Shown: piece by piece, positions 1 to 64,000 of the stretch
Layout: each line of letters starts with the position of its first letter
Position numbering within the stretch: position 1 is the first letter of the stretch
NCBI GenBank assembly: GCA_041743505.1
Contig: JBGTMQ010000019.1
Coordinates: forward strand, 70,147 to 134,146
DNA length: 64,000 bases
Origin: Candidatus Saccharimonadia bacterium
GTDB lineage: Bacteria; Patescibacteriota; Saccharimonadia; UBA4664
Reading direction: 5' to 3'
Translations under genes and position numbers: made by a program
Notes under the pieces: model-generated
What the model saw: only the letters and a program-made list of their open reading frames with translations
The model's database searches: none
What the model was told of the DNA's origin: nothing

Positions 1-110
1 GAAAACTCCAAGCTCCGGGTAGATTGTTGCCCTAAAGGCGGCCGCACATTAGGGGACAATCCAAAAACACACTTCAACGGCCGTGGATCTCGGATGCGAG
101 CTTCTACGCT

Positions 111-668
111 CTACGCGCACGGACCCCAGAACCAGCCCTTGGATTCGACATCGCCACCGAGCGAGCCGCCTGTTCGGAATAAAGGCTCCACACCCACGCA
201 TGCCATGCCAACACCGTTGACCATGCGTGACCAAGTACTGTAGCCCTTGTGTGAGAAGGAGAGGACATCGGCCTGAACGGGCTGCTGGCTCACGCCGCCT
301 GGGTTCCAGGCTGTAACCCGGCCATAGAAGGGAGTTGGTGAACCCATAGCGTCGAGAACCCACTCGCGTGGGCCCCAAGGAGCCGTGAAGCGTCCCCAAT
401 TTGCCTTGCAGCTTGGCGAGTACCGTAGGTCAAGCTGTCCTGCGGACTGTACCCCGTCCGCAATGATTGCGATGGAGTGCACAGTGTAGGCATCTCCGTC
501 ACAACGGCCAGTGGGATCAAGACCAACACAGGATGTACCGCTACACCCACCGGTGGCTGCAAGCGCTGGCGTAGCCGGAGCTACGAACAGCACAGCACCG
601 ACAGCCATGACAAGTGCGATTACCATCACAGTCAAACGGCGAGCAGATCGAATGGCCGAGGCGGCCAT
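111..668 (-). CDS. secreted hypothetical protein (signal peptide, Cys-containing)
   Basis: 185-aa ORF; N-terminal basic-hydrophobic signal peptide ending ...PALAATGG; no recognised catalytic motif. Confidence 0.5.
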   Translation of the reverse strand: MAASAIRSARRLTVMVIALVMAVGAVLFVAPATPALAATGGCSGTSCVGLDPTGRCDGDAYTVHSIAIIADGVQSAGQLDLRYSPSCKANWGRFTAPWGPREWVLDAMGSPTPFYGRVTAWNPGGVSQQPVQADVLSFSHKGYSTWSRMVNGVGMACVGVEPLFRTGGSLGGDVESKGWFWGPCA

Positions 669-779
669 GATTACCTCCTAAGGGCACGATCCGTTTACGG
701 CTCTGCTGAGCCGTCAAAATACCTTATGCGAGGATAGCGCAAAAGTCAAGCGTAGTAAACAGATCACATTTGTGGTAAC

Positions 780-1118
780 ATGCTGACCATGTTTAAAAAA
801 CTAGACAATTCAGTAGTTGCAGCTGCAATATTTGCCCTGGCAGAAGCCTTTGCCTTAAGGCCAGCAATAGCTGCGGCCTTTGCTCTGTGGGGATCTTCAT
901 TTCTCCCAAATGACATCGTGCTTAATATGGTTGCAATAAGCCTTGCGGTGATACTCGGGTATATGGGCGGAAAACTACTTTTTCAGAAGTGGCAAGCAAG
1001 GCTTTGGGTAAAGGCTGCTACTGCCAGTGGAATCTTCCTTAGTACTTTTATCCTGTCTTCGTGGATCTCAATCACTATTTACCGCTACTTATTTATTTCG
1101 ACTCACCCATTCAATTAG
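780..1118 (+). CDS. small 3-TM membrane protein, paralog A
   Basis: 112-aa ORF; shares AIFxLAEAFAL and FQKWxxxxWVK blocks with the adjacent ORF 1164..1499. Confidence 0.5.
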   Translation: MLTMFKKLDNSVVAAAIFALAEAFALRPAIAAAFALWGSSFLPNDIVLNMVAISLAVILGYMGGKLLFQKWQARLWVKAATASGIFLSTFILSSWISITIYRYLFISTHPFN

Positions 1119-1163
1119 GCTTAGCTGAGAGGTCGGGATGCTTTAAAGTTCAATTATGCTAAA

Positions 1164-1499
1164 ATGCAGCCCATGTATAAAAAGCCAACCAAAACAGCAG
1201 TTGCAATCGCGATTTTCACCCTAGCTGAGGCGTTCGCCTTAAAGCTGGCAATAATCGCGCCATTTCATCTGGTGAAAACTACGGTTTTCCCGAATGATTT
1301 TACATTCAATCTTTTCGCCTTGGGCATTGCCGCGATACCGGGATACTTGATTGGTAACCTCATATTTCAAAAATGGGACACGAAGTTTTGGGTAAAAATC
1401 GCAGCAGCTTGTTGCATTGTGCTGATCTCAGTGATTGCCTCATATTGGTTGGTGACAGTGGTTGATCGCCATATTTTTGAGCAGAACTTCTTAAAATAG
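1164..1499 (+). CDS. small 3-TM membrane protein, paralog B (tandem duplicate)
   Basis: 111-aa ORF; about 40-45% identity by eye to 780..1118, same length and hydrophobic segment order. Confidence 0.5.
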   Translation: MQPMYKKPTKTAVAIAIFTLAEAFALKLAIIAPFHLVKTTVFPNDFTFNLFALGIAAIPGYLIGNLIFQKWDTKFWVKIAAACCIVLISVIASYWLVTVVDRHIFEQNFLK

Positions 1500-1951
1500 C
1501 CGCTAGGCTCGTCCGTCACGGCTGAGTGGGATAATAAACTTCTAGTCTTAACAATCCCTCCGTATGGCATATCGAGGTTCTAGCAGAGTGAACAATGGGT
1601 CTCCAGTAATTATCAAGCAGCCGCCATTGCGGCTGTTTTTGGTTTTTAATCTGAGCATCCGTGAATTCTAAAACCTGCTCCCCTGGTGGCAAAAAGAATT
1701 CGGCTCCAGCTCCACGAGTCTCACAGGATACCGGCTAGACTTTTCAATAGGTACTCTCCTGGAAAGAGTAAGCTGCCAGTTACCATTGAATAATGGCTTG
1801 TTATAGTGATTTATAGGCCAACAAAAACCAAACACTCTCCTCAGGAGAGTAGGTACCTTATAAGTTAAATCAGTACCGAGCCTTAGAGATAGCCATGCCA
1901 ATGAATCATTATACAGCTCTCACTTTCATAATATCGAGGTTTTTGAATTCA

Positions 1952-1959
1952 CGGGAGCA
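1952..1959. repeat. target-site duplication (CGGGAGCA), left copy
   Basis: identical 8-mer directly abuts both ends of the IS (1952..1959 and 2813..2820). Confidence 0.7.
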
Positions 1960-2812
1960 GGGTTCTCTTAACGTGTTGGCACAAGCGTTAGTGATTTCTC
2001 TGCATAGTAAAGGGGATTTTCAAACAATTCTGGTGTGGAAAATCTGAAACAGAATTCCCTCACGTACTCGGGAAACTGCTCAGCTTCGACATGGTGGTAC
2101 ATCCGGCGGATGAAGGTTCTGAGTACCCCAAACATACCCTCAATCTCAGAAGTATGCTCAAACTCGAACTTCTTGTGAATATCCCGGCTGTGTATGATCG
2201 GCCACCACTCATCAATGCCTTGGTATATCTTAGCTCCGTCCGTCCATAGTTCACTACCCGGCCGGATCTTCTGGAAGAGAAAGTGAGTGGCATGAGTCCG
2301 GTTGGGGAATTCTCCTTCTAAGACAGTGTAGGCTAATTTACGGGTCCCAACCTGTTTGGCCATCATGAGACACCAGCCCTTACCGTACGCTTCGTCGAGT
2401 TGGACGATCCGTTCCAGGATATGTACCTCTTCAGGCAAATGCAGCCGGAACTGCCGGTACCAGTGCCGGACGGTTACCTCACTCAGACGGGTTAGACTCT
2501 GGGCTTGTAAGACTGGGATCCGAGTTGTCCAGCACCACAAGAGCATCCACCATTGTTGGAGCGGTAGCTTCATATCGGACAGCCAGGTGTGGCTGGTGAG
2601 TGAGAAACGGATACGACAATCCGGACAACGGTAACGATGCTCACTCCGCCAGACCTTACGACTGCGGCAGTTAGGACAGAAGACGTTCTTACCGAAGATG
2701 ATCCGGCGGAGATACTTCCTTATTTGGGCCTCTGAGGGTATTTGCTTGAGTTGGTACATGTCCATATTGTGACCTCCTGGTCTGGACCTGTGCCAATTGG
2801 TTGGGAGAACCC
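1960..2812 (-). mobile_element. IS1595-family insertion sequence (853 bp) with imperfect terminal inverted repeats
   Basis: tips are GGGTTCTC (1960..1967) and its reverse complement GAGAACCC (2805..2812). Inner conserved block TTGGCACA at 1976..1983 and 2789..2796. Element encloses one transposase ORF and is flanked by an 8-bp direct repeat. Confidence 0.75.
1968..2765 (-). CDS. IS1595-family (ISXO2-like) DDE transposase with N-terminal zinc-ribbon
   Basis: CPNCRSRKVW...RYRCPDCRIRFS zinc ribbon followed by a DDE_Tnp_IS1595-like core. Start taken at MDMYQLKQ, which lies inside the longer ORF 1968..2840. Confidence 0.8.
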   Translation of the reverse strand: MDMYQLKQIPSEAQIRKYLRRIIFGKNVFCPNCRSRKVWRSEHRYRCPDCRIRFSLTSHTWLSDMKLPLQQWWMLLWCWTTRIPVLQAQSLTRLSEVTVRHWYRQFRLHLPEEVHILERIVQLDEAYGKGWCLMMAKQVGTRKLAYTVLEGEFPNRTHATHFLFQKIRPGSELWTDGAKIYQGIDEWWPIIHSRDIHKKFEFEHTSEIEGMFGVLRTFIRRMYHHVEAEQFPEYVREFCFRFSTPELFENPLYYAEKSLTLVPTR

Positions 2813-2820
2813 CGGGAGCA
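2813..2820. repeat. target-site duplication (CGGGAGCA), right copy
   Basis: direct repeat of 1952..1959 immediately outside the right IS tip. Confidence 0.7.
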
Positions 2821-2824
2821 TGAC

Positions 2825-2853
2825 TTGACACATAGCACAAAATAATGTATAAT
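2825..2853 (+). promoter_or_regulatory. sigma70-type consensus promoter (TTGACA-N17-TATAAT)
   Basis: TTGACA at 2825..2830, 17-nt spacer, TATAAT at 2848..2853. Located 12 bp outside the IS right end. Confidence 0.5.
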
Positions 2854-2916
2854 TAAATAATACTGCCAACACTCAGCAGCGCTCCAACCCTACAACTACC
2901 CCGAAAGGTAGGAATC

Positions 2917-3087
2917 ATGGAAAAAACACTTTGTGCCAAGTGCATCCGCCGCCTGTCTGCCGGAGACCGCGAGAAGCTCGCAGCGAACATCAGAGCCGGC
3001 GGCATCGCCGGCGGCGCAGTATCAGGAGTGCCCAGAGCAGTAACCATATACAACGGCGACGCCGTTTGCGTCGAGCACACCTTGTAG
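2917..3087 (+). CDS. 56-aa small Cys-containing protein (or small RNA transcript)
   Basis: ATG 2917 with AAGG 8 nt upstream. Translation MEKTLCAKCIRRLSAGDREKLAANIRAGGIAGGAVSGVPRAVTIYNGDAVCVEHTL. Bracketed by a consensus promoter and a terminator. Below the 60-aa ORF-track cutoff. Confidence 0.35.
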   Translation: MEKTLCAKCIRRLSAGDREKLAANIRAGGIAGGAVSGVPRAVTIYNGDAVCVEHTL

Positions 3088-3092
3088 CCTAT

Positions 3093-3150
3093 GGGGCCCG
3101 AAGGAGGAGGATCGGAAGATCCAAACCCCTTCGGGTCCTCCTTCCTTTTT
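3093..3150 (+). terminator. rho-independent terminator
   Basis: GC-rich nested hairpin (gggcccgaagg.../...ccttcgggtcc and aggagga/tcctcct) followed by TTTTT at 3146..3150. Confidence 0.6.
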
Positions 3151-3154
3151 CGCT

Positions 3155-3538
3155 ATGCCATACAATACAAGCATGAAAATATACGTCTCCCATTCCCGCA
3201 AGCTAGATTATGTGCATGATCTATACGAGCCCCTAAAGGCATCCAGCCTCTACCCGAAACACGAGTTCTTCCTGCCACACGACGCCGGCAGCGACCGGGT
3301 AAAAACCAAAGAGATTATTCAAACGGCAGGTGTGCTCGTTGCCGAGATATCCTATCCTTCAACCAGCCAGGGGATCGAACTAGGCTGGGCTGACGCGGCC
3401 GGTATACGCATCATCTGTTTGTATCCCGAAGGCACTAAATATCAAGCATCCATTAGGTTTATCTGTCCGCAGCCCACGACCTACACAAGTGCTCATGATT
3501 TGATCAAAAAGCTCACAACACTACTAGCCAATAGCTAA
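3155..3538 (+). CDS. nucleoside 2-deoxyribosyltransferase-like / DNPH1(Rcl)-like N-glycosidase family protein
   Basis: MKIYVSHSRK N-terminus and STSQGIELGWADAAGIRIICLY, matching the PSxGxGxExGxA...K/R..I..L signature of the flavodoxin-fold deoxyribosyltransferase/DNPH1 family. Alternative start at 3173. Confidence 0.5.
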   Translation: MPYNTSMKIYVSHSRKLDYVHDLYEPLKASSLYPKHEFFLPHDAGSDRVKTKEIIQTAGVLVAEISYPSTSQGIELGWADAAGIRIICLYPEGTKYQASIRFICPQPTTYTSAHDLIKKLTTLLANS

Positions 3539-3596
3539 CCATCCCCCGCAAAGCTTGACATTATCCGAATATATGCAGTAAAGTGACTAATCCTGT

Positions 3597-4982
3597 TTGA
3601 TCATCATGAAATACCTCAAACCACTCATCATTACTAGTATTGCTGCATTATGCCTCGGCGCCACCGTGGGGGCCTTAACGTTGGTCGGTATCAACCCGGT
3701 CAAAGCCGTTACCCAAGCCCGCTGTGAAGCCGGTGGCGTATTAACGCACTCCCAGGCAGTCCCGGGTACCGCCGATGATCACGACCGTGACGACCAGCCG
3801 GCTGGGGCGCTCAACGTACCGGTTACGCCCGGCAAAACTACCACCCGTCCGTCCCTCACAGGCCAAAACCTGATTCCAAACCCCACGCTCAAAAACAGCG
3901 GGGGCGATCCGCACAGCTGGCTTACCAATGTCTATGGCAACAGCAATGCCAAGTTTGACGTGGTTTCCGGCAAGGATGGGGCACCGGCCCTGCGGGTGGA
4001 CATCACCTCCTACAAAGACGGCGATGCCGACTGGTACTATCCGCCGGTCAGTGTCACGCCGGGTGGCTACTACACCTTTCAAGACACCTACCGTTCCAGC
4101 GTCGCAACCCGCCCCCTCCTGATGCTCCGCCACCAATCGGGCCAAGACGAGTATATCGACCTCAAGGCCGCACCGGCCGCCGAGACGTGGACCAACTACT
4201 CAGTCACGTTTATCGTGCCAAGCGATGTCCGCCAGGCACTCGTCTACCATCCATTGGCCTCGGTAGGAACGCTCATTACCTCCAACCATTCCTTAACTGC
4301 CACGCAATCCGCCGGCTTCTCTAAAGCCCTCGTCTCGCTGACCTTTGACGACGGCTGGAAAAGCATCCACGACCACGCCTTGCCGCTACTCAAACGCTAC
4401 GACATGGTCTCAACTCAGTACCTGGTTACGGGCTACCTTGGCCGCGCCGCTGCCTATATGACACCCGCAGATGTCTACGATATGCTCGACGCCGGCAACG
4501 AAATTGGCTCGCATACGGTCAACCACCTCGATCTCACCAAGGCCACGCCGGATTTGCTCAAGCATGAGCTAACCAGATCCAAGCAAGACCTAACCAAGTG
4601 CTTTGGCGAACCAACGGGCTATGCAGCGCCCTATGGCACCTACAATTCGGCTACGATCCAGGCGGCACGCGGTTTTTATCAAACAGCCCGCTCCACCGAT
4701 ACCGGATTCAATACCGCTGAGAATTTGAATCCCTACGGGCTTCTGGTCCAGAACATGACACCTGACACCACCCCGGCCCAGGTCCAAGGCTGGCTCGAAG
4801 CCGCCAAAGCCCACAACGCCTGGCTAATCCTCGTCTATCATCAGATAGACGGCTCCGACAGCCCCTATGCCCGATCCCCGGAGAATTTTGAGCAGGACCT
4901 AAAAGCCATCAAAGCCAGTGGCATTTCGGTCAAAACAGTGCGCAATGCTTATCAAGATGTGAAGAACAAAGCTCACAAATAA
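3597..4982 (+). CDS. secreted carbohydrate-binding (CBM4/9-like) + CE4 polysaccharide deacetylase (NodB domain)
   Basis: signal peptide, a beta-sandwich CBM-like region (DADWYYPPVSVTPGGYYTF), then NodB motifs LTFDDGW, GSHTVNHLDL and AAPYG. Confidence 0.8.
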   Translation: MIIMKYLKPLIITSIAALCLGATVGALTLVGINPVKAVTQARCEAGGVLTHSQAVPGTADDHDRDDQPAGALNVPVTPGKTTTRPSLTGQNLIPNPTLKNSGGDPHSWLTNVYGNSNAKFDVVSGKDGAPALRVDITSYKDGDADWYYPPVSVTPGGYYTFQDTYRSSVATRPLLMLRHQSGQDEYIDLKAAPAAETWTNYSVTFIVPSDVRQALVYHPLASVGTLITSNHSLTATQSAGFSKALVSLTFDDGWKSIHDHALPLLKRYDMVSTQYLVTGYLGRAAAYMTPADVYDMLDAGNEIGSHTVNHLDLTKATPDLLKHELTRSKQDLTKCFGEPTGYAAPYGTYNSATIQAARGFYQTARSTDTGFNTAENLNPYGLLVQNMTPDTTPAQVQGWLEAAKAHNAWLILVYHQIDGSDSPYARSPENFEQDLKAIKASGISVKTVRNAYQDVKNKAHK

Positions 4983-5087
4983 CAAAACGCACATTGACAT
5001 TTGACAAAGAGTTAGAATAGGCGTAGAGTGATATATTAGATCAACCGCGAGAGTAACAATGACTCACATTGTCCCCCTCCCTTTTTT

Positions 5088-6188
5088 ATGGCTATGAAAC
5101 ACACTCGCTACCAATTCGCCAAACGACCATTAGCTCTCGTTATTGCCGCTCATAACGAAGAGATGGTTTTGGCTGCAACCATCTCTTCGGCTATCAATGC
5201 CGGCATGCATCCAGGTGATATCTACGTGGTAAACGACTCCTCGACCGACCGCACCCAGGCCATTGCCGAAAAGCATCTCGGTGCGCGCAATGTACTAGCC
5301 GTCCACCGCAGCGGCAAGGCCAAAGCCATTCTGCAGGCCATCGGGCATTTCCAGATCATCAAGCGCTACTACTGGATGCATATCGCTGACGCTGACGGCG
5401 TGTTTGCGCCTGACTATTTCCAGGTCCTGCGCCGCCACCTCAACCTCAAATACGCGGCGGCCACCGGCCACATCCAGAGCCTCAAGGGCGGCTGGATATC
5501 CAAATACCGCCTGTACGAGTACACGGTTGGACTGGAAATCATGCGCCCGATCCAGGCATTCTTCGGGGTTATTCCGGTTATCCCCGGTCCCACGAGCGTC
5601 TACCGGACCGATATTTTGCCCAAGCTTGATTTTACCGCCGGCACCCTAACCGAAGATATGGACATCACCTTCCAGATTCACCGTCAGAAACTGGGCAAAA
5701 TAAAGTTTGTTCACGATGCCCGCACTTACACCCAGGATCCCCGCGACTTCGGTGATTATTACAAGCAGATCCTGCGCTGGTACCGCGGCAACTTCCAGGT
5801 CATGTTGCGTCACAAGATTGGCCTCCGGGCGCAACGGCTCGACGCCTACGTCAGCTATGTGATGCTGGAGCAAGCGCTCCTCATCAGCCAATTGCTCCTC
5901 TTGCCATTAGCCGCCTGGTGGCTCGGTAACTACAACCTCATCGCTATCCCGTTCTTGTTCGATGTGGTCTTTTTCTTTGCCTTTACCGTTTGGGCTGCAG
6001 TGCTCAATCGCCGCCCCGACGTTTTAGGCGCCTTCCCGCTGTTCTATGCCTTGCGGATGGTCAACCTGTATGCGTTCGTAAAAGCCTGGTTCGAGATCGT
6101 CGTCCTGCGAAAGTTCCAATCCGCCCCGTCGGCTTGGAGTGTGGCAGGCCGAAGATATCGCATTGTGGCCGATGGAATCATTAATTAA
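5088..6188 (+). CDS. processive family-2 glycosyltransferase (PgaC/IcaA/NodC/chitin-cellulose synthase-like) with C-terminal TM helices
   Basis: D (VVNDSSTD), DxD (ADADGV), TED (TEDMDITF) and QxxRW (QILRWYRG) motifs in order, followed by hydrophobic helices. Confidence 0.85.
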   Translation: MAMKHTRYQFAKRPLALVIAAHNEEMVLAATISSAINAGMHPGDIYVVNDSSTDRTQAIAEKHLGARNVLAVHRSGKAKAILQAIGHFQIIKRYYWMHIADADGVFAPDYFQVLRRHLNLKYAAATGHIQSLKGGWISKYRLYEYTVGLEIMRPIQAFFGVIPVIPGPTSVYRTDILPKLDFTAGTLTEDMDITFQIHRQKLGKIKFVHDARTYTQDPRDFGDYYKQILRWYRGNFQVMLRHKIGLRAQRLDAYVSYVMLEQALLISQLLLLPLAAWWLGNYNLIAIPFLFDVVFFFAFTVWAAVLNRRPDVLGAFPLFYALRMVNLYAFVKAWFEIVVLRKFQSAPSAWSVAGRRYRIVADGIIN

Positions 6189-6202
6189 AAGGAGACAGTA
6201 AT

Positions 6203-6382
6203 ATGTATGGATACGGAAATGCTACAGGCCTAGTCCTGGGCACCGGCACCGGCGTCGTTGCCGCCACCACTCTGCCAGTCACTGGTACGAACTGGGTCGT
6301 CGATCTGGCTTTGGCAGCTGCGGCTGGCTTGGCTGTTTGGGCGATGGTATACGTGCTCAACACAAAGCTGAACAAGCGCTAA
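6203..6382 (+). CDS. 59-aa small membrane protein downstream of the GT2 synthase
   Basis: strong RBS AAAGGAG 7 nt before ATG 6203. Gly/Thr-rich N-terminus then one TM helix (LALAAAAGLAVWAMVYVL). Confidence 0.45.
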   Translation: MYGYGNATGLVLGTGTGVVAATTLPVTGTNWVVDLALAAAAGLAVWAMVYVLNTKLNKR

Positions 6383-6483
6383 TGAAGCGCCTGTTCAGCT
6401 ACACCGGCATAGCTTTTCTCGTAGGCTTTGTGGTTTACCACATCGTAGCCACGAGTAGCTTGCTGGTGTCGCTGGTTAGCTAA
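6382..6483 (+). CDS. 33-aa tiny membrane peptide, translationally coupled (TAATG overlap)
   Basis: ATG overlaps the stop of the previous small ORF. MKRLFSYTGIAFLVGFVVYHIVATSSLLVSLVS is one predicted TM segment. Confidence 0.25.
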   Translation: MKRLFSYTGIAFLVGFVVYHIVATSSLLVSLVS

Positions 6484-6501
6484 ATAACAAAGGCACGAAA
6501 T

Positions 6502-8265
6502 ATGAAACTGTTTTCAAAGATCACAGCAGCTTTTTTGATCTTGTCGATGCTGGTGTCGCCGGCCTTCTTTGGTCCGGCCGCTACCAATGCGGCAGGTCAG
6601 AATCTTATTGCTAATCCGTCCGCCGAAACCGCCACCGGTAGCACGCCTGCTAACTGGCTTCAGGGCGGCTGGGGTACCAATACGGCTGCTTTCACATATG
6701 CAAATACCGGCCAGGAAGGCACCCGTAGCATGAGCGTCAACGTATCAAGCTACACCAATGGTGATGCCAAATGGTACTTTACGCCCGTCAGTGTAACTCC
6801 AGGTACACAGTACACGTTCAATAACTGGTATCAATCCACCGTCCCAACCGAAATTGATGCTCAAATCACTGATACTGCCGGCAACATCACCTACGCATGG
6901 TTGTCTTCACCCGCTGCCAGCTCGGTCTGGAAGCAAAATAGTCTGACCTGGACGGCTCCAGCCAACGCCAAGTCGGTCACGTTCTTCCACGTCATTGCGG
7001 CTACGGGCACGCTGGTCACCGACAACTTCTCGTTGACTGCGGCAACTGCCACGCCAGTACCCACTCCAACCCCGACGGTCACCCCAACTCCAACCCCGGC
7101 GCCCACTCCAACCCCGACGCCTGACAATGACGTACCGAATCCCTCGGTCGAAATCGCCAGCGGCACGGCCCCCCAAAGCTGGACCGCAGGTTCCTGGGGC
7201 ACCAACACTGCTGCCTTCAGCTACCTGGGCACCGGCCACACCGGCAGCCGTAGCGTCAAGGTCACGGTCAGCGGCTACACCAGCGGCAGCGCCGATTGGA
7301 GCTACACCCCGCAGACCGTCAAGGCCGGCCAGCGCTACATGTACAGCGACTGGTACCAGTCAAATGTAACAACCGAGATTGATGCCGCGGTTACTATGAC
7401 CGACGGCACCATCCAGTACATGTACCTGGCCACCGCTCCGGCCTCTACGGTCTGGGCTCAGGCCAAAGCCGAGTTCACGACGCCGCCTGGCGCCGTCAGG
7501 GTAACTATCTTCCATCTCATTGCCACCAACGGTTACCTCACCACTGACGACTTCAGTTTCGGTGCCTACGCGCCCAAGCCGCTAACCCGTGGTCTCGTCA
7601 GTATCACCTTTGATGACGGTTGGATCAACCAGTATACCAATGCGTTTCCGCTGCTCAAGAAGTACGGTCAAACCGCCACATTCTACGTCCTTTCCGGCGA
7701 GCTGACCAACCAACCCACCTACATGTCGGTGGCGCAGATGAAAGATTTGTATGCTAAAGGCAATGAAATTGCCTCGCATAGCATTACCCATTCTAATCTC
7801 ACGACCGCAACGGCCGCCAAACTGACCAAGGAAATGTCGCAGAGCAAGTCTGTTTTGCAGACGAAGGTCGGTGTTCCGGTCACTAACTTCGCCTACCCGT
7901 ATGGGGCGTACAACGCCAAAACCATTACCGAAGGCAATAAGTACTACCAGTCCCAGCGCTCGACCGATACTGGCTACAATGCCTTGGATACCCTCAACCT
8001 AACGGCTCTGAAGGTCCAAAACATCTACGACACCACCACTCCGGCGCAGGTCCAAGCTTGGGTTAACCAAGCTGCCAAGGACCGCACCTGGCTCATTCTG
8101 GTTTACCACGAAGTAGCCACCACGCCGCTTGATCCGGCCGACGCCAGGTACACGACCAAGCCGGCCGACCTGGATGCCGAACTCGCCATCCTCAAAAACT
8201 CCGGCCTCGGTATCCTAACGGTTAAGCAGGCCATTAGCGAAATTACGCCTCAGCTTAACAAGTAA
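6502..8265 (+). CDS. secreted 2xCBM-like + Pro/Thr linker + CE4 polysaccharide deacetylase
   Basis: signal peptide, two repeated CBM-like modules (DAKWYFTPVSVTPGTQYTF and ADWSYTPQTVKAGQRYMY) and a (PT)n linker. NodB motifs ITFDDGW, ASHSITHSNL and AYPYG. Paralog of 3597..4982. Confidence 0.8.
   Translation: MKLFSKITAAFLILSMLVSPAFFGPAATNAAGQNLIANPSAETATGSTPANWLQGGWGTNTAAFTYANTGQEGTRSMSVNVSSYTNGDAKWYFTPVSVTPGTQYTFNNWYQSTVPTEIDAQITDTAGNITYAWLSSPAASSVWKQNSLTWTAPANAKSVTFFHVIAATGTLVTDNFSLTAATATPVPTPTPTVTPTPTPAPTPTPTPDNDVPNPSVEIASGTAPQSWTAGSWGTNTAAFSYLGTGHTGSRSVKVTVSGYTSGSADWSYTPQTVKAGQRYMYSDWYQSNVTTEIDAAVTMTDGTIQYMYLATAPASTVWAQAKAEFTTPPGAVRVTIFHLIATNGYLTTDDFSFGAYAPKPLTRGLVSITFDDGWINQYTNAFPLLKKYGQTATFYVLSGELTNQPTYMSVAQMKDLYAKGNEIASHSITHSNLTTATAAKLTKEMSQSKSVLQTKVGVPVTNFAYPYGAYNAKTITEGNKYYQSQRSTDTGYNALDTLNLTALKVQNIYDTTTPAQVQAWVNQAAKDRTWLILVYHEVATTPLDPADARYTTKPADLDAELAILKNSGLGILTVKQAISEITPQLNK
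7051..7130 (+). repeat. coding tandem repeat (ACNCCNACNCCN) encoding a Pro-Thr linker
   Basis: TPVPTPTPTVTPTPTPAPTPTPTP at the protein level; low-complexity DNA repeat. Confidence 0.6.
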
Positions 8266-8290
8266 GCTCTAGCCAAAAATCCGTCTCCTT

Positions 8291-8321
8291 AAGAAGCGGG
8301 CCCGGGGCCCGCTTCTTTTTT
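8291..8321 (+). terminator. rho-independent terminator of the EPS-like operon
   Basis: aagaagcgggcccggggcccgcttctt perfect GC-rich palindrome followed by TTTTTT. Confidence 0.75.
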
Positions 8322-8335
8322 GTTATGCTTGCATT

Positions 8336-9451
8336 ATGCAAACAACGATTGCGCATAGCCTATTCGAAGAGTTTGTCACCATCAAAGACGGGCTGACCTG
8401 CTACAAGGCCGGGCTACCCGGCTATGCCAGTAATTTTAGCCGCGACACGCTGTTAGCCGGCATCATCGCGACCGATCAGCATTTGCTTGAGAACCAGCTG
8501 TTGATGAGTTACATGCACCAGGGTAAAGAATATGACGCGATAACCGGGGAGGAGCCCGGGAAAATCCATCACGAATACCCCGGCGTTGAGGTGCATGAAC
8601 CCTACCTCAGCACTTACAATGCCTGTGATACCACGGCCCTTTACCTTATCGGTCTGGAGATACTGGGGCACCTAAACAAGCCCGGGTCAATGAGTTTCCT
8701 GCAGCACCACCGGGAGGGTATTGAGAGCGGCGTGGCCTATATTGAGCGGCATATCCAGGACGACATTTTTTGGGAGTTTCCTCCCCCAGGCGCAAAGCAC
8801 TTTTCGCTCCTCACCACGTACTGGAAAGATTCCATGGTTCCTCGGGCAAGTGGCTCCGCAGAGCCTGACTACCCTGTCGCGTTTGGGCTGGTTCAGTTTC
8901 AGGTGGCCAGAGGTTTGCTCGCGGCTGCCACCATGCTGGAGCGTAACGATCTCAGGGCGCAAGCAGACCGGCTCTTTAGGCGAGGCATAGAAACGTTTAT
9001 GACGGATCAATACTATTGTATTGAGCAAGACAGAACCCGCCGTCTCAAACAAATCTCTTCAGACGAGTTACACGCCTTGGCCTATATCCCTCTAGAATAC
9101 GCCCGGCTCCTTCCCAAAAAAGCCATTAGTCGCCGCGCCACGGGGCTTATAACAAAACCCGGTATTGTTTGTGCACCAAGGGCAGTTGGTACCAAGCTAC
9201 CGGACCAGTACCACGGCTACACCGTGTGGATATTTGAACAGGCACTCATACATTACGGCTGTCAGAAATTTGGCCTCAGCGAAATCGCCGGGGCAGCAAG
9301 GCGCTGTGTCCCATATATTGAACATGGTCAGGAGCGGCTATTAGTCGAACCTGGCGTTAAGTTAGCTGGAAATGACCGCCAGCTCTGGTCGGTCGCGGCA
9401 AAAAAATATTTTTCAAACATGCCTTCCCTCCGCAATATGAGTTGGCTATAA
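8336..9451 (+). CDS. six-hairpin glycosidase-like protein (GDE_C/GH15/GH63 superfamily-like)
   Basis: 371 aa, cytoplasmic. N-terminal NFSRDTL...ATD and an overall (alpha/alpha)6-like pattern. Weak assignment. Confidence 0.3.
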   Translation: MQTTIAHSLFEEFVTIKDGLTCYKAGLPGYASNFSRDTLLAGIIATDQHLLENQLLMSYMHQGKEYDAITGEEPGKIHHEYPGVEVHEPYLSTYNACDTTALYLIGLEILGHLNKPGSMSFLQHHREGIESGVAYIERHIQDDIFWEFPPPGAKHFSLLTTYWKDSMVPRASGSAEPDYPVAFGLVQFQVARGLLAAATMLERNDLRAQADRLFRRGIETFMTDQYYCIEQDRTRRLKQISSDELHALAYIPLEYARLLPKKAISRRATGLITKPGIVCAPRAVGTKLPDQYHGYTVWIFEQALIHYGCQKFGLSEIAGAARRCVPYIEHGQERLLVEPGVKLAGNDRQLWSVAAKKYFSNMPSLRNMSWL

Positions 9452-9554
9452 AGAGTTCGTTATACCCCTCGCCTGAAATAAAAAGACGCCCGGCCCAGAC
9501 TACAAGTTGCCCGCTGCGGTATAGTTGATCCATGATCTCGACTAATCCTATAGC

Positions 9555-9995
9555 ATGATTAAAACTGAAGAGTTGATCTATCAAGACATCGAACATATCG
9601 TCACGCCGCCGTACATCCAGCTTGCTCATGTCTTCGTGACGTGGCAAAAAAAGGTCTTGCTCGTCCGTCGCAATATCGAACCTACCAAGGGCCTATGGAG
9701 TATTCCGGGCGGCCATGTTGAAAAGGACGAGACATACCTGGCGGCTGCCATAAGGGAATTACAGGAGGAAACCGGAATCGCTGCCTCGGACCTAAGGCCA
9801 ATGTTTATTTATTTGAATCACGAACATAACATTGAAGTCCATCTTTTTCACGCCACAAGTAAAGACGGTGCTCACTCAAACCTAGAGCCAATAGTACATG
9901 ACATGATCACTTGGAAAACAATCAGCGAAGCCAGGGAACTGCCCTTAACGCCTGGCTTTGGCTTATTCTTCGACGAGCTCAAGCCGCTCTTATAG
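9555..9995 (+). CDS. NUDIX hydrolase
   Basis: Nudix box GGHVEKDETYLAAAIRELQEETGI. Confidence 0.75.
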   Translation: MIKTEELIYQDIEHIVTPPYIQLAHVFVTWQKKVLLVRRNIEPTKGLWSIPGGHVEKDETYLAAAIRELQEETGIAASDLRPMFIYLNHEHNIEVHLFHATSKDGAHSNLEPIVHDMITWKTISEARELPLTPGFGLFFDELKPLL

Positions 9996-10063
9996 ACTTT
10001 TAGCCTTACTTCAGCCAAAATAGGCAAAGTACATCTCACGGAGGGTGAGAAAGGCTCGGGCGG

Positions 10064-11500
10064 GTGCGCCGGACCACAGCCATTAGTCTCATATTCGCCG
10101 CCTTGCTTGCAGGCATAGCGCTGGGTCGGTTCGGCTTCACCATCCCGGTCTGGATGGTAGCCGCGGCTACCATCGGCGCCCTCGTCATCTGCCGTACCCG
10201 CCTGTTCACCCTAGGCCTGATAATACTGGCGCTAACACTTGGACTATGGCGCACCGAAGTCTACCTGGCGCAACAGGGAATCATCACAGATCTAGTAGGT
10301 CAGAAAATCGTCGCGGAAGGCATCGTCGCCGATGATCCCAGCTTCGACCCGCGCGGCTTCATAGTGTTTAAGCTCGGCGAGCTCAAACTAAACGGCCAAG
10401 CCGTACCCGGCGACATCCAGATCAGGATGTACCAGACCAACATGCATCGTGGCTACCAGGTCCATGCCGAAGGCAAGCTACGGGCCGGCTTTGGCAATAC
10501 GCTGGCAGAATTAAGCTATCCCAAACTCCAAATCGTATCAATGCAACAGTCCTGGCTGGAGCAAATCCGTCAAAAGTTCTTCGTCGGCATGAAAACAGCT
10601 CTGGCCGAACCAATGGCCTCGTTCGGTCTGGGGCTTCTGGTCGGGATCCGCTCGCTCATCCCCAAGGACATGGCGGCACAGTTATCGCTGGTGGGCCTAA
10701 GCCACTTGGTTGCGGTATCCGGCTACAACCTCACCATTATCGTGACGGCGGCCCACCGGCTACTCGAGCGCTTCGGGCGGGGAATTGCCCTCATCAGCTC
10801 GCTGTGGCTTATCGGCGGGTTCCTGCTGGTAACGGGTGCCAGCGCCAGCATCGTCCGGGCCAGCTTTGTGTCGGTGCTGGCTCTTTTTGCCGCCTTCTAC
10901 GGCCGCCGGTTCGATGCCATGGCCATTATTCTCCTCACCGCCGGTCTCACAGCCATCTATAAACCGGCCTATCTGTCCGACCTGGGTTGGCTCCTGTCGT
11001 ATCTGGCTTTCTTTGGCATCATGATCCTGGCGCCGGCCCTACAGGCACGTCTGGGCAATCCCAAGAACATCCTGGTCAAACTATTTATCGAGTCCTCAGC
11101 CGCTCAAATCATGACTGTTCCGCTCATTTTGTTCTTTTTCGGCGAATTATCCATCGTGGCGCCATTCACGAACCTCATCATCCTGCCCATGGTGCCGCTC
11201 GCCATGCTGCTTGGTTTCGTAGCGGGGCTGGCCGGCATGATAGCCCCGGCCTTTGCCGGCTGGCTCGCCTGGCCGGCCGACCTGCTCCTGCGGTTTATGC
11301 TGGGTATCGTACAATACGCCGCCGACCTGCCCTGGGCCGGAACTACATTCAAAATTACCTTGGTTAGCATGCTCGTGATGTACGGCCTCATCATTGCTGC
11401 CATCGTCGTGATGAAGCGGATTAACCAGCGTTCGGGGGCCATAGAAGAGTATCGAAGCCCGCTGGTCGAGCCGGGCCTGTCTACTAAAATCCCGGGGTAG
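10064..11500 (+). CDS. comEC: ComEC/Rec2-family DNA internalisation channel (no C-terminal metallo-beta-lactamase domain)
   Basis: polytopic membrane protein with the LVGLSHLVAVSGYNLTII competence-domain signature. Only 478 aa. Confidence 0.7.
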   Translation: MRRTTAISLIFAALLAGIALGRFGFTIPVWMVAAATIGALVICRTRLFTLGLIILALTLGLWRTEVYLAQQGIITDLVGQKIVAEGIVADDPSFDPRGFIVFKLGELKLNGQAVPGDIQIRMYQTNMHRGYQVHAEGKLRAGFGNTLAELSYPKLQIVSMQQSWLEQIRQKFFVGMKTALAEPMASFGLGLLVGIRSLIPKDMAAQLSLVGLSHLVAVSGYNLTIIVTAAHRLLERFGRGIALISSLWLIGGFLLVTGASASIVRASFVSVLALFAAFYGRRFDAMAIILLTAGLTAIYKPAYLSDLGWLLSYLAFFGIMILAPALQARLGNPKNILVKLFIESSAAQIMTVPLILFFFGELSIVAPFTNLIILPMVPLAMLLGFVAGLAGMIAPAFAGWLAWPADLLLRFMLGIVQYAADLPWAGTTFKITLVSMLVMYGLIIAAIVVMKRINQRSGAIEEYRSPLVEPGLSTKIPG

Positions 11501-11510
11501 CCTCTAGAGC

Positions 11511-11539
11511 TTGCCTAAAACAGATAATCGTGCTATAAT
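11511..11539 (+). promoter_or_regulatory. sigma70-type promoter (TTGCCT-N17-TATAAT)
   Basis: TTGCCT at 11511..11516, 17-nt spacer, TATAAT at 11534..11539. Confidence 0.4.
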
Positions 11540-11630
11540 AATATACAGAGCTATCGTCATTCCCCCGCACAGGATGGATCCAAGATGACAGTCTCGATCA
11601 TTTACTTGACCCCAGCCCAACAAGCCGGAC

Positions 11631-11978
11631 ATGTCGCACCCAGCTCCGACTGGGCACACTGCACAGCCTGCGGTGGGACAATCCGCTATCGGGCTGCTAG
11701 CCCGGCTAGCCGCACCTCGGCCAAGGCGGCCTGACATGGTCAGATTTCAGCCGGAAACCCAGCTTGAGATAGCGACCGCCATTGCAGTCATGCTGGATGC
11801 CGAACTAAACCGGAAACTGCCATGGTATGCCCGGTGTGCCAGAGAAGGTTGCGACAGCCTTCTCAAAATTACCGGCACGCGCGTGTTCATCGCTGGCAAT
11901 CCCCCAATCCGGTGCCCGGCCTGCCATGTGGTGGCTCCCTGGAGCGAATTCAGGCATCGGCCACACCATCCGTCTTAA
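11631..11978 (+). CDS. hypothetical zinc-ribbon protein (start uncertain)
   Basis: C-terminal CAREGCDSL...CPACHV zinc-ribbon-like motif. Alternative reading is a 49-aa ORF at 11584..11733 (RBS AGGA), then an 81-aa ORF from ATG 11736 in this same frame. Confidence 0.3.
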   Translation: MSHPAPTGHTAQPAVGQSAIGLLARLAAPRPRRPDMVRFQPETQLEIATAIAVMLDAELNRKLPWYARCAREGCDSLLKITGTRVFIAGNPPIRCPACHVVAPWSEFRHRPHHPS

Positions 11979-12062
11979 CTTATAAGGCCCGGGTACACGT
12001 TGTACCCGGGCCTTAAATCTTGCAGCTTCGAACCCGCCCGTAACCTGAGCTATAATTATCCC

Positions 12063-12542
12063 ATGCTGATAAGCTTTCGCGATCTTGAGCACTTCCGGGC
12101 CGCCTATCCTGGCCAAAGGATTGTTTTTGGTGGCGGAACGTTCGATCTACTCCATCGCGGCCACCTTGAATTTCTCCAGGGATTACGCCGCCGTGGCGAT
12201 ATCGTGGTTGTATCCGTAGCCAGCGATAAAAATGTGATACGGCGCAAAGGCCCCGCCCGTCCTATCATCAAACAAGCCGACCGCCTACGTTTAATTGAAG
12301 CCATGAAGTATGTCGATGCGGCTTTAATTTCCCCCACAAATTTTAAAAACAACCTCTCACCCTCAACCCAAATTATGCACGCGCTTCGCCCCGAAATTTT
12401 CGTTAGCAAAGATCCTAAATGGTTCAATTATGTAGCTAAAATCACCCAGTTTGGTGCTAAATTCGTCTATGACGACCAGCCCAAGCGGGAATCCACTACT
12501 CGCATTATCCGTCGGGTGGTCACTCGGCATGGCTTTTCATAG
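12063..12542 (+). CDS. cytidylyltransferase-like nucleotidyltransferase (RfaE domain II / TagD-like, HxGH)
   Basis: GGTFDLLHRGHLEFL...VSVASDKNVIRRKGPARPI matches the HxGH nucleotidyltransferase signature. Confidence 0.6.
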   Translation: MLISFRDLEHFRAAYPGQRIVFGGGTFDLLHRGHLEFLQGLRRRGDIVVVSVASDKNVIRRKGPARPIIKQADRLRLIEAMKYVDAALISPTNFKNNLSPSTQIMHALRPEIFVSKDPKWFNYVAKITQFGAKFVYDDQPKRESTTRIIRRVVTRHGFS

Positions 12543-12599
12543 CCACACTTAATTGGTATAATAAAGTCAATCTCCCAGCCTAATCCAAGGGGAACACGC

Positions 12600-13346
12600 A
12601 TGTCCGGTCACTCAAAATGGGCTTCCATCAAACACCAGAAGGGCGTTAAAGACGCCCGGCGCGGCGCGTCATTTACCAAGTTCGCCAACCTAATCTCCGT
12701 AGCCGCCCGTAGTGGCGCCGATCCGGCCACCAACTTCAAGCTGCGCCTGGCCGTTGATTCGGCCAAAAAAGCCAGCGTACCCAACGCCAACATCGAGCGG
12801 GCCATCAAACGCGGCGCCGGCCTCGACGGTGGCACCTCCTTCGAGGAGGTCATGTACGAAGGCTACGGCCCGGGCGGCGTTGCTATCCTTGCCGAAACCG
12901 CCACCGATAACCGCAACCGCACCGCCAGCGATGTCCGCAGCGCCTTCACCAAACACGGCGGCAGCCTCGGCACGACCGGCTCGGTCGCCTACCAGTTTGT
13001 CCAGCGCGGCCTCATCATCATCCCGGCCACCGACCTGGACACAGCCACCATGGACGCCATTGAGTCCGGCGCCGAAGACGTCGAGGAAGTCGATACCAGC
13101 CTCATCATCTACACCAAGCCGGCCGAGCTCGATGCCGTTCGCAAAACCCTGGCAGGCATTGGCTACGCCGCCGAAAAGGCCGAACTCAGCTTTGAACCCG
13201 GCACCACCATCCAAGTCACCGACGAAGCCACCGCCCGCAAACTCCTCCGCCTCATGGACGCCCTCGACGCCCTCGATGACGTCACCGCCACCTACGTCAA
13301 TTTCGACATTGATCCCAAATTGATGGAGCAGCTGGCCCTGCCTTAG
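12600..13346 (+). CDS. yebC: YebC/PmpR-family transcriptional regulator
   Basis: canonical N-terminus MSGHSKWASIKHQKG and matching full-length architecture. Confidence 0.9.
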   Translation: MSGHSKWASIKHQKGVKDARRGASFTKFANLISVAARSGADPATNFKLRLAVDSAKKASVPNANIERAIKRGAGLDGGTSFEEVMYEGYGPGGVAILAETATDNRNRTASDVRSAFTKHGGSLGTTGSVAYQFVQRGLIIIPATDLDTATMDAIESGAEDVEEVDTSLIIYTKPAELDAVRKTLAGIGYAAEKAELSFEPGTTIQVTDEATARKLLRLMDALDALDDVTATYVNFDIDPKLMEQLALP

Positions 13347-13387
13347 GTCCGGTGCTCTGTTAATGTTCTTATGCTAATATCAGGAAC

Positions 13388-13870
13388 ATGAGCAAGCCCG
13401 TAAGTAAATACCTCAAATACATTTTGGTCGCAGCAGTTCTAATTGGCCTGGTGATCATCATCTTTGCAGCCAGAAACATCACCGAAACGGTTGAGACAGT
13501 CGACCAGTCAAGCGCACCAAAGCCCGCCGCTATCGCAAATGACAGTCAGGTGCTGCGAAAAGGCGTTTTCAGTAACGCAGACGCAGTCCATAGCGGCAGC
13601 GGCACAGCCAGTGTCATCCAAACTAACCAAGGCCTGGTAATAAAATTCGAGAATTTTAAGGTGACTGCTGGGCCAGACTTGCTTGTCTACTTAACAAAAA
13701 ATAACTTCGAAAACACCAAGAGCCCCGGCGAATTCGTATCACTCGGCAAGCTCAAGAGCACCAGCGGCGAACAGGTGTATGCATTGCCCGACAATGCCTC
13801 GGAATATGCCTCAATCATCGTATGGTGCCGCGCTTTCAGTGTATCTTTCACCGGAGCCGTGCTGAGGTAA
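13388..13870 (+). CDS. DM13-domain protein with N-terminal membrane anchor
   Basis: N-terminal TM, then G.F...HSGSGTASV...LVIKFENFKVTAGPDLLVYL, matching the DM13 pattern. Confidence 0.5.
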   Translation: MSKPVSKYLKYILVAAVLIGLVIIIFAARNITETVETVDQSSAPKPAAIANDSQVLRKGVFSNADAVHSGSGTASVIQTNQGLVIKFENFKVTAGPDLLVYLTKNNFENTKSPGEFVSLGKLKSTSGEQVYALPDNASEYASIIVWCRAFSVSFTGAVLR

Positions 13871-13901
13871 GCAAGGCCTCAAAACGCTGTGATTACATGA
13901 A

Positions 13902-13936
13902 TACCAACCACTAAAACGCCCGGCTCAATTAGCTCG
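13902..13936. terminator. bidirectional terminator hairpin between convergent genes
   Basis: cgcccggct-caatt-agctcgggcg hairpin with an A-run on the plus strand (T-run on minus), between plus gene 13388..13870 and minus gene 13967..14593. Confidence 0.5.
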
Positions 13937-13966
13937 GGCGCTTTAGTCGTTACGTTAAATCAGAAA

Positions 13967-14593
13967 CTAAAAGTAGGTCAGGCGGGCATCCACGGTGCTG
14001 TCGTCAACCCGGAAATTGAGGTTTGGACCATGGTTCTGGACCTGAACCTTGATGGGGAAGGTGCAAGGTCCAGCCTGATGCTTCTTCGGGCACTTGAGGT
14101 AAGCTGTTCGCGAGAAAGCATTGCTCTCCCAGGCATTCGGATCGGTTTGGCTGTTAGCCCAGGCAAACGAGTCTGGCTCCGGGGCGGTTGGCTGGCCTTC
14201 AGCACCATCAATCAGCACCCGGCCCTGGCACCATTGGTTGTTGGTCGCATCCCCCGTGGTACAGGTGACTTCAGCGTCAGTCTTAACGACCACTAGAGCG
14301 CTCTTACCACGCGGTACAGTCACGCTAAAGGTGCCGCAATCCAAGTCAACCCAACTCGTGCTGGTGTAGAAGCCGGGCGTATTATTGGTGTAAACCCGGT
14401 TTTGGGTAGCGCTGTTCGTAGCCGAGAACAAAGTACAATCAGGTGTAGCCAAGGCCGCGATAGCTTTGGCATCTGTCTGGCTGTCTTGCGCACTCAGGGC
14501 CAACGTATCGGCTAACACCGGAGAGGCGCCAAATATCAGCACACCAACCAGTGCGGCTGCAGCTGCAATTTTCTTAGACAATGTTAAGGACAT
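13967..14593 (-). CDS. secreted Cys-rich hypothetical protein
   Basis: signal peptide (LVGVLIFGASPVLA); 8 Cys in the mature part; RBS GGAGA before the ATG. Confidence 0.5.
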   Translation of the reverse strand: MSLTLSKKIAAAAALVGVLIFGASPVLADTLALSAQDSQTDAKAIAALATPDCTLFSATNSATQNRVYTNNTPGFYTSTSWVDLDCGTFSVTVPRGKSALVVVKTDAEVTCTTGDATNNQWCQGRVLIDGAEGQPTAPEPDSFAWANSQTDPNAWESNAFSRTAYLKCPKKHQAGPCTFPIKVQVQNHGPNLNFRVDDSTVDARLTYF

Positions 14594-14878
14594 GAATGGT
14601 CTCCGTTTAGTTATTTGGTCTACAAGGCAAATATCTGCCAGCCGTGAGCTCTACGACATGAGTCATCATGAGATCAAAGCATAAGCATTATTAGGCCAAA
14701 AATACTAAAATTCATCACCGGTTAGTAGCTTATTTTAACAATCCTGACAAAAAATTTATGCTCCGGCACTTAATTCCAGATGCCTCAGGTACAGGTAATA
14801 AAAAGCAGCATAAGCAATATTCAAGCAGCAAATTGCCAATAATATTACAAACTTGCCACCTTGGTTTTATTTATCCAG

Positions 14879-15682
14879 CTACGAAACAATAAAAATTGGC
14901 AGCCAATGCGGGTAATACGCATGAATCAGTGCCAAGTACAAAATGAAATCAAGCGTCAAATGGATCGTCACAATGTAGAGCAATGAACCGGTCCGTCGGA
15001 AAATATAGCCCTGGCTCAATGCAAACAAGAAGATTGCGGCCGGTCCCCAGCCGCGGAATCCAAGCTCATACAAAAACGAGGTGAACAGAACGGCCTGGGC
15101 CAAGTTAGCCCAAACAAATGGTAAATAACGGCGAAACACAGCTAGCACGGTGCAGATAAAGAACAGCTCATCCCAGAGCCCGAGCCCGTTGGTGCCAATA
15201 AATAACCTGATGAGGCCGTCAGTCGTCGGTTCGACCGACCAGTTCTGATATGAACCCGTGTCCGCCAGGTAAAAGGGCAGGAGCAAGTAGGCAATTGCGG
15301 CTGTCACAAAAATGTAGATGAACTCACTGCGATGCCACCGGCGCTTGTTATGAATCGGAAATTGAATCAAATCTTCCCGCATCAAGTACTTGGATACCGC
15401 ATACGGTATAGCCACGGCCAGGGTCAGCGTCAAGGCCATTTGAAGCATATGGGCGTTGCTAACGTCGGTATTAATCGGCGTTATACCCAACAGCGCTAGC
15501 GAGCCCAACACCAGTGGCAAATGCCGGCGAATCGGGTGCGATGAGGCCAGCGTCAACACCAGGGTCAGCGCCCACAGCGACCAACCAGGCACCTGCCACT
15601 GCAGTCCGATCAGCACCACACCGCTGAGGCAAGTCAAGGCAATAAGTAAGGGTGGGGCTAAGATAGACCTAATCTGCTGCAT
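14879..15682 (-). CDS. polytopic membrane protein (possible CPBP/Abi-type intramembrane protease)
   Basis: 7-8 TM segments; loose DELFF...FRR / HxxxD pattern; weak. Confidence 0.4.
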   Translation of the reverse strand: MQQIRSILAPPLLIALTCLSGVVLIGLQWQVPGWSLWALTLVLTLASSHPIRRHLPLVLGSLALLGITPINTDVSNAHMLQMALTLTLAVAIPYAVSKYLMREDLIQFPIHNKRRWHRSEFIYIFVTAAIAYLLLPFYLADTGSYQNWSVEPTTDGLIRLFIGTNGLGLWDELFFICTVLAVFRRYLPFVWANLAQAVLFTSFLYELGFRGWGPAAIFLFALSQGYIFRRTGSLLYIVTIHLTLDFILYLALIHAYYPHWLPIFIVS

Positions 15683-15751
15683 AGCTTTAATAATAGCAAA
15701 TTGGCATTAGCACTTTGAAATACTTACGCTTATATGATAGCCTGAGCTTAA

Positions 15752-16987
15752 ATGAGGGCTTGGTCTATGGTATCTTTACGCTGGTTCGCCAGCATTTTAG
15801 TGTTTGCGCTGTTAGGTTCACTCGTACCTTTGGTGCCGGCTTCGGCTCAGGTAACTGTATCTTCTTCGTCGGCCGTCCATCAAAAACGGGTCTGCAATCA
15901 ACCGGGCAAGAATGCGGCTAGTTGTTACATGCGCGTTCGCACCAATGCCCAAAACTATGCCACGGCCGGTGTCCTGCCGGCCGGCTATGGACCCGCCCAA
16001 CTGCACGCGGCCTATGGTACCCCCACAACCGCCGCCGATCCGCCAACCGTCGCGGTTGTTACAGCCTACGACCATCCTCGCATCAAGAGTGACCTCGACG
16101 TCTACAACGCTACCTTCGGCCTTCCGGCGTTTCCTTCCTGCACGAGCACGGTGACCACCGGTTGCTTCTTCAAGGTCAACCAGCGCGGAACTACAACCGG
16201 TTTTCCGCGAACCCACGCTGGCTGGGCGCTCGAGACGGCCCTTGATGTCGAGACGCTCCATCAGACCTGCCAAAACTGCAAGCTTATCCTGGTCGAGGCC
16301 ACCACCAGCAGCTACACCAATCTCATGACCGCCGTTGATACGGCCGTGCGCTTAGGTGCCACCATCGTGTCGGGCTCCTGGGGCTCGACAGAATTTGCCA
16401 GCCAGACCAAATACGACGCTCGCTTCAACAAGCCCGGCGTCGCCTTCGTCTTTGCTGCCGGCGACAGCGGCTACGGTGTTAGCTACCCGGCCTCATCGCC
16501 CTACGTCACGGCTGTTGGCGGCACCACGCTCCGCCTTAACGCCGACGGCACCCGGGCCAGCGAAACCGTCTGGGCCAACACCGGCAGCGGCTGCAGCCGG
16601 TATGAACCCAAGCCGGCTTGGCAAACCGATACCTTGTGCTCCAACCGCACCACCACTGACGTTGCCGCCCTCGGTGACCCAGCCACCGGCGCCGCCATTT
16701 ACTCCAGTGTACGTTATGGTGGTGTCAAAGGCTGGTTCAAGGTCGGCGGCACCAGCCTGGCCGCGCCGCTCATTGCCGGCATTTACGCTCTCAATGGCAA
16801 AGTACCCGCAGACGCGGTTGGTGGCTCACTGCCATACGCCCAGGGCAACGCCTCAAACCTGTACGACATCACCACCGGCTCCAATGGCAGCTACGCTTCC
16901 GCCTACCTCTGCACCGGCCTCCTGGGTTATGACGGCCCCACCGGCCTCGGCGTACCCTCCGGTATCACCGCCTTCGGCCGCCCATAA
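15752..16987 (+). CDS. secreted S53 (sedolisin/kumamolisin-like) serine-carboxyl peptidase with propeptide
   Basis: signal peptide; propeptide LPAGYGPAQLHAAYG; GWALETALDVE (Glu/Asp catalytic pair); GGTSLAAPLIAGIYAL serine motif. Confidence 0.7.
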   Translation: MRAWSMVSLRWFASILVFALLGSLVPLVPASAQVTVSSSSAVHQKRVCNQPGKNAASCYMRVRTNAQNYATAGVLPAGYGPAQLHAAYGTPTTAADPPTVAVVTAYDHPRIKSDLDVYNATFGLPAFPSCTSTVTTGCFFKVNQRGTTTGFPRTHAGWALETALDVETLHQTCQNCKLILVEATTSSYTNLMTAVDTAVRLGATIVSGSWGSTEFASQTKYDARFNKPGVAFVFAAGDSGYGVSYPASSPYVTAVGGTTLRLNADGTRASETVWANTGSGCSRYEPKPAWQTDTLCSNRTTTDVAALGDPATGAAIYSSVRYGGVKGWFKVGGTSLAAPLIAGIYALNGKVPADAVGGSLPYAQGNASNLYDITTGSNGSYASAYLCTGLLGYDGPTGLGVPSGITAFGRP

Positions 16988-17048
16988 TAAAAACAGCCCC
17001 GAACCGGTCCCGCGCTTATAGCGCTAGACCAGTTCGGGGCCAATGGGT

Positions 17049-17840
17049 TCAGATAAGATTATGCTTTTGCAGGGCAGTTACCAGCGCCTCAACGTCGTAT
17101 TGCAAGTCATGGACGCCATCCACCACAATAAGCCGTTCGCGCGGCAGGTGGGCGAGTGCCTGTTGCACCGTCTCCAGGGCAAAGAGCACATCATCCCGGG
17201 CTAAAACGACGTATACTTCTACGCCTTTCTCTTCCACCCGCTGCATCAGCTGCCCGGTCTCAGAATACTGAGCCACCGCCCGGCCCTCGGTTATGGCGCG
17301 CCAAGGGTTAGCGCCAATATAGACTGCTCCGTCAATCAGGCCGCGTAATGTCGCCCAGCGCACGTTCTGGCTCGCGTGCCGCAGGCAGCTCACCATACTT
17401 TGTAGTGACTTGCGCGATACCGCCCGCATCAGCCTCATAAACTGCTCTTCCGGAACAAATCCTGCGCCGCATACGATCACCACGCGCTCAAATAGCTCCG
17501 GGTGCTCATGCGCAGCCATCAAGCCGGTCATACCACCCATGGAATGAAAGATGCCGGTGGCGCCGGACACTCCACGCGCCTGCAACCGCGTCGCAATATT
17601 GTTGGCCAATCTCTGAAGCGGTAGAGGGTAAAGGCCGGACGGGTCACGCTCACCACCCCAGCGCGGCGAGTCAATAAGCAGTATCCCGCGCCCGGTCTCG
17701 GCTGCCAGCTCATGCATAAGCGGTTCAAAGCCGAATCCGCTCTCTCCCAGGCCAGGAACCATCACAATCAGGTTACGCGTCTGACCACCGCTTAGATCCA
17801 CTACGCCATCAGAGCGCACCGGTTCCACCTGCTTTCGCAT
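17049..17840 (-). CDS. alpha/beta-fold hydrolase
   Basis: GxSxG nucleophile elbow IFHSMGG and overall alpha/beta-hydrolase length. Confidence 0.7.
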   Translation of the reverse strand: MRKQVEPVRSDGVVDLSGGQTRNLIVMVPGLGESGFGFEPLMHELAAETGRGILLIDSPRWGGERDPSGLYPLPLQRLANNIATRLQARGVSGATGIFHSMGGMTGLMAAHEHPELFERVVIVCGAGFVPEEQFMRLMRAVSRKSLQSMVSCLRHASQNVRWATLRGLIDGAVYIGANPWRAITEGRAVAQYSETGQLMQRVEEKGVEVYVVLARDDVLFALETVQQALAHLPRERLIVVDGVHDLQYDVEALVTALQKHNLI

Positions 17841-17953
17841 GTTCGAAAGGTACTCTGCGACCGGATGATCACAGCCAGAAGCTACATTACATCACAATTC
17901 TTAGCCAAACACAAGCACTAATATCCTGCCGCCCGGCTTGATAAGATAACAGC

Positions 17954-18436
17954 ATGAGAATCCTCGGGGTAGATCCCGGCACTGCTACCACCGGCTTTGG
18001 TGTCATCGAACACGAGCGCGGCCAATTTGCCTTTGTCGATGCCGGTGTCATCACCACGCCCCCGAACCAGCCAATGCCTATGCGCCTTGTCACGCTCCAC
18101 CAGGAGCTGGCCCAGGTCATCGCCGACGCCAAACCGGATCAGGCGGCGGTAGAGCTATTATATTTTGCCACCAACGTCACCACCGCCATCACCGTTGGCC
18201 AGGCCAGGGGAGTCATCCTCCTCACCTTGGCCGAAGCTAGCCTCATCCCGGCCGAGTACACCCCAATGCAAATCAAGCAAGCCGTTACCGGCTACGGCGG
18301 AGCCAAAAAACCCCAAATCCAGGAAATGGTTCGTGTCCTACTAAAACTACCCATCATCCCCAAACCCGACGACGCCGCCGACGGCCTGGCCATCGCCATC
18401 ACCCACGCTAATCAAGTCAAGACCCCGAGCCCATGA
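17954..18436 (+). CDS. ruvC: crossover junction endodeoxyribonuclease RuvC
   Basis: MRILGVDPGTATTGFGVIE N-terminus with catalytic Asp; 160 aa. Confidence 0.9.
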   Translation: MRILGVDPGTATTGFGVIEHERGQFAFVDAGVITTPPNQPMPMRLVTLHQELAQVIADAKPDQAAVELLYFATNVTTAITVGQARGVILLTLAEASLIPAEYTPMQIKQAVTGYGGAKKPQIQEMVRVLLKLPIIPKPDDAADGLAIAITHANQVKTPSP

Positions 18437-18470
18437 AGGCCCAAGAACCATAAATCTAAATCTCATATGA

Positions 18471-18498
18471 TTGACAATAAAGAAAAAAGTAGTATAAT
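18471..18498 (+). promoter_or_regulatory. near-consensus sigma70 promoter (TTGACA-N16-TATAAT)
   Basis: TTGACA 18471..18476 and TATAAT 18493..18498. A second TTGACA/TATAGA pair with a short spacer lies at 18510..18533. Confidence 0.55.
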
Positions 18499-18584
18499 AA
18501 AAATGTATTTTGACAACGTCATAAGACTATAGATCACCGCCACTATCCGGATATCGGTGAAATCCTACAATGAGAGAGGTCGTT

Positions 18585-19250
18585 ATGACCACCTCCAGTC
18601 AGCCTGTTCATACCCCTGGCCGGGTCTACCCCTACGCCAGCCTGCTGCTTTCGCTTCGGGAGCAGCTGGCCCGCCTCCGCGCCTACAATCCGCAATTCTG
18701 GGGTGGGCAGCTCACCGAGGCACAGCTCGACGCAGTCGATACCACCAGCGACCATACCCAATCAGTCGAGGACCTCGAGGTACTCTACGTCGACTTTGGT
18801 TCGCCGGAGGCCAACCTCGAGCTGTGGTGGAGAGTGCTGGCCGGTACTCAGCCTGACTCCCATCGCTGGTCAACCTTGGTATCAGGCCAAATGAATCTGC
18901 GTCTCGCCGGGTGCGCCCGCCAGTACGAGCCCGGCATCCACAAGATCCGGATCAATCTAGTGGCTCACTGGGAACCCGTGTCCGGCCGCTCTGTCAATCA
19001 AGTCAGAGTCCTGGCCAAGACCAACGGCGAGACACTCGCACACGCTGAAGCCCTGGCTGCCTACGGTCTCCACGATCGGCTGCTTCGGGAGCAGGATGGT
19101 GACATGTTCCCGCACACGACGCTAGCAGGCTGGCAGGATGTCATGCGGTTCCAATGGTACTTGTACGGCCGCCGGGTCATCCTGTGGCCCGGCGGGGCCA
19201 GCACTCTGAGCTGCTCCTCTGCCGTACCGGTGATCATCCCGGAATCGTAA
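18585..19250 (+). CDS. hypothetical cytoplasmic protein
   Basis: RBS GAGAGG before ATG 18585; 222 aa; no recognised motif. Confidence 0.5.
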   Translation: MTTSSQPVHTPGRVYPYASLLLSLREQLARLRAYNPQFWGGQLTEAQLDAVDTTSDHTQSVEDLEVLYVDFGSPEANLELWWRVLAGTQPDSHRWSTLVSGQMNLRLAGCARQYEPGIHKIRINLVAHWEPVSGRSVNQVRVLAKTNGETLAHAEALAAYGLHDRLLREQDGDMFPHTTLAGWQDVMRFQWYLYGRRVILWPGGASTLSCSSAVPVIIPES

Positions 19251-19400
19251 TATTTTACGGCCCTGCCTCAAGGAGCCTGGAAGACCATGGACGAACGTCC
19301 TCGTGGTACCTTCCAGGCTCCTTCTTCATGCTACCCCGGCTACCTTTAAGGTTCTTATACAGAAAAAATAGTCAGAAGTTACCGCCGCCATCCGTTTTAC

Positions 19401-19430
19401 TTGAAAATAAATAAAATTTATGCTATAGTA
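19401..19430 (+). promoter_or_regulatory. candidate promoter (TTGAAA-N18-TATAGT)
   Basis: hexamers at 19401..19406 and 19425..19430 in an AT-rich leader. Confidence 0.35.
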
Positions 19431-19494
19431 TAGATATACGGCATTTTTGCCGGTTTTTTAACAACCCAACCCGTCAGATAGGACGTGATCACGA

Positions 19495-20433
19495 GTGCCC
19501 GCCACTCAAATCGAGCGTCTGCCCGAGTCAATCCTTGCCTGGCAGAGCGTACTGACCCATGTTCACACGGCGGGCAGCAGCGCCTGCAGTGGCCAGCAAA
19601 GCCTCGATCAAATCGACACTTTAGCCCGGGCCTTGGGCTTTAGCGCAGTTGTCGTCACCGAGCATAGCTCCAGCCCCGAACGACCCCGGCTCTTCAGTCT
19701 GGATGATCCGGAAGCACGCACCATTGGAGTTGGCGCGGCCGAAATCAGAAGCCGCTACGGTTCTCTCAGCCGCGGATTCGTCCGTTACGGCCTCGAGTGC
19801 AACACGGCTCAGGTAGTCAAATTATCGCGGGCTGAGCCCTACGGCGTAGAAATCGAATTCCGCGTGGACACACCTCCGGCCATCCTTGACTGTTTTCCCT
19901 CGTATGTGGTTGGCTCATTTCATGGCGACGCCGGTGTTTACAAACATCCAGTGGCACTCATGACAGCCATCAAAATGCTGTGTGAACACCCCCGGATTGA
20001 TGCGCTGGGTCACATCACCCGTTACGTCAGTGATGTGTCCATCGACTGGGCCGAGGTTGGCCGGATGGCCGCCGACACTGGCACCATCATCGAATTGAAC
20101 CAGAACCTCTGGTTCAAGGAGTGCTGTCCCAAGAACGTACCGGAGCCGGACGATTCATTCAATTTCCAGTTCCACCGGCGTTTCATCGAAGCTGTGGCCG
20201 GCACTAAGGCGCACCTCATCATCGGGGCCGACGTTCACAATGAGGGCATGCTACCAACCGCCGGTGCTAAGCCCGGCGACTGGCAGACCTCTGTGGGTAG
20301 TGTCATCGCTTACCACCAGTTTCTCGCTGATTGCGGATTGAGAGCTTCTCGAGTGCTCAATTCCGATCTGGCCTGGTACGACCGGGTGCTGACAACGCCA
20401 AAACATCAGCGGTCGAGCTTCTCGTTCGCCTAA
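19495..20433 (+). CDS. PHP-domain metal-dependent phosphoesterase, paralog 1
   Basis: THVHTAGSS (HxH), VVTEHSS, GVEIEF, LGHITR, IIELN and IGADVHN motifs in PHP order. Confidence 0.5.
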   Translation: MPATQIERLPESILAWQSVLTHVHTAGSSACSGQQSLDQIDTLARALGFSAVVVTEHSSSPERPRLFSLDDPEARTIGVGAAEIRSRYGSLSRGFVRYGLECNTAQVVKLSRAEPYGVEIEFRVDTPPAILDCFPSYVVGSFHGDAGVYKHPVALMTAIKMLCEHPRIDALGHITRYVSDVSIDWAEVGRMAADTGTIIELNQNLWFKECCPKNVPEPDDSFNFQFHRRFIEAVAGTKAHLIIGADVHNEGMLPTAGAKPGDWQTSVGSVIAYHQFLADCGLRASRVLNSDLAWYDRVLTTPKHQRSSFSFA

Positions 20434-20530
20434 TCGTTCGCCAAGCCGACCATCAATTCACCTAGCCGGATAGCGCGAAAGCATTCTATCCGGCCACATT
20501 TTTACCCCAAAATGCTTATGTTTGAACAAA

Positions 20531-22171
20531 TTATTGATACAACTTTTCGTAGTAATCGCCCAGCATGCGGCTGGCACAAAATTGTCGCTCGACCAAGTCC
20601 ATATTAGTCCGCATCATCTTGATCCAGTTCAAAGGCAGACCGTTATGCCGGTCATAAAACAGCGGCGCAATATCGTTTTCCAAGATGTCATAAATGGCTG
20701 TCTCAGCGTTCTCGGTCGGTAGTTCCCAGCCGATCGGCTTAATGTCCGCCTCATCAATCCAGCCGTCCGAAGTACTAAACTGCAAGGCCCCGTTGAGGCT
20801 GGCCTTCATACCCGAGGTGCCACACGCCTCCTGGCCCCGCACCGGCGTATTCAGCCACAGGTCAGCACCCTGGACCAACAGCCGCGCCGTCATAGGGTTG
20901 AAGTGCGGTAAGTAAGCGAATGAGGCGGTCAGCTCCGGCCGTTGTGAGGTCATAATAATGTGGTTCATCAGCTCAATACCCGTCGCGTCAGCCGGATTGG
21001 CCTTACCGGCGATCACAAACTGAATCGGCCGCTCCGCATGCCGCGCCAGAGCTGTCAGCCGCTCCAGGTTATTCACCAACAAATCCGGCCGCTTGTAGGC
21101 AGTCATCCGTCGGGCCCACACCACTGTCAGCCGGCGCATCTCCATTTGTTTGCCGGTTTGGTTATGCACGTATTCGAGCAGACGGTGACGGTTCCCGCGG
21201 TGGATCAGGTAATAGGCTTCGTCATCAAGCTTTAGCGGCTCACGGGGCCAGGTAGTAGCCCGCCAGCGCGGCTGAAAAACGCCGTTGGTCACCGCTATCA
21301 ACGGGCTGCCGGGGTGAGCCGCTGCCTCAGCCTGCACGTGAATCTCAGAGACCCCACTATGGCGCCCGGCAATTCCTATCAAAAACTTAGTGGTCGAAAA
21401 GTAGCCATCATCCTTGCCGCCCAGCGCCATCAAATCATCAACGCTGCCGTGTGCTTTGGCTAGCATCGTCCCCAAGTGCTCCTTGAGAACCTCGCGCTCC
21501 AGCGTCAGCCCGGCGCCCGGCAAAATGGTATGTTTGCTGGCGGCCAGTTTCGGCTTAACCGCTTCCAGCGCTCCCACCAAGTGCATGCGTGGGTGATGAC
21601 GCTGATAATCCAGCGCCAGCGCCAGTCCCACAAACGCCATATGCCCCTCATTCAGATGGTAAACCTCGGGGGTAATATCCAGCTTGTGCAAGAAGGCCAC
21701 CCCACCAAACGCCAGCAGCAGTTGCTGCGTGAACATCATGCCCATGGTCCCGTCATAAAGATGGTTGGTGATTCTCCAGTCCTCGGGCGAGTTGGTCGGC
21801 AGCCGGGTATCGAGTAAGATCAGACTGCTCGTACCATATGATTTGCGCCAGGCCTGTATCGCCACCCTGGCGCCGCCAATTGCCACATTCAGAATAATCG
21901 GTCGGCCGTCATCCTCGGCCGCTACCTCAAACCCCTCAGCCCGCAGCCGCTCCACAATCGGGCGGGTGTCGCTCTCTCCGGCCGTAAAAGCTTCGTGATA
22001 GACCAGTCCGACGGCATGAAAATCCCGGCCCTCAGCACCGGCTTCTTGCACAATGTCGCCGGCCAGAATGCCCAGTCCTCCCGCATAAATTGGCAGTGAA
22101 TCGGCCACCGAATACTCGGCTGAGAAGTAGGCAATAGTTTTATGCATACCCGAATTATAATGGCTCGGCAC
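20531..22171 (-). CDS. glgP: alpha-glucan (glycogen/maltodextrin) phosphorylase, GT35 short form
   Basis: pyridoxal-phosphate site QEACGTSGMKASLNGAL; about 546 aa. Confidence 0.85.
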   Translation of the reverse strand: MPSHYNSGMHKTIAYFSAEYSVADSLPIYAGGLGILAGDIVQEAGAEGRDFHAVGLVYHEAFTAGESDTRPIVERLRAEGFEVAAEDDGRPIILNVAIGGARVAIQAWRKSYGTSSLILLDTRLPTNSPEDWRITNHLYDGTMGMMFTQQLLLAFGGVAFLHKLDITPEVYHLNEGHMAFVGLALALDYQRHHPRMHLVGALEAVKPKLAASKHTILPGAGLTLEREVLKEHLGTMLAKAHGSVDDLMALGGKDDGYFSTTKFLIGIAGRHSGVSEIHVQAEAAAHPGSPLIAVTNGVFQPRWRATTWPREPLKLDDEAYYLIHRGNRHRLLEYVHNQTGKQMEMRRLTVVWARRMTAYKRPDLLVNNLERLTALARHAERPIQFVIAGKANPADATGIELMNHIIMTSQRPELTASFAYLPHFNPMTARLLVQGADLWLNTPVRGQEACGTSGMKASLNGALQFSTSDGWIDEADIKPIGWELPTENAETAIYDILENDIAPLFYDRHNGLPLNWIKMMRTNMDLVERQFCASRMLGDYYEKLYQ

Positions 22172-22185
22172 GGGCCGTGAAAGCG

Positions 22186-23199
22186 CTAGACCTTAAAATG
22201 GTTGCTGCTGCCCAAAACACCTTGAATAGTATCTACAAAAAACTGCACAGCCCGCTTGTCATACTCAGGCGCACCAATAGGGCCCCCATCCGCAAAGTAC
22301 TGATGGTTGGCGAAGCTCTGGACCAATAATTCGCTCTCCCAATACAGTCGGCCGTCGCCCTCAAAGTAACCGTACTCCTCCAGGATCTCAACATACTCTG
22401 CCTGCCACTCCGGGTCGTCAAAACACCGCATCCACAGCACCGACAAATCTTGTAGCGCATGACCCCAGCCCACGTTTTCCCAGTCAATCAGACTAACCTT
22501 GTCGTGAACCAAAAATACATGGCACGAGTAAGGCTCATACTGGGTGATAACTTTCCGGTAATTCTCGTAACGAGGCTTGGCAGCCGCAAACTGCTCGGCC
22601 AAGTGGTCAGCAGACTGGCGGAATTCCGGCATGGTCTGAGCCCGCTCAACGCTTCGTTCAAACCGGCTTTCGTTCGTCAGCGTCGAAGTGAATGCCTGGA
22701 TCATGTCTTCCAGCGACTGCGGCAGCTGGCCCGACAAACTGTGCAGCTTGTGGAAAAAATCCACGGCTTGCCGCGGACTGACGGCCTGGTAGAATCGGGG
22801 ACTAAACACAAAATTCGAGTCCCAGGCCGACATCGGCCGCTCGCTAATGTACGTCCGCAGCGACCACACCGGCGAGACATCGGACATGGCAATAATCTGC
22901 GGCTCAAACCCCGCCTCACCCAGCTGCTGCGAGAAAAACTGCAAGAACAAAGCCTCCTTTAGCAGCCGCCGCTCCAACAGGTCAATCCGCTCAAACTCAG
23001 TCCATTTATATCCTGGCGGTGTATTACGCTCACCGCGCTCACTCTCGGGCAGAACCATTTTGAACATGCCTTTACGCTCACCGCTTTTAACCGTCAGGCA
23101 GATAAAACGTGGACCGTAGCGCAGTACGCTCAGCAGTTCAAAATGGTTTTCTTTGAGTACGTTTAAGACGAACGGCGAAAGCTCGTTGGTAGCTTGCAT
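22186..23199 (-). CDS. APH-fold (aminoglycoside phosphotransferase/maltokinase-like) kinase
   Basis: VHDKVSLIDWENVGWGHALQDLSVL resembles the APH catalytic/DFG-equivalent region (IDWE...DLA). Confidence 0.45.
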   Translation of the reverse strand: MQATNELSPFVLNVLKENHFELLSVLRYGPRFICLTVKSGERKGMFKMVLPESERGERNTPPGYKWTEFERIDLLERRLLKEALFLQFFSQQLGEAGFEPQIIAMSDVSPVWSLRTYISERPMSAWDSNFVFSPRFYQAVSPRQAVDFFHKLHSLSGQLPQSLEDMIQAFTSTLTNESRFERSVERAQTMPEFRQSADHLAEQFAAAKPRYENYRKVITQYEPYSCHVFLVHDKVSLIDWENVGWGHALQDLSVLWMRCFDDPEWQAEYVEILEEYGYFEGDGRLYWESELLVQSFANHQYFADGGPIGAPEYDKRAVQFFVDTIQGVLGSSNHFKV

Positions 23200-23239
23200 G
23201 TTGAAGGCCTTATTAAGGGTAAATGTAACGATAGTTGCG

Positions 23240-24736
23240 CTACTGGGCGCCGCGTTGCTCGGGCTGTCCGCCTCTCATCCGGCGGTAAGGTTCAGTGTAC
23301 TTGTCTAGCGTGCGTTCAATTTCATCATTGGGTAGCTTGGTTCGGAGCAGGTCGACGGCGTGGATGGTTTCGTAAATATCAGTTTTGTGCTCAATCTTAT
23401 ACAACGCGTCCCGCCACAGTACCGCTGCCTCATAATCGCCCCGCTTCACGGCCGCCGCCTCTTGGTCTTTCATCATATCCATAAAAGCGTGGTAAACGCC
23501 CTCTTCGCGACCGCCTTTCTCGAATGTGCGCTCCTTAAATGGGATCCGCAGAATACTAGCACGTTCTTGCTGTATCTGGAAGATCTTGCCCGTGCGTTTC
23601 CAGCTAAAAGCCGACGCCACTATCTGATGGTAGTACGATTCGCCCCGCTCGAACTGGTAGGGGTCGATATTGGGCAAATGCTGAAGAATCTCCAGCAGAT
23701 GGAACGCGCCCTCCTCGATCATCTCAATGCTCCACCATGGCTTAGCCGAGGCCCAAAAGAACTGGTCGGAGGCCAGGGCGCTATCCAGCATCCCGCGCAG
23801 TCGGCTCCATTCCGGGTCCGTTTCCGGCAATTCGTAAAATTGCTCCACCGTCAGGTCCCGCAATTGCCATTGCAACTTGTGAATGTCATTGGCCGGGTCA
23901 TTCCAGGAAATAAACTGGATACCTTCGGTAATATCCTGCTCGCTGGACGCCCAGGTTGATCCCACCGGCTTGATGGTCTTGGTATCATCATAGTGGTCAA
24001 ACAGCTCGCTCATCGTCACCAGGTTCAGCTCAGGCGAGTCAAAAATCTCAAACAACAGGTTTTCCAGCCCCGGCCGGTGATGGCCAAATGTTTCGCCGTC
24101 CATGCCCGTAATCACGTAGCGCGGGCTCTTCAGGTCGTCGCGAATCGCGTCCTTCAACTGGTCCACGTGCCTCACCACCGCGCTCATTATCAAGTTACTC
24201 ATCCGCCGCTCGCGGAAAAACACATGCAAATTCGTATCCTTAACCTTGTAGAGCTTGGTGTAGTCTACCTGTTCCACCCGGCCGTTGAAGGCGATTTCAT
24301 CAATAATCATCCACTTGAAACCAGCTTCCTCAAGTATCGGTGCCACCTCTGGGCTGTAAGCCATTTCAGGCAAAAAAATGCCCGTCGGCGCATACGCGTC
24401 ACCGAGGTAATGCCGGTTAGTCTCATTGTTAATCTCAATCTGCCGCAGCATCTCCCGGCGCGACAAAAACGGCAGCAGCGCATGGTACTTAGCCGAACCG
24501 GTAAACTCGACCTTGCCTTGCCGGCCGGCTTCCGCTAAGCCCTCAATGAGGTCATGGTAGCCATATTTATCAAATAACTCCAGCAAGGAGCCGTTAATAT
24601 TTAATGTAATCCTGGCGCCGTCATGCTTGAGCAGATTCCGGGCCAGCGGCCGGTACGATTGCTTGACCACCATATCCAGGATATCCGGCTGCTGGCCGTG
24701 GGGTTGGTAAATATGAAGAAAATTAGACCAAAACAT
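23240..24736 (-). CDS. GH57-family glycoside hydrolase (1,4-alpha-glucan branching enzyme-like)
   Basis: FLHIYQPHGQ, GIFLPEMAYS (nucleophile Glu motif) and GMDGETFGHH. Confidence 0.75.
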   Translation of the reverse strand: MFWSNFLHIYQPHGQQPDILDMVVKQSYRPLARNLLKHDGARITLNINGSLLELFDKYGYHDLIEGLAEAGRQGKVEFTGSAKYHALLPFLSRREMLRQIEINNETNRHYLGDAYAPTGIFLPEMAYSPEVAPILEEAGFKWMIIDEIAFNGRVEQVDYTKLYKVKDTNLHVFFRERRMSNLIMSAVVRHVDQLKDAIRDDLKSPRYVITGMDGETFGHHRPGLENLLFEIFDSPELNLVTMSELFDHYDDTKTIKPVGSTWASSEQDITEGIQFISWNDPANDIHKLQWQLRDLTVEQFYELPETDPEWSRLRGMLDSALASDQFFWASAKPWWSIEMIEEGAFHLLEILQHLPNIDPYQFERGESYYHQIVASAFSWKRTGKIFQIQQERASILRIPFKERTFEKGGREEGVYHAFMDMMKDQEAAAVKRGDYEAAVLWRDALYKIEHKTDIYETIHAVDLLRTKLPNDEIERTLDKYTEPYRRMRGGQPEQRGAQ

Positions 24737-24747
24737 AAGTCGGTATC

Positions 24748-25668
24748 CTATTTCACTAATGGTAATCTGGCGCGAGCGGCTTTGTCCATCTGTAGCCAGC
24801 CGTCAAAACGGTCATAGTCGGCGGAAACAACCCGTTCGGGCTTGATGCCGGCGGTTGCCAGCGCCTCTAAAAACCGCGCCAACTGGTTATCGTGGCGGCT
24901 GGCCGGCTGGTCGAGCGAGCGCCATTGCAGCGCAAACTCATCCAACTGGTACTGGTTATGAATATCGGTGCCAATAAATACGGCCGCTTTGGAACGGGCC
25001 AAGCTGCGTAGCCATTTATCCCAAAAGCGGTGCTGCACATGGCTGGCGTCCGGACCCGGGAAGGCGTTTAAGTTGATTTCAACCGCTGTGCCGGTTTCGG
25101 CCGCCCAGGCGAATATCTGCCGCCAATCAACCGTCACCAGGTCCTCGATGTAGCGCGGCGGATGACCCAGCACTGCCACGGCCGGATTGTTACAAGTTCG
25201 CTCAAACAAGGCCATCACCGAATCCGGATCGCGCTCAGTCGCCTCCGGCAGTGCATGCCGCGAAGCTATCACCATAGCGCAGTGGTCGGCCAGCCGCGGC
25301 GTCAAGTCCGTGCCGCCGCCGGGTAGCAAACTGACCTCCAGGCCATAATACACCGGCACGCGGTGAACCATCGGCCGCCGCCGCTGCTTCAGTAGCCGTT
25401 GCCCCCGCAAACTCAAAACACCCAGCCGCCGCGGCCGCGCCGGATCCGACGGGTGCTCGTTCAGCATCACATATCGCAGTGGCGCCTCCTCGCTACCAGC
25501 CAGCCCGGCGTCCACTAGCGTCTGCACCAACCGGTCAACTGACAGGTCGCTCTCGTGGTGGCCTCTATGATTGGATAGGACGGTATGAGCATGCGTCAGG
25601 CCGCCAATGTAGCGCACTGCCAATTGGCTCCACTGAGACTTTCCTACCATTTCTTGGGTATCTGCCAC
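24748..25668 (-). CDS. PHP-domain metal-dependent phosphoesterase, paralog 2
   Basis: THAHTVLSNH, LNEHPS, LGHPPRY, VEINLN and IGTDIHN; alignable with 19495..20433. Confidence 0.5.
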   Translation of the reverse strand: MADTQEMVGKSQWSQLAVRYIGGLTHAHTVLSNHRGHHESDLSVDRLVQTLVDAGLAGSEEAPLRYVMLNEHPSDPARPRRLGVLSLRGQRLLKQRRRPMVHRVPVYYGLEVSLLPGGGTDLTPRLADHCAMVIASRHALPEATERDPDSVMALFERTCNNPAVAVLGHPPRYIEDLVTVDWRQIFAWAAETGTAVEINLNAFPGPDASHVQHRFWDKWLRSLARSKAAVFIGTDIHNQYQLDEFALQWRSLDQPASRHDNQLARFLEALATAGIKPERVVSADYDRFDGWLQMDKAARARLPLVK

Positions 25669-27116
25669 GGCTGGCCCTGGTGTTCCTTAATTGCTGCCCG
25701 GTACATCCGCACGTATTTCTTGGCCGGAATCTCCCACGAGTAAGACAACGCCATGGCCCTAAGCATTAACGCCCCCCATCTTGGCTTGTCGTGCCACAGC
25801 GCCACCGCTTGGGAAATAGCGCTGTACAGGGCCGGGCCGGTGTAGTCGTCAAACACAAACCCGTTGCCGGCCCCAGTCCGGTGGTTGTAGTCAGTGATGG
25901 TATCGGCCAGCCCGCCGGTCCGCCGCACTACCGGTATAGTGCCATACCGTAAGCTCACGAGTTGGCCGAGTCCGCTAGGTTCAAACAATGACGGCATCAG
26001 AAAAATATCCGCCCCGGCATATACCAGACTGCCCAGCTCGTCCGAGTAAGGCCGGTAAGCTACCTGGTCGGGGTATTGCCGCATCTTTTCATCCAGAAAG
26101 CGCAAGAACGCCCCCTGGCCGGAATCTCCCACCACCACGGTCTGCACCCCCTGCTGCATCAGCTGGTCAAAGATCTCAAATACCAAGCTAAAACCTTTTT
26201 GCTCGGTTATGCGGGAATTCATGCCCAGAATTGGCAGGTTGTCATCTATGGGTAGGCCCAACCGGTGCTGCAAGGCCCGCTTGTTGTCATACTTGCGATG
26301 AATAATCTCAAAGTCATAATTTACCGGCAAATACTCGTCGAACAATGGGTTCCAGTACGAATAATCAACACCGTTACGAATTCCAAAAAACGTTCGCTCC
26401 CGGGGCTTTAGCACATCGTACAGGCCATGGCTGGTATCGAGGCGCAGCAGCTCTTTGGCATACTGCACGCTCACTGTTGTCACGATATCGGCATGGACAA
26501 TCCCGCGCTTCAAAAAGTTAATATACTGTACCTTGGCCAAGTCGGTCGGCGGAATCCCTGAGCCTTGGTCCTGCTCGTCTTCCGGCACGTGCCACTGGTT
26601 AACGATGGCGGCATAGGCAGAGTTATGAATTGTCTCAACTGTGGCAATATTCTTGTAGGGCGAATCCTCAGGCAAGTACTTAAGGATGTTAGGGATCAAC
26701 CCGGCATGCCAATCGTGAATGTGGATAATATCAGGCACCCAGTCCAGAGTTTCCAGGAGCCGGAAGACACTTAAGTTAAAAGCATAGTAGGGTAGGTTAC
26801 CATCCTCTGCCCGGTACAAGCCTTTACCCGGAGGAAAGTACTGCTGCGACTCCAAAAAATAAATCGGCACCTCTTGAGACAAGATGCTCGCATGAAAATG
26901 GATGGGGGATTTCTCGCCACCCACGTTTAATTGCTTTTCACGGCCAATCGGCACAAAAGCAAATTTTTGCCGGTCTATGTTGCCATACAGCGGCATAAAT
27001 ACCCGCACGTCATGCCCTAACCGGTGCACTGCCTTGGGCAGCGCGGCCATTACTTCCCCCAAGCCGCCGGTTTTGGCATACGGGGCGGCTTCTCCAGCTA
27101 TCATGAGAATATTCAT
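25644..27116 (-). CDS. glgA: glycogen/starch synthase (GT5)
   Basis: MNILMIAGEAAPYAKTGGLGEVMAALP, the KTGGLGDV-type motif; 490 aa. Confidence 0.9.
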   Translation of the reverse strand: MNILMIAGEAAPYAKTGGLGEVMAALPKAVHRLGHDVRVFMPLYGNIDRQKFAFVPIGREKQLNVGGEKSPIHFHASILSQEVPIYFLESQQYFPPGKGLYRAEDGNLPYYAFNLSVFRLLETLDWVPDIIHIHDWHAGLIPNILKYLPEDSPYKNIATVETIHNSAYAAIVNQWHVPEDEQDQGSGIPPTDLAKVQYINFLKRGIVHADIVTTVSVQYAKELLRLDTSHGLYDVLKPRERTFFGIRNGVDYSYWNPLFDEYLPVNYDFEIIHRKYDNKRALQHRLGLPIDDNLPILGMNSRITEQKGFSLVFEIFDQLMQQGVQTVVVGDSGQGAFLRFLDEKMRQYPDQVAYRPYSDELGSLVYAGADIFLMPSLFEPSGLGQLVSLRYGTIPVVRRTGGLADTITDYNHRTGAGNGFVFDDYTGPALYSAISQAVALWHDKPRWGALMLRAMALSYSWEIPAKKYVRMYRAAIKEHQGQPWQIPKKW

Positions 27117-27385
27117 TGGCTTATTTGTCTGCTCCGGTAAACCCAGTAAGCGTGTCGCTAACCCTAGTGTAATCTATTGGCTCCCGTGCGCCAAGGCAAG
27201 CATAAGCCTAACCCCCCGAACTCCATCTATGTGTCCGAATAGGTCTACGATACTATAAAGCTTAAGAGGGGGCATTTATTTTTTAACTACCTATGTGTTT
27301 GAATTCGCGGGGTAATAGTTGACAAGTAGCCACCAGTAATTCAAAATACATTTTACCGTTCAAATCGAAATGAGAGGAGACGGAA

Positions 27386-27745
27386 TTGCGCAACCGATTG
27401 CGCAGGCTGTTCGGTGGAGGAGCCATGGTCATCACTATCGTGATGGCGATGCTCCTCGCGAGCACCGGTGCTGCACATGCAGCCACCGTGCGGCCAGGCG
27501 CAGGGCCTTTTCAGGTCGACGTGATGCTCGACGAGTACGAGACCGAGCAGGCACGCCGGTCGTACTGGGCCGCAAGTGTGATCTGTTGGGACGCGGGCAT
27601 CACCGGCAAGCTCCTGTCATTTGGAGCGTGCCAGAGCATGGTGACTGTCTGTGCTGCGCGTGCGTTCTATGTCAGGCCACCCTTAAGGCGTATGCGTGCT
27701 GGTATCACGTTCGCGCCCGGTACTGCTTGGTGTTGGAAATACTAA
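27386..27745 (+). CDS. small secreted 4-Cys protein (TTG start)
   Basis: GAGGAG RBS 8 nt before TTG 27386; signal peptide ...AAHAATV; Trp- and Cys-containing mature region. Confidence 0.4.
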   Translation: MRNRLRRLFGGGAMVITIVMAMLLASTGAAHAATVRPGAGPFQVDVMLDEYETEQARRSYWAASVICWDAGITGKLLSFGACQSMVTVCAARAFYVRPPLRRMRAGITFAPGTAWCWKY

Positions 27746-27868
27746 CCTGAGCTAGCCCAGGCCGACGAGGGCTTCCTTCACCCCATCCTATACCCAGCTC
27801 TTATCTACGAGAGCTGGGTATAGGACAAACTAGCCATTATATAAACCGTGACATTGCCAGTCGAGTAA

Positions 27869-28123
27869 CTAATCTTTGTAACCCTTACCCAACATTTTGG
27901 CTCGGCGCAGCATATCAATGATTGTCTTATGGCCTGCTGGTGGCTCGTCTTTCGCGATAATAAATCCAAACTTGGTAATTGCTAAGCCAACTAATAATAA
28001 AACAACCCCCATAAGGATGTTGCTTGTTGGCGGAAAAAGCGAAGCGAAACCCACAGCTACAAGAAATAAGCCGAGCGCTACAATAAAAGTGCCACCAAAA
28101 AATCGTACATTAAATATCTTCAT
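27869..28123 (-). CDS. small 2-TM membrane protein
   Basis: 84-aa ORF from MKIF; two hydrophobic helices. Confidence 0.4.
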   Translation of the reverse strand: MKIFNVRFFGGTFIVALGLFLVAVGFASLFPPTSNILMGVVLLLVGLAITKFGFIIAKDEPPAGHKTIIDMLRRAKMLGKGYKD

Positions 28124-28400
28124 ATTTGTATAGTATAGGTTTCTATCGAAGGTTGTAAAATTACACCGTCGAAAAATAGAAGACCACCCTGGCAAAGGAG
28201 GCAGTTAGTCTTTAATGGCTGAGTCATTGCAAGGTAGCAAGCAGTAAGTTAACTGTGGCGTATTCTCAAGCATCAACCACTTTGACCGAGTCGAGTATTG
28301 CTAAGTCGCCTTCAAGTACTCATAAGCCTTGACAGGGCATTTTACTGGTTCTAACCTCCTTTTACCATCCGTTCCTCTATAATTTAAGGGGTGTAGATAA

Positions 28401-28781
28401 GTGTCTACGGCAGTCATGAAACGACTGACGAATGCTGGCTTGCTTCTTGCGATGGTTTTAGTGTTCGCTTTTGGGATGAATCCTCTGCCTGCATCTGCCT
28501 CGTCTATGTATGAGGTAAATGTTGCCCAAGCTTGTCGGCAACAGTACGCTGGCAAGGGAGCAATGGCCTGGTACTGGAACCCATACGATGCTGGTTCGTG
28601 GTTCTGCTGGAACATTCCTGGAGGGAGCTTCGTTCCGCCCAACGCTAACTGGGAAATTCTGGGCGGTGTGGATCTTCATGCGTGGTGCAGCAATACCTAC
28701 CCAGGTACTCGGGCTGTGGTTGTGGGGCCTTATGGTTACCAGCAACCGTTGGCATCTCGCTGGCGGTGCTTACAAAGTTAG
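28401..28781 (+). CDS. small secreted 4-Cys protein (GTG start)
   Basis: AAGGGG RBS before GTG 28401; signal peptide ...PASASSM; 4 Cys; Trp-rich. Loose similarity to 27386..27745. Confidence 0.45.
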   Translation: MSTAVMKRLTNAGLLLAMVLVFAFGMNPLPASASSMYEVNVAQACRQQYAGKGAMAWYWNPYDAGSWFCWNIPGGSFVPPNANWEILGGVDLHAWCSNTYPGTRAVVVGPYGYQQPLASRWRCLQS

Positions 28782-28851
28782 TGTTTGCTGGGGAGTAGTA
28801 TCACACTCCCCAGCAAAGTTTATCTGAAATTTATTAAAGGGTAATAGTATC

Positions 28852-29265
28852 TTGAGGCTGTTTAATTTCATTGATGGTGAGTGGTCATGGAAGATATGGA
28901 CTGTTTTATTGATATTGAGTTATTTCTATATTTTTGCTTTTGAGCTAGTATTTGCTGCGGTGAGCTCATCAGCTCCAAGGTATGTTGAGCTTATTCCGGC
29001 ACTTTTTGCATTGATTCTTGCGGGGCGCTTACTCGTAGTACGAGGAGCTCATAACTTGACAATTTTCAGCGGTAAGCAAAAATTAGTTCGCATAGTGGCA
29101 TTGGGTGTGGCAATGTGGTTGGGCTTTATGCTTTTCTTACGTGTGGTTCTTATAACCCAACTACTGAGCGGTCGCCAGGGGCTGTATATGATGATACTTT
29201 GGAGTATCGCACTGGCAACGTTCTTTTATACCTACGAGAAGCGACTTAGCAACCACCATACCTAA
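28852..29265 (+). CDS. 4-TM membrane protein (TTG start)
   Basis: 137-aa hydrophobic ORF directly after the secreted protein. Confidence 0.4.
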   Translation: MRLFNFIDGEWSWKIWTVLLILSYFYIFAFELVFAAVSSSAPRYVELIPALFALILAGRLLVVRGAHNLTIFSGKQKLVRIVALGVAMWLGFMLFLRVVLITQLLSGRQGLYMMILWSIALATFFYTYEKRLSNHHT

Positions 29266-29376
29266 CATGTTGACGATGTTTGAAGAAGTGGTGCGTGTTG
29301 CGATGCATGATGCATTCTGACGCATGCCCAGAACCACCTGCGCTTTCATTCGCCTCGTCTCTGTTACAATTTATCC

Positions 29377-29937
29377 ATGATTGCCACATTACTAGGTGAA
29401 ATCACCGAAAAGCTGCCCGATAGCCTCGTTTTGGAGGCCGCCGGCGTGGGCTATGAGCTGTTCGTCGCCGTCGATACCTGGGGCGGCGCCAAGGTCGGCG
29501 AGGAAGCCCGCTTCTACATCTATGAGCAAATCCGCGAGGACGCCCACAATTTGTATGGTTTCCGTGAGCTCACCTCACGCCAGTTATTCGTCCAACTCCT
29601 GGGGGTCAATGGCGTTGGCCCCAAGCTAGCCATGCAAATTCTCAGCTCCGCCGGCGAGACGCGCTTACGCCAGGCCATTGCCAGCGGCGACCCCGCCTTG
29701 CTCAAAGGCGTCTCCGGTGTCGGCACTAAAACCGCCCAACGCGTCATCCTGGATCTGCGCGGCAAAGTCGAAGAAGGCGCCGCCGGCCTGGCGCCGGTAG
29801 CCGACAGCACCTATCAAGCCCTCGTCGCCCTTGGCTACACGCCCGCCCAAGCCACCGCCGCCGTTAACGCCCTGCCCGACGACGTCACCGACGAGCAGGA
29901 GCGCGTCAAGCTGGCATTGAAAGGAGCGGGCAAGTGA
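29377..29937 (+). CDS. ruvA: Holliday junction DNA helicase RuvA
   Basis: MIATLLGEI...GVGYELFV N-terminal OB domain, HhH motifs (LQLLGVNGVGPKLA), C-terminal domain III. Confidence 0.9.
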   Translation: MIATLLGEITEKLPDSLVLEAAGVGYELFVAVDTWGGAKVGEEARFYIYEQIREDAHNLYGFRELTSRQLFVQLLGVNGVGPKLAMQILSSAGETRLRQAIASGDPALLKGVSGVGTKTAQRVILDLRGKVEEGAAGLAPVADSTYQALVALGYTPAQATAAVNALPDDVTDEQERVKLALKGAGK

Positions 29938-30003
29938 CAGCCATCATACATAATTTAATAACGACACCAAAAAACCTCCAGTAATACTGAAGGTAAAAAT
30001 ATT

Positions 30004-30036
30004 AGTGTGGGACGGTCAATACAACCGTCCCACACT
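30004..30036. terminator. bidirectional terminator hairpin
   Basis: agtgtgggacgg-tcaatacaa-ccgtcccacact has a perfect 12-bp stem and T-run on the minus strand. It separates ruvA (plus) from minus gene 30053..30337. Confidence 0.6.
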
Positions 30037-30052
30037 ATAAACAAACCTGAGA

Positions 30053-30337
30053 TCAAGCCAGCCGCCGCATAACCACCGCGGCGAATACTTCTTTGACGCC
30101 TTGGTGCGCGGCCGGGTAAGTACGACCGTTGCCGTCCGTCCGGGTATCAGTGAACAACGGCTCCGCAACTTCAAATCCGTCAGAATCGCGGGGGTCAGTG
30201 TCCAACACCATGGCGATATTCAGCGCTGCCAGCTGGCCATCGCTGAGTTTACCAGCCACATGGCTAACGAGCAGCGCAAGCTCCCGCCCTGGGTTCAGTT
30301 CGGGGCTCGGTGCAGGATTACTCATGTCATTCTCCAA
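30053..30337 (-). CDS. hypothetical small acidic protein
   Basis: 94-aa ORF, no motif. Confidence 0.4.
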   Translation of the reverse strand: MENDMSNPAPSPELNPGRELALLVSHVAGKLSDGQLAALNIAMVLDTDPRDSDGFEVAEPLFTDTRTDGNGRTYPAAHQGVKEVFAAVVMRRLA

Positions 30338-30450
30338 TCGAGAAGATCAACAGGATATCTAAATAATAACACATATTGCTAAAAAATGCAAATTTTACGC
30401 TATTACCATCCTCCCCATGTGTGACCAAAGCAAAGAACGAGCTACAATAC

Positions 30451-30480
30451 TTGACAAAAGCCAGAAAAGAGTGCTATAAT
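30451..30480 (+). promoter_or_regulatory. perfect-hexamer sigma70 promoter (TTGACA-N18-TATAAT)
   Basis: TTGACA at 30451..30456 and TATAAT at 30475..30480, upstream of ATG 30523 (RBS AGGAG). Confidence 0.6.
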
Positions 30481-30522
30481 AGTAGATATTGTACCTTAAT
30501 TCAACGAGCGACTAGGAGTGTC

Positions 30523-31023
30523 ATGACTGGCACGCTAACCCACTACAATAACCTCGTGTACGGCGACCTATTCACAACGGTGCCCGAGGACGGCCAACCG
30601 GCTTCGGGCAAACAATACCTCCGGCTCGCGCCATACCATATCGTTGACATCCAGAGCGGCCATGTCTACGAAATGTTCTGGCCTGCGCCTGTCATGCTTC
30701 TCGAGCAGGTAAAGCCAGAGGCCCAGTCGCGCCGCCTAGGAGCGCCCGGGCGCCGTCAGCGCGACATTCTTCGTATCGTGGCAGCGTCACCGGGCCGGGC
30801 CATCGCTCTGAATATCATCAGGGACTTTGTACGGCACGATCTGCCGTACTTTCGCCCCGACCAGGCCTTCCGGACCAATCTGGACCAACTGATGCTACTC
30901 GGGCTCATTGAACCGGCACGGGCAGAGGTCCACGCCTCCCATTCAATCCACTGGGTTGCTGGTTTCCAGGCCACCGGCGCCGGCCTGTTGCAAAACCTCC
31001 GCTGGGGTCCGCGTCAACGCTGA
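30523..31023 (+). CDS. hypothetical protein (possible winged-helix regulator)
   Basis: 166 aa; RBS AGGAG; [24 protein letters not shown] resembles an HTH/wHTH segment. Confidence 0.4.
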
Positions 31024-31115
31024 TCCTCTTGGAAACTGTGGCCCAGCTGCTTTGGAAACGACAACTTGTCGTCCGGGCGGCTGGGCCCTTTCTATCTGAA
31101 TGCTACAATAGCCCT

Positions 31116-32129
31116 ATGATTGAACGCATCGTCAACCCGGAAGCCGACACCGAAACCGACGCCGCCACTGAGCAGGTTCTCGAGACGATCCGGCCTAAAA
31201 GCTTTGCGTCCTACGTCGGCCAACCGTTGCTCAAGCAAAACCTGGCGCTCGCCATCGATGCGGCCAAAGTCCGCGCCGAGCCCGTCGATCACATCCTGCT
31301 CTACGGCCCGCCCGGCCTCGGCAAAACCACCATGGCCGGCGTCATTGCCCACGAACTCAGCGCCAACATCCGCATCACCAGCGGGCCGGCCATCGAGCGC
31401 GCCGGCGACCTCGCCAGCCTGCTCACCAATCTGGCCGACGGCGACGTCCTGTTCATCGACGAAATCCACCGCCTACCCAAAACCGTCGAGGAGGTACTCT
31501 ACCCGGCCATGGAAGACTTTGGCCTCGACGTCATGCTCGGTAAAGGTCCATCCGCCAAATCCATCCGTCTCGACCTGCCAAAATTCACCATCATCGGCGC
31601 CACTACCCGTGCCGGCGCCCTCAGCGCGCCCCTCCGCGACCGCTTCGGCCACATCCACAAGCTCGAATTCTACTCCACCGACGAAATGATCGAAATTATC
31701 GAGCGCACCGCCAAAATCCTCAATGTGGCCATCGACCGCGAAGCCTCCGGCGAAATCGCCCAACGCGCGCGTCTGACCCCGCGCATTGCCAACCGCCTCC
31801 TCAAACGCGTCCGCGATTACGCCCAAGTTAAACAAGTCGACACTGTTACCCGTAAGTCCGCCCGCGACGCCCTGCATCTTCTCGAAATCGACGAGCTCGG
31901 TCTCGACACCTCAGACCGCAAATTACTCCAAGCCATCATCGACAACTATGGCGGCGGGCCGGTCGGCGTCGAAACCCTGGCCGCTATCTGCGCCGAAGAA
32001 CGCGCTACCATCGAGGACGTCTACGAACCATACCTCATGCAAATCGGCCTGCTCGAACGCACCGTGCGCGGCCGCAAAGTCACCCTTAAGGCCTACTCAC
32101 ACCTTGGTGTCACACCTCCAGCTATGTAA
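31116..32129 (+). CDS. ruvB: Holliday junction branch-migration ATPase RuvB
   Basis: Walker [13 protein letters not shown], Walker [11 protein letters not shown], sensor and arginine-finger regions. Confidence 0.9.
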
Positions 32130-32301
32130 TCAGGCTACATCCTAAGTTTCGCTGCAACCGCAGAACATGATTATTCCTGTCCGGCCAAAATCAAAAATAT
32201 GCCCCTTAAGCCTATGGCCGGAGTCAGAATCTATTGACACAATGACATATTAGTGCCAGTATATGCACGTCCAATGCTCTTTGACCAGATAAGGATCTTC
32301 C

Positions 32302-32703
32302 ATGAGGCTAGCAACGACCTTTGCAGGCACCATTCTCGCAATGTGCCTGCTCGGCAGCTGTTCAGGTGGCGGCAACATCGCCGCCCAGGTAACCGGCCCG
32401 CTCATCTGCCAGCAACTCAACAACTCGCTGACTCAGCAGGCACTCGCACTCGCGATCCAACACACCATGGTTGGCCAGGCCACGCCGGCCGATCTTGCTA
32501 CCATCATGACCTCAGCTGCCAGCCTCCGCGTAATGGCGGGACAAGCCGGCGAACCGCTCAAGTCCCGGCTCACAGACGCGGCCACTGCCGCCGAAGGGGT
32601 AGGCGATGGCCAAGTCACACCCGGGGACACTCAAGCTGTAGCTGACGCGTTCACCAGGCTCGGAGAGGAGGTCGGCAAGACATGCAATCCGCCCGTTCGA
32701 TAG
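32302..32703 (+). CDS. putative lipoprotein
   Basis: signal peptide with lipobox-like LLGSC; Ala/Thr-rich mature part. Confidence 0.45.
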   Translation: MRLATTFAGTILAMCLLGSCSGGGNIAAQVTGPLICQQLNNSLTQQALALAIQHTMVGQATPADLATIMTSAASLRVMAGQAGEPLKSRLTDAATAAEGVGDGQVTPGDTQAVADAFTRLGEEVGKTCNPPVR

Positions 32704-33914
32704 CGCGCCACGCATCTCTCCTAGTGGCTACCGTCCTGTCCATGCTAGGATTGGCGGTTCCAGCCCAGGCCGGACCAGACACCACGCTCTGTCGCTCTAG
32801 TACCACCCGGGCCACCATCCCGGACACGTTCCCACTGCAAGCCTGTTTCGACGGCAACAAGCTGGTAGTCGTCAACCCGCTCGGCTTCCCCGTTATCGTG
32901 AGCGTTACAGGCAACGGCGTTGGCCAAGCGGTGCGTGTTCCCAAGCTCGGCGGCACCATACCAAGCGCCGTTCTATCCATCCTTGGCCCACACACGCCCA
33001 ACCTGGTGCCACCCGGTTACCAAATCGCAGTCCCCATCGGGGCCGGCGAGGCCAAAGTGTCGCTTTCGACCACCCCGGACCTAACCAGGGGCTATGCCGT
33101 CATCAAGATCATCTGGAATTACTTGCCGGTAGGTGAAAGCGCCAAGGCTATTGCTGATCTGGTCAGTGAGTTAACCGACGTCAGCGAGCAACACACCAAC
33201 TGCCGCAACACCAACAACAACTGGGGCGACATTGGTTGCGATGCGCTGCTCTACCGCAACATCACCTTCGCCGTGGCACGAGCCGGCATACAAGGCGGCG
33301 TCGCCGGATCCTTGAAGACCCTGATCGACTCGGCCGCCTGGTCCAACGCGGCCACTCAAGACGCACTCAAGGCCCGAAACGGTGTATCGGCATTCACCAT
33401 CAAGGCTGCTCCCGCGCCTCAGGCACCCAAGCTGCCACCGGCCCAAAGCAACCAACCGCCGCCCAGCAATCTGCCCGTGGTAACCAACAACCCGCCGTCA
33501 CCGGCGCCGAACCACACTCAACCGCTTCCGCCGCCACCAGTTACTGCACCGGCGCCAACACCGCCGTCACGCACGATAACCGTCCAAAATAAGTACCTGG
33601 TGGGCGCCAGCGGCATGGCCGAAGATAGCATCCCGGCTTATTTGTCATCACGGATGGAGCCCAGGTGCCGGGTCAACGGATGCATGCTCGACGGCACCGA
33701 AATGGCTTCCGGTGACACCATCACGGTCACATGCTACGCGCACGGCGCCGCGATGACCAATCAGAACCAATCCATCTCAGATGATGACAACAACCCCAAC
33801 CGGGCCGACTCATCGCTCTGGTATTACGGTACCCGTAGCGGTCAGCGCGGCTTCATCTCGGAGGTCTACATCACATCCCAGCACCGTGGCGGCCTCGGCC
33901 TCCCCGTCTGCTAA
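32682..33914 (+). CDS. secreted protein with proline-rich linker and Cys-containing C-terminal domain
   Basis: signal peptide ...AVPAQAG. PAPQAPKLPPAQSNQPPPSNLPVVTNNPPSPAPNHTQPLPPPPVTAPAPTPP linker. Start overlaps the upstream lipoprotein gene by 22 nt. Confidence 0.5.
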   Translation: MQSARSIARHASLLVATVLSMLGLAVPAQAGPDTTLCRSSTTRATIPDTFPLQACFDGNKLVVVNPLGFPVIVSVTGNGVGQAVRVPKLGGTIPSAVLSILGPHTPNLVPPGYQIAVPIGAGEAKVSLSTTPDLTRGYAVIKIIWNYLPVGESAKAIADLVSELTDVSEQHTNCRNTNNNWGDIGCDALLYRNITFAVARAGIQGGVAGSLKTLIDSAAWSNAATQDALKARNGVSAFTIKAAPAPQAPKLPPAQSNQPPPSNLPVVTNNPPSPAPNHTQPLPPPPVTAPAPTPPSRTITVQNKYLVGASGMAEDSIPAYLSSRMEPRCRVNGCMLDGTEMASGDTITVTCYAHGAAMTNQNQSISDDDNNPNRADSSLWYYGTRSGQRGFISEVYITSQHRGGLGLPVC

Positions 33915-34032
33915 TAGTTACCAAATTTTCATCGCTGCGGGAGTTCACCCCGAACCCGGCCGGGGAGTGCATTGTATTCCCCGGCCGTATATATAAAAAA
34001 GCCCCGCTGGATGCGAGGCTTGAAAGATCGTG

Positions 34033-34485
34033 TCAGCCGAAGAGGGCAGGCCGGACTAGGACATTAGCGTCAGGAAACTGCTCCCGGCACTGGACAACCG
34101 TGTCCGAACAATCTGACTTGAGAGCATGCAGCCCATCTGAGCGACGGTCGGTTCTAAAACGAAGCCAAAGCCCTTGGTCATCCCGTTGATAGACCACCTC
34201 ATAATATGGTGGCCTCATCACTGAATCCAGCATGGCGTAGTAGACCACGAAGGTTTCGTAACCACCATCCGCCGCCTGGTTAGAGCGGGTATAGATTAGA
34301 CCACAAACCGCCGGCCTCGTCACTCCGAAGGCTTCACCATCAACGAGCATGAAATCGCGCGAAACCAGGTACTCGTTGATGCGGACGGCCGCCGGATAGT
34401 CGTGCACCCAGGCCTGGGTACGGTCAACATTCCAGAATACTCCCTCACCGGTAAAGCCGGTTGCGAGTTGGTCTCCAGGATTCAC
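34033..34485 (-). CDS. hypothetical protein
   Basis: 150-aa ORF followed (minus strand) by a hairpin plus T-run near 33995..34025. Confidence 0.4.
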   Translation of the reverse strand: MNPGDQLATGFTGEGVFWNVDRTQAWVHDYPAAVRINEYLVSRDFMLVDGEAFGVTRPAVCGLIYTRSNQAADGGYETFVVYYAMLDSVMRPPYYEVVYQRDDQGLWLRFRTDRRSDGLHALKSDCSDTVVQCREQFPDANVLVRPALFG

Positions 34486-34597
34486 GGATGCTCAGCTCCC
34501 TTAGTTGTGAACGATCGATCTTTAATTATAGCACAAATACTAATAATTGTCAATTAAAACTCATCGAAAAATCCCTAACGCGCTACAATAAGCCATA

Positions 34598-34783
34598 ATG
34601 AAACGCATCATCATCCCCAAATCCAAACTCGCCCGCCAGCTCGGCGAAGCCGCCCAACTCAAGGCCGAAGCCACCGAACTGCTCCGTCAACTTGAACAAC
34701 AGTACCTTGGTCAAACCGTTCAGAAACCAGGCGGTTGGCGGCAAGATCCACTCGGGTGGTCTAAACGTCAGCGCAAAAACTAA
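34598..34783 (+). CDS. hypothetical small basic protein
   Basis: 61-aa ORF, coiled-coil-like. Confidence 0.25.
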   Translation: MKRIIIPKSKLARQLGEAAQLKAEATELLRQLEQQYLGQTVQKPGGWRQDPLGWSKRQRKN

Positions 34784-35077
34784 CTACTGGCCGTCAAACG
34801 GATTGCTGGTGCCAATGGCCGTCGGCGCAACCTGGCCGGGCACCACTTGGAGGCTTTTGACGGTCTGGACGGCGGATTTATCAAACACGATTTTAGACTG
34901 CGCCGGAGTCACAGTAGTCTCTGCCGGCTTAGTGTTAAAGGCCGCATTAACCACCCAGCCGGTATAACCAAACAGCGCTACCAGCGACAGCCCGAGCACA
35001 GACGGCCCAAATTGCTTGAGTAGCTTGAGTAATCCGGCCTGGCTGAGATCAAGTTTTAAATTCATCTTCATGTTCAT
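34784..35077 (-). CDS. small membrane-anchored pilus assembly accessory protein (PilP-like position)
   Basis: last gene of the pilMNO operon; one N-terminal TM segment. Confidence 0.35.
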   Translation of the reverse strand: MNMKMNLKLDLSQAGLLKLLKQFGPSVLGLSLVALFGYTGWVVNAAFNTKPAETTVTPAQSKIVFDKSAVQTVKSLQVVPGQVAPTAIGTSNPFDGQ

Positions 35078-35079
35078 AA

Positions 35080-35634
35080 TTATGGCTTCACATAAGCGTT
35101 AACTGTCATGGCGTAAGTAATGGGCTTACCCTTACCGGTCGTCGTCACCGTCAAGGTCGTGACACTGGTAAACCGGCTCAGGTGCTCCACTTTGGCCAAG
35201 AAACTCTGTAACTGGCCATATGACCCTTGGACTTGAAAAGTAATAGGCAGAGCCAGGACGTTACCAGCGGCCACAGTTTGCGAGGTCGCCGTAGGCAAGC
35301 CAACCGGGCTGGTAAAGTTCACGTTGGATAACGCGAGACCACTGCCGCCGGCTATGGTTTGCAGCTGAGCCAATATAGCGGTCTGGTTCTTGGCTCGGGG
35401 CAGCGCGTCCTCAATCAACGGCAGGATCGGTTCAATCTCCCGGTTGTATTGGTTTTTAAGCCGGTTCAGGTACTGGATTTGCTCTTCGGCGCTGGCTTGC
35501 TCGGCCAATTGCACAGCTAGTTTATCGGTGGTCGCCTTCAAGTTGGTCAGCGCATAATAGTAACCAGCGCCACCCGCCACTACAAATGCGGTAATTGCTC
35601 CCAATAAAACATAGAAAAATTGCTTGGGTTTCAT
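35080..35634 (-). CDS. pilO: type IV pilus assembly protein PilO-like
   Basis: bitopic; N-terminal TM; coiled-coil then periplasmic domain; 4-nt overlap with pilN. Confidence 0.55.
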   Translation of the reverse strand: MKPKQFFYVLLGAITAFVVAGGAGYYYALTNLKATTDKLAVQLAEQASAEEQIQYLNRLKNQYNREIEPILPLIEDALPRAKNQTAILAQLQTIAGGSGLALSNVNFTSPVGLPTATSQTVAAGNVLALPITFQVQGSYGQLQSFLAKVEHLSRFTSVTTLTVTTTGKGKPITYAMTVNAYVKP

Positions 35635-36170
35635 CTGGCCTGCCCCGGCTTAAAGCCGATTACTACGCTGGACTGGAACGAGCTGGCGTTCTGGGCAATA
35701 TTCTCCAGGTCAACGCCACTAATTCGCGGCGAGTTAGCTGCAGCGTCCCGAAAGGCCAGCATGGAATTGTAGCTGTCGCCCGTAACGGTGACACGTACGG
35801 GCTTCGTGTCATCGCCGGTTAGCGTAATACTAACGATGGCCACGCCCTGAGGTAGCACCTTAGCCAGGTCATCCAGCAATAGCGAAAAGCGCGTCTGAGT
35901 ACTTTGGATCGTCTTAATTGCGGTCAACCGGTCCGCCGCTTCCCGCGACTTTTTAACGTTCGGCGCATGACTGGCAATTGTTTGTTGCTTATCGGCAACG
36001 TCACGGGTTAGCGCATTAGCCTGCTGCCCCAAAAAGTACAGTGTGACGCCAAATATCGCCGTCAGCACAATCAGCACTAGTACCAACATGCGCAGATAAC
36101 CCAGAACCCGGCGGTTAAGCTTGGCATAATGCATCTGCTCCTTGATGTCTGGCGACAAGAGGTTAATCAT
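35631..36170 (-). CDS. pilN: type IV pilus assembly protein PilN-like
   Basis: MINLLSPDIKEQ...RRVLGYL N-terminus (PilM-binding peptide) then TM; ATGA overlap with pilM. Confidence 0.6.
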   Translation of the reverse strand: MINLLSPDIKEQMHYAKLNRRVLGYLRMLVLVLIVLTAIFGVTLYFLGQQANALTRDVADKQQTIASHAPNVKKSREAADRLTAIKTIQSTQTRFSLLLDDLAKVLPQGVAIVSITLTGDDTKPVRVTVTGDSYNSMLAFRDAAANSPRISGVDLENIAQNASSFQSSVVIGFKPGQAR

Positions 36171-37219
36171 AACGTGCCCTCCAGCCGCGCCAACCCGATA
36201 GCGGTCGTGTACATGGGCGCCTCCAGTGCCGAGACATTCTGGATGTTTTTGAGCAGAAGACCCTCCCACGGCGCAGCAATATTAACCGGAATGCCAAGCT
36301 GTTGGCTCATGTATTCAACCAGCCCGGGCATACCGGCGCTACCACCGGCCAAAATAACTGTTTGAATCGGCCGCTTATCCGCGCCACGGTCAGCGTAGAA
36401 TTTCATCACCCGCTTCATCTCACTACAAATAGTATCAAGCTGAGGCTTCATCGCCGCCGTAATCTTAACCTGGAGTCCGGACGGGCCAATGCCGAACTTA
36501 AACTTAATTTCATTCGCTTGCTCGTGTTTAATCTCCAGCTCGTTCATCAGCTGAACGGTCAAGTTGTCTCCACCCAGCGCGATGGTGTCTGTCAGGCGGG
36601 TAACCCGGTCGTGCACGGCCAGGTCGATCGAGTTTGAGCCCATATCTGCCACCAGAGTCACCTTGTCCATGGGCTTGGCCGACAACAAAGCCCTCGTCAC
36701 GGCCGACAGGCTTGACTCAATAAACACGACCTCCAGGTTCATCAAGGAAAATAGCTTGATATAGCTGTCTACGATCGCCCGCGGTGCCGCCACCATCAGC
36801 ACCTGGAGATGCTCGGTTTGACGCTCGATGATCTCATAATCAATATACAAATCCGGCAAAGGCACCGGCACATACTGCTCGGCCTCCAGTTTGACCGCCG
36901 CGTCAAGGTCGGCCGTTTCCATCGGCGGTAGTTGCAACACCCGGGTAAATGTCTTGGCCACCGGCAAGGCCGTAGCCACTCGGGTAGCGGTAATGTGACC
37001 GTAACTCATTTGGGTCAATAGCGGCTTGAGCGCCTTAGCAATTTCCTGTGGGTCCACAATAATGCCCTCAACAATGGCATCATCGGGGAACATTGCATAA
37101 CCATAACCCAACACTTGCATTCCCTTGCTGGTGGGGCGCAATTGAATCATTTTAGCAGTCCGGGTACCAAGGTCAAACCCGAACAGCGGTTCATATTTGT
37201 AAACGAGGCGAACTTGCAT
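36167..37219 (-). CDS. pilM: type IV pilus assembly ATPase-fold protein PilM
   Basis: actin-like ASKHA fold signature FGFDLGTRTAKMIQL...; 350 aa. Confidence 0.8.
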   Translation of the reverse strand: MQVRLVYKYEPLFGFDLGTRTAKMIQLRPTSKGMQVLGYGYAMFPDDAIVEGIIVDPQEIAKALKPLLTQMSYGHITATRVATALPVAKTFTRVLQLPPMETADLDAAVKLEAEQYVPVPLPDLYIDYEIIERQTEHLQVLMVAAPRAIVDSYIKLFSLMNLEVVFIESSLSAVTRALLSAKPMDKVTLVADMGSNSIDLAVHDRVTRLTDTIALGGDNLTVQLMNELEIKHEQANEIKFKFGIGPSGLQVKITAAMKPQLDTICSEMKRVMKFYADRGADKRPIQTVILAGGSAGMPGLVEYMSQQLGIPVNIAAPWEGLLLKNIQNVSALEAPMYTTAIGLARLEGTL

Positions 37220-37253
37220 CTATATAACCATAACAATATTCATTTTAGCACGC

Positions 37254-38672
37254 TTAGAGAGCCTCGTAGTATCGCACATCCCATGAACTGCTACCCCCCG
37301 AAGAGCTGCTGCCGAAGGTAATGTTACCAGAGTTACTCAAGGTTATTTTTTGTGCCATAATCGCGCCAATATTCCCACCATTGCTCAGCGTCAGCGCTGT
37401 CCAGCGGGCATAAAATGTACTGCTGGCGGCCAAACCTTGGTTATTAATACTAACGGTCTGCACATTCATGGAACTGTTAAGGTTAGAGCCTGTCACGGTG
37501 GAGCAGTCTGGCGAACATGAGGCTGTTGAGTAGAAGGTAATAAAATTGGCACCTATGCCATTTGTGTTGGTGGCTACAACCGATGAATTGCTCATCGTAA
37601 TACCGCCAGAGCCGTCGATCATGACGGTGGGTGTCGTGGTAACGCCAGCCGCCAGCCTCAACTGACTGCTATTAGATAGGCTCAGCGTTCCAGTAATCCA
37701 GGCGTTTCCGGACAACGTCACATTGCAACTGTTACTCAACGAGACGTTGCCGGTGATCTTCACGTTGGCCGGCCAAGTCTTAGCTTGACTACCACTGCAA
37801 GAGGCCGCCGAGCCGCTGATATTATGAACCGGCCCGGCAGGAACAGCGGCTTTTTGCCCGTCGCGGTCATAATCGGGCAAGGTCACGGCAGCGACGCCGC
37901 TGGCTTCTGTCAGCCCCGGATTAGACAAACCGGTAGTAGTAATTTGGCCGTTGGCTTTAGTGTCACCATAAATGCGGGCACTATTAGTTATAGTAATGGG
38001 ATTGTTTTGCGTCCCCATCGGGCAAATCTGCGGCCACGTAGCGTTTACAGGAACGGGGCAACGCTGGTTTGCTACTGATACGGCCACCGGCGAGGCAGCC
38101 GAACCAATCCGGGATGAGTTACTCATGGTGAGGAAACCTCCGACATAAACCGGGCCGGTGGTAATAGTCGCAGAGTTGCTCATAACCAGCCCGCCTGGCC
38201 CGGTCTGAATCACGTAGCCACCGGAGGGGGTGCCTTCAATGATGAGCCGGACTTTTTTGGTAGATTTAGGTGTCACGGATGAGGCCGGGGCATAAACCTT
38301 ACCCACGGCATAAACAATTTTTTCATTGGCAATAGTGCCGCTGGTAACACAGGTTTCGTATGTAGCCCGGCCCTGGGCATTGCTATAGAGCGTTACTGGG
38401 TTGGAACCACTGGAGGTTATCGGGCAAACAGTGTTGGTACCGGTGTAGGAGCCACTTTGGTTGATCTCATACATAAACCGGTCTGCGCCAGCTTCGGCCG
38501 CATAAACCGCATTGGTAGTATAGGTCGAACGTTTAGCGGCTCCCAGGTTATAGAGTCCCAGCGTCATCACTCCCATCAAAATCGTCAAGACAACGAAGCC
38601 TTGGACAAGCATAAGAATGAGCAGGAAGCCATTTTCTGAGCTACGTAATGGTAATTGCAATCGTTTCATCAT
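37254..38672 (-). CDS. large pilin-like protein (PilX/PilY1-position tip or minor pilin, lacks Glu5)
   Basis: N-terminal NGFLLILMLVQGFVVL hydrophobic helix resembling a class III signal without the conserved Glu. 472 aa, rich in G/S/T/N (beta-helix-like). Confidence 0.45.
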   Translation of the reverse strand: MMKRLQLPLRSSENGFLLILMLVQGFVVLTILMGVMTLGLYNLGAAKRSTYTTNAVYAAEAGADRFMYEINQSGSYTGTNTVCPITSSGSNPVTLYSNAQGRATYETCVTSGTIANEKIVYAVGKVYAPASSVTPKSTKKVRLIIEGTPSGGYVIQTGPGGLVMSNSATITTGPVYVGGFLTMSNSSRIGSAASPVAVSVANQRCPVPVNATWPQICPMGTQNNPITITNSARIYGDTKANGQITTTGLSNPGLTEASGVAAVTLPDYDRDGQKAAVPAGPVHNISGSAASCSGSQAKTWPANVKITGNVSLSNSCNVTLSGNAWITGTLSLSNSSQLRLAAGVTTTPTVMIDGSGGITMSNSSVVATNTNGIGANFITFYSTASCSPDCSTVTGSNLNSSMNVQTVSINNQGLAASSTFYARWTALTLSNGGNIGAIMAQKITLSNSGNITFGSSSSGGSSSWDVRYYEAL

Positions 38673-39355
38673 TTATTCCTCAATGCAGCAGTTGTTGTAT
38701 AAGAACTCGTGTACGTACGGGACCCGATCGTCTTGCTCTCGGTTACGGTGAAGCTAATGGCTTCAGTGCCGGCCGGCGAGGTTACAGTAGCGCCGTTAGC
38801 ATCTAGGTAAGAGGTAGTCAAATTAGCCACATCCTCAACAATGACCGAATCGGCCGGACAGCTGCCGTTAGCGATGGCTGGCGGGCAAGTAGTGACTGCC
38901 CGGTTGCTAGGAGCCGAGGTATTAGCTATTACGCGCTTATACAACCGGCGGGTAGTATTATCAAGGTAAAAGATAATGTCGTCTGTGTAGAGGTTGTTAT
39001 GCAAGCCATCAATATAGATAAGGTTATTTGACGTGTCACGTGATGGCACGGACACAATGAGCGTAGTGCCGGAGCCGGCCGCACCTGACCAACTGTAAAG
39101 GTTGCCTGGTGCGCCTGGAGCGTTGTTATCAGCCAGAACATTATTTGCCTGAACGGAGCGGCCCTCACGAGCAATACGGGCCACTGCCTCCACCGCTGCT
39201 TTGGTGTTTACTAGCACCTCGGTCTGGGTGTAGTCCTGCTGGCTAGAACGTATGCTATCAGTCACAAAGTTACCGGCTACAAGAAGTAAAACACTAGTCA
39301 AGCTAATGGCCATTAGCACTTCCAATAAGCTAAAACCCCGTTCATCGGGACTCAT
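38669..39355 (-). CDS. type IV minor pilin (prepilin-type N-terminal cleavage/methylation domain)
   Basis: ERGFSLLEVLMAISL class III signal peptide. Confidence 0.7.
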   Translation of the reverse strand: MSPDERGFSLLEVLMAISLTSVLLLVAGNFVTDSIRSSQQDYTQTEVLVNTKAAVEAVARIAREGRSVQANNVLADNNAPGAPGNLYSWSGAAGSGTTLIVSVPSRDTSNNLIYIDGLHNNLYTDDIIFYLDNTTRRLYKRVIANTSAPSNRAVTTCPPAIANGSCPADSVIVEDVANLTTSYLDANGATVTSPAGTEAISFTVTESKTIGSRTYTSSYTTTAALRNK

Positions 39356-39753
39356 TTATTAATCCCCCGGCTTGCCACTAGCGTAGTCACACTAGTGGTC
39401 TTAAGGCCGCCTTTGCCGGTAAAGGTGATCGTCAGGTCAATCTGCTTTAGCCCGTTAGGCTGAAGTTCGGTAATGGTGGCAGTAGCCGACCGCGGCGCTA
39501 GGAGCGTGGGGTACGGCGTAAGAATTCCCGCTATATTCTGGGTGCCAACCACCAGATTGTTATATGGCGTATTGCGGTATTGCTCAATCTGTTGTTGTGC
39601 CAACTGGTTAACGATAACCATATTGCTGGAAAAACGGTTCAAATCCCGCACTTCAATAAAAAACTGAAGCATAGCCATAATCATAACGCTCATTACAGTT
39701 ATGGTTACAATAAGCTCAAGGAGCGAAAACCCCCGCTCATCAGCATATTTCAT
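39352..39753 (-). CDS. type IV minor pilin (prepilin-type N-terminal domain)
   Basis: ERGFSLLELIVTITVMSV class III signal peptide. Confidence 0.7.
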   Translation of the reverse strand: MKYADERGFSLLELIVTITVMSVMIMAMLQFFIEVRDLNRFSSNMVIVNQLAQQQIEQYRNTPYNNLVVGTQNIAGILTPYPTLLAPRSATATITELQPNGLKQIDLTITFTGKGGLKTTSVTTLVASRGINK

Positions 39754-39782
39754 ATTGATATTATACTGCTTACGCTCATCAA

Positions 39783-39813
39783 AAACGACCCCGGTAGAGA
39801 GGTCGTTTTCAGA
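39783..39813 (-). terminator. rho-independent terminator after pilA
   Basis: aaacgacc-ccggtagagag-ggtcgttt hairpin with T-run on the minus strand. Confidence 0.6.
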
Positions 39814-39828
39814 TTGGCTCAGGAAGTT

Positions 39829-40263
39829 CTAGTTGTTGTTAATCAGCTGGAAGTTACGGCTGGAGCCAGTACATGTTGCATCGTTGTTGGTCCCAGTGCT
39901 CGAGTCACCGCCATTCTCAAGACAAGCCTTGAGGGTGTAGGTGGTGTTGGTACCAGCCGGGGTGTAGGTGTAAACCAGCACACCAGTGTTCTTGGGGTCG
40001 GTCGGCACGTTCGTTAAGATTGGCGGGTTACCAGCCGTCAGGTCAGTGAGCGCCGCCGGATAAACATTGTTGCTAACAAAGTACTCTTCCAGTCCCTTCT
40101 GGATGGCCTTAAGATCGGTTTTACGCTGAGTGTCGCGGGCCTTCTTGGGCGCGGACGTAATGTTGGGGATAATCAACAAGGCTAGGATGCCAATGATCAC
40201 AATAACGATCAAAAGCTCCAGGAGCGTGAAACCGCCTTGTTTTTTAATGATGTTTTTAAGCAC
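39829..40263 (-). CDS. pilA: type IV major pilin PilA
   Basis: KQGGFTLLELLIVIVIIGILA prepilin signal; KARDTQRKTDLKAIQKGLEEYF; C-terminal Cys pair. Confidence 0.8.
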   Translation of the reverse strand: MLKNIIKKQGGFTLLELLIVIVIIGILALLIIPNITSAPKKARDTQRKTDLKAIQKGLEEYFVSNNVYPAALTDLTAGNPPILTNVPTDPKNTGVLVYTYTPAGTNTTYTLKACLENGGDSSTGTNNDATCTGSSRNFQLINNN

Positions 40264-40361
40264 GAGTGCTCACCTCCTTAATATTTGTGGAACTAGAATA
40301 GAGATAATAAGCTCTATATAAATTCACTATAAAGTGCTTACGTTTGAGTGTCAAATGAGAT

Positions 40362-40402
40362 CAAAAAAAGCCCCCGCCCCGGCCAAAAAACCGGAGCGAG
40401 GG
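40362..40402 (-). terminator. rho-independent terminator
   Basis: GC-rich imperfect 12-bp hairpin (cccccgccccgg/ccggagcgaggg) followed by T7 on the minus strand. Confidence 0.6.
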
Positions 40403-40414
40403 TAACGCACAACA

Positions 40415-40981
40415 CTAGCTATGTTCTGGCAAGCCCGTTTCGCGTCTTGATGCCGCCGAGCGACGAAGTGAGGCCAATTCCTCAGCCAAATTGTCTGCGC
40501 TGGACTTGTGGTCATCCGCGCGCGCGGCCAAACCGCGCTTCTCCAGCTCCTGCAATTGGGGCTGCTGGGCGGCCCACTTCTTGGCCTGTACCTCAGCCAC
40601 ACCCACCACCGCGATGAGGGCAGCGGTCAGGATAAAGCGGCTGGGCTTTCCCGTCACCCGGTTATGAACCAGCTTGACGAGGGGAGCACGCACAAGTGCA
40701 GAAGCTAGCTCAATACTGCCACGAACAGGCTTAGCCGCAACACCGGCGGTCATGGTAGCCAGCACACCCACCTTCAGATTCTTTGCCAGGCGCGGCCGCT
40801 TGGGTTTCAACCCAGGCTCGGTCTTTGCCATAACAACGCCGGTTATGACGGCGCCGACAACAGCTGGGAGGTACTCGAGCGGTGGTTCCCGGAGCAACTC
40901 CGGGTTCTCAACCACCGCGGCAATCCGCTGCCGGGCACTCTCGGCCAGGGCCTGCAGGTGCTGCGTGTAATTCGGCATCAA
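40415..40981 (-). CDS. hypothetical membrane-associated protein
   Basis: 188-aa ORF with hydrophobic stretches and its own terminator. Confidence 0.4.
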   Translation of the reverse strand: MMPNYTQHLQALAESARQRIAAVVENPELLREPPLEYLPAVVGAVITGVVMAKTEPGLKPKRPRLAKNLKVGVLATMTAGVAAKPVRGSIELASALVRAPLVKLVHNRVTGKPSRFILTAALIAVVGVAEVQAKKWAAQQPQLQELEKRGLAARADDHKSSADNLAEELASLRRSAASRRETGLPEHS

Positions 40982-41054
40982 TACTCCTAGCGAACGAAGA
41001 GCGGATCTGCTCCGAATGGGGCAGATTTACACTTTATAGCACAAAAACAAAGTT

Positions 41055-41093
41055 AAAACAAGACTCCGCCCCGGCCAAAAGCCGGAGCGGAGA
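41055..41093 (-). terminator. rho-independent terminator (same hairpin family as 40362..40402)
   Basis: ctccgccccggc-caaaa-gccggagcggag hairpin; weak T-run on the minus strand. Confidence 0.5.
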
Positions 41094-41114
41094 CAAAACC
41101 GGTGACAGACAAAA

Positions 41115-41603
41115 CTACTGTCGGTATACGGGGTCTTCCACGAATGTTGGTAGTTGCTTCAATTCGTGTCGGTAGGCAGCAATAGCCGCCTCGTGTTCCG
41201 ATGGCAATTTTCCTCCCAGTCTCGGGTGAAATTTGATGGCGAGAAGCCAACGGTGATTGCGCAGCCAAGCCATGCGGGGCTCATAGTGTCTTTCGACACT
41301 CAACTCGGGCTTGGTTAAATGCTTGTAGAGCAGGGTTATAACAACGCCACTAACGATGGTAACCAAGAACAACACAGTGCCGGCGTTGATGAATTTTCGT
41401 GCCTCAGGACTCCAGTCGAACGGCAGTGGCCATACCAGCAGGAGCGTATAAGCGCCGACACCGGCGCCGGATGTTGAGAGAGCCAGGACAGGCATAACCC
41501 AAACTGGTATTCGGCAGTATCGCCACGTTACAAGCCAGATTACAACGACGACCAACCCCAGTACGACAACTGCTGTTGTGGGGGGAAAAATATGGAGGGT
41601 CAT
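41115..41603 (-). CDS. 3-TM membrane protein with cytoplasmic tail
   Basis: RBS AGGGAG 5 nt before ATG (MTLHIFPP); 162 aa. Confidence 0.45.
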   Translation of the reverse strand: MTLHIFPPTTAVVVLGLVVVVIWLVTWRYCRIPVWVMPVLALSTSGAGVGAYTLLLVWPLPFDWSPEARKFINAGTVLFLVTIVSGVVITLLYKHLTKPELSVERHYEPRMAWLRNHRWLLAIKFHPRLGGKLPSEHEAAIAAYRHELKQLPTFVEDPVYRQ

Positions 41604-41732
41604 GTTGCTCCCTGTGTCAGGAAGGTACTGGAGGGGAAACGAACTAACAACTAGATTAATATACTCCTCAAGCCAAAATACGCAAGAGTTTGTCCACAAT
41701 GTTAATCAAAACAAGAATACCCCCAGATATGA

Positions 41733-41770
41733 GGACGCCCGCCCCGGTCATTGACCGGGGCGGGCGTAAG
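41733..41770 (-). terminator. strong GC hairpin terminator
   Basis: cgcccgccccggtca/tgaccggggcgggcg, about a 15-bp perfect stem. Confidence 0.55.
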
Positions 41771-41783
41771 CTGTGAAGAGTGG

Positions 41784-41909
41784 TTATGCAGCCTTGTCGT
41801 AAGGCGCTTCGTCCTCTTCACGGACCAACACGGCCCGGCGGCGCAGAAGCCCGGCTGCTACCAGCCCCACTATTGCCACCGCAATCAAAACAATCCAGCC
41901 GCGATTCAC
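41784..41909 (-). CDS. 41-aa single-TM peptide (GTG start), paralog B
   Basis: GGAGG-N6-GTG; VNRGWIVLIAVAIVGLVAAGLLRRRAVLVREEDEAPYDKAA. Confidence 0.4.
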   Translation of the reverse strand: MNRGWIVLIAVAIVGLVAAGLLRRRAVLVREEDEAPYDKAA

Positions 41910-41940
41910 AATTCACCTCCTTTACTGACTCGATGGAGGC

Positions 41941-42054
41941 CTATTTATCGGTGTTCCGGTTAGCCCGGCTCCGCGCGCGAAGCTTCGCGAACAACCCCAG
42001 CGCCGCCGCCACCAGACCGATGCGTTTCCACGACTGGCCTGACCACTTGGGCAT
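41941..42054 (-). CDS. 37-aa single-TM peptide, paralog A
   Basis: GAGGGGG-N6-ATG; MPKWSGQSWKRIGLVAAALGLFAKLRARSRANRNTDK. Shares the GLVAAxLGL core and an identical RBS-spacer (GGTGAAT) with paralog B. Confidence 0.4.
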   Translation of the reverse strand: MPKWSGQSWKRIGLVAAALGLFAKLRARSRANRNTDK

Positions 42055-42147
42055 GATTCACCCCCTCGAACATGTCGGATGTGCCCTTCGGACTATTAGG
42101 TGATACCACAGGGGTAAAATAATTGCTAGCTTAAGTAGTTAGGGCAA

Positions 42148-43380
42148 TTAAACAGAGTTACTGATCTCTGAGATCGGACCAAACACCGAGATAACGATAA
42201 AACCAACCATGCCTCCGAGCACAATAATAAGAATCGGTTCAATGATAGAAGTGATGCCGGAAATTACCGTGTCAACCTCACGCTCATAAAAGCCGGCCAG
42301 TTTGAGCAAAATTTCATCAATTTTGCCCGTTTCCTCACCCACCGACAGCATTTGGCCGACGATAGCGGGGAAGTGTGGGGAGGCCCGGATTTGCTCGCTC
42401 ATGGGCCGGCCGTTCTTAACTTTTTGGGCCACGATAGCTAATTCATCGCGGTAGACCGTGCTGCCTAGAGCACTTTGAGTAGCCTTCAAGGCATCGAGCA
42501 CCGAGATGCCCGAGGCCATCAGCGAACCAAAAGTACGGGCAAACCGCGCTATATTAACCTTAACAAGGATCGGGCCAATAATAGGGGCTTTGAGCAGCAG
42601 CCGGTCAAAAATACGCTTACCGCTATCGGTCCGGTGCCAGCGCACAAAAGCAATGATTGCTACAATCGCGCCACCAATAAGGTAATACCAGCCATGCACC
42701 AGGAAATCGGACATTGCTAACATAATTTTTGTGTAGATAGGCAGGTCGGCGCCCGCATCCTCAAAAATGCTGGACAATTTCGGCACGATCACAGTCATTA
42801 GGAAAAAGAATGCGCCAAAAGTCGCTATTGTAATAACGGCCGGGTAGATCATGGCGCTCTTGACCTTGCTCACGATCTCGGCGTCTTTTTCCTGCTGGGT
42901 GGCCAGGCGGTCAAGCACGTCATCCAGAATACCGCCGGTTTCACCGGCCCGCACCATGTTGACATAGATATTATTGAATACGTCCGGATGAGCGGCCAGC
43001 GCGTTGGCTAAGGTAGCACCGCCTTCAACCTGTTTGGATACATCAGCCACCACCAGCTTAAGTTTCTTCGACTCGGATTGTTCCGCCAGGATGCTCAGGG
43101 CCTGCGCGATCGGCACACCGGCATTAATCATCGTGGCAAACTGACGGCTCATGATAACCTTATCTTGTAATTTAACTCCGCCGCCCAGGTGTATTTTCTC
43201 CAGAAATCCATCGAGACCGCCAATACCAGCCGGCTTGGCCTTTGCCTCCTCCTTGAGCAGGATCGGCGTCAGACCTTTATCGGCCAGGCTGGCTGCAGCT
43301 GCCGCCCGGTCAGCCGCAAATAACGTACCCTTCTGGAACACCCCGGACTTGTCACGCGCACTGTAACTAAATGATGCCAT
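42148..43380 (-). CDS. pilC: type IV pilus inner-membrane platform protein PilC (GspF family)
   Basis: two GspF repeats and three TM segments; 410 aa. Confidence 0.9.
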   Translation of the reverse strand: MASFSYSARDKSGVFQKGTLFAADRAAAAASLADKGLTPILLKEEAKAKPAGIGGLDGFLEKIHLGGGVKLQDKVIMSRQFATMINAGVPIAQALSILAEQSESKKLKLVVADVSKQVEGGATLANALAAHPDVFNNIYVNMVRAGETGGILDDVLDRLATQQEKDAEIVSKVKSAMIYPAVITIATFGAFFFLMTVIVPKLSSIFEDAGADLPIYTKIMLAMSDFLVHGWYYLIGGAIVAIIAFVRWHRTDSGKRIFDRLLLKAPIIGPILVKVNIARFARTFGSLMASGISVLDALKATQSALGSTVYRDELAIVAQKVKNGRPMSEQIRASPHFPAIVGQMLSVGEETGKIDEILLKLAGFYEREVDTVISGITSIIEPILIIVLGGMVGFIVISVFGPISEISNSV

Positions 43381-43383
43381 TGA

Positions 43384-45435
43384 TTACTCCCGGGTTACTC
43401 TTAAGATCTCTTCGATGGTCGTCCGGCCCATCAAAGCTTTTACAAAACCGTCCTGTTGCATGGTTAACATACCGCCGCGGACGGCCTGTAGCTGAATGTC
43501 ATCCGAGGTTGCGTGACCCACAATCATCTTCTGGATCGAATCACTCACTTCCAGGACCTCGTAAATACCCATGCGCCCCTGGTACCCAACCCCGCCACAA
43601 GCTTCACACCCGGGACCGGCTTTATACAGAATAAATTGACCGGCCTTGAGATGGGCTGGATCCGGAGCCGGCCCGGCCTGCAGGGGCGCGGGAGGCGGGG
43701 CTGCCGCGCCGACAACCAGCGCAGCAGCAGGGGCAGTCACGGGTGCCGGCGGTTGCGGTGCTGCCGGGGAGCCGGCCTTTTTGGCGTCCTCGACCGACCG
43801 GTTGATAATATTCGGGTCGGCCGCGATCTTATCCAGAATCGAATTCGCCGTATCAATATCATGCGTCGGCTCAATAATCCGGTTCTTCTTGCGCTCGTTC
43901 GGCTCTACCCGCACTGGCTTTGGCGCCTCTTGCGGCACCGGTGAAGGTACAGCCGGCTTCTCGGCCGGGATCGCTCCGCCGCTCTTCAGTTCATTGAAAT
44001 GCTTTAGCGCAATATCAAGCTGGAAATCCCGCTTGATATTACTAAGCTCTGTGCCCTCGGGCACGTACGACTGGCGGCAAACCGGGCACAGCCGCCGCAC
44101 CAGCCGCTGGCCAATCACTGTGTTAACCGTACTCGCAATCAGAAACGGCTCAATGCCCATATCCAACAACCGGGGTAGGGTAGTGGCGGCATTATTAGTG
44201 TGCAGCGTGCTCAAAACCACGTGCCCGGTCAAAGCCGCCTGCACAGCCAAATCCGCCGTCTCACCGTCACGAATCTCACCCACCATGATGATGTTGGGGT
44301 CTTGCCGCAACAGCGCCCGCAAACCGGCCGCGAAACTCATGCCGGCCTTAACGTTGGTTTGCGTCTGGTTGACACCGGTCACGCGGTATTCCACCGGGTC
44401 CTCAATCGTCGAAATATTCACGCCCGCCGTGTTGAGCATTGACAATATCGAATACAACGTAGTGGACTTGCCCGAGCCGGTCGGACCCGTTACCAGCGTC
44501 ATACCATGCGGCTTGTGCAGGTTGCGGCCGATAGTATCCAGCGCATTACCGGCAAAGCCCAGCTCTTCCAATGTCAGCGCCCGGGCCGATTCGTCCAAAA
44601 TACGCATGACGACCTTCTCGCCGTCCATGATCGGCAAAGTCGATACCCGCAGCGCCACTTGCTTCTGCCCGATACTAAACTTAAACCGCCCGTCCTGTGG
44701 TACCCGGTGCTCATCAATTTTCAAATTCGACAAAATCTTAATACGCGACACTACCGCCGCCAATATTGGCTTTGGCAAAGTCATGGTTTCGCGCAGTACA
44801 CCATCGATGCGGTAACGCACCTGCACAATATTTTCCCGCGGCTCAATATGAATGTCGGATGCCCGGCTCTTGATGGCGTATTCCAATATGACGTTTACCG
44901 TTTTGGCGATTGGTGCGTCTTCGGCTATATCCTTTGCCGACACCTTTTCCTCGGCCGCCGCGTCCGCGCTGCTGTCCTTGATGGCCTTTGTTATCTCGCT
45001 CGATATGTTACCCTTGTATTGGTCAATAGCACCCAACACATCGCTTGGCACCGCCAAATAAGACTTAAGTTTCCCGCCGACTTGCTTGCTAATAAAGTCT
45101 GCCGCCTGGAAGTCCTCAGGATCGGCCATAGCCAGCTGATAGTGGTCCTCCTCCACACCAAATAACACCGCCTGATACTTCCGCGCGATCCGCTCCGGGA
45201 TCTTTAGCAGCACCTCGCGCGGAATCTTAACGTCACCCAATTCTACGAACGGCACCTTAATACTGTCCGCAAACAGTTTGGCCAGGTCCTTCTCGTTAAT
45301 GAATTTATTTTTGAGGACGGCAGCTTGCAGCGTTTCGGTGGATCCTTGCTTGGGCGTAGCATCATTAAGAACGGTCTCTTTTACGCGACCGGAGTCAATT
45401 AACAGCTTTCTGAGCTCACCATCAGATATGTGCAT
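43384..45435 (-). CDS. pilB: type IV pilus assembly ATPase PilB (GspE family) with low-complexity insertion
   Basis: Walker A GPTGSGKSTTL, Asp box, Walker B, His box, tetracysteine CPVC...CEAC. 683 aa. Confidence 0.9.
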   Translation of the reverse strand: MHISDGELRKLLIDSGRVKETVLNDATPKQGSTETLQAAVLKNKFINEKDLAKLFADSIKVPFVELGDVKIPREVLLKIPERIARKYQAVLFGVEEDHYQLAMADPEDFQAADFISKQVGGKLKSYLAVPSDVLGAIDQYKGNISSEITKAIKDSSADAAAEEKVSAKDIAEDAPIAKTVNVILEYAIKSRASDIHIEPRENIVQVRYRIDGVLRETMTLPKPILAAVVSRIKILSNLKIDEHRVPQDGRFKFSIGQKQVALRVSTLPIMDGEKVVMRILDESARALTLEELGFAGNALDTIGRNLHKPHGMTLVTGPTGSGKSTTLYSILSMLNTAGVNISTIEDPVEYRVTGVNQTQTNVKAGMSFAAGLRALLRQDPNIIMVGEIRDGETADLAVQAALTGHVVLSTLHTNNAATTLPRLLDMGIEPFLIASTVNTVIGQRLVRRLCPVCRQSYVPEGTELSNIKRDFQLDIALKHFNELKSGGAIPAEKPAVPSPVPQEAPKPVRVEPNERKKNRIIEPTHDIDTANSILDKIAADPNIINRSVEDAKKAGSPAAPQPPAPVTAPAAALVVGAAAPPPAPLQAGPAPDPAHLKAGQFILYKAGPGCEACGGVGYQGRMGIYEVLEVSDSIQKMIVGHATSDDIQLQAVRGGMLTMQQDGFVKALMGRTTIEEILRVTRE

Positions 45436-45462
45436 AGTTAGAATTATTGTAGCATAAGCAGC

Positions 45463-45744
45463 TTAAACGCGTTCATGCAATAGCCGGGCTACGCGGCTGG
45501 CCCGTACAGATTCGCTCTTGATAATACGCCGCCCCCGTTGCGTCAGTTTATATCGTTGATTATCTCTCGTTAGCTCGATAAGGCCATCCCGCACAAGGCG
45601 TTGCAGCGCATAATAAAACGTTCTCTCGCCTATTATTAAGGTACTTTGCGAATCCTCCGCCACTTGAGTCGCAATCTCCGGTCGGGTCGCTTCGCCCGCT
45701 GCAAGTGCCAGCAAAATATGAAGGGTGACAGGGGTTGGTGGCAT
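45463..45744 (-). CDS. PadR-like winged-helix transcriptional regulator
   Basis: 93 aa; LHILLALAAGEATRPEIATQV...YYALQRLVRDGLIE pattern. Confidence 0.5.
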   Translation of the reverse strand: MPPTPVTLHILLALAAGEATRPEIATQVAEDSQSTLIIGERTFYYALQRLVRDGLIELTRDNQRYKLTQRGRRIIKSESVRASRVARLLHERV

Positions 45745-45932
45745 GGCGAGAAATTCCAGTTTATATCCGGATAGGATACTGAAACCATTTCAGTAGGGGG
45801 GCTTAAACAATATGTCATGACCCGCGAAGTAAATAAACAAAGCTCATGCTTGCATTTCGGTTTTTGTTCACTTACATTGAAAACACAACTCGCAGGTGAG
45901 GCGAAAAGAGGTCTATAAAGGGAGATTTTCGT

Positions 45933-47831
45933 ATGCGCTTGCGAGCGGTGGTTCTAGTTGGTGTGATGCTTGGGCATAGTTTGGGTGCAGCGCTACTTGC
46001 TGTTCCCGGAACCGCTTCAGCCGCCAGCGGCGGCATTTATATCAGCGAACTTCAGACCAGCGGCCCCTTGTCCGGCCAGTCTAGCTACGAATTTGTAGAA
46101 CTCTATAATTCCAGCGACGTTGATGTGTCACTCAAAGGTTGGCAAATTGAATACCGGGCTGCCAGCACCGCCAATGGCAACGATTGCTCCCTGGGCTGGC
46201 CCAAAACTCCCACCATACTACCGGATGCAGTCGTAAAAGCCCACGGCTTCTACCTACTTGCGAACACGAAATACCCTCTCCAGTCGGACGGCCGGTTTAG
46301 CTTTGACCTGGCCTCTACCGCCGGCACCATCCGCATCCAGGACGCCAATAAACAGGTTGTCGATGCACTAGCCTGGGGCGACTCTACCGCTTGCGGCGCC
46401 GGCTCTCCAGCGCCCATCACGTCCGGCCAAAGCCTTGAGCGGCTCCCTGGTGCATCGGCCCCGTCAGGCGGCAATGGCTTCGACACCGGCGACAACCTGA
46501 ACGACTTCGCTCTGCGCCCAAGTCCCGAACCGCAAGGCACCGGCGCTGCCACCGAAGCGCCGCTCAATTTCGCTGGCATAGCTGAGGGCGATCCCACCGG
46601 CCAGTTGGCGCTCTCTGAGCTCCTCATCAACCCACACCTGGACCAGCCGGCCTTTGTCGAATTCAAAAACACCGGCCCGGATGTAATTGTCCTCAGCGCC
46701 TATGCCCTCAAAGTCGGAACAGCCAGTTACAATTTGCCCCACCATGTCATACTATCCGGCGGCTATGCGGTCGTCCGCTCAGACGTCTTTCCGCTATCTT
46801 TGCCCACTTCGGGCGGTAGTGTCAGCTTGATGGACGCAGCCGGCACCCCAACCGACACCATCACCTGGGACGAAGCACCGCTCGAAGCCGGCTTAATCGC
46901 AGGCGACAGCGACTGGACGTGGACCGCCAAGCCAACGCCGGGTACGGCCAATGAGGCTGTTGCGCTACCCGAAACCATTCCATTGTCGCTAACCGACACG
47001 GGCCTCTCGTCTCTTTATCCAGTCCTCAATATAACTGAGCTCTTGCCCGACCCGGCCTCACCAGCCACCGATGCCAGCGATGAATTTATTGAGCTGCACA
47101 ACCCGAATTCATTTGATGTTAATGTAGCGGGCTTTAGCCTCAAATCCGGTCAGACATTTAGTGGCAACTACACACTGCCGGACCTAACGGTTCCCGCGGG
47201 CGGGCATATAGCACTGACATCAGCTCAAACACATTTGGGCCTATCAAATAGCGGCTCGTCAGTCGGACTGTTCGATCCGCTAGGTAGTCAGATTGGTGCG
47301 ACCGTCAGCTATACCGCCGCCAAGGCCGGCAATACCTGGGCGCATTTCGAGTCCGGCTGGGCTTGGACAACCACGCCTACACCTGGCGCACCAAATATCC
47401 TGACGGCACCCGCCGATGTGGCAGGTGCCGCTGCCGCTGCGGCTGCGGCCAAGAAAGTCAAAGCCGCAGCCGCCACCAAAAAACCAAAGGCCGTCGCGGC
47501 CAAGGCTGCCAAGGCGCCAAAAGCGCCCAAGGAAAAGAAAACTGTTGCCACTAAATTCAAGGCAGCCGCCGCCAAAATCAAGCCAACCCTAGAAGCCGCC
47601 GCCGGCGGGCCGTGGGTCCTCCTGGTCCTGGTTGGTCTGACTATTTGTTATTGTATATACGAGTTCCGCTATGACTTACGAAATTACTACCACCAACTCA
47701 GAGGCCACACAGGCCGTAGCCGCCAAGCTGGCCCGGCTCTTGAAGGGCGGGGAGACGATCGAGCTGGCCAGCGACCTGGGCGGGGGCAAAACGACCTTCA
47801 CCCAAGGCCTAGCCGCAGCCTTGGGTTATAG
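45933..47831 (+). CDS. cell-surface lamin-tail-domain (LTD) triple-repeat protein with KA-rich tail and C-terminal TM anchor
   Basis: signal peptide; three LTD-like modules (IYISELQTSG...EFVELYNSS; LALSELLINPH...FVEFKNTG; LNITELLPDP...EFIELHNPN); AKKVKAAAATKKPKAVAAKAAKAPKAPKEKK; TM WVLLVLVGLTICYCIY. Confidence 0.7.
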   Translation: MRLRAVVLVGVMLGHSLGAALLAVPGTASAASGGIYISELQTSGPLSGQSSYEFVELYNSSDVDVSLKGWQIEYRAASTANGNDCSLGWPKTPTILPDAVVKAHGFYLLANTKYPLQSDGRFSFDLASTAGTIRIQDANKQVVDALAWGDSTACGAGSPAPITSGQSLERLPGASAPSGGNGFDTGDNLNDFALRPSPEPQGTGAATEAPLNFAGIAEGDPTGQLALSELLINPHLDQPAFVEFKNTGPDVIVLSAYALKVGTASYNLPHHVILSGGYAVVRSDVFPLSLPTSGGSVSLMDAAGTPTDTITWDEAPLEAGLIAGDSDWTWTAKPTPGTANEAVALPETIPLSLTDTGLSSLYPVLNITELLPDPASPATDASDEFIELHNPNSFDVNVAGFSLKSGQTFSGNYTLPDLTVPAGGHIALTSAQTHLGLSNSGSSVGLFDPLGSQIGATVSYTAAKAGNTWAHFESGWAWTTTPTPGAPNILTAPADVAGAAAAAAAAKKVKAAAATKKPKAVAAKAAKAPKAPKEKKTVATKFKAAAAKIKPTLEAAAGGPWVLLVLVGLTICYCIYEFRYDLRNYYHQLRGHTGRSRQAGPALEGRGDDRAGQRPGRGQNDLHPRPSRSLGL

Positions 47832-48138
47832 CGGCAACGTTACCAGCCCCACCTTCACCCTCAGCCATGTCTATAAACTTGAATCAGGTCTAGAGTTGCA
47901 CCACTACGACCTCTACCGCCTTAACGAAGGGGGAGTAGTCGGCGATGAGCTGGAGGAGGATTTAAACGACAACCAGGTCATAACTATCATTGAATGGGCC
48001 GGCATTATGGACGCCCGTCTGCCCGCTGACCGGATGCGTATCCACATCGACACCACCGGCGAAACCGACCGCCGCCTCACCCTGCTTTCCGGCGGCCCGG
48101 TATCTGAGCAATTAATAAAGGAGTTGAAGAGCACATGA
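47671..48138 (+). CDS. tsaE: tRNA threonylcarbamoyladenosine biosynthesis protein TsaE
   Basis: ASDLGGGKTTFTQGLAAALG Walker A in TsaE context; about 155 aa. Confidence 0.8.
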   Translation: MTYEITTTNSEATQAVAAKLARLLKGGETIELASDLGGGKTTFTQGLAAALGYSGNVTSPTFTLSHVYKLESGLELHHYDLYRLNEGGVVGDELEEDLNDNQVITIIEWAGIMDARLPADRMRIHIDTTGETDRRLTLLSGGPVSEQLIKELKST

Positions 48139-48542
48139 TCCTTGCCCTCCAAACCGCCGACATGACAACGCGGCTCTGGCTCATCAATCCGTCAGATGCC
48201 ACGTCCGCAGCAATCGAGCCCGCCCTAACGTGGGACAGCGGCCGCCAGCTCTCGGACGGCCTGCTGGCCAAGATTACCAGCACATTGGATCGGGCTGGCG
48301 CCGCATTGGAGAACCTTTCGGGCATTATCATCTTCAGTGGGCCCGGCTCCTTCACGTCCCTGCGTATCGGTCATAGCGTCGCCAATGCCCTGGCCGATAG
48401 TCTGGATATCCCAGTGATTGGAGTCGTCGGCCAGGACTGGATCCAAACTGGTCTCCATCAACTAAAAGTAGCCAAGCCTGGCCATCCGGTGCTGCCGCAT
48501 TATGGCTCTGAGGCGCACATCACAAAGCCTAAGGTTGACTAG
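48135..48542 (+). CDS. tsaB: tRNA threonylcarbamoyladenosine biosynthesis protein TsaB (short form)
   Basis: MILALQTADMTTRLWLIN N-terminus; ATGA overlap with tsaE; 135 aa. Confidence 0.65.
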   Translation: MILALQTADMTTRLWLINPSDATSAAIEPALTWDSGRQLSDGLLAKITSTLDRAGAALENLSGIIIFSGPGSFTSLRIGHSVANALADSLDIPVIGVVGQDWIQTGLHQLKVAKPGHPVLPHYGSEAHITKPKVD

Positions 48543-48644
48543 CAAACTAAACTCACGTTTAATATAGAAGCGATACCTTATTATCTGATATTGGCCAATT
48601 TCGGTATTCTTAGCATCAGAAGCATCAGAACTTTCTAGATCCGC

Positions 48645-50180
48645 TTGGCCTTGGGCGACACAATGTTTACTTTATCTATAATTGGAGCTGTGCTATTCGG
48701 TGGTGCGGCTGGCTATTCTTACAACTACATAATCGAAAAACGGCGGACTGGTGCCGCCGCCAACAAGGCCGAGGAGCTCCTAAAGGATGCAAACGCCAAG
48801 GTCAAAGAGATCACTCTGGAGGCCAAATCCGATGCTCTCAAGGTAGCTGAAGCGGCCAAGAAAGAAGAGACTGCCCGCCGGGCCGAACTAACGGTTACTG
48901 AGCGGCAATTGCTCCAGCGCCAGTCATCATTGGATCTAAAACTCGAAGAACTTGATCAGCGCCAGGAAAAGCTCCGCAAACATGAAGGTGAACTCGAAAC
49001 ACTCAAAGAAGATTTGCGGTCCATCCGCGCCAAACAACAGGACAACCTCGAAAAAATAGCCAAATTATCCCGCGACGAAGCCAAGGCCAAGCTTCTGCAG
49101 ATGACCGAGCGCGACATCCGCCAAGATCTGGTTAAGCTTGTGGAAAAACTCCAGAGCGAGGCCAAGGAAGAGGCTGAGGACCAGGCCAAGCTAATAATTG
49201 TCGGAGCTATGGAACGTATGGCCTCCGAGCAAACGGCTGAGCGCACCATCACTACTGTGCCGCTCCCCAGCGATGAGCTCAAGGGCCGGGTTATCGGCAA
49301 AGAAGGCCGCAACATCCAGTCACTAGAGCGGGCCACCGGCGTTGATGTCATTATCGATGAAACCCCCGGCGCCATTGTCTTATCCAGTTTTGATCCCATC
49401 CGCCGCCAGGTCGCCCGTGTCGCCCTCGAGAAACTCCTCTCAGACGGTCGCATCCACCCGGCCCGCATCGAAGAAGTCGTGGCCAAAGCCCGCACCGAAA
49501 TCGATAAACAAATCAAAGAGGCCGGCGAAAAGGCCCTCAAAGAAACCGGCGTTGTCGGCGTCCCGGTTGAGATGGTCCAGCTTCTCGGCGCCCTCAAGTT
49601 CCGCACCTCGTTCTCGCAAAACGTCCTCAAACACTCAGTCGAAATGTCGCATCTGGCCGGCATGATCGCCAAAGAAATCGGCGCCGACGTCCGCATTGCC
49701 AAAACTGCCGCCTTGCTCCATGACGTCGGCAAAGCCGTCGGCCATGAGATCGAAGGTGGCCACCACCACATCGGCGCTGACCTGGCCGCCAAGTATGGCA
49801 TGGACGAAACCATCGTGCATGCCATCAAGGCCCACCACGACGACGTCGAGGCCACCACGCCTGAGGCCCTCGTCGTGCGCGTCGTCGATGCCCTCTCAGC
49901 CGGCCGGCCTGGCGCCCGCGGCGATACCTTGGAAAACTACGCCAAACGCATGACCGAGCTCGAGAATCTGGCCAACACCTTCCCAGGCGTCAGCAAGTGC
50001 TATGCCATCTCAGCCGGCCGCGAGCTTCGCATTATCGTCGAACCCGAGCGTGTCGATGACCTGCTAGCCATTAAAATGGCCCGCGACATTGCCACCAAGG
50101 TTGAAGCCACCCTCAAATATCCCGGCGTCATCAAGGTCAACGTCATCCGCGAAACCCGCGCTATCGAATTCGCTAAGTAA
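48645..50180 (+). CDS. rny: ribonuclease Y
   Basis: N-terminal TM, coiled coil, KH domain (GRVIGKEGRNIQSLE), HD domain (LLHDVGKA...HH). Confidence 0.9.
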   Translation: MALGDTMFTLSIIGAVLFGGAAGYSYNYIIEKRRTGAAANKAEELLKDANAKVKEITLEAKSDALKVAEAAKKEETARRAELTVTERQLLQRQSSLDLKLEELDQRQEKLRKHEGELETLKEDLRSIRAKQQDNLEKIAKLSRDEAKAKLLQMTERDIRQDLVKLVEKLQSEAKEEAEDQAKLIIVGAMERMASEQTAERTITTVPLPSDELKGRVIGKEGRNIQSLERATGVDVIIDETPGAIVLSSFDPIRRQVARVALEKLLSDGRIHPARIEEVVAKARTEIDKQIKEAGEKALKETGVVGVPVEMVQLLGALKFRTSFSQNVLKHSVEMSHLAGMIAKEIGADVRIAKTAALLHDVGKAVGHEIEGGHHHIGADLAAKYGMDETIVHAIKAHHDDVEATTPEALVVRVVDALSAGRPGARGDTLENYAKRMTELENLANTFPGVSKCYAISAGRELRIIVEPERVDDLLAIKMARDIATKVEATLKYPGVIKVNVIRETRAIEFAK

Positions 50181-50200
50181 TTAAGCCCACAACCGTTAAT

Positions 50201-50689
50201 ATGCCAAGCTCTAATACAATCATCCGACCTGCCACAAACAAAGATTTCACCAGCGTTCAACAACTCAACGCAGAATTATTCAGATTCGAAGACGGTCTAA
50301 GTGGCCACGATCACTCACGCAATCTTGACTGGCCTAACACCGACTTTGCAATCAAATACTTCCAAAAATGCTGTGCCACCGAAGGAGGGTATGCCGCTTT
50401 CATCGCCGAGTGTAACAGTCAGATCATTGGTTACCTGGCTTCCGCCATCTCTACCAAACTTTACCTCGCCACCAACCCCATTGCTGAAATTGAAAACATG
50501 TTTATCAAGGAGGCCTACCGCCAGCAAGGCATCGGCTCTCAGCTTGTGGCTGCTTTCAAGGACTGGGCTACCGATCAAGGCGCCCACCGCCTCAAGGTTG
50601 GTGCTTTTGCCTACAATCACTCAGCTCTCAACTTTTACCGAAAACACGGATTCACTGACTTTGAAGTCATTTTAGAACAGCCGCTTTAG
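50201..50689 (+). CDS. GNAT-family N-acetyltransferase
   Basis: acetyl-CoA motif QQGIGSQLVAAFKDWA. Confidence 0.7.
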   Translation: MPSSNTIIRPATNKDFTSVQQLNAELFRFEDGLSGHDHSRNLDWPNTDFAIKYFQKCCATEGGYAAFIAECNSQIIGYLASAISTKLYLATNPIAEIENMFIKEAYRQQGIGSQLVAAFKDWATDQGAHRLKVGAFAYNHSALNFYRKHGFTDFEVILEQPL

Positions 50690-50792
50690 TCGCCCTCGCT
50701 ACTCAATATCAGTAAAAATTGAACTAGCATCTACGCTATCAGATTTAAAAACAGGCCAGCAACGAACTTTCGTTCATCACTGACCCGGTCGA

Positions 50793-52211
50793 TCAACATT
50801 GTGGGGCGGTGTGCACCAGATTCATGTCATAGCTCCAGCTATCCTTTAGCTGGTTGTAAGCATGAAACTGGCTGTCTCTGTCTGTTTGATCAGTCGCCTC
50901 AGTCCAGAATGGGGCCGCAAAGAAGTCGCCTTCAAACCACATATCCTGACCGGACGGGTCTTTGTACTGACCTTCGATGCGCCACTCGCCACCCACATTC
51001 TGGGTCCAATGCATCCATGCTGGAGATGGAACCTGAATCTGATCAACCGAATTGAACTGACGAGCGTAGAACAACACATAGCTATGGTTGTCCGGCCTGA
51101 CGAACGTCCGGTAATCCGATCCCCCTAGCCAGCACGCATCCGGTACATCCACAGGCGGTGGTGGAGGTGCAGCTTGCGTTACCGGCTCCGGGTGCGTCAC
51201 CTGTCTCGGCTGAACCTGCTGTACTGGACCCGGAATTGGCTGGGCCTTAACTTCAGGCTGTGTGTCGGTCGGAGCAACAATCGATTCAGGCTGAATGTTA
51301 GCACCTAGTGGTGCTGTTGTGCTGCTTTGCTCATCGTGTGATGGCGCAGCCGGACCCGGTAGAAAAGGCCGGATAAACTCAGCCGCTTTCTTAGTTAATC
51401 CATTTGACTTGTAGTTCGTGTGTTCAGCAAACAGAGAAGTAGTAATATGGGACTGGCATATCGGATCCGGGACATTACAATAATTACCCGTCCTATCTCG
51501 AACCCCTGAGGGAATCAAAACATTGACTAGGTCGAATCCGTAAGCTGAACCATTGCGGGTAGCTGTCATCTTGTTTACTCGGTTTATATCCAAGCCCGAT
51601 GAAAAGAGCGGATCACCAAACAAAGCGACCCCTGCAATCTCCTCTAGCCGATCTGGGCTTAACCGGTTTAATGCCTTGTGAATCAACCACGTCCCTTGCG
51701 AGTAACCTACAAGTACAAATCTTGTATGGTGCTCACACTGAGCGTCTACTAAACCAATCTCTTGAGCCATCCACCCGGCCCCCGCGTTAACGTTGGCTGC
51801 ATATGCGCTTGGTGTACTTAGCAACAGAGCTGGTTTCGTCTCGCCAAACACCGGTTGTGCGGCGTACTGAACCCCTTCATAGGCGATACGAAGTTGCGGC
51901 GCTGATGCTGCCAAATTCTGGTAGACATCGTAGCTTATGCTTCCCATGCCGTTGAACTGGTCATTCGCATATGCGGACGAGTCAACAGCATCATCACCCT
52001 GGGGGGCTTCACCTGAACCGCGAGCACCAATGACAAGGACATCCGGGCAAGGTTCTCCCTGCCATTTACCTTCCTTATCTTTGTGCCCAACCCCAACTTG
52101 AGCATTAACAGCTGAGCTAGTGAGTACTGACATTCCTGTAAAAAGCACCAGCATGGCTAATACGCACGCAAATACCCCTGATCTGCGCTTACCCATCACT
52201 GTGACCCCCAT
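50793..52211 (-). CDS. secreted cutinase-family serine esterase with Pro-rich linker and C-terminal domain of unknown function
   Basis: signal peptide; CPDVLVIGARGSGE and GYSQG (cutinase nucleophile elbow); DPIC...H region. Linker ...PPPPPVDVP. About 120-aa C-terminal module. Confidence 0.6.
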   Translation of the reverse strand: MGVTVMGKRRSGVFACVLAMLVLFTGMSVLTSSAVNAQVGVGHKDKEGKWQGEPCPDVLVIGARGSGEAPQGDDAVDSSAYANDQFNGMGSISYDVYQNLAASAPQLRIAYEGVQYAAQPVFGETKPALLLSTPSAYAANVNAGAGWMAQEIGLVDAQCEHHTRFVLVGYSQGTWLIHKALNRLSPDRLEEIAGVALFGDPLFSSGLDINRVNKMTATRNGSAYGFDLVNVLIPSGVRDRTGNYCNVPDPICQSHITTSLFAEHTNYKSNGLTKKAAEFIRPFLPGPAAPSHDEQSSTTAPLGANIQPESIVAPTDTQPEVKAQPIPGPVQQVQPRQVTHPEPVTQAAPPPPPVDVPDACWLGGSDYRTFVRPDNHSYVLFYARQFNSVDQIQVPSPAWMHWTQNVGGEWRIEGQYKDPSGQDMWFEGDFFAAPFWTEATDQTDRDSQFHAYNQLKDSWSYDMNLVHTAPQC

Positions 52212-52446
52212 CTATGTCGAAGAACTAGGTAAACTTACCTACGGACATACACTATACATATAATATCATTCAATGTCAATCGCGAGAGATCGGGAAAGCT
52301 TGAAATGAATGGAAATAACTAACCCCGATTTGGCCACAAGCTTTAATAGGGAAAAAGCCTATTACAACGAGCTAACACAATCATGGCCTCACTCTGGGTC
52401 TGAGCTAGATAGGCAAGTCATGCAAATTGGCAACCAAAGAGGCGCC

Positions 52447-52776
52447 CTATGGATGAGTAATCAAATATCCGCATATAATGATAGCCGGTACAGCGTAGCC
52501 ATATACTGAGAGGTTCTTAGCGTTTGGCCGCTTACTGATAGCCAAGCTAAAAAGACCGCCGACGATTGCTACTAGTGGTGCCTCGATCACATATGCCCCA
52601 AAGAGCGCTAGACCAATTGCTTCATTACCATATGGGACGTTGTATTTGGCTGAGTAATAATGGGCCAATATCGTGGTCACCATAATCGGACTGAGAATAA
52701 AGAATAATTTCGCGAGCATTCGAGGCCAGCCATCGGCTGGAGTCAAAATGTAGCTCCATTTACTGTGTTCAGACAT
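52447..52776 (-). CDS. small 3-TM membrane protein
   Basis: 109-aa hydrophobic ORF. Confidence 0.35.
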   Translation of the reverse strand: MSEHSKWSYILTPADGWPRMLAKLFFILSPIMVTTILAHYYSAKYNVPYGNEAIGLALFGAYVIEAPLVAIVGGLFSLAISKRPNAKNLSVYGYAVPAIIICGYLITHP

Positions 52777-53230
52777 TCCAAATTTTCTCCTGAGTAGCTC
52801 ATTGCACGAAGTTTCACATAGCTGGGTGACCGATAGTACATATTACGAGACACTGATGGTGACTCAAACGATCTTTCGGGGTAAATTGTACGTAATAATG
52901 TTGAGTCTGTCAAGGCTAAGTGGTAATTCGCCACTCACGAGGTTACCGCAGCACAATTTTATTCCACCCACTATATAACAAGATTACATAGTGAGATACA
53001 TTCGAGCGTAGCAAAATACCTTTACCAAGGCATAAAAATTTGCTATATGTAATATCGTTATATAGTGAAGCAAGATGTTTTATATAATCCGCCACAAACT
53101 TAACTAAAGACCTGCCTCAATTACCCAAAATTGCACCCGCAAGACCCGGGGCCGAGCGCAGTAATCAAGCCTTAAGCATTGACCGTCCATACCCCAATCA
53201 CCATACTCTAGAGCAGGAATTAACTTCGCT

Positions 53231-54025
53231 ATGAACATACTTTATCTCGGCGATATCATGGGCAAAGCCGGCCGCGAAACCGTCACCCAGCTACTACCCG
53301 AGCTCAAAACCAAACACAAAGTCGACTTTGTCATCGCCCAGGGCGAAAACCTCAGCCACGGCAAGGGCATGCAAATCAACCACACCGAGGCCATGCTGGA
53401 GGCCGGCGTCGACTTCTTCACCGGCGGCAACTGGACCCTACACCGCCCGGCCATCGTCCCGTGGCTTGAAGACCCCCACAAGCCCGTCATCCGCCCCGCC
53501 AATTACAAAGCCGGCACCCCCGGCCGCGGCTGGAAGGTCGCCGACACGCCGTTCGGCAAAATCCAAGTCATCACCTTGCTCGGCCAAATCGTCGGTGCCT
53601 TCCCAGCCGATATCGACAACCCGCTCCACACCGTAGACGCTATCCTCGAGGAAACCAAAAACGAGCACTACGCTGCCCGCATTGTAAATTTCCATGGCGA
53701 CTACTCCAGCGAGAAACTAGTCATTGGCCAATACCTCGACGGCCGGGTCACCGCCGTCATCGGCGACCACTGGCATATCCCCACCGCCGATGCAAAAGTC
53801 TTTCCGCATGGCACAGCCCACATCACCGATGTTGGTATGGTCGGGTCGTATGACTCATGTTTAGGAGTTGAAACTGATGTTATAGTTAAACGCTGGCTTT
53901 CAGGCCTACCTAGCCGTAATGAGCTCGAATCAGATGGCAAGATGTGGCTTTGCGCGATTCTCATTAGCGTAAATGTCGAAAATAGCCAAGCCAAAAGCAT
54001 AAAACAAATTATCGTCTTTTCATAA
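53231..54025 (+). CDS. ymdB: YmdB-family 2',3'-cyclic-nucleotide phosphodiesterase (metallophosphoesterase)
   Basis: MNILYLGDIMGKAGRE...GENLSHGKG...VIGDHWH matches the TIGR00282/YmdB pattern. Confidence 0.8.
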   Translation: MNILYLGDIMGKAGRETVTQLLPELKTKHKVDFVIAQGENLSHGKGMQINHTEAMLEAGVDFFTGGNWTLHRPAIVPWLEDPHKPVIRPANYKAGTPGRGWKVADTPFGKIQVITLLGQIVGAFPADIDNPLHTVDAILEETKNEHYAARIVNFHGDYSSEKLVIGQYLDGRVTAVIGDHWHIPTADAKVFPHGTAHITDVGMVGSYDSCLGVETDVIVKRWLSGLPSRNELESDGKMWLCAILISVNVENSQAKSIKQIIVFS

Positions 54026-54086
54026 ATTTACCCTTTACCTATCCAAAGCCGATAGGTACCATAGGGTGTGTAATCTGGAGTATTGG

Positions 54087-54359
54087 ATGACAAAGCAACA
54101 GCTAATTGAGACATTGGCGTCCGAAACGAACACCACTAAGCGTCAGGTTGAGCAACTTCTCACCACCTTCGTTGGCATCGTTGAGCGAACCGTCGCTAAG
54201 GGTGAAAAAGTATCAATTACCGGTTTCGGTACCTTTGACCTCGGTAAGCGGGCAGCCCGCCGCGGTGTTAATCCTCAAACCGGCGCGGAGATTCACATCC
54301 CCGAGATGGCCATGCCTCGCTTCCGTGCTGGTAAGCGCCTCAAAGAAACTATTCGCTAA
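54087..54359 (+). CDS. hup: DNA-binding protein HU
   Basis: MTKQQLIETLA...GFGTFDLGKRAARRGVNPQTGAEIHIP signature arm. Confidence 0.9.
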   Translation: MTKQQLIETLASETNTTKRQVEQLLTTFVGIVERTVAKGEKVSITGFGTFDLGKRAARRGVNPQTGAEIHIPEMAMPRFRAGKRLKETIR

Positions 54360-54382
54360 ACCGATCGTATCAGTTTGTTACT

Positions 54383-54416
54383 AAAAAGAACCCACCTTAT
54401 GAACGGGTTCTTTTAG
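54383..54416 (+). terminator. rho-independent terminator after hup
   Basis: aagaaccc-accttatgaac-gggttctt hairpin followed by TTTT. Confidence 0.7.
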
Positions 54417-54590
54417 TTGGACAGCTGCCCGGGTTAGCTATTCTGTCGCTATTAAGCCACCCTTGGAAGAAGATGAAGTGCAGTAATGCTCTGCCCGTCA
54501 TTAATTTCACCGCGCTCAATCATTGACTCAACCTTCGGCAATGATATAAATTTTGCGTCACTAATAGTGGCTCCTGCAATTACAGACCTT

Positions 54591-55214
54591 CTAATGGCTG
54601 GTTACGGATAACACTGCTTTTATATCATTATCATGTTTACTAACCCGGATCCATGGGTACCCATACTTTTTAGTCTCAGTCTCAAGACACCGGCCAAACA
54701 GCCGCACCCACTCCACCTCTTTCTCTTTCACGCTATCCAGATAGCTCTCCGCCTTGCCCCAAAGACCACGTTCATAAACAACCCTCCGCAACCGGTCTTC
54801 GTCATGGTCCACCAGAAATACCGGCTTAATATGACCGTTATTTCCAAAATCCCTCGCAATCAAACGAGGTAGGAGGTGAACACCCTCGACAATAAAACCC
54901 TCCGGCCATATCGGCCATTCATAGTCGTTCTCAATGAACGCCTTAATTCCAAGCCATACTGCTTCGTTATGTTTCAGTACCTTCTCAACAATCTCCTCAG
55001 CCGTAAATTCGGTCAGAAATCGCTCAGCAGTATAACCCTGAGGCTTAAATATGTCAGGAAAATCGTCCCTACGAGCCGTAACCTGCATCATATCGCCAAT
55101 TTGGTCCGTCGATATCCACGGCAGCCCCAATTGCTTTGCCAGCGCTCTTGCCACAGTAGTTTTACCAGTCGTCGGCGAGCCACCGATGAGGATGATAGTT
55201 TTGTCCTGCTTCAT
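54591..55214 (-). CDS. P-loop NTPase/small-molecule kinase (AAA_33/NadR-kinase-like)
   Basis: Walker A IGGSPTTGKTT at the N-terminus; 207 aa; 4-nt overlap with the upstream SemiSWEET gene. Confidence 0.5.
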   Translation of the reverse strand: MKQDKTIILIGGSPTTGKTTVARALAKQLGLPWISTDQIGDMMQVTARRDDFPDIFKPQGYTAERFLTEFTAEEIVEKVLKHNEAVWLGIKAFIENDYEWPIWPEGFIVEGVHLLPRLIARDFGNNGHIKPVFLVDHDEDRLRRVVYERGLWGKAESYLDSVKEKEVEWVRLFGRCLETETKKYGYPWIRVSKHDNDIKAVLSVTSH

Positions 55215-55462
55215 CGGAACCGGTTCTGAGCCTTAATCACCAAAATGATTAATCCAAGCCCAAAAACAACCGCATTAGTCACCCAAATTGCCGGTAACCC
55301 GCCCACCAAGCCATAAACCACCCACAGAAGCGCCGACACGTTCAACAACATAAGCGTCAAAAGCGATAAATCCCGGGTTTTCCGGGTAATTACCGTTTTG
55401 TATGCTTGTGGAACATAAGTCGAAAGGGTAAGAACCCCGGCAATAACGCCGACTACTTCCAT
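55211..55462 (-). CDS. SemiSWEET / PQ-loop 3-TM transporter
   Basis: 83 aa, three TM helices, PQ motif (STYVPQAYK) in TM1. Confidence 0.6.
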   Translation of the reverse strand: MEVVGVIAGVLTLSTYVPQAYKTVITRKTRDLSLLTLMLLNVSALLWVVYGLVGGLPAIWVTNAVVFGLGLIILVIKAQNRFR

Positions 55463-55664
55463 CGCTGACCGCCGTGACCGGTCAAATTAGCCACCAAACA
55501 ACCGGGCTATAGCATCAAACAAGCTATTGAACAGATTTTGCAATGCCGTCAAAAAAGCCTGCAACAAGCTAAAAACAGCGTTAACAAAATCCATGATCGG
55601 CCTCAGAATCGAGTCTACTACATCCATATCTCTATTATAGCTTCTCTCCCGCCTGCTTACACGC

Positions 55665-56363
55665 CTACTTTTGCTTCATAATGTCATCGGACTTTAGCCC
55701 GGTAAGTTTCTCGATGCGCAGTAAAAGATATGAAATAACCACCACGATCCCCACCATCAGCGGCAACGCGATTGCCGGCAAGCTTACCAGCCTCAGGTGT
55801 GCATATTCCTGGTTGAAAGCGTCAGAGCCAGTTGGGCTTTGGATAATAATGTGAGTCAAAATATAGCTCGCCACCGCAATAGCCGCAAAAATTCCGCATA
55901 ACGCATAAGCTGCGTTGGTAGCCGTTTGCTCAACTTTCTTCAACGTTCCTTTCTCCCTGGCGGCTTCGCTCACGACGTTCATGTCAAAAATTCTTTTCAG
56001 CAGCGCATTAACCACCGGGCGTTTAATCAGTTGCCCAACCAAAATCACCACCACAATAAACACGTACGGCACACTCCGCCGGATAGCCAGCCAATTCTCG
56101 TCCAGATTAAACAAACCAATCGCGCCCGTCACCAGCAAGCCGCCAATCACCGCCAGCGATACCATACTAACTTTCCGGCGGCGCCATATGCTGTATATCT
56201 CAAACCCAACCGGAAACGCCAATGCCAGCAAAAACGCCTTAGTGGCACCGAGCTCGGACTCTGCGCTAAAACGGGTCAGAATAAATATCGGAATAATAAA
56301 ATTAACAAACAGCTGCAACAGAAAAGATGGTTTCCCGGAATTCGCTCGAGTATCTTTCGTCAT
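55665..56363 (-). CDS. polytopic membrane protein of unknown function
   Basis: 232 aa, 5-6 TM; 4-nt overlap with the upstream LigT-like gene. Confidence 0.45.
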   Translation of the reverse strand: MTKDTRANSGKPSFLLQLFVNFIIPIFILTRFSAESELGATKAFLLALAFPVGFEIYSIWRRRKVSMVSLAVIGGLLVTGAIGLFNLDENWLAIRRSVPYVFIVVVILVGQLIKRPVVNALLKRIFDMNVVSEAAREKGTLKKVEQTATNAAYALCGIFAAIAVASYILTHIIIQSPTGSDAFNQEYAHLRLVSLPAIALPLMVGIVVVISYLLLRIEKLTGLKSDDIMKQK

Positions 56364-56968
56364 TTTTTCTCCAAGGGGTAAGTTCGAATTATCTCATACT
56401 GCAACAGTGGCTTTATGACATTCTTGATGAGTTTAAATTCTGTCACCTCTTCTTCAAATAATACGCTATGGCGCCTCACAACCTCTTGCACTTTCTCAAG
56501 CTCTGCTTCAGCCTCGTATCGCGCTATGGAGCTATGAACAATATCCGGTGGCGCGTTTGTCTCGGCTGGCAAGGGAAACCCCTCGAGCAGTTGCGTCCGG
56601 ATGGCATTAAAAACGCCCCCATCCTGCCCACGCACGATAATCGCCTGGGGGCTGGCTTGAACAGTATCAAACACAACTTTAATGGGCCTATGTATTGATA
56701 AAACGCCGGCTGGTACGTTCTCGTAGTCCGCTTTGTGCAGCCTATAAAGCGATTCTTTATCCTGGCTATACGGCTTGGTTTGGATTATTTCGAGGAGCGT
56801 AATATGCAACGATTCCGGCGGCATTGTCCACAACATACCCGGTAATTCTCTGGATAATTCATTAAGTAGGCTTACGATCCGCCTTTGTCCCGTCTGGCTA
56901 ATAAAAGCCACAATAGCGTAACCAGTAATTTCCGTTCCGGTATCAGTGGCAGGCAGGGTTTTTGTCAT
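56360..56968 (-). CDS. 2H-phosphoesterase (LigT / 2'-5' RNA ligase-like)
   Basis: two HxT/Sx motifs (LHITLLE and VHSSIAR) about 90 aa apart. Confidence 0.6.
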   Translation of the reverse strand: MTKTLPATDTGTEITGYAIVAFISQTGQRRIVSLLNELSRELPGMLWTMPPESLHITLLEIIQTKPYSQDKESLYRLHKADYENVPAGVLSIHRPIKVVFDTVQASPQAIIVRGQDGGVFNAIRTQLLEGFPLPAETNAPPDIVHSSIARYEAEAELEKVQEVVRRHSVLFEEEVTEFKLIKNVIKPLLQYEIIRTYPLEKK

Positions 56969-57051
56969 GGCTCAAAGTATATCAAACGACCCTCTTACCC
57001 GCCCCTCCATCCGCCTAGACCGCAGGCTTAAGCCGTGACACAATTCCCAAT

Positions 57052-58344
57052 ATGAATAACCACGCTGAAGCCGTCTTTCTAATTCAAGCGGCAGTTCTTA
57101 TCGGTATACCTTATGCCTTGTGGCAAATTAAAGCCATCCGCAGTTTTATGCCACTCGTGGTCATCCAGGTATTGCTCGGAATCGTGCTGGGCCCCTCGCT
57201 CTTTGGTTACCTCGCCCCGGATCTCTTTAACCAGCTCTTTGCCCCGGATTCGCTAAAAGTATTAAGCGGGGTTGGTTGGCTGGGCGTATGTATGCTAGGG
57301 TTTCTGACCGGCCTGCATTTTGACTTAAGCGAAGTCGCCAAACGAGGCTTCAAGTTTTTTTTCTTCAGCCTGAGTACCATGATCGTGCCTATGGCTCTAG
57401 GTGCACTCCTCGCCTATGGAATTTATGCTTCCCAAATAATACCTATTGGTGTCCACCCGGCCATATTCATATTCGGCATGAGCATTGCCTTTGGGGTTAC
57501 CGCGCTGCCGGTCCTAAGCGCCATCCTCATTGAAATGCGCTTAATAGACACCAGCATCGGCCAGCGCGTGCTTGGTTATGCCACATTAAATGATGCCATG
57601 CTATGGGTATTTGTGGCCGTATTAGCCGCCGTCACGGCTTCAGGATCAGCCGGCGACGCATCTTCCGTAGTATCAACAACCCTACTCATGCTGGTGCGTA
57701 TCTTCGGCTTCCTAGCCATCATGTATCTCGCGGTCCGGCCGCTACTGGGTCACGCCTACGACAAAGGCTGGATAGCCAGCGATACAGCACCCGCCCATCT
57801 CGCCATTCTTCTTTCCCTAGCCTTTGTCTGTGCCATTATCACGCAGGTAATCGGGGTACACTTCTTACTTGGAGCGTTTATATTTGGCATCATGCTGCCG
57901 GCTCCAGTCAAGCGCCGCCTCCACGGCATACTTGATACGTTCACCATGGTCGTCTTGATGCCTTTCTATTTCATGCTTGTCGGCCTTCAAACATCGTTTT
58001 CTTTCAGCGATAGCAGTGTGTGGGTACTCTTTGGAGCGGCCACCTTCGTGGCAGTTATTGGAAAAATGCTGGGCACGGCTCTGCCAGATTATTACATCAA
58101 CCGTTCCGGACTTGCCGAATCCCTCCGGGCCGGCGCCTTAATGCAAACCAAGGGCCTCATGGAAGTCATCGTCTTAAACATTATGCTGGCGGCCCATATC
58201 ATCACGCCTACGGTATTCACTGCTATGTTACTTATGGCTGTCGCAACGACTTTCCTAACCAAGCCTCTCATGCTGCTTATTGCAAAGATACTTTCCAGCC
58301 CGCCACCACAAGCACCCTTCCGGCCTGCTGCCCAGACCAATTAA
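57052..58344 (+). CDS. cation:proton antiporter (CPA family, Kef/NhaP-like)
   Basis: 430 aa, 11-12 TM; typical N-terminus with conserved charged residues in mid-helices. Confidence 0.7.
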   Translation: MNNHAEAVFLIQAAVLIGIPYALWQIKAIRSFMPLVVIQVLLGIVLGPSLFGYLAPDLFNQLFAPDSLKVLSGVGWLGVCMLGFLTGLHFDLSEVAKRGFKFFFFSLSTMIVPMALGALLAYGIYASQIIPIGVHPAIFIFGMSIAFGVTALPVLSAILIEMRLIDTSIGQRVLGYATLNDAMLWVFVAVLAAVTASGSAGDASSVVSTTLLMLVRIFGFLAIMYLAVRPLLGHAYDKGWIASDTAPAHLAILLSLAFVCAIITQVIGVHFLLGAFIFGIMLPAPVKRRLHGILDTFTMVVLMPFYFMLVGLQTSFSFSDSSVWVLFGAATFVAVIGKMLGTALPDYYINRSGLAESLRAGALMQTKGLMEVIVLNIMLAAHIITPTVFTAMLLMAVATTFLTKPLMLLIAKILSSPPPQAPFRPAAQTN

Positions 58345-58604
58345 AGCCGGATGAAATTACTGGTATAAACGTCCGCCTCACCCTTATCAAACAACTTCAA
58401 AACCTCCACTTCCAGTGATGTCTTGCCGGTTTCAAGTATCAGCTTTCGAACCGCCACTTTACCATAGTAACGGTAATTTTCGTCACAAATCTCAACCGGA
58501 TATTCAGCGGGTAAAGCCGCTCTTTGCTCTTCGTAATCCGGTATGGTTCCCCAACCCTGATAGTTTTCAGGTCCAGTACGTCGGGTGGTACAACCAGCAA
58601 GCAA
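58341..58604 (-). CDS. hypothetical small protein
   Basis: 87-aa ORF, no motif. Confidence 0.3.
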   Translation of the reverse strand: MLAGCTTRRTGPENYQGWGTIPDYEEQRAALPAEYPVEICDENYRYYGKVAVRKLILETGKTSLEVEVLKLFDKGEADVYTSNFIRL

Positions 58605-58630
58605 TTAAATTCCAGCTGATACCCCAAAAT

Positions 58631-59083
58631 TTATAGAACCTGATGCCGCTTGCCGCGCGCTAAGTGCTCTTCGTCAAACAAATAAATCGCCTCGGGACTC
58701 AGCTTGTACAGCCTGTGCAAAGTATTCCCAGCCACAAAGTCGCTCACCCAGTCATCGGTTTTCAAGAACCGCTGAGCATAACGCTCCACAATGCCTCGGT
58801 CATAATCCGGCGGTTGCAATACCGCTGCCCGGCCTTCAAGCTGCACGCCAATCACGGCTTGCCCAACTACAGAATTTACGGCCATCGCTGCCGCCACCCG
58901 CGGGTTCGCCGCAATATCCTGGCTATGCCGCCGCGTCGGCAAGCTGGCCCAATACAAGTTACGGTCCGCATCAGCAATAAACCAAACGGTACATGCCCAC
59001 GGCCCGTCATTGGCAGCCGTCGCCAGCTGCATCACATGCTGCTCGGCTAAATACTGATCTAGTAATTCTTGCATAGCTGACAT
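58631..59083 (-). CDS. pyridoxamine 5'-phosphate oxidase-like FMN-binding protein
   Basis: QHVMQLATAANDGPWACTVWFIAD...LYWAS split-barrel pattern. Confidence 0.55.
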   Translation of the reverse strand: MSAMQELLDQYLAEQHVMQLATAANDGPWACTVWFIADADRNLYWASLPTRRHSQDIAANPRVAAAMAVNSVVGQAVIGVQLEGRAAVLQPPDYDRGIVERYAQRFLKTDDWVSDFVAGNTLHRLYKLSPEAIYLFDEEHLARGKRHQVL

Positions 59084-59244
59084 TATAAGCTATTGATCCG
59101 CCCTAAAACATCGAACCTCGATTCGAGACCTTGGGGTGGTGCCGGAGTCCATATCCGGCTCCTCGCATTTGGATAATGCGAGAGGCCCCGTTTTGCGTCT
59201 TGGCGACGCGGGATGGGGTTCCTGGGAAGCGAATCTCGCCGTCC

Positions 59245-59766
59245 TTACGTGAACTGCAAGAGTTGATCAGGGTCCAGGCCGAGACGGTACGCGCTAAGCA
59301 ACAAGATGAAATGCTTTGCAAATTGTTGCAGCTCTTGGCGCACCAGGGTCAGGTTTCGCCGATAAAGCAGGCGCATTAACCCAGTTTCCACGAGCGCGTC
59401 AATGACGGCCGTGATCTGATCCTCAACCCCCCATTCATCCATTTCCCTGTAGGCTGCAGTGGTAAATCGCTCCTGCCAACCATTCGAAAAATCAGACCAG
59501 CTAAGCAGCTTGGCGAAGTGCGACCCGGCCAGGGTGCGGGCAAATACCTCCAGAGGAGCGTAAACCTGGTCCGTACGGTTCGGGCCGTCAGCCAACGGAT
59601 CTCTGATAGGCTGCAGCGAATCCGAAGCGACACCGGGGAACTGCTCACCCTGGCCGCCAGGAAATTGGCCGGTTAGGTTGAACAGAGCCATGCGTATATG
59701 TCGCTTCATGTCTTCGTGAGAGATAGCAGCTTGGAATAGCAGGTTCTGCTTCGTTGTGAAGGCCAT
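59245..59766 (-). CDS. hypothetical protein (possible DinB/YfiT-like four-helix bundle)
   Basis: 173-aa ORF, weak. Confidence 0.35.
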   Translation of the reverse strand: MAFTTKQNLLFQAAISHEDMKRHIRMALFNLTGQFPGGQGEQFPGVASDSLQPIRDPLADGPNRTDQVYAPLEVFARTLAGSHFAKLLSWSDFSNGWQERFTTAAYREMDEWGVEDQITAVIDALVETGLMRLLYRRNLTLVRQELQQFAKHFILLLSAYRLGLDPDQLLQFT

Positions 59767-59868
59767 CTCGGTCTCCTGGTTGTAGAAGGTACACCACCTA
59801 AATTACATTATAACACATAATGGGCTACAAGTAAAGCAAGTCTCCTGCGAACGGCTGCGGTCAGCACG

Positions 59869-60294
59869 TTACCAAGCCGGATTACCCGGTACATAAGTCC
59901 CAAACGACCAGTGAAACCCTTCCGGGTCAAGCAAGTCACAAGCATAGTTTCCCCACGCAGTTTCTACGGGTGCCCTGAGAGACTTCGCTCCGGCTTTCAT
60001 CGCCCTATCGTATAACTCACGAACAGCCTCCTCCGAACCGAGGGTAATGTATGGTCCTTGTCTGGATGTATGGTTCTTAACGTGAGGCACTTCAAAACCT
60101 TCATGATCAGCTTGGACCATAACAACTGCCTCACCAAGCTTCAACTCAGCATGAGCGATACCGCCTCTTTCTTCGTCAGGGTATGCCACAACCTTCTCAA
60201 ACCCGAACGCCTCGCTCAAAAATTTAATCGCGTTAGATGGGTCCTTGTAGCACAAGAACAAAAATAATTTCGGCTGCTCATTATCTGCCATCAT
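59869..60294 (-). CDS. VOC-family (glyoxalase/bleomycin-resistance fold) protein
   Basis: 141 aa; paired beta-alpha-beta-beta-beta modules; H/E metal-ligand positions. Confidence 0.6.
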   Translation of the reverse strand: MMADNEQPKLFLFLCYKDPSNAIKFLSEAFGFEKVVAYPDEERGGIAHAELKLGEAVVMVQADHEGFEVPHVKNHTSRQGPYITLGSEEAVRELYDRAMKAGAKSLRAPVETAWGNYACDLLDPEGFHWSFGTYVPGNPAW

Positions 60295-60372
60295 TAATCC
60301 TTTTCATTAATCGTCATGCCACCCATTATATTTGTTGGCCTATAACTATTGATTGAATAAAAACGCCAAAAC

Positions 60373-61041
60373 TCAGCCGCCCAAGTGTCTGGCAATTATC
60401 TGCCCCGGCGTTTCTGATCTCAGTAGCTTAAATGCCCGGGTCATATGCGCCTGGTCTGCGAAGCCTGCCTCAGCCGCAGCGTTTGACACAGAGTATCCCT
60501 GTTGCAGCAGGAAAAACGCGTAACGCGCCCGCCTCAGTTGCTCGATCTGTTTTTTGGTTACCCCGGTCGTATCTTTGTGCTGCCGTTGCCAGCTGCGCCT
60601 TGAAAGCCCCCTAACATCACCATTTAAAGACCGCTCTATCGCCTCATCAGACACAATAACTCCATCGCGCTCGAGTTTTACCACAAAATCCTCAATCGTT
60701 TCATACGACGGTATCGAATATGCCACCCCGGCTATCAAAACTTGCCGGCCCACGACCAGCAACGCAGCGATAGCCCCAAGTATCGCCGGCTTTTTCACCC
60801 CGCGCAAAACTATGTGTGCTTTAAATTCCACTCCCCAGTGACGCTCACCCCGCACACAATATAGTTGCCGCGGGGTCAGACTTGGACCAATTAGCTCGGC
60901 CGACAACCGGCCATCAGTATGCTCAGTAAACGCCAGCCCCCAATATTCGTTGGCTGGGTCTACGAACCTGTCATCTTCGCTGACCACGGCTCGCCAAACG
61001 CAGTTAACAAGCTTCAATCCTGATGAATGCTGCTCGTACAT
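60373..61041 (-). CDS. AraC-family transcriptional regulator
   Basis: C-terminal AraC HTH (YSVSNAAAEAGFADQAHMTRAFK). Confidence 0.65.
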   Translation of the reverse strand: MYEQHSSGLKLVNCVWRAVVSEDDRFVDPANEYWGLAFTEHTDGRLSAELIGPSLTPRQLYCVRGERHWGVEFKAHIVLRGVKKPAILGAIAALLVVGRQVLIAGVAYSIPSYETIEDFVVKLERDGVIVSDEAIERSLNGDVRGLSRRSWQRQHKDTTGVTKKQIEQLRRARYAFFLLQQGYSVSNAAAEAGFADQAHMTRAFKLLRSETPGQIIARHLGG

Positions 61042-61071
61042 GAACCTATTTGACCTATATTTTGCGCTAGA

Positions 61072-61674
61072 TTACTGAACAATAGCAGCAGTGTCTTTTG
61101 GTTGGCGGCCTATCAGGCCCAACAACTTATCTTCCGACGAGGCATCGTCTTTAATCCTAATCTCGGGCGGGAAAACACCGGCCTCACGCAAATAGTCTGC
61201 GTTTGGGGCAGCGATGTCCCACAAGCCTTTCACGACATCTTCGGGCAGACTTACATCCACGCCGGTAAGCGCCCCGATATCATATGCTGCTGTACTACGC
61301 TGGAGGGAGATATCAGACAAATAGTCACTGGCCGGAAAGTCACCATACGAGATGTGCACCACCTGCTTCATATCAGTCTGCGCCCTAGCCGCTTCATTTG
61401 CAGCGTCACTCAACTTTTCATAATTGGCCATAGGGTCATCCTTGAGCAGATCCTCATCGAACTCTGTATTGGTCGCCAGCCCCGTTTCCCCATGCAGGAC
61501 CTTCGGTACGCACAAGTTCTCGTACGCCAAGATATTAATCGTTGTCTTCAGCACTTGGCCGTCACGGTAGCGCATGTGTGCCGGTACTTCCAGCTCAAAT
61601 TGTTCCGGAGTTATCTGTTTTACAGCATCAGTCAGCGCTTGGTTGGTAGCAACAAAAAGTTTTTTGACATCCAT
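61072..61674 (-). CDS. hypothetical protein
   Basis: start taken at MDVKK to avoid overlapping the divergent NUDIX start; no motif. Confidence 0.4.
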   Translation of the reverse strand: MDVKKLFVATNQALTDAVKQITPEQFELEVPAHMRYRDGQVLKTTINILAYENLCVPKVLHGETGLATNTEFDEDLLKDDPMANYEKLSDAANEAARAQTDMKQVVHISYGDFPASDYLSDISLQRSTAAYDIGALTGVDVSLPEDVVKGLWDIAAPNADYLREAGVFPPEIRIKDDASSEDKLLGLIGRQPKDTAAIVQ

Positions 61675-61716
61675 AGTTATCAATATACCAGACTGATGGA
61701 GGTATAGAATATAACC

Positions 61717-62106
61717 ATGAACACCCAATCCATCAGTGTTTACGGGGTTTATCTTAACGAAGCCGCCGAAGTACTATTAATAAACGACTCGAGTTCACAC
61801 GTATGGGGGTTCCCTGGCGGCTCAGTCGAAAAAGATGAGACCGAAACCCAAGCCCTAAAACGAGAATTTATTGAAGAAGCTGGTCTAACAATTCTAGGCA
61901 AACCTGTATTTATAACTGAACAAACTCACAACGGAAAAATACGACGCTTTTACTCGCTAGAAAATGTTGAGGGGAGTTTGCTAATCGACGGTAACAACGA
62001 CGATACCGCGGCAGCCAAGTTCTTTAGTCCACCAAATCTCGATAATATGCCATTAGCTCAAGGTGTGAAGGAAATTTTGGAACAGCACCATCAACGAAGT
62101 CCATAA
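61717..62106 (+). CDS. NUDIX hydrolase
   Basis: Nudix box GGSVEKDETETQALKREFIEEAGL. Confidence 0.7.
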   Translation: MNTQSISVYGVYLNEAAEVLLINDSSSHVWGFPGGSVEKDETETQALKREFIEEAGLTILGKPVFITEQTHNGKIRRFYSLENVEGSLLIDGNNDDTAAAKFFSPPNLDNMPLAQGVKEILEQHHQRSP

Positions 62107-62246
62107 TCTGCCTACTGGTATAGTAACAACAACATGAGTTTCAAGTACTTCGGCCTGGTTTGGCGCATTTTTTACTCCGATACTATTTATCGCTTATACA
62201 TAACAAAAACCTCCAAGTTGGAAGTGGAGAGCTATACAATAATCCC

Positions 62247-62903
62247 ATGAGAATATTAATCTTTGGCGACAGCATATCCCAGGGCTACTTCGATTTAGAA
62301 ATGGGCGGGTGGGTCAATCTGCTGGCCATCGATGTGTTGAAACGCAAAGTCCGCCGCAACGACAACCCCACCGAGGTCTTTAATGTCTCCGTATCCGGCG
62401 ATACGACTCGCCGCGTCATAACGCGCCTAAAGGCCGAAATCAAGCCCAGGCTTTGGAAAGCCGAGCCGGTTTTACTCATCTTTGCCATTGGCATAAACGA
62501 TACGCACCTGGAAAATGACCGGCCAGTCTCCACCCTTGAGCAATTTGCTACAGAGCTAGAGGAGCTATATGGCCTTGCCTCGTCATCCTCGAACCACATC
62601 ATCTTTATCGGCCTGCAGCCCGTGGATGAAGCTGAAAGCTCTCCCTGGAAATTTAATATTGGCCCAGATAAACTGAGCTGGAAAAATAGTCGAATCCGCC
62701 TCTTTGACACCCAGCTCAAAAACTTCGCCGAAAGTAGGGGTGCCGGTTACATACCCATCTTTGACGCTTTCATTAAGCAACAGCAAAAAGGCGTAAAGCT
62801 GCATGCCGACGGTCTGCACCCCAATAGCGATGGGCACAAGCTTATGTACCAACTCATCCAGCCGACAATCAACGAGGTATATCAAAGACTAAAATCTAGC
62901 TAG
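62247..62903 (+). CDS. SGNH/GDSL-family hydrolase
   Basis: block I IFGDSIS, block V DGLHPNSDGH. Confidence 0.7.
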   Translation: MRILIFGDSISQGYFDLEMGGWVNLLAIDVLKRKVRRNDNPTEVFNVSVSGDTTRRVITRLKAEIKPRLWKAEPVLLIFAIGINDTHLENDRPVSTLEQFATELEELYGLASSSSNHIIFIGLQPVDEAESSPWKFNIGPDKLSWKNSRIRLFDTQLKNFAESRGAGYIPIFDAFIKQQQKGVKLHADGLHPNSDGHKLMYQLIQPTINEVYQRLKSS

Positions 62904-63673
62904 GCGGGCCGGTCGTTGAAACTTAGCCATAAAAATATGGCGGCTGCACACATATCTGCCAGTGTCCCAATCCCAACTTGGGGATTATTCTGCTTCTGGG
63001 CATTAAAAATAGCTTTCGTCGACAGTATAACTTCACCCTTCTCGCTATACTCATCAAAAAAGGCCCGTAAAATGGGCAACCCTCGCTTATAGTGGTCAGT
63101 CCATTGAAAGATCGAGCTCTCAGGTGGGAAGTCCTTACCAGCTGCTATGTAATAATCCCAAACGCTTTCTAGATCTTTGTATTTACCCGGCCCAAAAACG
63201 GTCTTGTAAGGCCTGGTTGACGTTGACCAGGCCAGCTTCCTGGTGGCCATCAAGAAACCAACATCATCGTTTCGCGTCTTCTTGATAAGCTCAATAACCG
63301 TATCAATAACAGCATCCGGATCATTAGTCGTTAAACGCGCGGCAACAACCGGAAACATTATCTCTAGCAAGCCAAAGTTAACGTATTTAGCAGATTTATG
63401 CTTATTCGATGACTCTAGGGCGGCCACATTGTAGGCAAAAAGCGGAGCGTTCGGATTTTGTGCTAGCGACTGGGCAAACACGGCAAAAGCACCCGAGCAA
63501 TTAATGCCTGCCAATACAAAATCCCGAAGCGGTTTCCCGGGCAGATCTTCGTATCTTGTGGTGCAGCCTGGTTTATCGGTCAAGGCTTCAAGCACAAAAG
63601 CCTTTGCTACAAGTTGTTGTACCTCTTGGGCCGATAGCGAGTGTTCCTGAGTCATAATAGCTTTCTTCAACAA
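62900..63673 (-). CDS. hypothetical protein
   Basis: 257-aa ORF; 4-nt overlap with the convergent SGNH gene end. Confidence 0.35.
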   Translation of the reverse strand: MLKKAIMTQEHSLSAQEVQQLVAKAFVLEALTDKPGCTTRYEDLPGKPLRDFVLAGINCSGAFAVFAQSLAQNPNAPLFAYNVAALESSNKHKSAKYVNFGLLEIMFPVVAARLTTNDPDAVIDTVIELIKKTRNDDVGFLMATRKLAWSTSTRPYKTVFGPGKYKDLESVWDYYIAAGKDFPPESSIFQWTDHYKRGLPILRAFFDEYSEKGEVILSTKAIFNAQKQNNPQVGIGTLADMCAAAIFLWLSFNDRPA

Positions 63674-63718
63674 AGTGTACGAAGTTAGGGTCGCGCTAAG
63701 TTTGGATCCTTCCTAAGG

Positions 63719-63997
63719 CTATATCGCCTTAAACTGTACATTTAATCGCTTAGGAACCTTAAAGTCGATTGATTTTACAGGATACTTCTCGGCTAGTTGT
63801 TTCGGAATCTCGGGTTCATCAATCTTAGTGAGAGAGAAGCCATTCTGAAGAAACGGACTTGTATACTGCTGCAGGTTTCTGTGAATTTTAGTCACATTAC
63901 TATAGGTGGTACCGATTCGGACCTCAAACCGTCGCATCTCCCAATACGGAATGTCATCATCGGGATGAGAGAATATTGCCAGAAGTGGATGTTGCAC
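63719..63997 (-). CDS. hypothetical small protein
   Basis: 92-aa ORF at the window edge. Confidence 0.25.
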   Translation of the reverse strand: MQHPLLAIFSHPDDDIPYWEMRRFEVRIGTTYSNVTKIHRNLQQYTSPFLQNGFSLTKIDEPEIPKQLAEKYPVKSIDFKVPKRLNVQFKAI

Positions 63998-64000
63998 CGA

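Follow-up and report, generated by a model that had tools for sequence, protein, structure and literature searches.

The window analysed here is a 64-kb stretch of DNA from a Candidatus Saccharimonadia bacterium (TM7), a host with a tiny genome. An ORF check confirmed six genes at the locus, five on the minus strand and PHP2 convergent with them (Table 1), and both the ORF coordinates and the family matches agree with the five-gene minus-strand operon and convergent PHP2 of the original prediction. The minus-strand genes are separated by gaps of 11-40 nt, and the public gene call gives the phosphorylase a length of 538 aa. An overlap of 25 nt between glgA and PHP1 had been taken as an argument for a common pathway. 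This overlap is found only with the PHP1 GTG start at 25668; the alternative starts reduce it to 7 nt (ATGGTAG; ATG at 25650) or to zero (GTG at 25617 with GGAG upstream, as in the public call), so that the argument hinges on the start codon chosen. No glgC, galU, pgm, or GalT-like gene was found in the 64-kb window, and the source of NDP-glucose in this genome is therefore out of view.

Table 1. Genes of the alpha-glucan locus and neighbouring ruvC, with positions in the window
Feature	Coordinates	Strand	Product length and remarks
PHP2, PHP1 paralog	19495..20433	+	312 aa
glgP, short alpha-glucan/maltodextrin phosphorylase	20531..22171	-	546 aa; last gene of the operon
APH-fold kinase	22186..23199	-	337 aa
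GH57 enzyme	23240..24736	-	498 aa
PHP1, YcdX/PolX-like PHP-fold metal phosphoesterase	24748..25668	-	306 aa
glgA, GT5 glycogen/starch synthase	25644..27116	-	490 aa; first gene of the operon
ruvC	17954-18436	+	same strand as PHP2

Protein families of the locus

GlgA matched TIGR02095 with 450.3 bits (cutoff 328.45) over residues 1-474, as well as PF08323 (201 bits) and PF00534. With the KTGGL motif (AKTGGLGEV, residues 13-21) and the two-domain GT-B architecture, it has all of the features of a GT5 GlgA, and its identity to relatives was 71-85% across all related loci. The phosphorylase matched PF00343 and scored 272 bits with the Thermococcales maltodextrin phosphorylase model and 418.6 bits with TIGR02094, for which the cutoff is 191.7. 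Its score against TIGR02094 and the pyridoxal-phosphate lysine motif GTSGMK (GTSGMKASLNG) place it among the TIGR02094-type alpha-glucan phosphorylases.

The GH57 protein belongs to its family by the match to PF03065 (123.7 bits), the Glu of CSR-3, and the Asp of CSR-4, and it contains the motif GIFLPEMAYS. The catalytic dyad is intact, with E124 as the nucleophile (FLPEMA) and D213 as the proton donor (MDGETFGHH), both of which are invariant in 10 divergent GH57 relatives. The protein also carries a C-terminal UVR-like helical motif. Its best PDB match was 1k1w, the 4-alpha-glucanotransferase of T. litoralis (7e-12 with the single sequence and 8.7e-19 with the profile), spanning residues 7-252 and hence the whole barrel. 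The original prediction had named this protein a branching enzyme, a label that is interpretation and not observation. Both branching-enzyme models scored far below their cutoffs (NF041566, 28.4 bits against 920; NF041133, 26.1 bits against 1000) and matched only residues 52-130. Branching enzymes have a fingerprint (PMC6037648) in which logo position 23 of CSR-4 is Leu and positions 35-36 hold Phe and a non-aromatic residue. The window protein has Thr at position 23 (GMDGETFGHH) and, when its CSR-5 (ALASDQFFW) is aligned to that of T. litoralis, Phe-Trp at positions 35-36. On these sequence comparisons, it is closest to 4-alpha-glucanotransferase and not to branching enzymes, and the earlier label is not retained.

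The kinase matched PF01636 over residues 111-281 (31.6 bits, cutoff 23.2), as did members of its family (11/11). Its predicted structure (pLDDT 89.8) is a plain two-lobe APH fold that fills all 337 residues and includes an APH-type C-terminal helical subdomain. Foldseek analysis matched it to APH(2''), APH(4), PsiK, Mph, NahK, and MtnK, all with TM of about 0.5, and to YtaA/CotI, with a probability of 1.00 for many APH, Mph, and ChoK structures. The key residues are K47, E82, E222 (base), and H227 and D239 (metal ligands); K47, E82, and D239 (IDWEN), which correspond to the beta3 Lys, the alphaC Glu, and the DFG-equivalent Asp, are invariant in the family, whose signature is HxE[P/L/A/V][Y/F]xxH…IDWEN. 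The catalytic loop has the variant form HxExxxxH (E222, H227), as in MphH, where the standard form is HxDxxxxN; the first His of HxE is Gln in the window kinase. Many Trp, Tyr, and Phe residues of the C-lobe are invariant. The PF01636 score, the bilobal fold, and the catalytic set place the protein in the APH/eukaryotic-like kinase superfamily, with an intact catalytic loop of the Mph type. The family is isolated and rare by sequence, comprising 73 clusters at E<=1e-10 within a set of 1.84 billion protein representatives, and its motif is conserved throughout.

No specific similarity of the kinase to any sugar kinase was found, and its NCBIfam matches (GntI, APH(9), CotS, CcrZ, and APH(3'), with YsxE-type also) were weak. 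On the question of whether it groups with antibiotic or with sugar kinases, raised in the original prediction, its weak matches lie nearest to kinases of the antibiotic, toxin, and coat-protein types and not to sugar kinases, though none of them is close. The suggested likeness to maltokinase (Mak/Pep2) did not hold up: the protein has 337 aa against about 440-455 aa in maltokinases, lacks Mak_N_cap, and matched no maltokinase model, and no Mak entry occurred among its top 50 Foldseek PDB matches. TreS and GlgE, correctly reported as absent, are missing from the window and from 20 related loci.

Neither PHP protein reached the gathering threshold of PF02811 (26.4 bits; no match for PHP1 and 18 bits for PHP2), both being too divergent for this model. 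The AlphaFold model of PHP1 (pLDDT 92.9) matched YcdX (1m65; E 1.4e-10, TMt 0.78), PolX PHP domains, and HisK in Foldseek, and the family profile matched PolX PHP (5.6e-13) and YcdX (9.3e-13) in the PDB. Alignment revealed that the metal ligands of the HxH / H / E / H / H / DxH set, namely H26, H28, H72, E111, H138, H169, D235, and H237, are kept in both PHP1 and PHP2, and E71 is likewise conserved in PHP1. We are confident in the modelled assignment of PHP1 as a YcdX/PolX-like PHP barrel with all metal ligands, which agrees with the trinuclear metal site proposed earlier as a structural check. CpsB and YwqE were absent from the PHP1 PDB profile search and from the top 50 Foldseek matches, and a tyrosine phosphatase of this type was rejected for PHP1, only YcdX, PolX, and HisK having been matched. 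PHP1 and PHP2 share 26% identity (E 2e-21) and are paralogs.

Conservation of the gene cluster

The genes glgA, GH57, PHP1, kinase, and glgP occur together in at least 12 Saccharimonadia lineages and in five gene orders, and all Saccharimonadia loci have the entire cluster flanked by ruvC-yebC on one side and ruvAB on the other. PHP1 moves with the kinase across the five orders, always between glgA and glgP, and no Saccharimonadia-type cluster lacks an ortholog of it. Translational coupling of the kinase and PHP genes is frequent, with overlaps of 4 to 53 nt in L003, L011, L017, and L018. Recurrence through five gene orders argues that selection keeps the kinase and PHP1 in the module, and a functional tie of both to the alpha-glucan operon is supported.

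The original prediction had placed both PHP copies in the pathway and had proposed to look for PHP genes beside GH57/GT5 genes in other genomes. For PHP1, this co-occurrence was borne out by the Saccharimonadia clusters described above. PHP2 fared differently: orthologs were found in L001, L003, and L017 and a divergent copy in L005, but the gene is absent from the L008, L020, and L021 clusters. PHP2 is an accessory paralog whose membership in the pathway is uncertain. It lies on the same strand as ruvC and ruvA/ruvB, directly downstream of ruvC in relatives (L001, L003), and given this co-orientation it may stand outside the glucan pathway and act with the neighbouring ruv genes instead.

More distant clusters, in which the kinase is 22% identical, have the order glgA-GH57-kinase-PHP-glgA2-GalT-like, with a PHP protein of the COG0613 type that is non-orthologous to PHP1. 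The presence of different PHP subfamilies beside the same kinase family indicates that a phosphoesterase was recruited twice. Among the distant clusters, L011, L013, L016, and L018 contain the GalT-like gene. In L012-L014 an SDR gene and not a phosphatase accompanies the kinase. In L003 and L016, the kinase and a PHP gene occur with no adjacent GH57, and L016 (kinase, PHP, glgA, and GalT-like) has no ruv genes in view. The kinase travels with synthesis genes and a hexose-1-phosphate nucleotidyltransferase.

Possible roles of the kinase and the phosphoesterase

The locus is a genuine alpha-glucan operon, and we tentatively read it as a glycogen-type storage operon in which a carbohydrate kinase and a sugar-phosphate phosphoesterase form a pair serving GlgA and GH57. 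Both of these added enzymes are lineage-specific, one being an ATP-dependent small-molecule kinase of the APH fold and the other (PHP1) a PHP phosphoesterase with a trinuclear metal site. The gene identities, the intact catalytic residues, the folds, and the clustering kept through rearrangements are shown by the analysis; the substrates and the reaction order are inferred, as follows. GlgA would build alpha-1,4 chains, the GH57 transglycosylase would remodel them, and the short phosphorylase would release glucose-1-phosphate. A free sugar released or used by GH57, whether glucose, maltose, or a short chain of malto-oligosaccharide, would be the substrate of the kinase. Phosphorylation would probably fall on the anomeric carbon, as with NahK, Mak, and MtnK, and the phosphorylated sugar would return to the hexose-phosphate/NDP-glucose pool feeding GlgA. 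Within that pool, PHP1 would serve for trimming or as a safety valve by hydrolysing a sugar-phosphate ester.

Every fold neighbour of the modelled kinase is a small-molecule kinase, and NahK and MtnK among them act at the anomeric position, which would suit a sugar substrate. By analogy, the APH-fold kinase with GalT-like and SDR (L012-L014) genes seems to mirror the NahK/GalT/GalE set of lnpBCD. In sequence, GH57 is nearest to the glucose-releasing Thermococcus enzyme, and the phosphorylase also matches the Thermococcales model, in line with this reading. However, where substrates are known for relatives of the two PHP types, they are phosphoesters of nucleotides or nucleic acids, and the reading is weakest in the role given to PHP1, since a co-expressed kinase and phosphatase with one small sugar as their common substrate would form a futile cycle. 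The lack of a specific likeness of the kinase to sugar kinases, the L003 and L016 clusters with no adjacent GH57, and the absence of NDP-glucose genes from the window also speak against it.

Reversible phosphorylation of the glucan is a rather unlikely alternative, in which the kinase would phosphorylate glucosyl residues of the polymer or a primer and the PHP phosphoesterase(s) would remove the phosphate; control of solubility, chain initiation, or phosphorylase access by this route is equally doubtful. Analogues are plant GWD/PWD with SEX4/LSF2, animal laforin, and FAM20B with PXYLP1 on proteoglycan primers. The co-expressed and often coupled kinase and phosphoesterase fit sequential action on a polymer better than action on one metabolite, and in all types of cluster the two accompany GlgA. 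As GH57 is not demonstrably a branching enzyme and is missing in L003, the product could be poorly branched and prone to crystallisation. The two PHP paralogs would parallel the two plant glucan phosphatases, and the abundant invariant aromatic residues in the kinase C-lobe would also be in keeping with a glucan substrate. On the other hand, the kinase and the PHP proteins lack a carbohydrate-binding module, the kinase fold taking up the entire chain; the structural neighbours of the kinase all act on small molecules; and PHP2 is dispensable in several lineages. Membership in the SEX4/LSF2/laforin or GWD families was rejected. Known glucan kinases such as GWD are dikinases, and the known glucan phosphatases (SEX4, LSF2, and laforin) have a DSP fold with CBM20 or CBM48, so that an APH kinase and a PHP barrel receive no support from homology. 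What the locus may share with the plant and animal cycle is its logic, a kinase and one or two phosphatases for a storage alpha-glucan, and the parallel is one of functional analogy only.

A protein-level switch, with the kinase phosphorylating GlgA and/or the phosphorylase and PHP1 reversing this, is improbable, and so is the idea that it would replace missing allosteric control at GlgC. Parallels are found in the phosphorylation of eukaryotic glycogen synthase and phosphorylase and in the PHP-type CpsB phosphatases and kinases of capsule synthesis. With synthesis and degradation genes in one operon and no glgC in view, some post-translational control would be needed, and kinase/phosphatase pairs are typical switches; the weak CotS, YsxE, and CcrZ-type matches and the YtaA/CotI fold match leave room for protein substrates. 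Against this, the kinase has overwhelmingly small-molecule kinases as fold neighbours and shares the APH-type C-terminal helical subdomain, PHP1 lacks similarity to the CpsB and YwqE tyrosine phosphatases, and the kinase in L012-L014 is accompanied by an SDR gene in place of a phosphatase.

Least probable is that the PHP genes encode YcdX/PolX-like DNA-end or nucleotide phosphoesterases of the yebC-ruvC/ruvAB region that lie beside the glycogen genes through synteny: the constant ruv flanks, the position of PHP2, the 3'-phosphoesterase PHP domain of PolX among the closest solved relatives, and the nucleotide-phosphatase-type PHP protein of the distant clusters are consistent with it, but PHP1 lies within the minus-strand operon with 11-nt gaps, moves with the kinase as described, and has a PHP counterpart in L016 away from any visible ruv genes, which leaves this reading plausible only for PHP2.

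No prior description of a kinase-phosphoesterase glycogen operon was found. As the kinase and phosphoesterase recur in many related lineages, the alpha-glucan metabolism of bacteria would seem to include a phosphorylation step that has yet to be described.

Comparison with known systems

YcdX and the PHP domain of bacterial PolX gave the best sequence-profile and fold matches of PHP1 and PHP2 and share with them the distorted (beta/alpha)7 barrel and the full His/Asp/Glu three-metal ligand set. Identity is 17-21%, and PHP1 exceeds YcdX in length by about 60 residues. PolX PHP acts on DNA 3' ends, whereas PHP1 has no polymerase domain and sits inside a glucan operon.

The macrolide 2'-phosphotransferase MphH/Mph(2') was the sole PDB sequence match to the catalytic region of the kinase family. 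Its THGELYPAH aligns with HYEPYxxH at the Glu base and at the His metal ligand, and the metal-binding motif (I/L)DW follows, although the E-value was 0.43 over 38 residues and overall identity is about 12%. The genomic context is unrelated, with no sign of an antibiotic substrate. Mak/Pep2 of the GlgE pathway is likewise an ATP-dependent enzyme of the APH/eukaryotic-like kinase fold whose gene accompanies alpha-glucan genes, and anomeric sugar-kinase activity is, by this analogy, a reasonable guess for the window kinase. The loop of the window kinase (HxE…H) is not of the Mak type, and its partner is GH57 and not GH13_3.

Bifidobacterial lnpABCD encodes a phosphorylase, NahK, GalT, and GalE. 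Its combination of an APH-fold anomeric kinase, a GalT-type hexose-1-phosphate nucleotidyltransferase, and a glycan phosphorylase, to which an SDR is sometimes added, is also that of the distant clusters with a GalT-like gene (L011, L013, L016, and L018), and NahK is a fold match of the kinase. The window's own cluster differs in lacking a GalT-like gene, the SDR in related clusters is of the classical adh_short type and not the epimerase type, and the partner glycosyltransferase is GlgA, with alpha-glucan as the product.

The maltodextrin pathway of T. litoralis comprises a GH57 4-alpha-glucanotransferase, which releases glucose, a maltodextrin phosphorylase, and a glucose kinase. The window GH57 has 498 aa against 659 aa in the T. 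litoralis enzyme, whose C-terminal beta-domain is missing from it, and shows a mixed fingerprint (Thr at 23, FW at 35-36), the window kinase differs in fold from the ADP-dependent glucokinase, and the window operon adds GlgA and a PHP enzyme. The two systems are alike in that 1k1w is the nearest solved relative of the window GH57, the phosphorylases of both are of the short TIGR02094 type, and a kinase gene adjoins them in the window operon.

Layout and conservation of the glucan cluster

The six open reading frames lie exactly where the original prediction had placed them, and the KTGGLGEV, GIFLPEMAYS and GTSGMK lysine motifs that it quoted were all found. They comprise a glycogen operon carrying two conserved components without prior description, an orphan APH-fold kinase and a PHP-fold metal phosphoesterase (PHP1), and a second PHP protein (PHP2) that is convergent to it. 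Gaps between the minus-strand operon genes are 11-40 nt. A promoter/terminator scan revealed no convincing promoter directly 5' of glgA and, in the 97 nt that separate the convergent genes, no terminator. Nothing was detected in the window by Rfam or tRNA scans. Elsewhere, the window holds a pilus/competence gene set of the kind typical of epibiotic Patescibacteria.

Features of the window and of related loci (L numbers denote loci from other genomes and metagenomes)
Feature	Locus	Position	Strand	Evidence or remarks
IS1595-family (ISXO2-like) transposase	window	1968-2840	minus	zinc-ribbon domain
GT2 glycosyltransferase flanked by two polysaccharide deacetylase genes	window	3597-8265	plus	probable cell-envelope polysaccharide module
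PilM, prepilin, T2SSF/PilC, T2SSE/PilB, ComEC	window	36167-45435; 10064-11500	minus; plus	type IV pilus/competence
yebC	window	12600-13346	plus	
ruvC	window	17954-18436	plus	
Promoter-like site	window	18471-18498		perfect 12/12 sigma-70 consensus, ahead of 226-aa ORF
226-aa ORF	window	18570-19250	plus	between ruvC and PHP2; no Pfam/NCBIfam match
Second promoter-like site	window	19401-19429		just before PHP2
Terminator-like hairpin	window	19439-19452		just before PHP2
PHP2	window	19495-20433	plus	convergent to operon; PHP1 paralog
Short alpha-glucan phosphorylase (glgP)	window	20531-22171	minus	TIGR02094, 418.6 bits (cutoff 191.7)
APH-like kinase	window	22186-23199	minus	PF01636, 31.6 bits (cutoff 23.2)
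GH57	window	23240-24736	minus	PF03065, 123.7 bits
PHP1	window	24748-25668	minus	fold and metal ligands
glgA	window	25644-27116	minus	TIGR02095, 450 bits (cutoff 328)
ruvA	window	29377-29937	plus	
ruvB	window	31116-32129	plus	
632-aa protein	window	45933-47831	plus	three lamin-tail domains; possible surface or host-interaction protein
472-aa cutinase-domain protein	window	50793-52211	minus	possible surface or host-interaction protein
GalT-like gene	L011	13349-14314		
GalT-like gene	L013	6108-6866		
GalT-like gene	L016	4028-4969		
GalT-like gene	L018	13351-14337		
Canonical APH kinase (HNDLWWDN loop) and PF15698 'Phosphatase' protein	L017	12107-13872		second kinase and phosphatase set, adjoining PHP2 ortholog, between glucan cluster and ruvC
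Two GH57 paralogs	L018	5868-7079; 7591-8973		403 and 460 aa
Extra unrelated APH-family gene	L018	8979-9998		339 aa, no recognisable catalytic loop

A metagenome scan contributed three related loci and a genome scan five, the relatives in the latter being Candidatus Saccharimonadia / Saccharibacteria (TM7, Patescibacteria) MAGs. Wherever the gene context could be read, kinases matching at about E 1e-24 or better lay in alpha-glucan clusters. Saccharimonadia-type clusters showed five gene orders: glgA-PHP1-GH57-kinase-glgP (window, L001/2/6 and L005, with the truncated contigs L004 and L007 preserving its glgA-PHP1-GH57 start), glgA-PHP1-kinase-glgP without GH57 (L003), glgA-GH57-kinase-PHP1-glgP (L008, L010), glgA-GH57-PHP1-kinase-glgP (L020, L021, L022), and glgA-GH57-glgP-PHP1-kinase (L017). 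PHP1 and the kinase thus do recur with glucan genes elsewhere, in keeping with the pathway role originally proposed for the PHP proteins, and the retention of the five genes together through this shuffling is strong evidence that they are functionally coupled. In every Saccharimonadia locus, the minus-strand cluster sits inside a plus-strand yebC…ruvC…ruvA-ruvB array, always between ruvA-ruvB and ruvC-yebC; the same placement was seen even in the distant loci L011 and L018 (yebC-ruvC-glgA…).

Two more arrangements contain more distant kinases, only about 22% identical, that share the catalytic signature: glgA-GH57(x1-2)-kinase-PHP-glgA2-GalT-like (L011, L018) and kinase-PHP-glgA-GalT-like (L016). 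Genes in kinase/PHP-type clusters often overlap by 4-53 nt. In the still more distant L012-L014 (glgA-GH57-SDR-kinase-glgA2-GalT-like), the kinase loop is a canonical HxN…N, and L019 (kinase E about 1e-20) no longer has a glucan context. The stable core across clusters is a GT5 enzyme with the kinase, joined in most cases by GH57 and a PHP enzyme; the phosphorylase is restricted to the Saccharimonadia type and the GalT-like hexose-1-phosphate nucleotidyltransferase to the others. The GalT/HIT-type gene (PF01087, DUF4921/DUF4931) directly follows the second glgA in distant clusters, and its product might supply NDP-glucose independently of GlgC.

The kinase and the GH57 enzyme

The kinase model (pLDDT 89.8) showed a plain two-lobe APH/choline-kinase-type fold, and its good PDB matches were all small-molecule kinases (APH(2''), APH(4), PsiK, Mph, NahK, MtnK, and LicA), with TM about 0.5 and 10-15% identity. 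It had been compared to the maltokinase (Mak/Pep2) of the GlgE pathway. No maltokinase structure appeared among the best 50 fold matches, and no maltokinase or other sugar-kinase model matched in the family-model search, where weak matches were to GntI, APH(9), CotS, and CcrZ. Length, domain content, family models, and fold ranking together rule out this identity, and the kinase is not a Mak.

In place of the canonical HGDxxxxN loop stands (H/Q)xE[P/L/A/V][Y/F]xxH, whose sole PDB sequence match is THGELYPAH of the macrolide phosphotransferase MphH. The alignment predicts E222 as the catalytic base and H227 as a metal ligand, as in Mph enzymes. A pseudokinase was considered because the HGD…N loop is missing, and was rejected on the alignment of E222 and H227 with the MphH Glu and His and their family-wide conservation. 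K47, E82, and D239 (IDWEN) are invariant and the loop signature is kept across the family; the kinase is very probably an active enzyme of an undescribed subfamily. The kinase and PHP1 families are both very small. An exhaustive HMMER search of 1.84 billion 50%-identity representatives returned 95 kinase-family matches at E<=1e-3, of which 73 had E<=1e-10, and word-indexed searches, which reach close relatives only, gave 27-33 kinase clusters and, for PHP1, 45 clusters (90% identity level, 5.8 billion proteins searched). The second APH genes of L017 and L018, considered as paralogs, proved to be unrelated canonical or divergent APHs.

The GH57 enzyme, with an invariant catalytic dyad (E124, D213), had been called a branching enzyme, a call that we rejected on three grounds. 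Branching-enzyme equivalog models, whose cutoffs are 920-1000 bits, gave scores of 26-28. Among solved structures the top match was T. litoralis 4-alpha-glucanotransferase, which aligned along the entire barrel (7e-12 by single sequence, 8.7e-19 by profile), and matches to branching enzymes were confined to a segment of ~70-120 residues. Branching enzymes carry Leu at fingerprint position 23 (PMC6037648), where the window enzyme has Thr, with its CSR-5 ending F-W. By sequence, the enzyme falls in a clade without assigned specificity; it might still branch, because we see no alternative branching enzyme. The C-terminus of the GH57 enzyme (residues about 440-475, DYEAAVLWRDALYKIE) contains a UVR-like helical motif; the GH57 profile matched the C-terminal peptide of UvrB (E 0.002), and a GH57 paralog of L018 gave a weak match to Pfam UVR. 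Glycoside hydrolases do not usually carry such a motif, which may serve in protein-protein interaction.

PHP1 and PHP2

PHP1 had no Pfam match and PHP2 scored 18 bits, under the 26.4 cutoff, because both are too divergent. They are paralogs (26% identity, E 2e-21), each with the complete PHP metal ligand set (HxH, EH, E, H, H, DxH). The AlphaFold model of PHP1 (pLDDT 92.9) matched YcdX (E 1.4e-10, TMt 0.78), PHP domains of bacterial PolX, and, more weakly, histidinol-phosphate phosphatases, and a family profile search gave the same ranking, with YcdX/PolX first. A CpsB-like tyrosine phosphatase was discarded as a candidate, CpsB/YwqE being absent from both sets of matches. We know of no physiological substrates of YcdX-like PHP proteins.

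The 25-nt overlap of glgA and PHP1 that had been cited for a shared function holds with the GTG start at 25668 and not with other starts: the ATG at 25650 leaves a 7-nt overlap with the glgA stop (ATGGTAG), and the public gene call, starting at 25617 with a GGAG 5' of it, has zero overlap. An overlapping start is likely, since the residues upstream of 25617 are conserved among homologs and modelled as a confident helix.

L001, L003, and L017 share a PHP2 ortholog with the window, and L005 has a divergent copy; in L008, L020, and L021 PHP2 is missing and ruvC directly follows glgP. PHP2 shares the strand of yebC, ruvC, and ruvAB and lies ~100 nt downstream of ruvC in L001 and L003. Its membership of the glucan pathway is uncertain, and it could conceivably act on DNA ends alongside the ruv genes, because the 3'-phosphoesterase domain of PolX is among the nearest solved structures to the family. 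The PHP protein of L011/L016/L018-type clusters is COG0613-type, an ortholog of neither PHP1 nor PHP2, and scored 113-139 bits, under cutoffs, with 3',5'-nucleoside bisphosphate phosphatase and RNase RNM models. With two PHP subfamilies next to the kinase, such phosphoesterases have therefore been recruited beside this family at least twice, independently.

Candidate roles of the kinase-PHP pair

Our tentative preference, held at somewhat less than even chances, is for a carbohydrate kinase and a sugar-phosphate phosphoesterase, PHP1, serving GlgA and GH57, with substrates that we infer. The kinase would act on a small sugar handled by a GH57 transglycosylase (glucose, maltose or malto-oligosaccharide), and might phosphorylate it at C1, as the APH-fold kinases NahK, Mak, and MtnK do. 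The product would enter a hexose-1-phosphate and NDP-glucose pool feeding GlgA, which fits the adjoining GalT-like gene of distant clusters, and PHP1 would act on that pool.

A co-expressed kinase and phosphatase working on one metabolite would be futile, and two rivals therefore stay alive. One, which we consider unlikely yet worth weighing, is a phosphorylation/dephosphorylation cycle on the polymer itself, by analogy with GWD/SEX4 or FAM20B/PXYLP1. The other, a protein-level switch acting on GlgA or GlgP, is distinctly improbable. Pure synteny is the least probable and is credible for PHP2 only.

The pair could represent a previously unknown enzymatic step in bacterial storage-glucan metabolism, although we regard this as doubtful. 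In one version, an ATP-dependent glucan or primer kinase and dedicated glucan phosphatases would form a non-homologous bacterial counterpart of the starch/glycogen phosphorylation cycle. In another, an anomeric glucose/maltose 1-kinase and the GalT-like transferase would supply NDP-glucose without phosphoglucomutase or GlgC, and GH57 might then be a sugar-1-phosphate-dependent polymerase analogous to GlgE.

To our knowledge, the set of enzymes for glycogen metabolism in bacteria is considered virtually complete, and no kinase phosphorylating animal glycogen has been identified. Ultra-small, host-dependent bacteria cannot afford superfluous genes, and in a whole class of them the glucan operon has PHP phosphoesterases and a rare kinase family as constant members. 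We found no description of the pair in glucan operons in the literature: in a 2024 comprehensive review of prokaryotic alpha-glucan enzymes, the only kinase is maltokinase and the only phosphatases are HAD enzymes, and a 2026 preprint on Saccharimonadia mentions the glycogen genes and not the kinase and PHP. Knowing the substrates could point to a new way of making or consuming sugar-1-phosphates, to glucan phosphorylation in bacteria or to a new control point, and would give a function to the YcdX-like PHP branch and the unassigned GH57 clade.

Two known systems are similar to the proposed feeding of the GlgA pool by the kinase: in bifidobacteria the NahK-GalT-GalE operon, and in Thermococcus the GH57/MalP/glucokinase maltodextrin route.

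Follow-up and report, generated by a model that had tools for sequence, protein, structure and literature searches.

The PilB-type ATPase encoded in the 64-kb stretch of Saccharimonadia DNA analysed here (the whole of which we call the window) carries an insertion of about 120 residues in its zinc-binding CM subdomain, and within this insertion lies a peptide motif whose 16-residue core is conserved among relatives to the same degree as the ATPase core. On balance we lean towards a reading in which the two disordered linkers that flank the motif act as a flexible tether outside the hexamer and the motif serves as a docking element for a partner.

Type IV pili are central to movement and host attachment in Saccharibacteria and other CPR episymbionts. 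In cultured Saccharibacteria they have been reported to be functional and important (PMC11623550, PMC9894109). The PilB protein of the window has the domain order N-terminal MshEN, N2D and an ATPase CTD with a zinc-binding CM subdomain. Its score for Pfam T2SSE (PF00437), 432.3 bits, exceeds the gathering threshold of 24.9, and MshEN scores 58 bits. Its closest PDB structures are PilB, PilF and GspE, and the same three families head the list when the predicted model, whose core confidence is moderate, is searched with Foldseek (E down to 1e-33, target TM ~0.7). Outside the insertion the earlier note had described a canonical PilB, and this description holds, since the four catalytic boxes, GPTGSGKS (Walker A), STIEDPVEY (Asp box), DPNIIMVGEIRD (Walker B) and GHVVLSTLHTN (His box), are all present and their key residues show no variation in an alignment of 79 homologues. 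The scores against the NCBIfam equivalogs for PilB (TIGR02538, 552.7 bits) and GspE (TIGR02533, 548.6 bits) lie under the respective cut-offs of 675.65 and 630.25, and HMM scores by themselves do not tell the two assignments apart; that these PilB proteins fall below the equivalog cut-offs is attributed to the insert. The cluster runs from PilB through PilC and three prepilin genes to PilM, PilN and PilO, the operon context of a type IVa system (Table 1), and PilM also matches Pfam FtsA. Every one of the 35 related loci collected has PilC immediately 3′ of PilB, and the PilB-PilC-pilin order is kept in related loci. No PilT gene was found within the 64-kb window. Our best explanation is that the gene encodes a working PilB-type ATPase for pilus extension, its zinc-binding CM subdomain intact, an assignment that we consider reasonably probable.

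Table 1. Features of the PilB gene and of the surrounding pilus cluster, with positions in the window
Feature	PilB residues	Position	Strand	Evidence
PilB-type type IV pilus assembly ATPase, 683 aa		43384..45435	-	ORF, Pfam, PDB matches
Walker A, GPTGSGKS	317-324	44464..44487	-	Invariant across 79 homologues
First Cys pair, CPVC	450-453	44077..44088	-	C450 and C453 invariant
First canonical half of CM loop, one strand and two helices	454-485	43981..44076	-	AF2, alignment
Linker 1, disordered, variable, 44% P+A	486-512	43900..43980	-	pLDDT <50
Conserved insert motif, NERKKNRIIEPTHDIDTANSILDKIAADPNIINRSVEDAK	513-552	43780..43899	-	Alignment, AF2
Motif core of 16 residues, SILDKIAADPNIINRS; amphipathic helix, D-P-N turn, second helix	532-547	43795..43842	-	Conservation, codon analysis
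Linker 2, disordered, variable, 66% P+A	553-590	43666..43779	-	pLDDT <50 for 545-581
Second canonical half of CM loop, DPAHLKAGQFILYKAGPG	591-609	43609..43665	-	Aligns with Geobacter PilB 488-512; pLDDT 85-91
Second Cys pair, CEAC	610-613	43597..43608	-	C610 and C613 invariant
PilC platform protein (T2SSF)		42148..43380	-	Pfam T2SSF, 203 bits; directly downstream of PilB, same operon
Three prepilin-type genes, 144, 133 and 228 aa		38669..40263	-	N_methyl and T2SSG matches
PilM		36167-37219	-	Pfam PilM_2
PilN		35631-36269	-	Pfam PilN; likely true start gives MINLLSPD
PilO		35080-35634	-	Pfam PilO

The tetracysteine zinc motif of the CTD, two CXXC pairs that are predicted to bind zinc and whose four Cys residues are all invariant, spans aa 450-613 (positions 43597-44088). 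The earlier note counted 156 residues between CPVC and CEAC, and the ORF gives exactly this number. The published spacing for the GspE/PilB family is CXXCX21-40CXXC, with X29 in EpsE (PMC5061722), and 31 residues separate the pairs in Geobacter PilB (6olj); at roughly fourfold the published maximum, the spacing in the window lies outside the family pattern, and the insertion was rightly called unusual in size for a metal-binding subdomain. When the protein is aligned with solved PilB structures using HMMER, residues 2-456 and 580-681 of the query find counterparts and about 123 query residues do not. The extra residues, about 120, form an insertion in the CM hairpin tip, which lies on the hexamer's outer rim.

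A structural check of the zinc site was carried out by AlphaFold, as had been suggested, and the two CM halves were modelled with confidence (pLDDT 81-92) on either side of disordered linkers (<50). The first half (pLDDT 81-92) consists of a strand at 455-457 and helices at 462-471 and 473-484, with a majority-residue frequency of 0.71 and a constant length of 36. Both linkers share 24% identity with those of relatives, their lengths range from 16 to 39 aa (linker 1) and from 17 to 40 aa (linker 2), majority frequencies are 0.31-0.38 and indels are frequent. Among the 116 residues 485-600 there are 24 Ala and 23 Pro, and low complexity is confined to the two linkers. The view that the insert is mostly Pro/Ala-rich linker is thus correct for the linkers (44% and 66% P+A) but not for the central 40 residues, in which P+A amounts to only 15%. 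Moreover, the emphasis placed on Pro and Ala was misdirected. Linker P+A content follows genome GC content (rho 0.66, p 2.5e-5), and in the low-GC loci L025-L027 the same motif is flanked by K/E-rich linkers; the linkers of the window are Pro/Ala-rich because the genome is GC-rich, and their composition is an incidental by-product of GC content.

The insertion is shared by relatives of the window. A homologue search, which listed the nearest clade only, returned 127-164 residues between the Cys pairs in every one of the best 120 matches (66-100% identity, from independent MAGs and metagenomes). We also collected 35 GTDB species loci by means of the motif pattern: the motif lies inside the PilB reading frame in all 35 and between the Cys pairs in 34, with gaps of 119-163 residues, the remaining locus ending at a contig edge. 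The four Cys are invariant among relatives with the insertion. None of the 35 GTDB matches bears a cultured-strain name, and the insertion is carried by a clade of soil Saccharimonadia, which are ultra-small CPR bacteria. The proposal that the insertion is lineage-specific is supported, the 119-164 residues found in relatives are far beyond the known spacing, and the expectation that its length may vary is borne out by the same range.

What the earlier note called a short ordered-looking stretch within the insertion proved to be a real feature. It follows the pattern KKGRVIxPxHDIE..SILDKIAADPNIINRS over about 40 residues, its length is held at 39-42 aa and its majority frequency is 0.78; residues P523, I533, L534, I537, A538, D540, P541, N542, I543 and R546 are invariant. 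Within the core the majority frequency rises to 0.95, which is the value for the ATPase core. The core is encoded by 35 distinct DNA versions that yield only 11 peptides, and entropy per codon position is 1.30 bits at the third position versus 0.35 at the first and 0.15 at the second. This codon pattern points to strong purifying selection at the protein level, directed at the motif and not at the linkers. AF2 places helices at 533-539, 541-544 and 546-552, with pLDDT values for the motif of 44-60 in the full-length monomer as against 73-80 when it is modelled alone.

In our searches the motif was restricted to PilB. A motif profile run against 1.84 billion representative proteins recovered 13 clusters, 12 of which are PilB proteins or fragments and one a spurious repeat protein, and no second copy was found within the window. 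Pfam searches of the insert and motif up to E 10 gave only a chance match to TAP_C, Foldseek returned no matches to the isolated motif model, and a word-indexed search with a 48-aa motif alone found none, there being too few shared 5-mer words. Internal duplication was considered as a source of the motif: hhalign gave as its top match the Walker B region, which shares DPNII, but at P = 0.0024 and probability 12%, and such an origin would be no more than conjecture. The motif is present in lineages as distant as 45% core identity. In two divergent PilB-like proteins, P0126 and P0128, the Walker A lysine is missing and the Asp and His boxes are degenerate, and both proteins are predicted to be catalytically dead; all four Cys and the motif are retained in each, P0126 having two copies of the latter. 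The gene upstream of P0128 was considered as a PilM and rejected, since it shows no similarity. The PilB-like genes with the motif at L036 and L037 adjoin a pilin gene and not PilC or PilMNO; a partner gene therefore need not be nearby.

In the type IV pilus machine a ring of PilM encircles PilB, and to our knowledge the CM zinc knob has no established function besides structural stability. The CM domain lies on the exterior of the hexamer and residues of the CM loop tolerate replacement; in EpsE the sequence of this loop can be swapped with retention of function (PMC5061722), and the canonical CM loop is therefore not known as a docking site, a point that tells against a docking role. The element described here, a conserved segment (core 0.95) between fast-evolving disordered flanks (0.31-0.38; pLDDT <50), has the make-up of a tethered motif, and we infer a docking function from it. 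A clade of Saccharimonadia has gained the insertion of about 120 residues in the CM hairpin tip, and according to this proposal two disordered spacers of ~16-40 aa each, drifting freely in length and composition, would provide the tether. The core, predicted to form an amphipathic helix-turn-helix, would fold with the rest of the motif upon binding, and the six copies per hexamer could stretch out by a few nanometres and capture a partner at the motor's edge. Docking would then recruit the motor to the assembly platform, or hold it there, or couple it to a regulator. Our guess, made on geometric grounds, is that PilM is the most likely candidate for the partner. The PilM, PilN and PilO genes are encoded in the cluster to which PilB itself belongs, which was counted for the docking model. 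Two ORFs between pilC and pilA (41115-41699 and 40415-40981) were also considered as partners and were set aside, as they are missing from the 35 related loci save for one weak unk188 match in L001.

The DNA that encodes the insertion reaches a local GC content of 0.70 (positions 43600-43799) and is overlapped by long ORFs in alternative frames, as might be expected of a false insertion that arose where GC-rich DNA had been misassembled, joined chimerically or shifted in frame. We consider the probability of such an artefact to be negligible, since the frame runs uninterrupted from the first CM half into the second, no tandem repeat is present and the 120 homologues and 35 GTDB loci, which derive from unrelated assemblies, share this architecture and do not vary in their Cys pairs. 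The frameshift or assembly error that had been raised as a possible objection is excluded by these >150 independently assembled relatives with the same in-frame arrangement, and slippage in GC-rich repeat DNA finds no support, Tandem Repeats Finder having detected no repeat in the PilB ORF. Any shorter in-frame allele among reads would represent strain variation and not an artefact. It is very improbable, if less so than an artefact, that the insertion is a neutral expansion, that is, low-complexity sequence tolerated in a surface loop with no role of its own. Linkers that drift in length and composition and track genome GC would fit such an origin, as would the interchangeability of CM loop residues in EpsE (PMC5061722), but the core matches the catalytic core in conservation even though, among 35 species, its third codon positions are free to vary, the length of the motif is constant at 39-42 aa, and the motif survives to 45% core identity and is duplicated in one lineage. 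An overlapping coding or RNA element as the source of this conservation is likewise argued against by the high variability at third positions.

A weightier alternative, though one that we still judge unlikely, is that PilB is its own receptor: the tethered motif would bind back on the N-terminal or ATPase domains or on a neighbouring subunit, and such an autoregulatory latch might, with an equally low likelihood, make the hexamer more stable or control ATP turnover by way of the strands leading into and out of the CM domain. At locus L030 the free spacer on the N-terminal side of the motif is only ~5 residues long, and the target in this relative must therefore be near the CM domain; the occurrence of the motif in PilB alone is also as expected were PilB the receptor. 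Against this, the motif is undocked in the full-length AF2 monomer, where its pLDDT is lower than in isolation, an observation that is not decisive; binding to a neighbouring subunit lies outside the scope of a monomer model. Retention of the motif in the predicted dead paralogues also weighs against a latch, in that ATP gating would be pointless there, but again not decisively, as stabilisation of the hexamer would still be sensible. It is improbable that the motif binds something other than protein, for instance the membrane or a small molecule of the nucleotide-messenger type. The amphipathic helix is preceded by a basic patch, HKKGR, and His and Asp are frequent just upstream of it; however, the helix offers a short, aliphatic hydrophobic face without the aromatic or basic flanks typical of membrane-targeting helices, these His and Asp vary in the alignment, and neither Pfam nor Foldseek revealed any likeness to known ligand-binding families.

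Whether the motif engages a separate partner, as we prefer, or PilB itself, a clade with a strongly selected, PilB-exclusive peptide on the CM tip offers a handle on the anchoring of the motor and on the role of the CM knob, and a peptide of 16-40 residues could be used as bait for neighbours of the motor rim. For annotation, caution is advisable: PilB proteins that bear the insert score under the equivalog cut-offs, and their Pro/Ala richness is a by-product of GC content.

Compared with EpsE (1P9R/4KSR), Geobacter PilB (5TSH/6OLJ) and Thermus PilF (5OIU), the protein shares the domain order, the catalytic boxes, the four Cys and the fold, and the operon partners PilC, pilins and PilMNO are those of canonical GspE/PilB systems. 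It differs in the spacing between the Cys pairs, 156 residues here as against X29 in EpsE and X31 in Geobacter PilB, and in the ~120 extra residues at the hairpin tip, whose conserved motif is in none of the solved GspE/PilB homologues. In the GspE/PilB literature we found no described case of the CM loop as an interaction element and no published account of the motif. The N1E domain of GspE binds the cytoplasmic domain of GspL (4PHT), and the N-terminal cofactors of PilB, PilZ and FimX, have been reviewed (PMC11656802). Like these, the PilB insertion would be a flexibly linked element that tethers or regulates the ATPase at a PilM-like platform, but the known cases use N-terminal domains or separate proteins and not the CM loop. 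Two more distant systems offer analogies. The E2 chains of 2-oxo-acid dehydrogenase complexes have a peripheral-subunit-binding domain between Ala/Pro-rich linkers; here, too, a helical module of ~35-40 residues, a docking site in E2, is held between P/A-rich arms on the exterior of an oligomeric core. The likeness stops at this arrangement, as the PilB insert has no match to E3_binding (PF02817; Pfam, E up to 10) or in Foldseek, the fold of its isolated motif is predicted with moderate confidence (pLDDT 72), and its P/A content is not kept in low-GC relatives. In FtsZ, a C-terminal linker and a conserved C-terminal peptide tether the protein to the actin-like FtsA. The analogy lies in a variable, disordered spacer that bears a short, highly conserved and partly helical peptide, with FtsA-like PilM as the candidate receptor, whereas FtsZ presents a free C-terminus and the PilB element is an internal loop with both ends anchored in the zinc ribbon; the resemblance of the putative binding motif to the FtsZ peptide (D-P-x-hydrophobic-hydrophobic-x-R) is merely impressionistic. 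Extending this analogy, we suggest as a speculation, and a rather doubtful one, that in this clade the CM knob may have been turned into a docking point of the motor, with six tethered copies of SILDKIAADPNIINRS gripping the ring of FtsA-like PilM, or some other part of the platform, much as the FtsZ peptide grips FtsA; the dead, motif-bearing paralogues would vie for this site and so act in these episymbionts as built-in regulators of how pili are assembled.

The PilB of the window belongs to the GspE/PilB assembly ATPases, as judged from its domains, catalytic motifs, fold, Cys ligands and operon setting. It matches the Pfam families T2SSE (432 bits) and, N-terminally, MshEN (58 bits), and its best NCBIfam models are TIGR02538 (PilB, 552.7 bits) and TIGR02533 (GspE, 548.6 bits). 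Foldseek comparison of the PilB model retrieved the cores of GspE, PilF and PilB at a target TM of ~0.7, in alignments of ~510 columns against targets of ~385 residues. The protein departs from the family only in that both NCBIfam scores lie below the equivalog cut-offs and in the spacing of the two Cys pairs of its zinc-binding C-terminal metal-binding (CM) subdomain. Exactly 156 residues separate CPVC from CEAC, roughly four times the maximum of the published family range, CXXCX21-40CXXC, with X29 in EpsE, where the CM domain is located on the exterior of the hexamer (PMC5061722). In a comparison with solved structures, residues 2-456 and 580-681 align to residues 20-484 and 488-584 of Geobacter PilB, whose Cys pairs, as read from this alignment, are 31 residues apart, and ~123 residues of the window PilB have no counterpart. 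ORF translation, structure alignment and published range agree with the description of the Cys pairs and their 156-residue spacing in an earlier note.

This architecture is shared by close relatives. Among the 120 closest homologues listed (66-100% identity, 645-736 aa, from NCBI, JGI, ENA and Logan assemblies), all 120 have 127-164 residues between the two CXXC pairs, and the named sources are Saccharimonadia or Patescibacteria. An alignment of 79 sequences shows no variation at the four Cys or at the catalytic-box residues. A scan of GTDB, using one genome per species and the peptide pattern IL[DE][KR]IA[AS]DP, identified 35 species, labelled almost all as Saccharibacteria, Saccharimonadia or Patescibacteria; the match falls inside the PilB reading frame in 35 of 35 loci and between the Cys pairs in each of the 34 loci not cut by a contig end (gaps of 119-163 residues). 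In the window, the open frame is unbroken from the first half of the CM loop through the second, and no tandem repeat was found in the pilB gene, which speaks against slippage in GC-rich repeat DNA as suggested in the earlier note. A frameshift or assembly chimera, the scenario by which that note could have been overturned, is therefore excluded as the origin of the insertion. As the note had proposed, the insertion is lineage-specific; it is restricted to a subset of Saccharimonadia, its extent being 35 GTDB species when the strict pattern is used and, at 50% identity, 12 PilB-type clusters.

The aligned inter-cysteine region divides into five segments, in which two linkers flank a motif with the consensus EHKKGRVIxPxHDIExxKSILDKIAADPNIINRSAxDA (see table). 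The majority-residue frequency of its 16-residue core, SILDKIAADPNIINRS (aa 532-547), is 0.95, compared with 0.95 for the ATPase core, 0.94 for the N2D domain and 0.31-0.38 for the linkers. The invariant residues I533, L534, I537, A538, I543 and I544 together make up an aliphatic stripe broken by an invariant D-P-N turn, and R546 is also invariant. Across 35 sequences (34 GTDB loci and the window), the core occurs in 35 distinct DNA versions that encode only 11 peptides, and codon entropy is 1.30 bits at position 3, 0.35 bits at position 1 and 0.15 bits at position 2. Selection therefore acts on the core peptide, not on the DNA or RNA. The linkers behave like disordered spacers under no constraint beyond that on their presence and approximate length. 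Their P+A fraction follows locus GC (Spearman 0.66, p = 2.5e-5), and in three low-GC loci (L025-L027, 44-45% GC) the unchanged motif is flanked by K/E-rich linkers (40-47% K+E). The Pro/Ala richness stressed in the earlier note is thus incidental.

Among 1.84 billion representative proteins, a 44-position motif profile matched 13 clusters at E up to 0.001. In 12 of them, all PilB proteins or fragments of PilB, the motif occupies the same position; the 13th is a weak, spurious match to an unrelated repeat protein. No Pfam family was found for the insert, no second motif copy in the window and, using Foldseek, no fold match for the motif modelled alone; the insert is without known homologue. Two divergent PilB-like proteins, P0126 and P0128 (locus L036:1373-3298), with 45-50% identity to the query in the core region, lack the Walker A lysine (GPISSGVTT and GPAGSGVTT), and their Asp and His boxes are degenerate. 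The insert motif and all four Cys are kept in both, P0126 carries two motif copies, and the P0128 gene has a pilin gene after it instead of pilC. Because the motif is kept in predicted inactive paralogues and duplicated, these sequences suggest a modular element with a value independent of ATP hydrolysis in cis, and P0126 and P0128 may be pseudo-ATPase regulators.

Separately, DPNII occurs twice in PilB, each time after a helix: once where the Walker B strand begins (LRQDPNIIMVGEIRD; window 44287-44301, aa 379-383) and once in the motif (AADPNIINRS; 43804-43818, aa 540-544). The best hhalign match of the motif profile to the rest of PilB is the Walker B region, though at no better than P = 0.0024 and probability 12%; the repeat could be chance or the trace of an internal duplication.

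The pilB gene leads a minus-strand cluster encoding PilB, PilC, two non-conserved ORFs, three prepilins, a 472-aa protein, PilM, PilN and PilO; no PilT was found in the window. The PilB-PilC-pilin order is kept in related loci, with the pilin, where found, ~0.1-1.2 kb after pilC. The 188-aa and 194-aa ORFs have no counterparts in 35 related loci, bar one weak match to the former in L001, and may be a ~1.9 kb lineage-specific insertion or spurious. The PadR-like regulator likewise has no counterpart in related loci. An internal ATG in the PilN ORF gives the N-terminus MINLLSPD, resembling the INLLP-type peptide by which PilN proteins bind PilM, and the true start is probably near 36170. The last ~50 residues of the 632-aa lamin-tail-domain protein look Arg/Gly/Pro-rich, unlike the rest, and its end, or else the start of TsaE, may be wrongly placed. 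A related locus, L037:8197-13340, has the same flanks as window 31029-48138 (lamin-tail-domain protein, TsaE and TsaD; RuvB, RuvA and RuvC), but one pilin and a 593-aa PilB with the motif are all that lies between them; PilC, minor pilins and PilMNO are absent, and the MshEN domain of this PilB is largely replaced by a P/K-rich stretch. In the window PilB, both MshEN c-di-GMP half-motifs look degenerate by eye (45286-45435, aa 1-50), with ELRKLLIDSGRV and LQAAVLKNKFI in place of the RLGxxLLxxGLI type, and c-di-GMP control may be absent.

Features of pilB, its inter-cysteine region and the surrounding genes
Feature	Position	Strand	Description
pilB ORF	43384-45435	minus	683 aa
First Cys pair, CPVC	aa 450-453	minus	outer edge of 43597-44088
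CM loop, canonical first half	aa 454-485		fixed length; AF2 pLDDT 81-92
Linker 1	aa 486-512		16-39 aa in relatives; 24% identity; 44% P+A
Motif	aa 513-552		fixed length, 39-42 aa
Linker 2	aa 553-590		17-40 aa in relatives; 24% identity; 66% P+A
CM loop, canonical second half	aa 591-609		AF2 pLDDT 85-91
Second Cys pair, CEAC	aa 610-613	minus	outer edge of 43597-44088
ORF between pilC and first pilin	40415-40981	minus	188 aa; no Pfam family
ORF between pilC and first pilin	41115-41699	minus	194 aa; predicted membrane protein; no Pfam family
PilN ORF	35631-36269	minus	listed GTG start overlaps pilM
PadR-like winged-helix regulator	45463-45744	minus	sub-threshold Pfam match; directly upstream of pilB
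Lamin-tail-domain protein	45933-47831	plus	632 aa; secreted; three lamin-tail domains; Ala/Lys-rich tail; divergent upstream of pilus operon
TsaE ORF	47671-48138	plus	overlaps 632-aa ORF by ~160 nt

A model of the kind proposed in the earlier note was made with AF2. For the full-length protein (mean pLDDT 67.9, from an alignment of 79 sequences), both CM halves are confident, pLDDT falls below 50 at residues 487-528 and 545-581, and the motif forms short helices (533-539, 541-544 and 546-552; pLDDT 44-60) that do not dock in the monomer. Modelled by itself, the motif gives the same helices at pLDDT 73-80. The invariant stripe, D-P-N turn and R546 are more in keeping with an interface that would fold upon binding than with an autonomous domain.

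Published work on cultured Saccharibacteria shows twitching motility and host attachment to be driven by type IV pili, and two PilB paralogues to be present in TM7x (PMC11623550, PMC9894109); neither paper mentions an insert in PilB, and no CM-domain insertion is described in the full-text literature searched or in a review of PilB cofactors (PMC11656802). On a zinc knob placed at the motor rim by the literature, the window PilB carries a pair of flexible arms and an amphipathic motif that is under strong selection, is found only in PilB and is retained in degenerate paralogues. A docking role is plausible, in which the insert would be a tether presenting the predicted docking motif to something near the motor periphery. 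Each arm, at ~16-40 residues, would reach only a few nanometres, and the relative L030 has only ~5 free residues N-terminal to the motif; a peripheral target is therefore favoured over the central PilC.

The leading alternative is a latch within or between subunits, in which the motif would bind PilB itself. The undocked motif of the AF2 monomer is a weak argument against interaction in cis, and the monomer is silent on the hexamer. Neutral expansion, which would leave the insert without a role of its own, is contradicted by the selection data, as is an assembly artefact by conservation across assemblies. The insert offers a clean natural handle on the contacts of the PilB motor rim and on what the CM knob does, and current understanding is not overturned. 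For docking at the periphery, the PilM ring that encircles PilB would be the first guess at a partner. PilM is FtsA-like, and FtsA is bound by the C-terminal peptide of FtsZ; the arms and motif of PilB resemble the FtsZ linker and C-terminal peptide, as an analogy only.

Follow-up and report, generated by a model that had tools for sequence, protein, structure and literature searches.

A stalked lamin-tail-domain protein, predicted to lie at the cell surface, is conserved across Saccharimonadia and its gene overlaps tsaE

Lamin-tail domains (LTDs) occur in secreted or envelope-associated nucleases of the ExeM/NucH type (NF033681/NF033680). In Shewanella, loss of the LTD lowers the activity of ExeM in vitro, yet in vivo extracellular DNA is degraded without it (PMC6085458). 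Competence provides a second point of comparison, as Saccharibacteria have been the subject of transformation assays (PMC10633639, PMC11623550). Just 31% of CPR genomes have an annotated ComEA, and an alternative DNA-binding mechanism has been suggested by the authors who reported this. There is no entry for ComEA (K02237) in the tables of Ca. Southlakia epibionticum, a naturally competent organism. TM7x mutants of the 'locus two' pilus are competent at wild-type level. Transposon sequencing (Tn-seq) of S. epibionticum found comEC fully neutral (NE/NE/NE), while SEML1_0775, a gene flagged as belonging to a Patescibacteria-enriched core family, was called NE/ES/ES as insertions fell from 30 to 6 to 1 (PMC10633639).

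The gene described here lies in a window of 64,000 nucleotides, the whole stretch of DNA that was analysed, from a Candidatus Saccharimonadia bacterium. Its 632-aa open reading frame is present exactly as a preliminary description had given it (Table 1). The product is a conserved, uncharacterised protein of Saccharibacteria that is predicted to lie at the cell surface. It consists of a signal peptide, three LTD modules, a disordered Lys/Ala-rich (K/A) tract, one transmembrane (TM) helix and a tail of 54 aa, which had earlier been called short. The N-terminus is Sec-like: MRLR is followed by a hydrophobic core (KD peak 2.22, aa 6-24) and an A-S-A/A site, with a net charge of +2, and it lines up with homologues that begin MRLR or MRWR. 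The AF2 model places a helix at aa 2-21 followed by a low-confidence linker. Hydropathy, charge and the A-S-A/A site thus uphold the proposed signal peptide, and hydropathy and AF2 agree on a single TM helix.

Table 1. Features of the LTD gene, its product and the neighbouring genes in the window
Feature	Position	Strand	Details and evidence
LTD gene	45933..47831	+	632 aa ORF
Signal peptide, aa 1-30	45933..46022	+	predicted cleavage after A28-S29-A30
LTD module 1, aa ~33-200	46029..46532	+	best Pfam stretch aa 29-149; pLDDT mostly >80
LTD module 2, aa ~222-335	46596..46937	+	Pfam stretch; AF2 beta-sandwich, pLDDT ~90
LTD module 3, aa ~362-485	47016..47387	+	Pfam stretch; AF2 pLDDT 90-97
Lys/Ala-rich disordered stalk, aa 493-550	47409..47582	+	composition; AF2 pLDDT ~40
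TM helix, aa ~558-578	47604..47666	+	hydropathy peak 1.99; AF2 helix 560-577, pLDDT 87-90
Juxtamembrane cytoplasmic motif YEFRYDLRNYYHQLRG, aa 576-591	47658..47705	+	invariant columns; AF2 helix 579-589
Distal tail, aa 592-632 and stop	47706..47831	+	AF2 pLDDT ~40
tsaE, 155 aa	47671..48138	+	Pfam TsaE E=2.3e-31 over aa 8-135; NCBIfam TIGR00150
tsaB (half-size)	48135-48542	+	Pfam/NCBIfam; conserved downstream partner
rny	48645-50180	+	Pfam/NCBIfam; conserved downstream partner
pilC	42148-43380	-	Pfam T2SSF
pilB	43384-45435	-	Pfam T2SSE+MshEN; divergent from LTD gene
Type IV pilus cluster	starts 34784, ends at pilB		pilO/N/M and pilins (Pfam PilM/N/O, N_methyl)
PadR-like winged-helix gene, 93 aa	45463..45744	-	Pfam PadR 25.9 vs 27 bits, below cut-off
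ComEC gene	10064-11500		

A signal peptide combined with a single C-terminal TM helix predicts that the K/A tract lies outside the cell, as the preliminary description held. The invariant pair C85/C154 in module 1 and the LPVTG sortase substrates among distant syntenic orthologues further back this topology. Neither a cytoplasmic K/A tract nor a failure of LTD homology, the two outcomes that the preliminary description had named against itself, was found.

The LTD homology is clear. Pfam PF00932 matches in three stretches (E=1.6e-33, 115.8 bits against a cut-off of 34.3), and the fold supports the profile, since the AF2 model contains three confident beta-sandwiches with the boundaries given in Table 1. 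Foldseek matches the modules to the Ig-folds of lamin A/C, B1 and B2 (targets 1ifr, 3umn, 2lll and 3jt0) with probability 1.0 and a target TM-score of ~0.6. A PDB sequence search with the family-alignment profile gave no match at E≤0.01. All three modules are real, but the SELxxxxP core that had been ascribed to each does not extend to the third, which reads ITELLPDP. This third module is the best conserved LTD and holds most of the invariant residues of a 32-sequence alignment. All of the modules are acidic, with net charges of -8, -12 and -10 in order.

Outside the CPR, ExeM/NucH-type nucleases and OB-fold proteins have the closest LTDs. For module 1, identity is 39-41% to the LTDs of a Chloroflexota ExeM/NucH protein (L057) and of LTD+OB-fold membrane proteins (L066/L070/L075). 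The protein shares with ExeM/NucH nucleases an extracytoplasmic location (here predicted), the LTD fold and the sE[IL]...EF[IV]EL.N signature. Unlike them, it carries no EEP nuclease domain in Pfam and NCBIfam scans, in which L057, as positive control, matched NF033681 and Exo_endo_phos. Nor does it have an OB-fold/YhcR region, as there was no tRNA_anti-codon or OB match and the AF2 model has no fourth domain. It has three tandem LTDs, and its C-terminal TM helix carries a family-specific motif in place of GlyGly-CTERM. At E≤0.1, Pfam found nothing but LTD on the protein, and NCBIfam found no family and no sorting-signal model.

The K/A tract is real, although the 60-70 aa first given for it better describes the 68-aa linker from the end of module 3 to the TM helix (aa 489-557) than the K/A-rich part itself, which is about 58 aa. 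Those 58 residues include 16 K and 26 A, compared with 10 K in the 462-aa ectodomain (Fisher p=1.7e-10), and carry a net charge of about +14 to +16. Lys/Ala-rich tails that bind polyanions are known from the histone H1 C-terminal domain, Chlamydia Hc1, Pseudomonas AlgP, mycobacterial HupB/Hlp and HBHA. The stalk resembles these in its K/A/P-rich composition, intrinsic disorder and strong positive charge. It differs in that it has no repeat unit and no Pfam match to such families, is predicted to lie outside the cell near the membrane and not with the nucleoid, and belongs to a family in which stalk charge is not conserved. The AKKA-type repeats of the preliminary description did not hold up, as the tract is compositionally biased only; a tandem-repeat search (TRF) found just 2.6-3.5 copies of 6-9-nt units and no meaningful periodicity.

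Across the family, the linker has a median length of 61 aa (range 44-71). Its sequence is not conserved, and its net charge runs from -9, in a hypersaline MAG, to +18. In relatives it is replaced by three Cys repeats, or by an acidic linker followed by LPVTG, a TM helix and a basic tail. With its length kept, its sequence and charge variable and the whole segment replaceable, the stalk has the look of a spacer that spans the wall and not of a tail dedicated to DNA binding. There is a clear preference for positive charge, since stalks are net-positive in 35 of 39 members (the other four are at -9, 0, +1 and +2), and such a stalk could bind a polyanion, DNA included.

The gene does lie next to a pilus locus and is divergent from pilB, as reported. 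The pilus cluster has no pilT and resembles the 'locus two' of TM7x. A pilB homologue is upstream in about 28 of 48 loci. Downstream, the order LTD-tsaE-tsaB-rny is kept in about 45 loci, with the LTD gene heading the unit in the same orientation. Two neighbours named earlier are less informative. The PadR-like gene between pilB and the LTD gene is present, but no homologue was found in 80 related loci, nor at the locus of the closest homologue or in L082/L083, which rules it out as a conserved regulator and marks it as a lineage-specific insertion. ComEC is in the window as claimed, but 34 kb away, too distant to be counted a neighbour. The window contains no recA, and a promoter and terminator scan of 45300-50400 gave nothing above shuffle expectation.

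In most Saccharibacteria the LTD gene adjoins pilB-pilC and recA-recX, and in others it stands in the order comEC-yebC-LTD-ruvC. We define an LTD/YE[FY]R-anchor family by a signal peptide, two to three LTDs, a stalk of 44-130 aa, a TM helix ending in Y..YE[FY]R.[DE] and a basic tail. The window protein has all of these, and we found 43 instances, one per locus and always on an LTD protein. The family is spread across the Saccharimonadia. The yebC-LTD-ruvC proteins (L031, L053, L056, L059, L060 and L065) belong to it as well (BLASTP E 1e-20 to 1e-35). They, and probably SEML1_0775, share the signal peptide, LTD modules, stalk and the same TM helix with YE[YF]R anchor. They differ from the window protein in having two clear LTDs instead of three, a stalk of three C..GQ.RNPETNRCR repeats ('TNFR-like') with no K/A tract, and a gene between yebC and ruvC that does not overlap tsaE. 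SEML1_0775 was assigned to the family by position, size and its LTD+TNFR-like annotation. By analogy with this gene, which is essential in co-culture, the window gene may be essential too, a transfer from another species. The stalk and genomic position of SEML1_0775 are different, and polar effects on the downstream ruvC may explain its Tn-seq calls.

We favour a model in which this conserved envelope protein of Saccharimonadia is a stalked surface display module that binds an external polymer or the host surface and does not serve ComEC-dependent DNA uptake, and we would put the chance that this is right at about even. The N-terminus would be exported by the Sec signal peptide. The three acidic, Ig-like beta-sandwiches would form an exposed ligand-binding head, and the disordered segment of about 60 aa, rich in Lys, Ala, Thr and Ser, would act mainly as a spacer, on which this head would extend from the membrane across the monoderm cell wall. 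The usual positive charge of the stalk probably interacts with anionic wall polymers. The C-terminal TM and juxtamembrane helix (W..L..L..LT..Y..YE[FY]R.D...Y) would retain the protein. Conservation is highest in this helix, which makes its docking to a partner in the membrane or cytoplasm probable. The ligand of the head may then be a polymer outside the cell or a component of the host surface on which epibiotic growth depends. The canonical LPVTG signal of the distant orthologues shows that the orthologous head is extracytoplasmic and wall-associated; surface exposure, the spacer role and a function in binding or adhesion are read from sequence. Counted against this model are the genes for DNA uptake and recombination that adjoin the family in both of its genomic positions, the basic stalks of 35 of 39 members, and an LTD subtype nearest to extracellular nucleases and OB-fold proteins.

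The same observations would suit the role first proposed for the protein, a membrane-tethered extracellular DNA receptor. As an analogue of ComEA, it would use the K/A stalk, the LTDs or both to capture dsDNA for the type IV pilus and ComEC. We consider this unlikely. Several points favour it: topology puts the strongly basic tract outside the cell, most stalks in the family are net-positive, and module 1 is akin to the LTDs of an endonuclease and OB-fold proteins, with deletion of the ExeM LTD lowering its activity in vitro. The gene neighbours, and the scarcity of ComEA in CPR bacteria and its absence from the S. epibionticum tables, also point this way. But stalk charge is not conserved, and Cys repeats or an acidic linker take its place in relatives; the tract lacks the periodicity of H1- or AlgP-like repeats; the LTD modules are acidic; and the ExeM LTD can be lost in vivo with no effect on extracellular DNA degradation. 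No helix-hairpin-helix (HhH) family matched in Pfam or NCBIfam at E≤0.1, nor did these scans detect any other DNA-binding domain. In the window itself, ComEC is far off, recA is missing and PadR is not conserved. TM7x remains competent at wild-type level when the pilT-less, recAX-linked pilus locus is mutated. Finally, SEML1_0775 is essential in co-culture and comEC is neutral, so that, if this gene speaks for the family, the main role cannot be ComEC-dependent uptake.

A broader form of the receptor idea, and one that we think quite unlikely, is that the LTD/YE[FY]R-anchor family is the 'alternative mechanism for DNA binding' proposed for CPR bacteria that lack ComEA, a wall-spanning, membrane-anchored extracellular nucleic-acid receptor, with an LTD head akin to that of ExeM/NucH nucleases, working with the type IV pilus and ComEC/RecA. 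If true, this role would account for the position of the gene, next to pilB-recA-recX in some Saccharibacteria and between comEC and ruvC in others, and essentiality would reflect nucleotide scavenging or an additional role in adhesion. Like ComEA, the LTD protein is membrane-tethered and predicted to be extracellular, and it comes from a naturally competent lineage that is largely without annotated ComEA. Unlike ComEA, it has no helix-hairpin-helix, its anchor is C-terminal instead of N-terminal, its head is acidic, and a member of its family is essential whereas comEC is not.

The TM helix and the juxtamembrane YE[FY]R.D motif are the best-conserved part of the protein family. W561, L563, L566, L569, T570 and Y573 of the TM helix are invariant, as are Y576, E577, F578, R579, D581 and Y586 next to it. 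Codon-position variability over the TM helix shows selection in the LTD frame, and in the region of the juxtamembrane motif variability is damped at all three codon positions. The motif is also kept in yebC-LTD-ruvC members, which have no tsaE downstream, and is therefore intrinsic to the LTD protein. In about 0.9 Mb of Saccharibacterial DNA, the anchor was found solely on the LTD protein. When an anchor-only profile, too short at 44 aa, was run against 5.8 billion proteins, just four short fragments passed.

An anchor so well conserved bears on whether the C-terminus could instead be a cleavable sorting signal, in which P-[LV]-[LV]-A-[GA] serves as a degenerate LPXTG/LAXTG site for a (class E) sortase, the TM helix and tail are discarded and the mature protein is bound covalently to the wall. 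The window protein resembles Gram-positive LPXTG surface proteins in having a signal peptide, head domains, a low-complexity wall-spanning segment, a hydrophobic segment and a basic tail. Its TM helix is followed by an R-rich segment, the combination of hydrophobic stretch and positive charge seen in sortase substrates. Distant syntenic orthologues (L054, L055 and L061) end in a true LPVTG signal with TM helix and basic tail, KP[LV][LV]AG or KPTLEAA lies 7-10 residues ahead of the TM helix in the clade of the window protein, and a class E sortase gene adjoins rny-tsaB-tsaE in S. epibionticum. Cleavage is nevertheless very improbable. The pre-TM sequence, KPTLEAAAGG in the window protein and KP[LV][LV]AG in close homologues, fits neither LPXTG nor LAXTG, and the larger clade has PLHPG at this place. 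NCBIfam has no sorting-signal match at E≤0.1, and there is no sortase gene in the annotated part of the window. The TM and juxtamembrane helix is the most conserved segment, which is unexpected for a discarded signal; this conservation suggests permanent anchoring in the membrane and interaction with a partner, as the stalked display model would have it.

The preliminary description left it open whether the 161-nt overlap of the LTD frame with tsaE (47671..47831) is a genuine long overlap or a frameshift. It is genuine and conserved, with frame-specific selection. Overlaps of 32-224 nt occur in 46 of 48 syntenic loci from different species. In all 12 close loci the [YH]D codons of the anchor motif supply the ATG of tsaE, so that about 14 codons are dual-coded; dual coding is limited to these first overlapping codons. 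Because the tsaE start lies within the invariant motif, the TM anchor can only be completed by overlapping tsaE. The overlap encodes the Walker A loop of TsaE (SDLGGGKTT, aa 34-42). Overlaps of more than 60 nt are usually annotation errors and the last 40 residues are disordered with no selection on them, but an assembly frameshift or mis-called stop, with the real LTD protein ending before tsaE, is effectively refuted already by the identical reading frame in an independent assembly (Logan SRR28170470), by the recurrence of the overlap across species and by the position of the tsaE ATG.

The distal tail (aa 592-632) is probably unselected read-through across the P-loop coding sequence of tsaE. 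Among family members the tail is as short as 11 aa and as long as 78 aa. Over the distal tail, the third codon position varies least in the LTD frame and most in the tsaE frame. The conserved GRG.DRA.QRPGRGQDDL tail was considered as a functional cytoplasmic domain and rejected, as its codon-position pattern reflects selection in the tsaE frame only. In synonymous resampling, at least 56 nt stays open in 36% of recodings; it does so in nearly all family members. Given at least 56 nt, the probability of an overlap of at least 161 nt is about 0.21. Public gene calls shorten tsaE to 105-107 aa. Standard gene callers thus systematically truncate tsaE, with loss of the P-loop, in genomes with the dual-coding overlap, and such calls could cause false inference of the loss of the t6A pathway in CPR bacteria.

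CPR bacteria, Saccharibacteria among them, live attached to bacterial hosts, and most of the proteins in their envelopes are uncharacterised. The LTD/YE[FY]R-anchor family is conserved across the class, and in the one genome-wide screen available the member that we assign to it in S. epibionticum was needed for growth on the host. The family has never been discussed before; just two papers were found to mention LTDs alongside Saccharibacteria, and neither deals with it. Its defined architecture of head, spacer and conserved anchor gives experiments on adhesion or DNA uptake something concrete to aim at, in strains that are now tractable.

The 632-residue product of the ORF at 45933..47831 (+), whose extent had been given correctly in the preliminary description, is a bona fide lamin tail domain (LTD) protein, and in that respect of a kind already known. 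PF00932 matches it over three stretches (E=1.6e-33, 115.8 bits against a cut-off of 34.3), bearing out the proposed homology, while a Pfam scan gave no other domain and an NCBIfam scan no match. Hydropathy marks two hydrophobic segments, at aa 3-26 and aa 553-580, the first arranged in n-, h- and c-regions like a Sec signal peptide, with A-S-A at 28-30. An AlphaFold2 model built from 32 family sequences (mean pLDDT 78.6) matched the Ig-folds of lamin A/C, B1 and B2 with probability 1.0 in a Foldseek search of the PDB, with no enzymatic fold among the matches. All three modules are acidic (net charges -8, -12 and -10), and module 1 holds a cysteine pair, C85/C154, that is invariant in the family alignment and fits an extracytoplasmic location.

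Predicted structural features of the window protein, from the N- to the C-terminus
Feature	Residues (aa)	Basis
Three beta-sandwiches, confident	33-200, 222-335, 362-485	AlphaFold2
Disordered segment	498-558	AlphaFold2, pLDDT ~40
TM helix, confident	560-577	AlphaFold2
Helix directly after TM	579-589	AlphaFold2
Disordered C-terminal tail	595-632	AlphaFold2, pLDDT ~40

The window protein differs from the ExeM/NucH nuclease in having no OB or EEP domain, from ComEA in having no HhH domain and from LPXTG substrates in having no such motif, and it belongs to none of the H1-like repeat families. Full-length homologues in the protein database (580-650 aa, 40-60% identity) are LTD-only and all come from Saccharimonadia/Patescibacteria; scanning the GTDB species representatives turned up 369 relatives, from which 80 loci were kept. 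The whole domain layout is conserved across the alignment, but the best-conserved stretch is the TM helix with its juxtamembrane motif rather than any LTD, with W561, L563, L566, L569, T570, Y573, Y576, E577, F578, R579, D581 and Y586 invariant. Public records call the homologues only 'lamin tail domain-containing protein' or, spuriously, 'extracellular endonuclease', and our literature search found no paper discussing the family. What is new here is a tandem-LTD surface protein specific to CPR bacteria, which combines a distinctive and highly conserved TM/juxtamembrane anchor with an exchangeable stalk and a conserved dual-coding junction with tsaE.

That junction had been noted as either a genuine long overlap or a frameshift. 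Its recurrence in 46 of 48 loci (32-224 nt, median 82, by automated measure) and its frame-specific variability identify it as a genuine overlap; L013, one of the two apparent exceptions, was a measurement artefact, with an overlap of 104 nt. In the 12 closest loci the motif YEFR[YH]D supplies the tsaE ATG: two bases from the end of the [YH] codon, then the first base of the D codon. When tsaE was resampled with synonymous codons, the LTD frame stayed open for at least 56 nt in 36% of trials and for at least 161 nt in 7%. The near-universal overlap of at least 53 nt is therefore under selection, and chance could account for the extension to 161 nt in the window (conditional P about 0.21).

Codon-position variability in 12 loci locates the selection. 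Upstream of the tsaE ATG, LTD position 3 is the most variable (0.56), indicating that only the LTD frame is selected there. Variability is damped at all positions in the first 42 nt of the overlap (0.27/0.36/0.43), which indicates dual coding, and at nt 78-149 the values for tsaE positions 1, 2 and 3 are 0.24, 0.15 and 0.59 and LTD position 3 is the least variable, a pattern indicating selection on the tsaE frame only. The function of the LTD protein is carried by the first ~14 overlapping codons only. The distal tail, 'GRG.DRA.QRPGRGQDDL', only looks conserved: it is TsaE 'GGE.IEL.SDLGGGKTT' read in the alternative frame, and its low pLDDT and the varying position of its stop are consistent with this.

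The overlap covers the codons of TsaE residues 1-53, those of Walker A (SDLGGGKTT, aa 34-42) among them, and the Pfam TsaE alignment starts at residue 8 of the 155-aa ORF (47671-48138). Public gene calls avoid the overlap by shortening tsaE to 105-107 aa (loci L081, L082 and L083), which would delete the P-loop; these calls are probably a systematic mis-annotation across Saccharibacteria. S. epibionticum TsaE, with no LTD gene upstream, is annotated at 196 aa (Pfam match aa 50-172). The window's tsaB (48135-48542) is half-size, 135 aa covering positions 1-98 of a 212-position NCBIfam profile, and S. epibionticum tsaB has the same short form (393 nt).

The order LTD-tsaE-tsaB-rny is kept in ~45 Saccharibacterial loci. 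In ~28 of these the opposite strand carries a pilB homologue upstream, and in 24-28 loci pilB is separated from the LTD gene by recA, recX and a conserved gene of 178 aa, matching the 'T4P locus two + RecAX' described for TM7x; the window's clade (L001-L004, L006-L008, L082) is without this insert. At L016 5400-5933 (-), a ~175-aa protein with the pattern MLKLSASL.NL.V.SLRTGG...PIINPHNLK..GW and no Pfam match is encoded. Genes of this type occupy the equivalent position in 28 loci; in most Saccharibacteria they follow recA-recX and are divergent from the LTD gene, immediately upstream of it, and they are absent from the window's clade. The PadR-like gene (93 aa) reported between pilB and the LTD gene is present in the window, with a counterpart in no other locus. 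The window's T4P cluster (34784-45435) comprises pilO/N/M, pilins, pilC and pilB; no pilT was found in it. Its PilB (43384-45435) carries a ~120-aa Pro/Ala-rich low-complexity insert (aa ~485-600) that separates the ATPase core from the C-terminal Cys cluster; it is variable, since tblastn matches to PilB from many other Saccharibacteria end at aa ~474-485. ComEC is in the window as described (10064-11500), at a distance of 34 kb from the LTD gene; it has Competence and DUF4131 domains without the metallo-beta-lactamase domain, a form reported as typical of CPR bacteria (PMC6744442). Tandem paralogous ORFs at 780-1118 and 1164-1499 (112 and 111 aa) share similar hydrophobic N-termini, MFKKLDNSVVAAAIFALAEAFAL and MYKKPTKTAVAIAIFTLAEAFAL.

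The family has a second genomic position. Six loci (L031, L053, L056, L059, L060, L065) have the order comEC-yebC-LTD-ruvC, and comparison of their LTD proteins with the window protein gives E-values of 1e-20 to 1e-35. These proteins end in the same TM and YE[YF]R.[DE]I anchor, which is thus an intrinsic feature of the protein and not a by-product of coding for tsaE. Their stalk has three C..GQ.RNPETNRCR repeats, with a weak TNFR_nem match, and no K/A tract. S. epibionticum SEML1_0775 (630 aa), annotated with two LTDs and a 'TNF receptor-like' region, is flanked by yebC and ruvC, with comEC just upstream, and, by its resemblance to these members, very probably belongs to the family. In genomes with the tsaE-linked form, yebC and ruvC are contiguous or split by unrelated genes (L009, L019, L022, L039), and HIT-domain genes fill the slot upstream of S. 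epibionticum tsaE, so the cases visible here suggest that the two positions exclude each other. The window's yebC-ruvC interval (13388-17840) holds a DM13-domain protein, a secreted protein without known family, a CAAX/Rce1-like intramembrane protease (14879-15682, -) and a subtilase (15752-16987).

The preliminary account of lamin-tail modules followed by a K/A tract stands, with minor corrections. The tract (aa 493-550) has 16 K and 26 A in 58 residues, against 10 K in the 462-residue ectodomain (p=1.7e-10), and no tandem periodicity was found in it. An antisense ORF mirroring it (47309-47581, -; 90 aa, A/L/F-rich) was rejected as a gene, being a compositional artefact. Among 39 family members whose stalk, from LTD3 to the TM segment, is free of Cys, stalk length is 44-71 aa (median 61) and composition K 19%, A 23% and S+T 27%, with no sequence conservation. 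Net charge has a median of +9 and ranges from -9, in a hypersaline MAG (L010), to +18; it is positive in 35 of 39 stalks and at most +2 in four. In the syntenic orthologues that diverge most (L054, L055, L061), the linker is short and acidic and is followed by LPVTG, a TM segment and a basic tail, a canonical sortase signal. With three exchangeable stalk/anchor solutions that keep length but not charge, a spacer role is indicated. A membrane-anchored head requires ~60 disordered residues, by our estimate up to ~20 nm when extended, to clear the wall, where a wall-linked head does not. As most stalks are positive, interaction with polyanions (wall polymers or DNA) is likely as a secondary property.

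The preliminary description proposed DNA capture feeding the competence pilus and ComEC. Several observations favor such a receptor. Outside CPR, module 1 is most closely related (39-41% identity) to the LTDs in an ExeM/NucH endonuclease (L057) and in Chloroflexota proteins (L066, L070, L075), and removing the ExeM LTD reduces activity in vitro, although it is dispensable in vivo. Only 31% of CPR genomes have an annotated ComEA, the authors of this figure propose an alternative DNA-binding mechanism, and no ComEA is listed for S. epibionticum. Both positions of the family adjoin recA-recX or comEC/ruvC, but in some genomes (e.g. L019) comEC, yebC, ruvCAB, T4P genes, recAX and LTD-tsaE are all parts of a single larger conserved stretch, so the positions are not independent and the neighborhood evidence is weakened. 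The Chloroflexota proteins (L066 5839-8418, L070 5881-8475, L075 5833-8379) have an N-terminal LTD and, joined by Pro/Thr/Ser linkers, several OB-fold (tRNA_anti-codon-like) repeats, with a C-terminal TM in L070 and L075; no nuclease domain was found in them, and they may be a family of membrane-anchored extracellular nucleic-acid-binding proteins.

Direct experimental evidence comes from the presumed member SEML1_0775 only, which was flagged as a core, Patescibacteria-enriched family (PMC10633639, Table S1). Its HMM calls are NE/ES/ES, with insertions falling from 30 to 6 to 1 over co-culture passages, while comEC is neutral (99, 116, 115), as is yebC (PMC10633639). A comEC deletion mutant of S. 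epibionticum is viable and non-transformable. The main role of the family is thus not ComEC-dependent DNA uptake. TM7x mutants of the pilT-less, recAX-linked pilus locus lose host binding and keep wild-type competence. Given also the acidic heads and variable stalk, we regard a DNA receptor as unlikely. The same evidence favors a surface binding or adhesion (or envelope-organizing) role, in which the K/A tract would serve as a spacer across the wall, a reading to which we give about an even chance. A class E sortase, SEML1_0711, directly adjoins rny-tsaB-tsaE in S. epibionticum, where its disruption confers a growth advantage (NE/GA/GA; PMC10633639, Table S1), and it may be relevant to the LPVTG-type orthologues. 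The architecture is clear, ligand and mechanism are what we infer, and the family itself is probably important for the epibiotic lifestyle.
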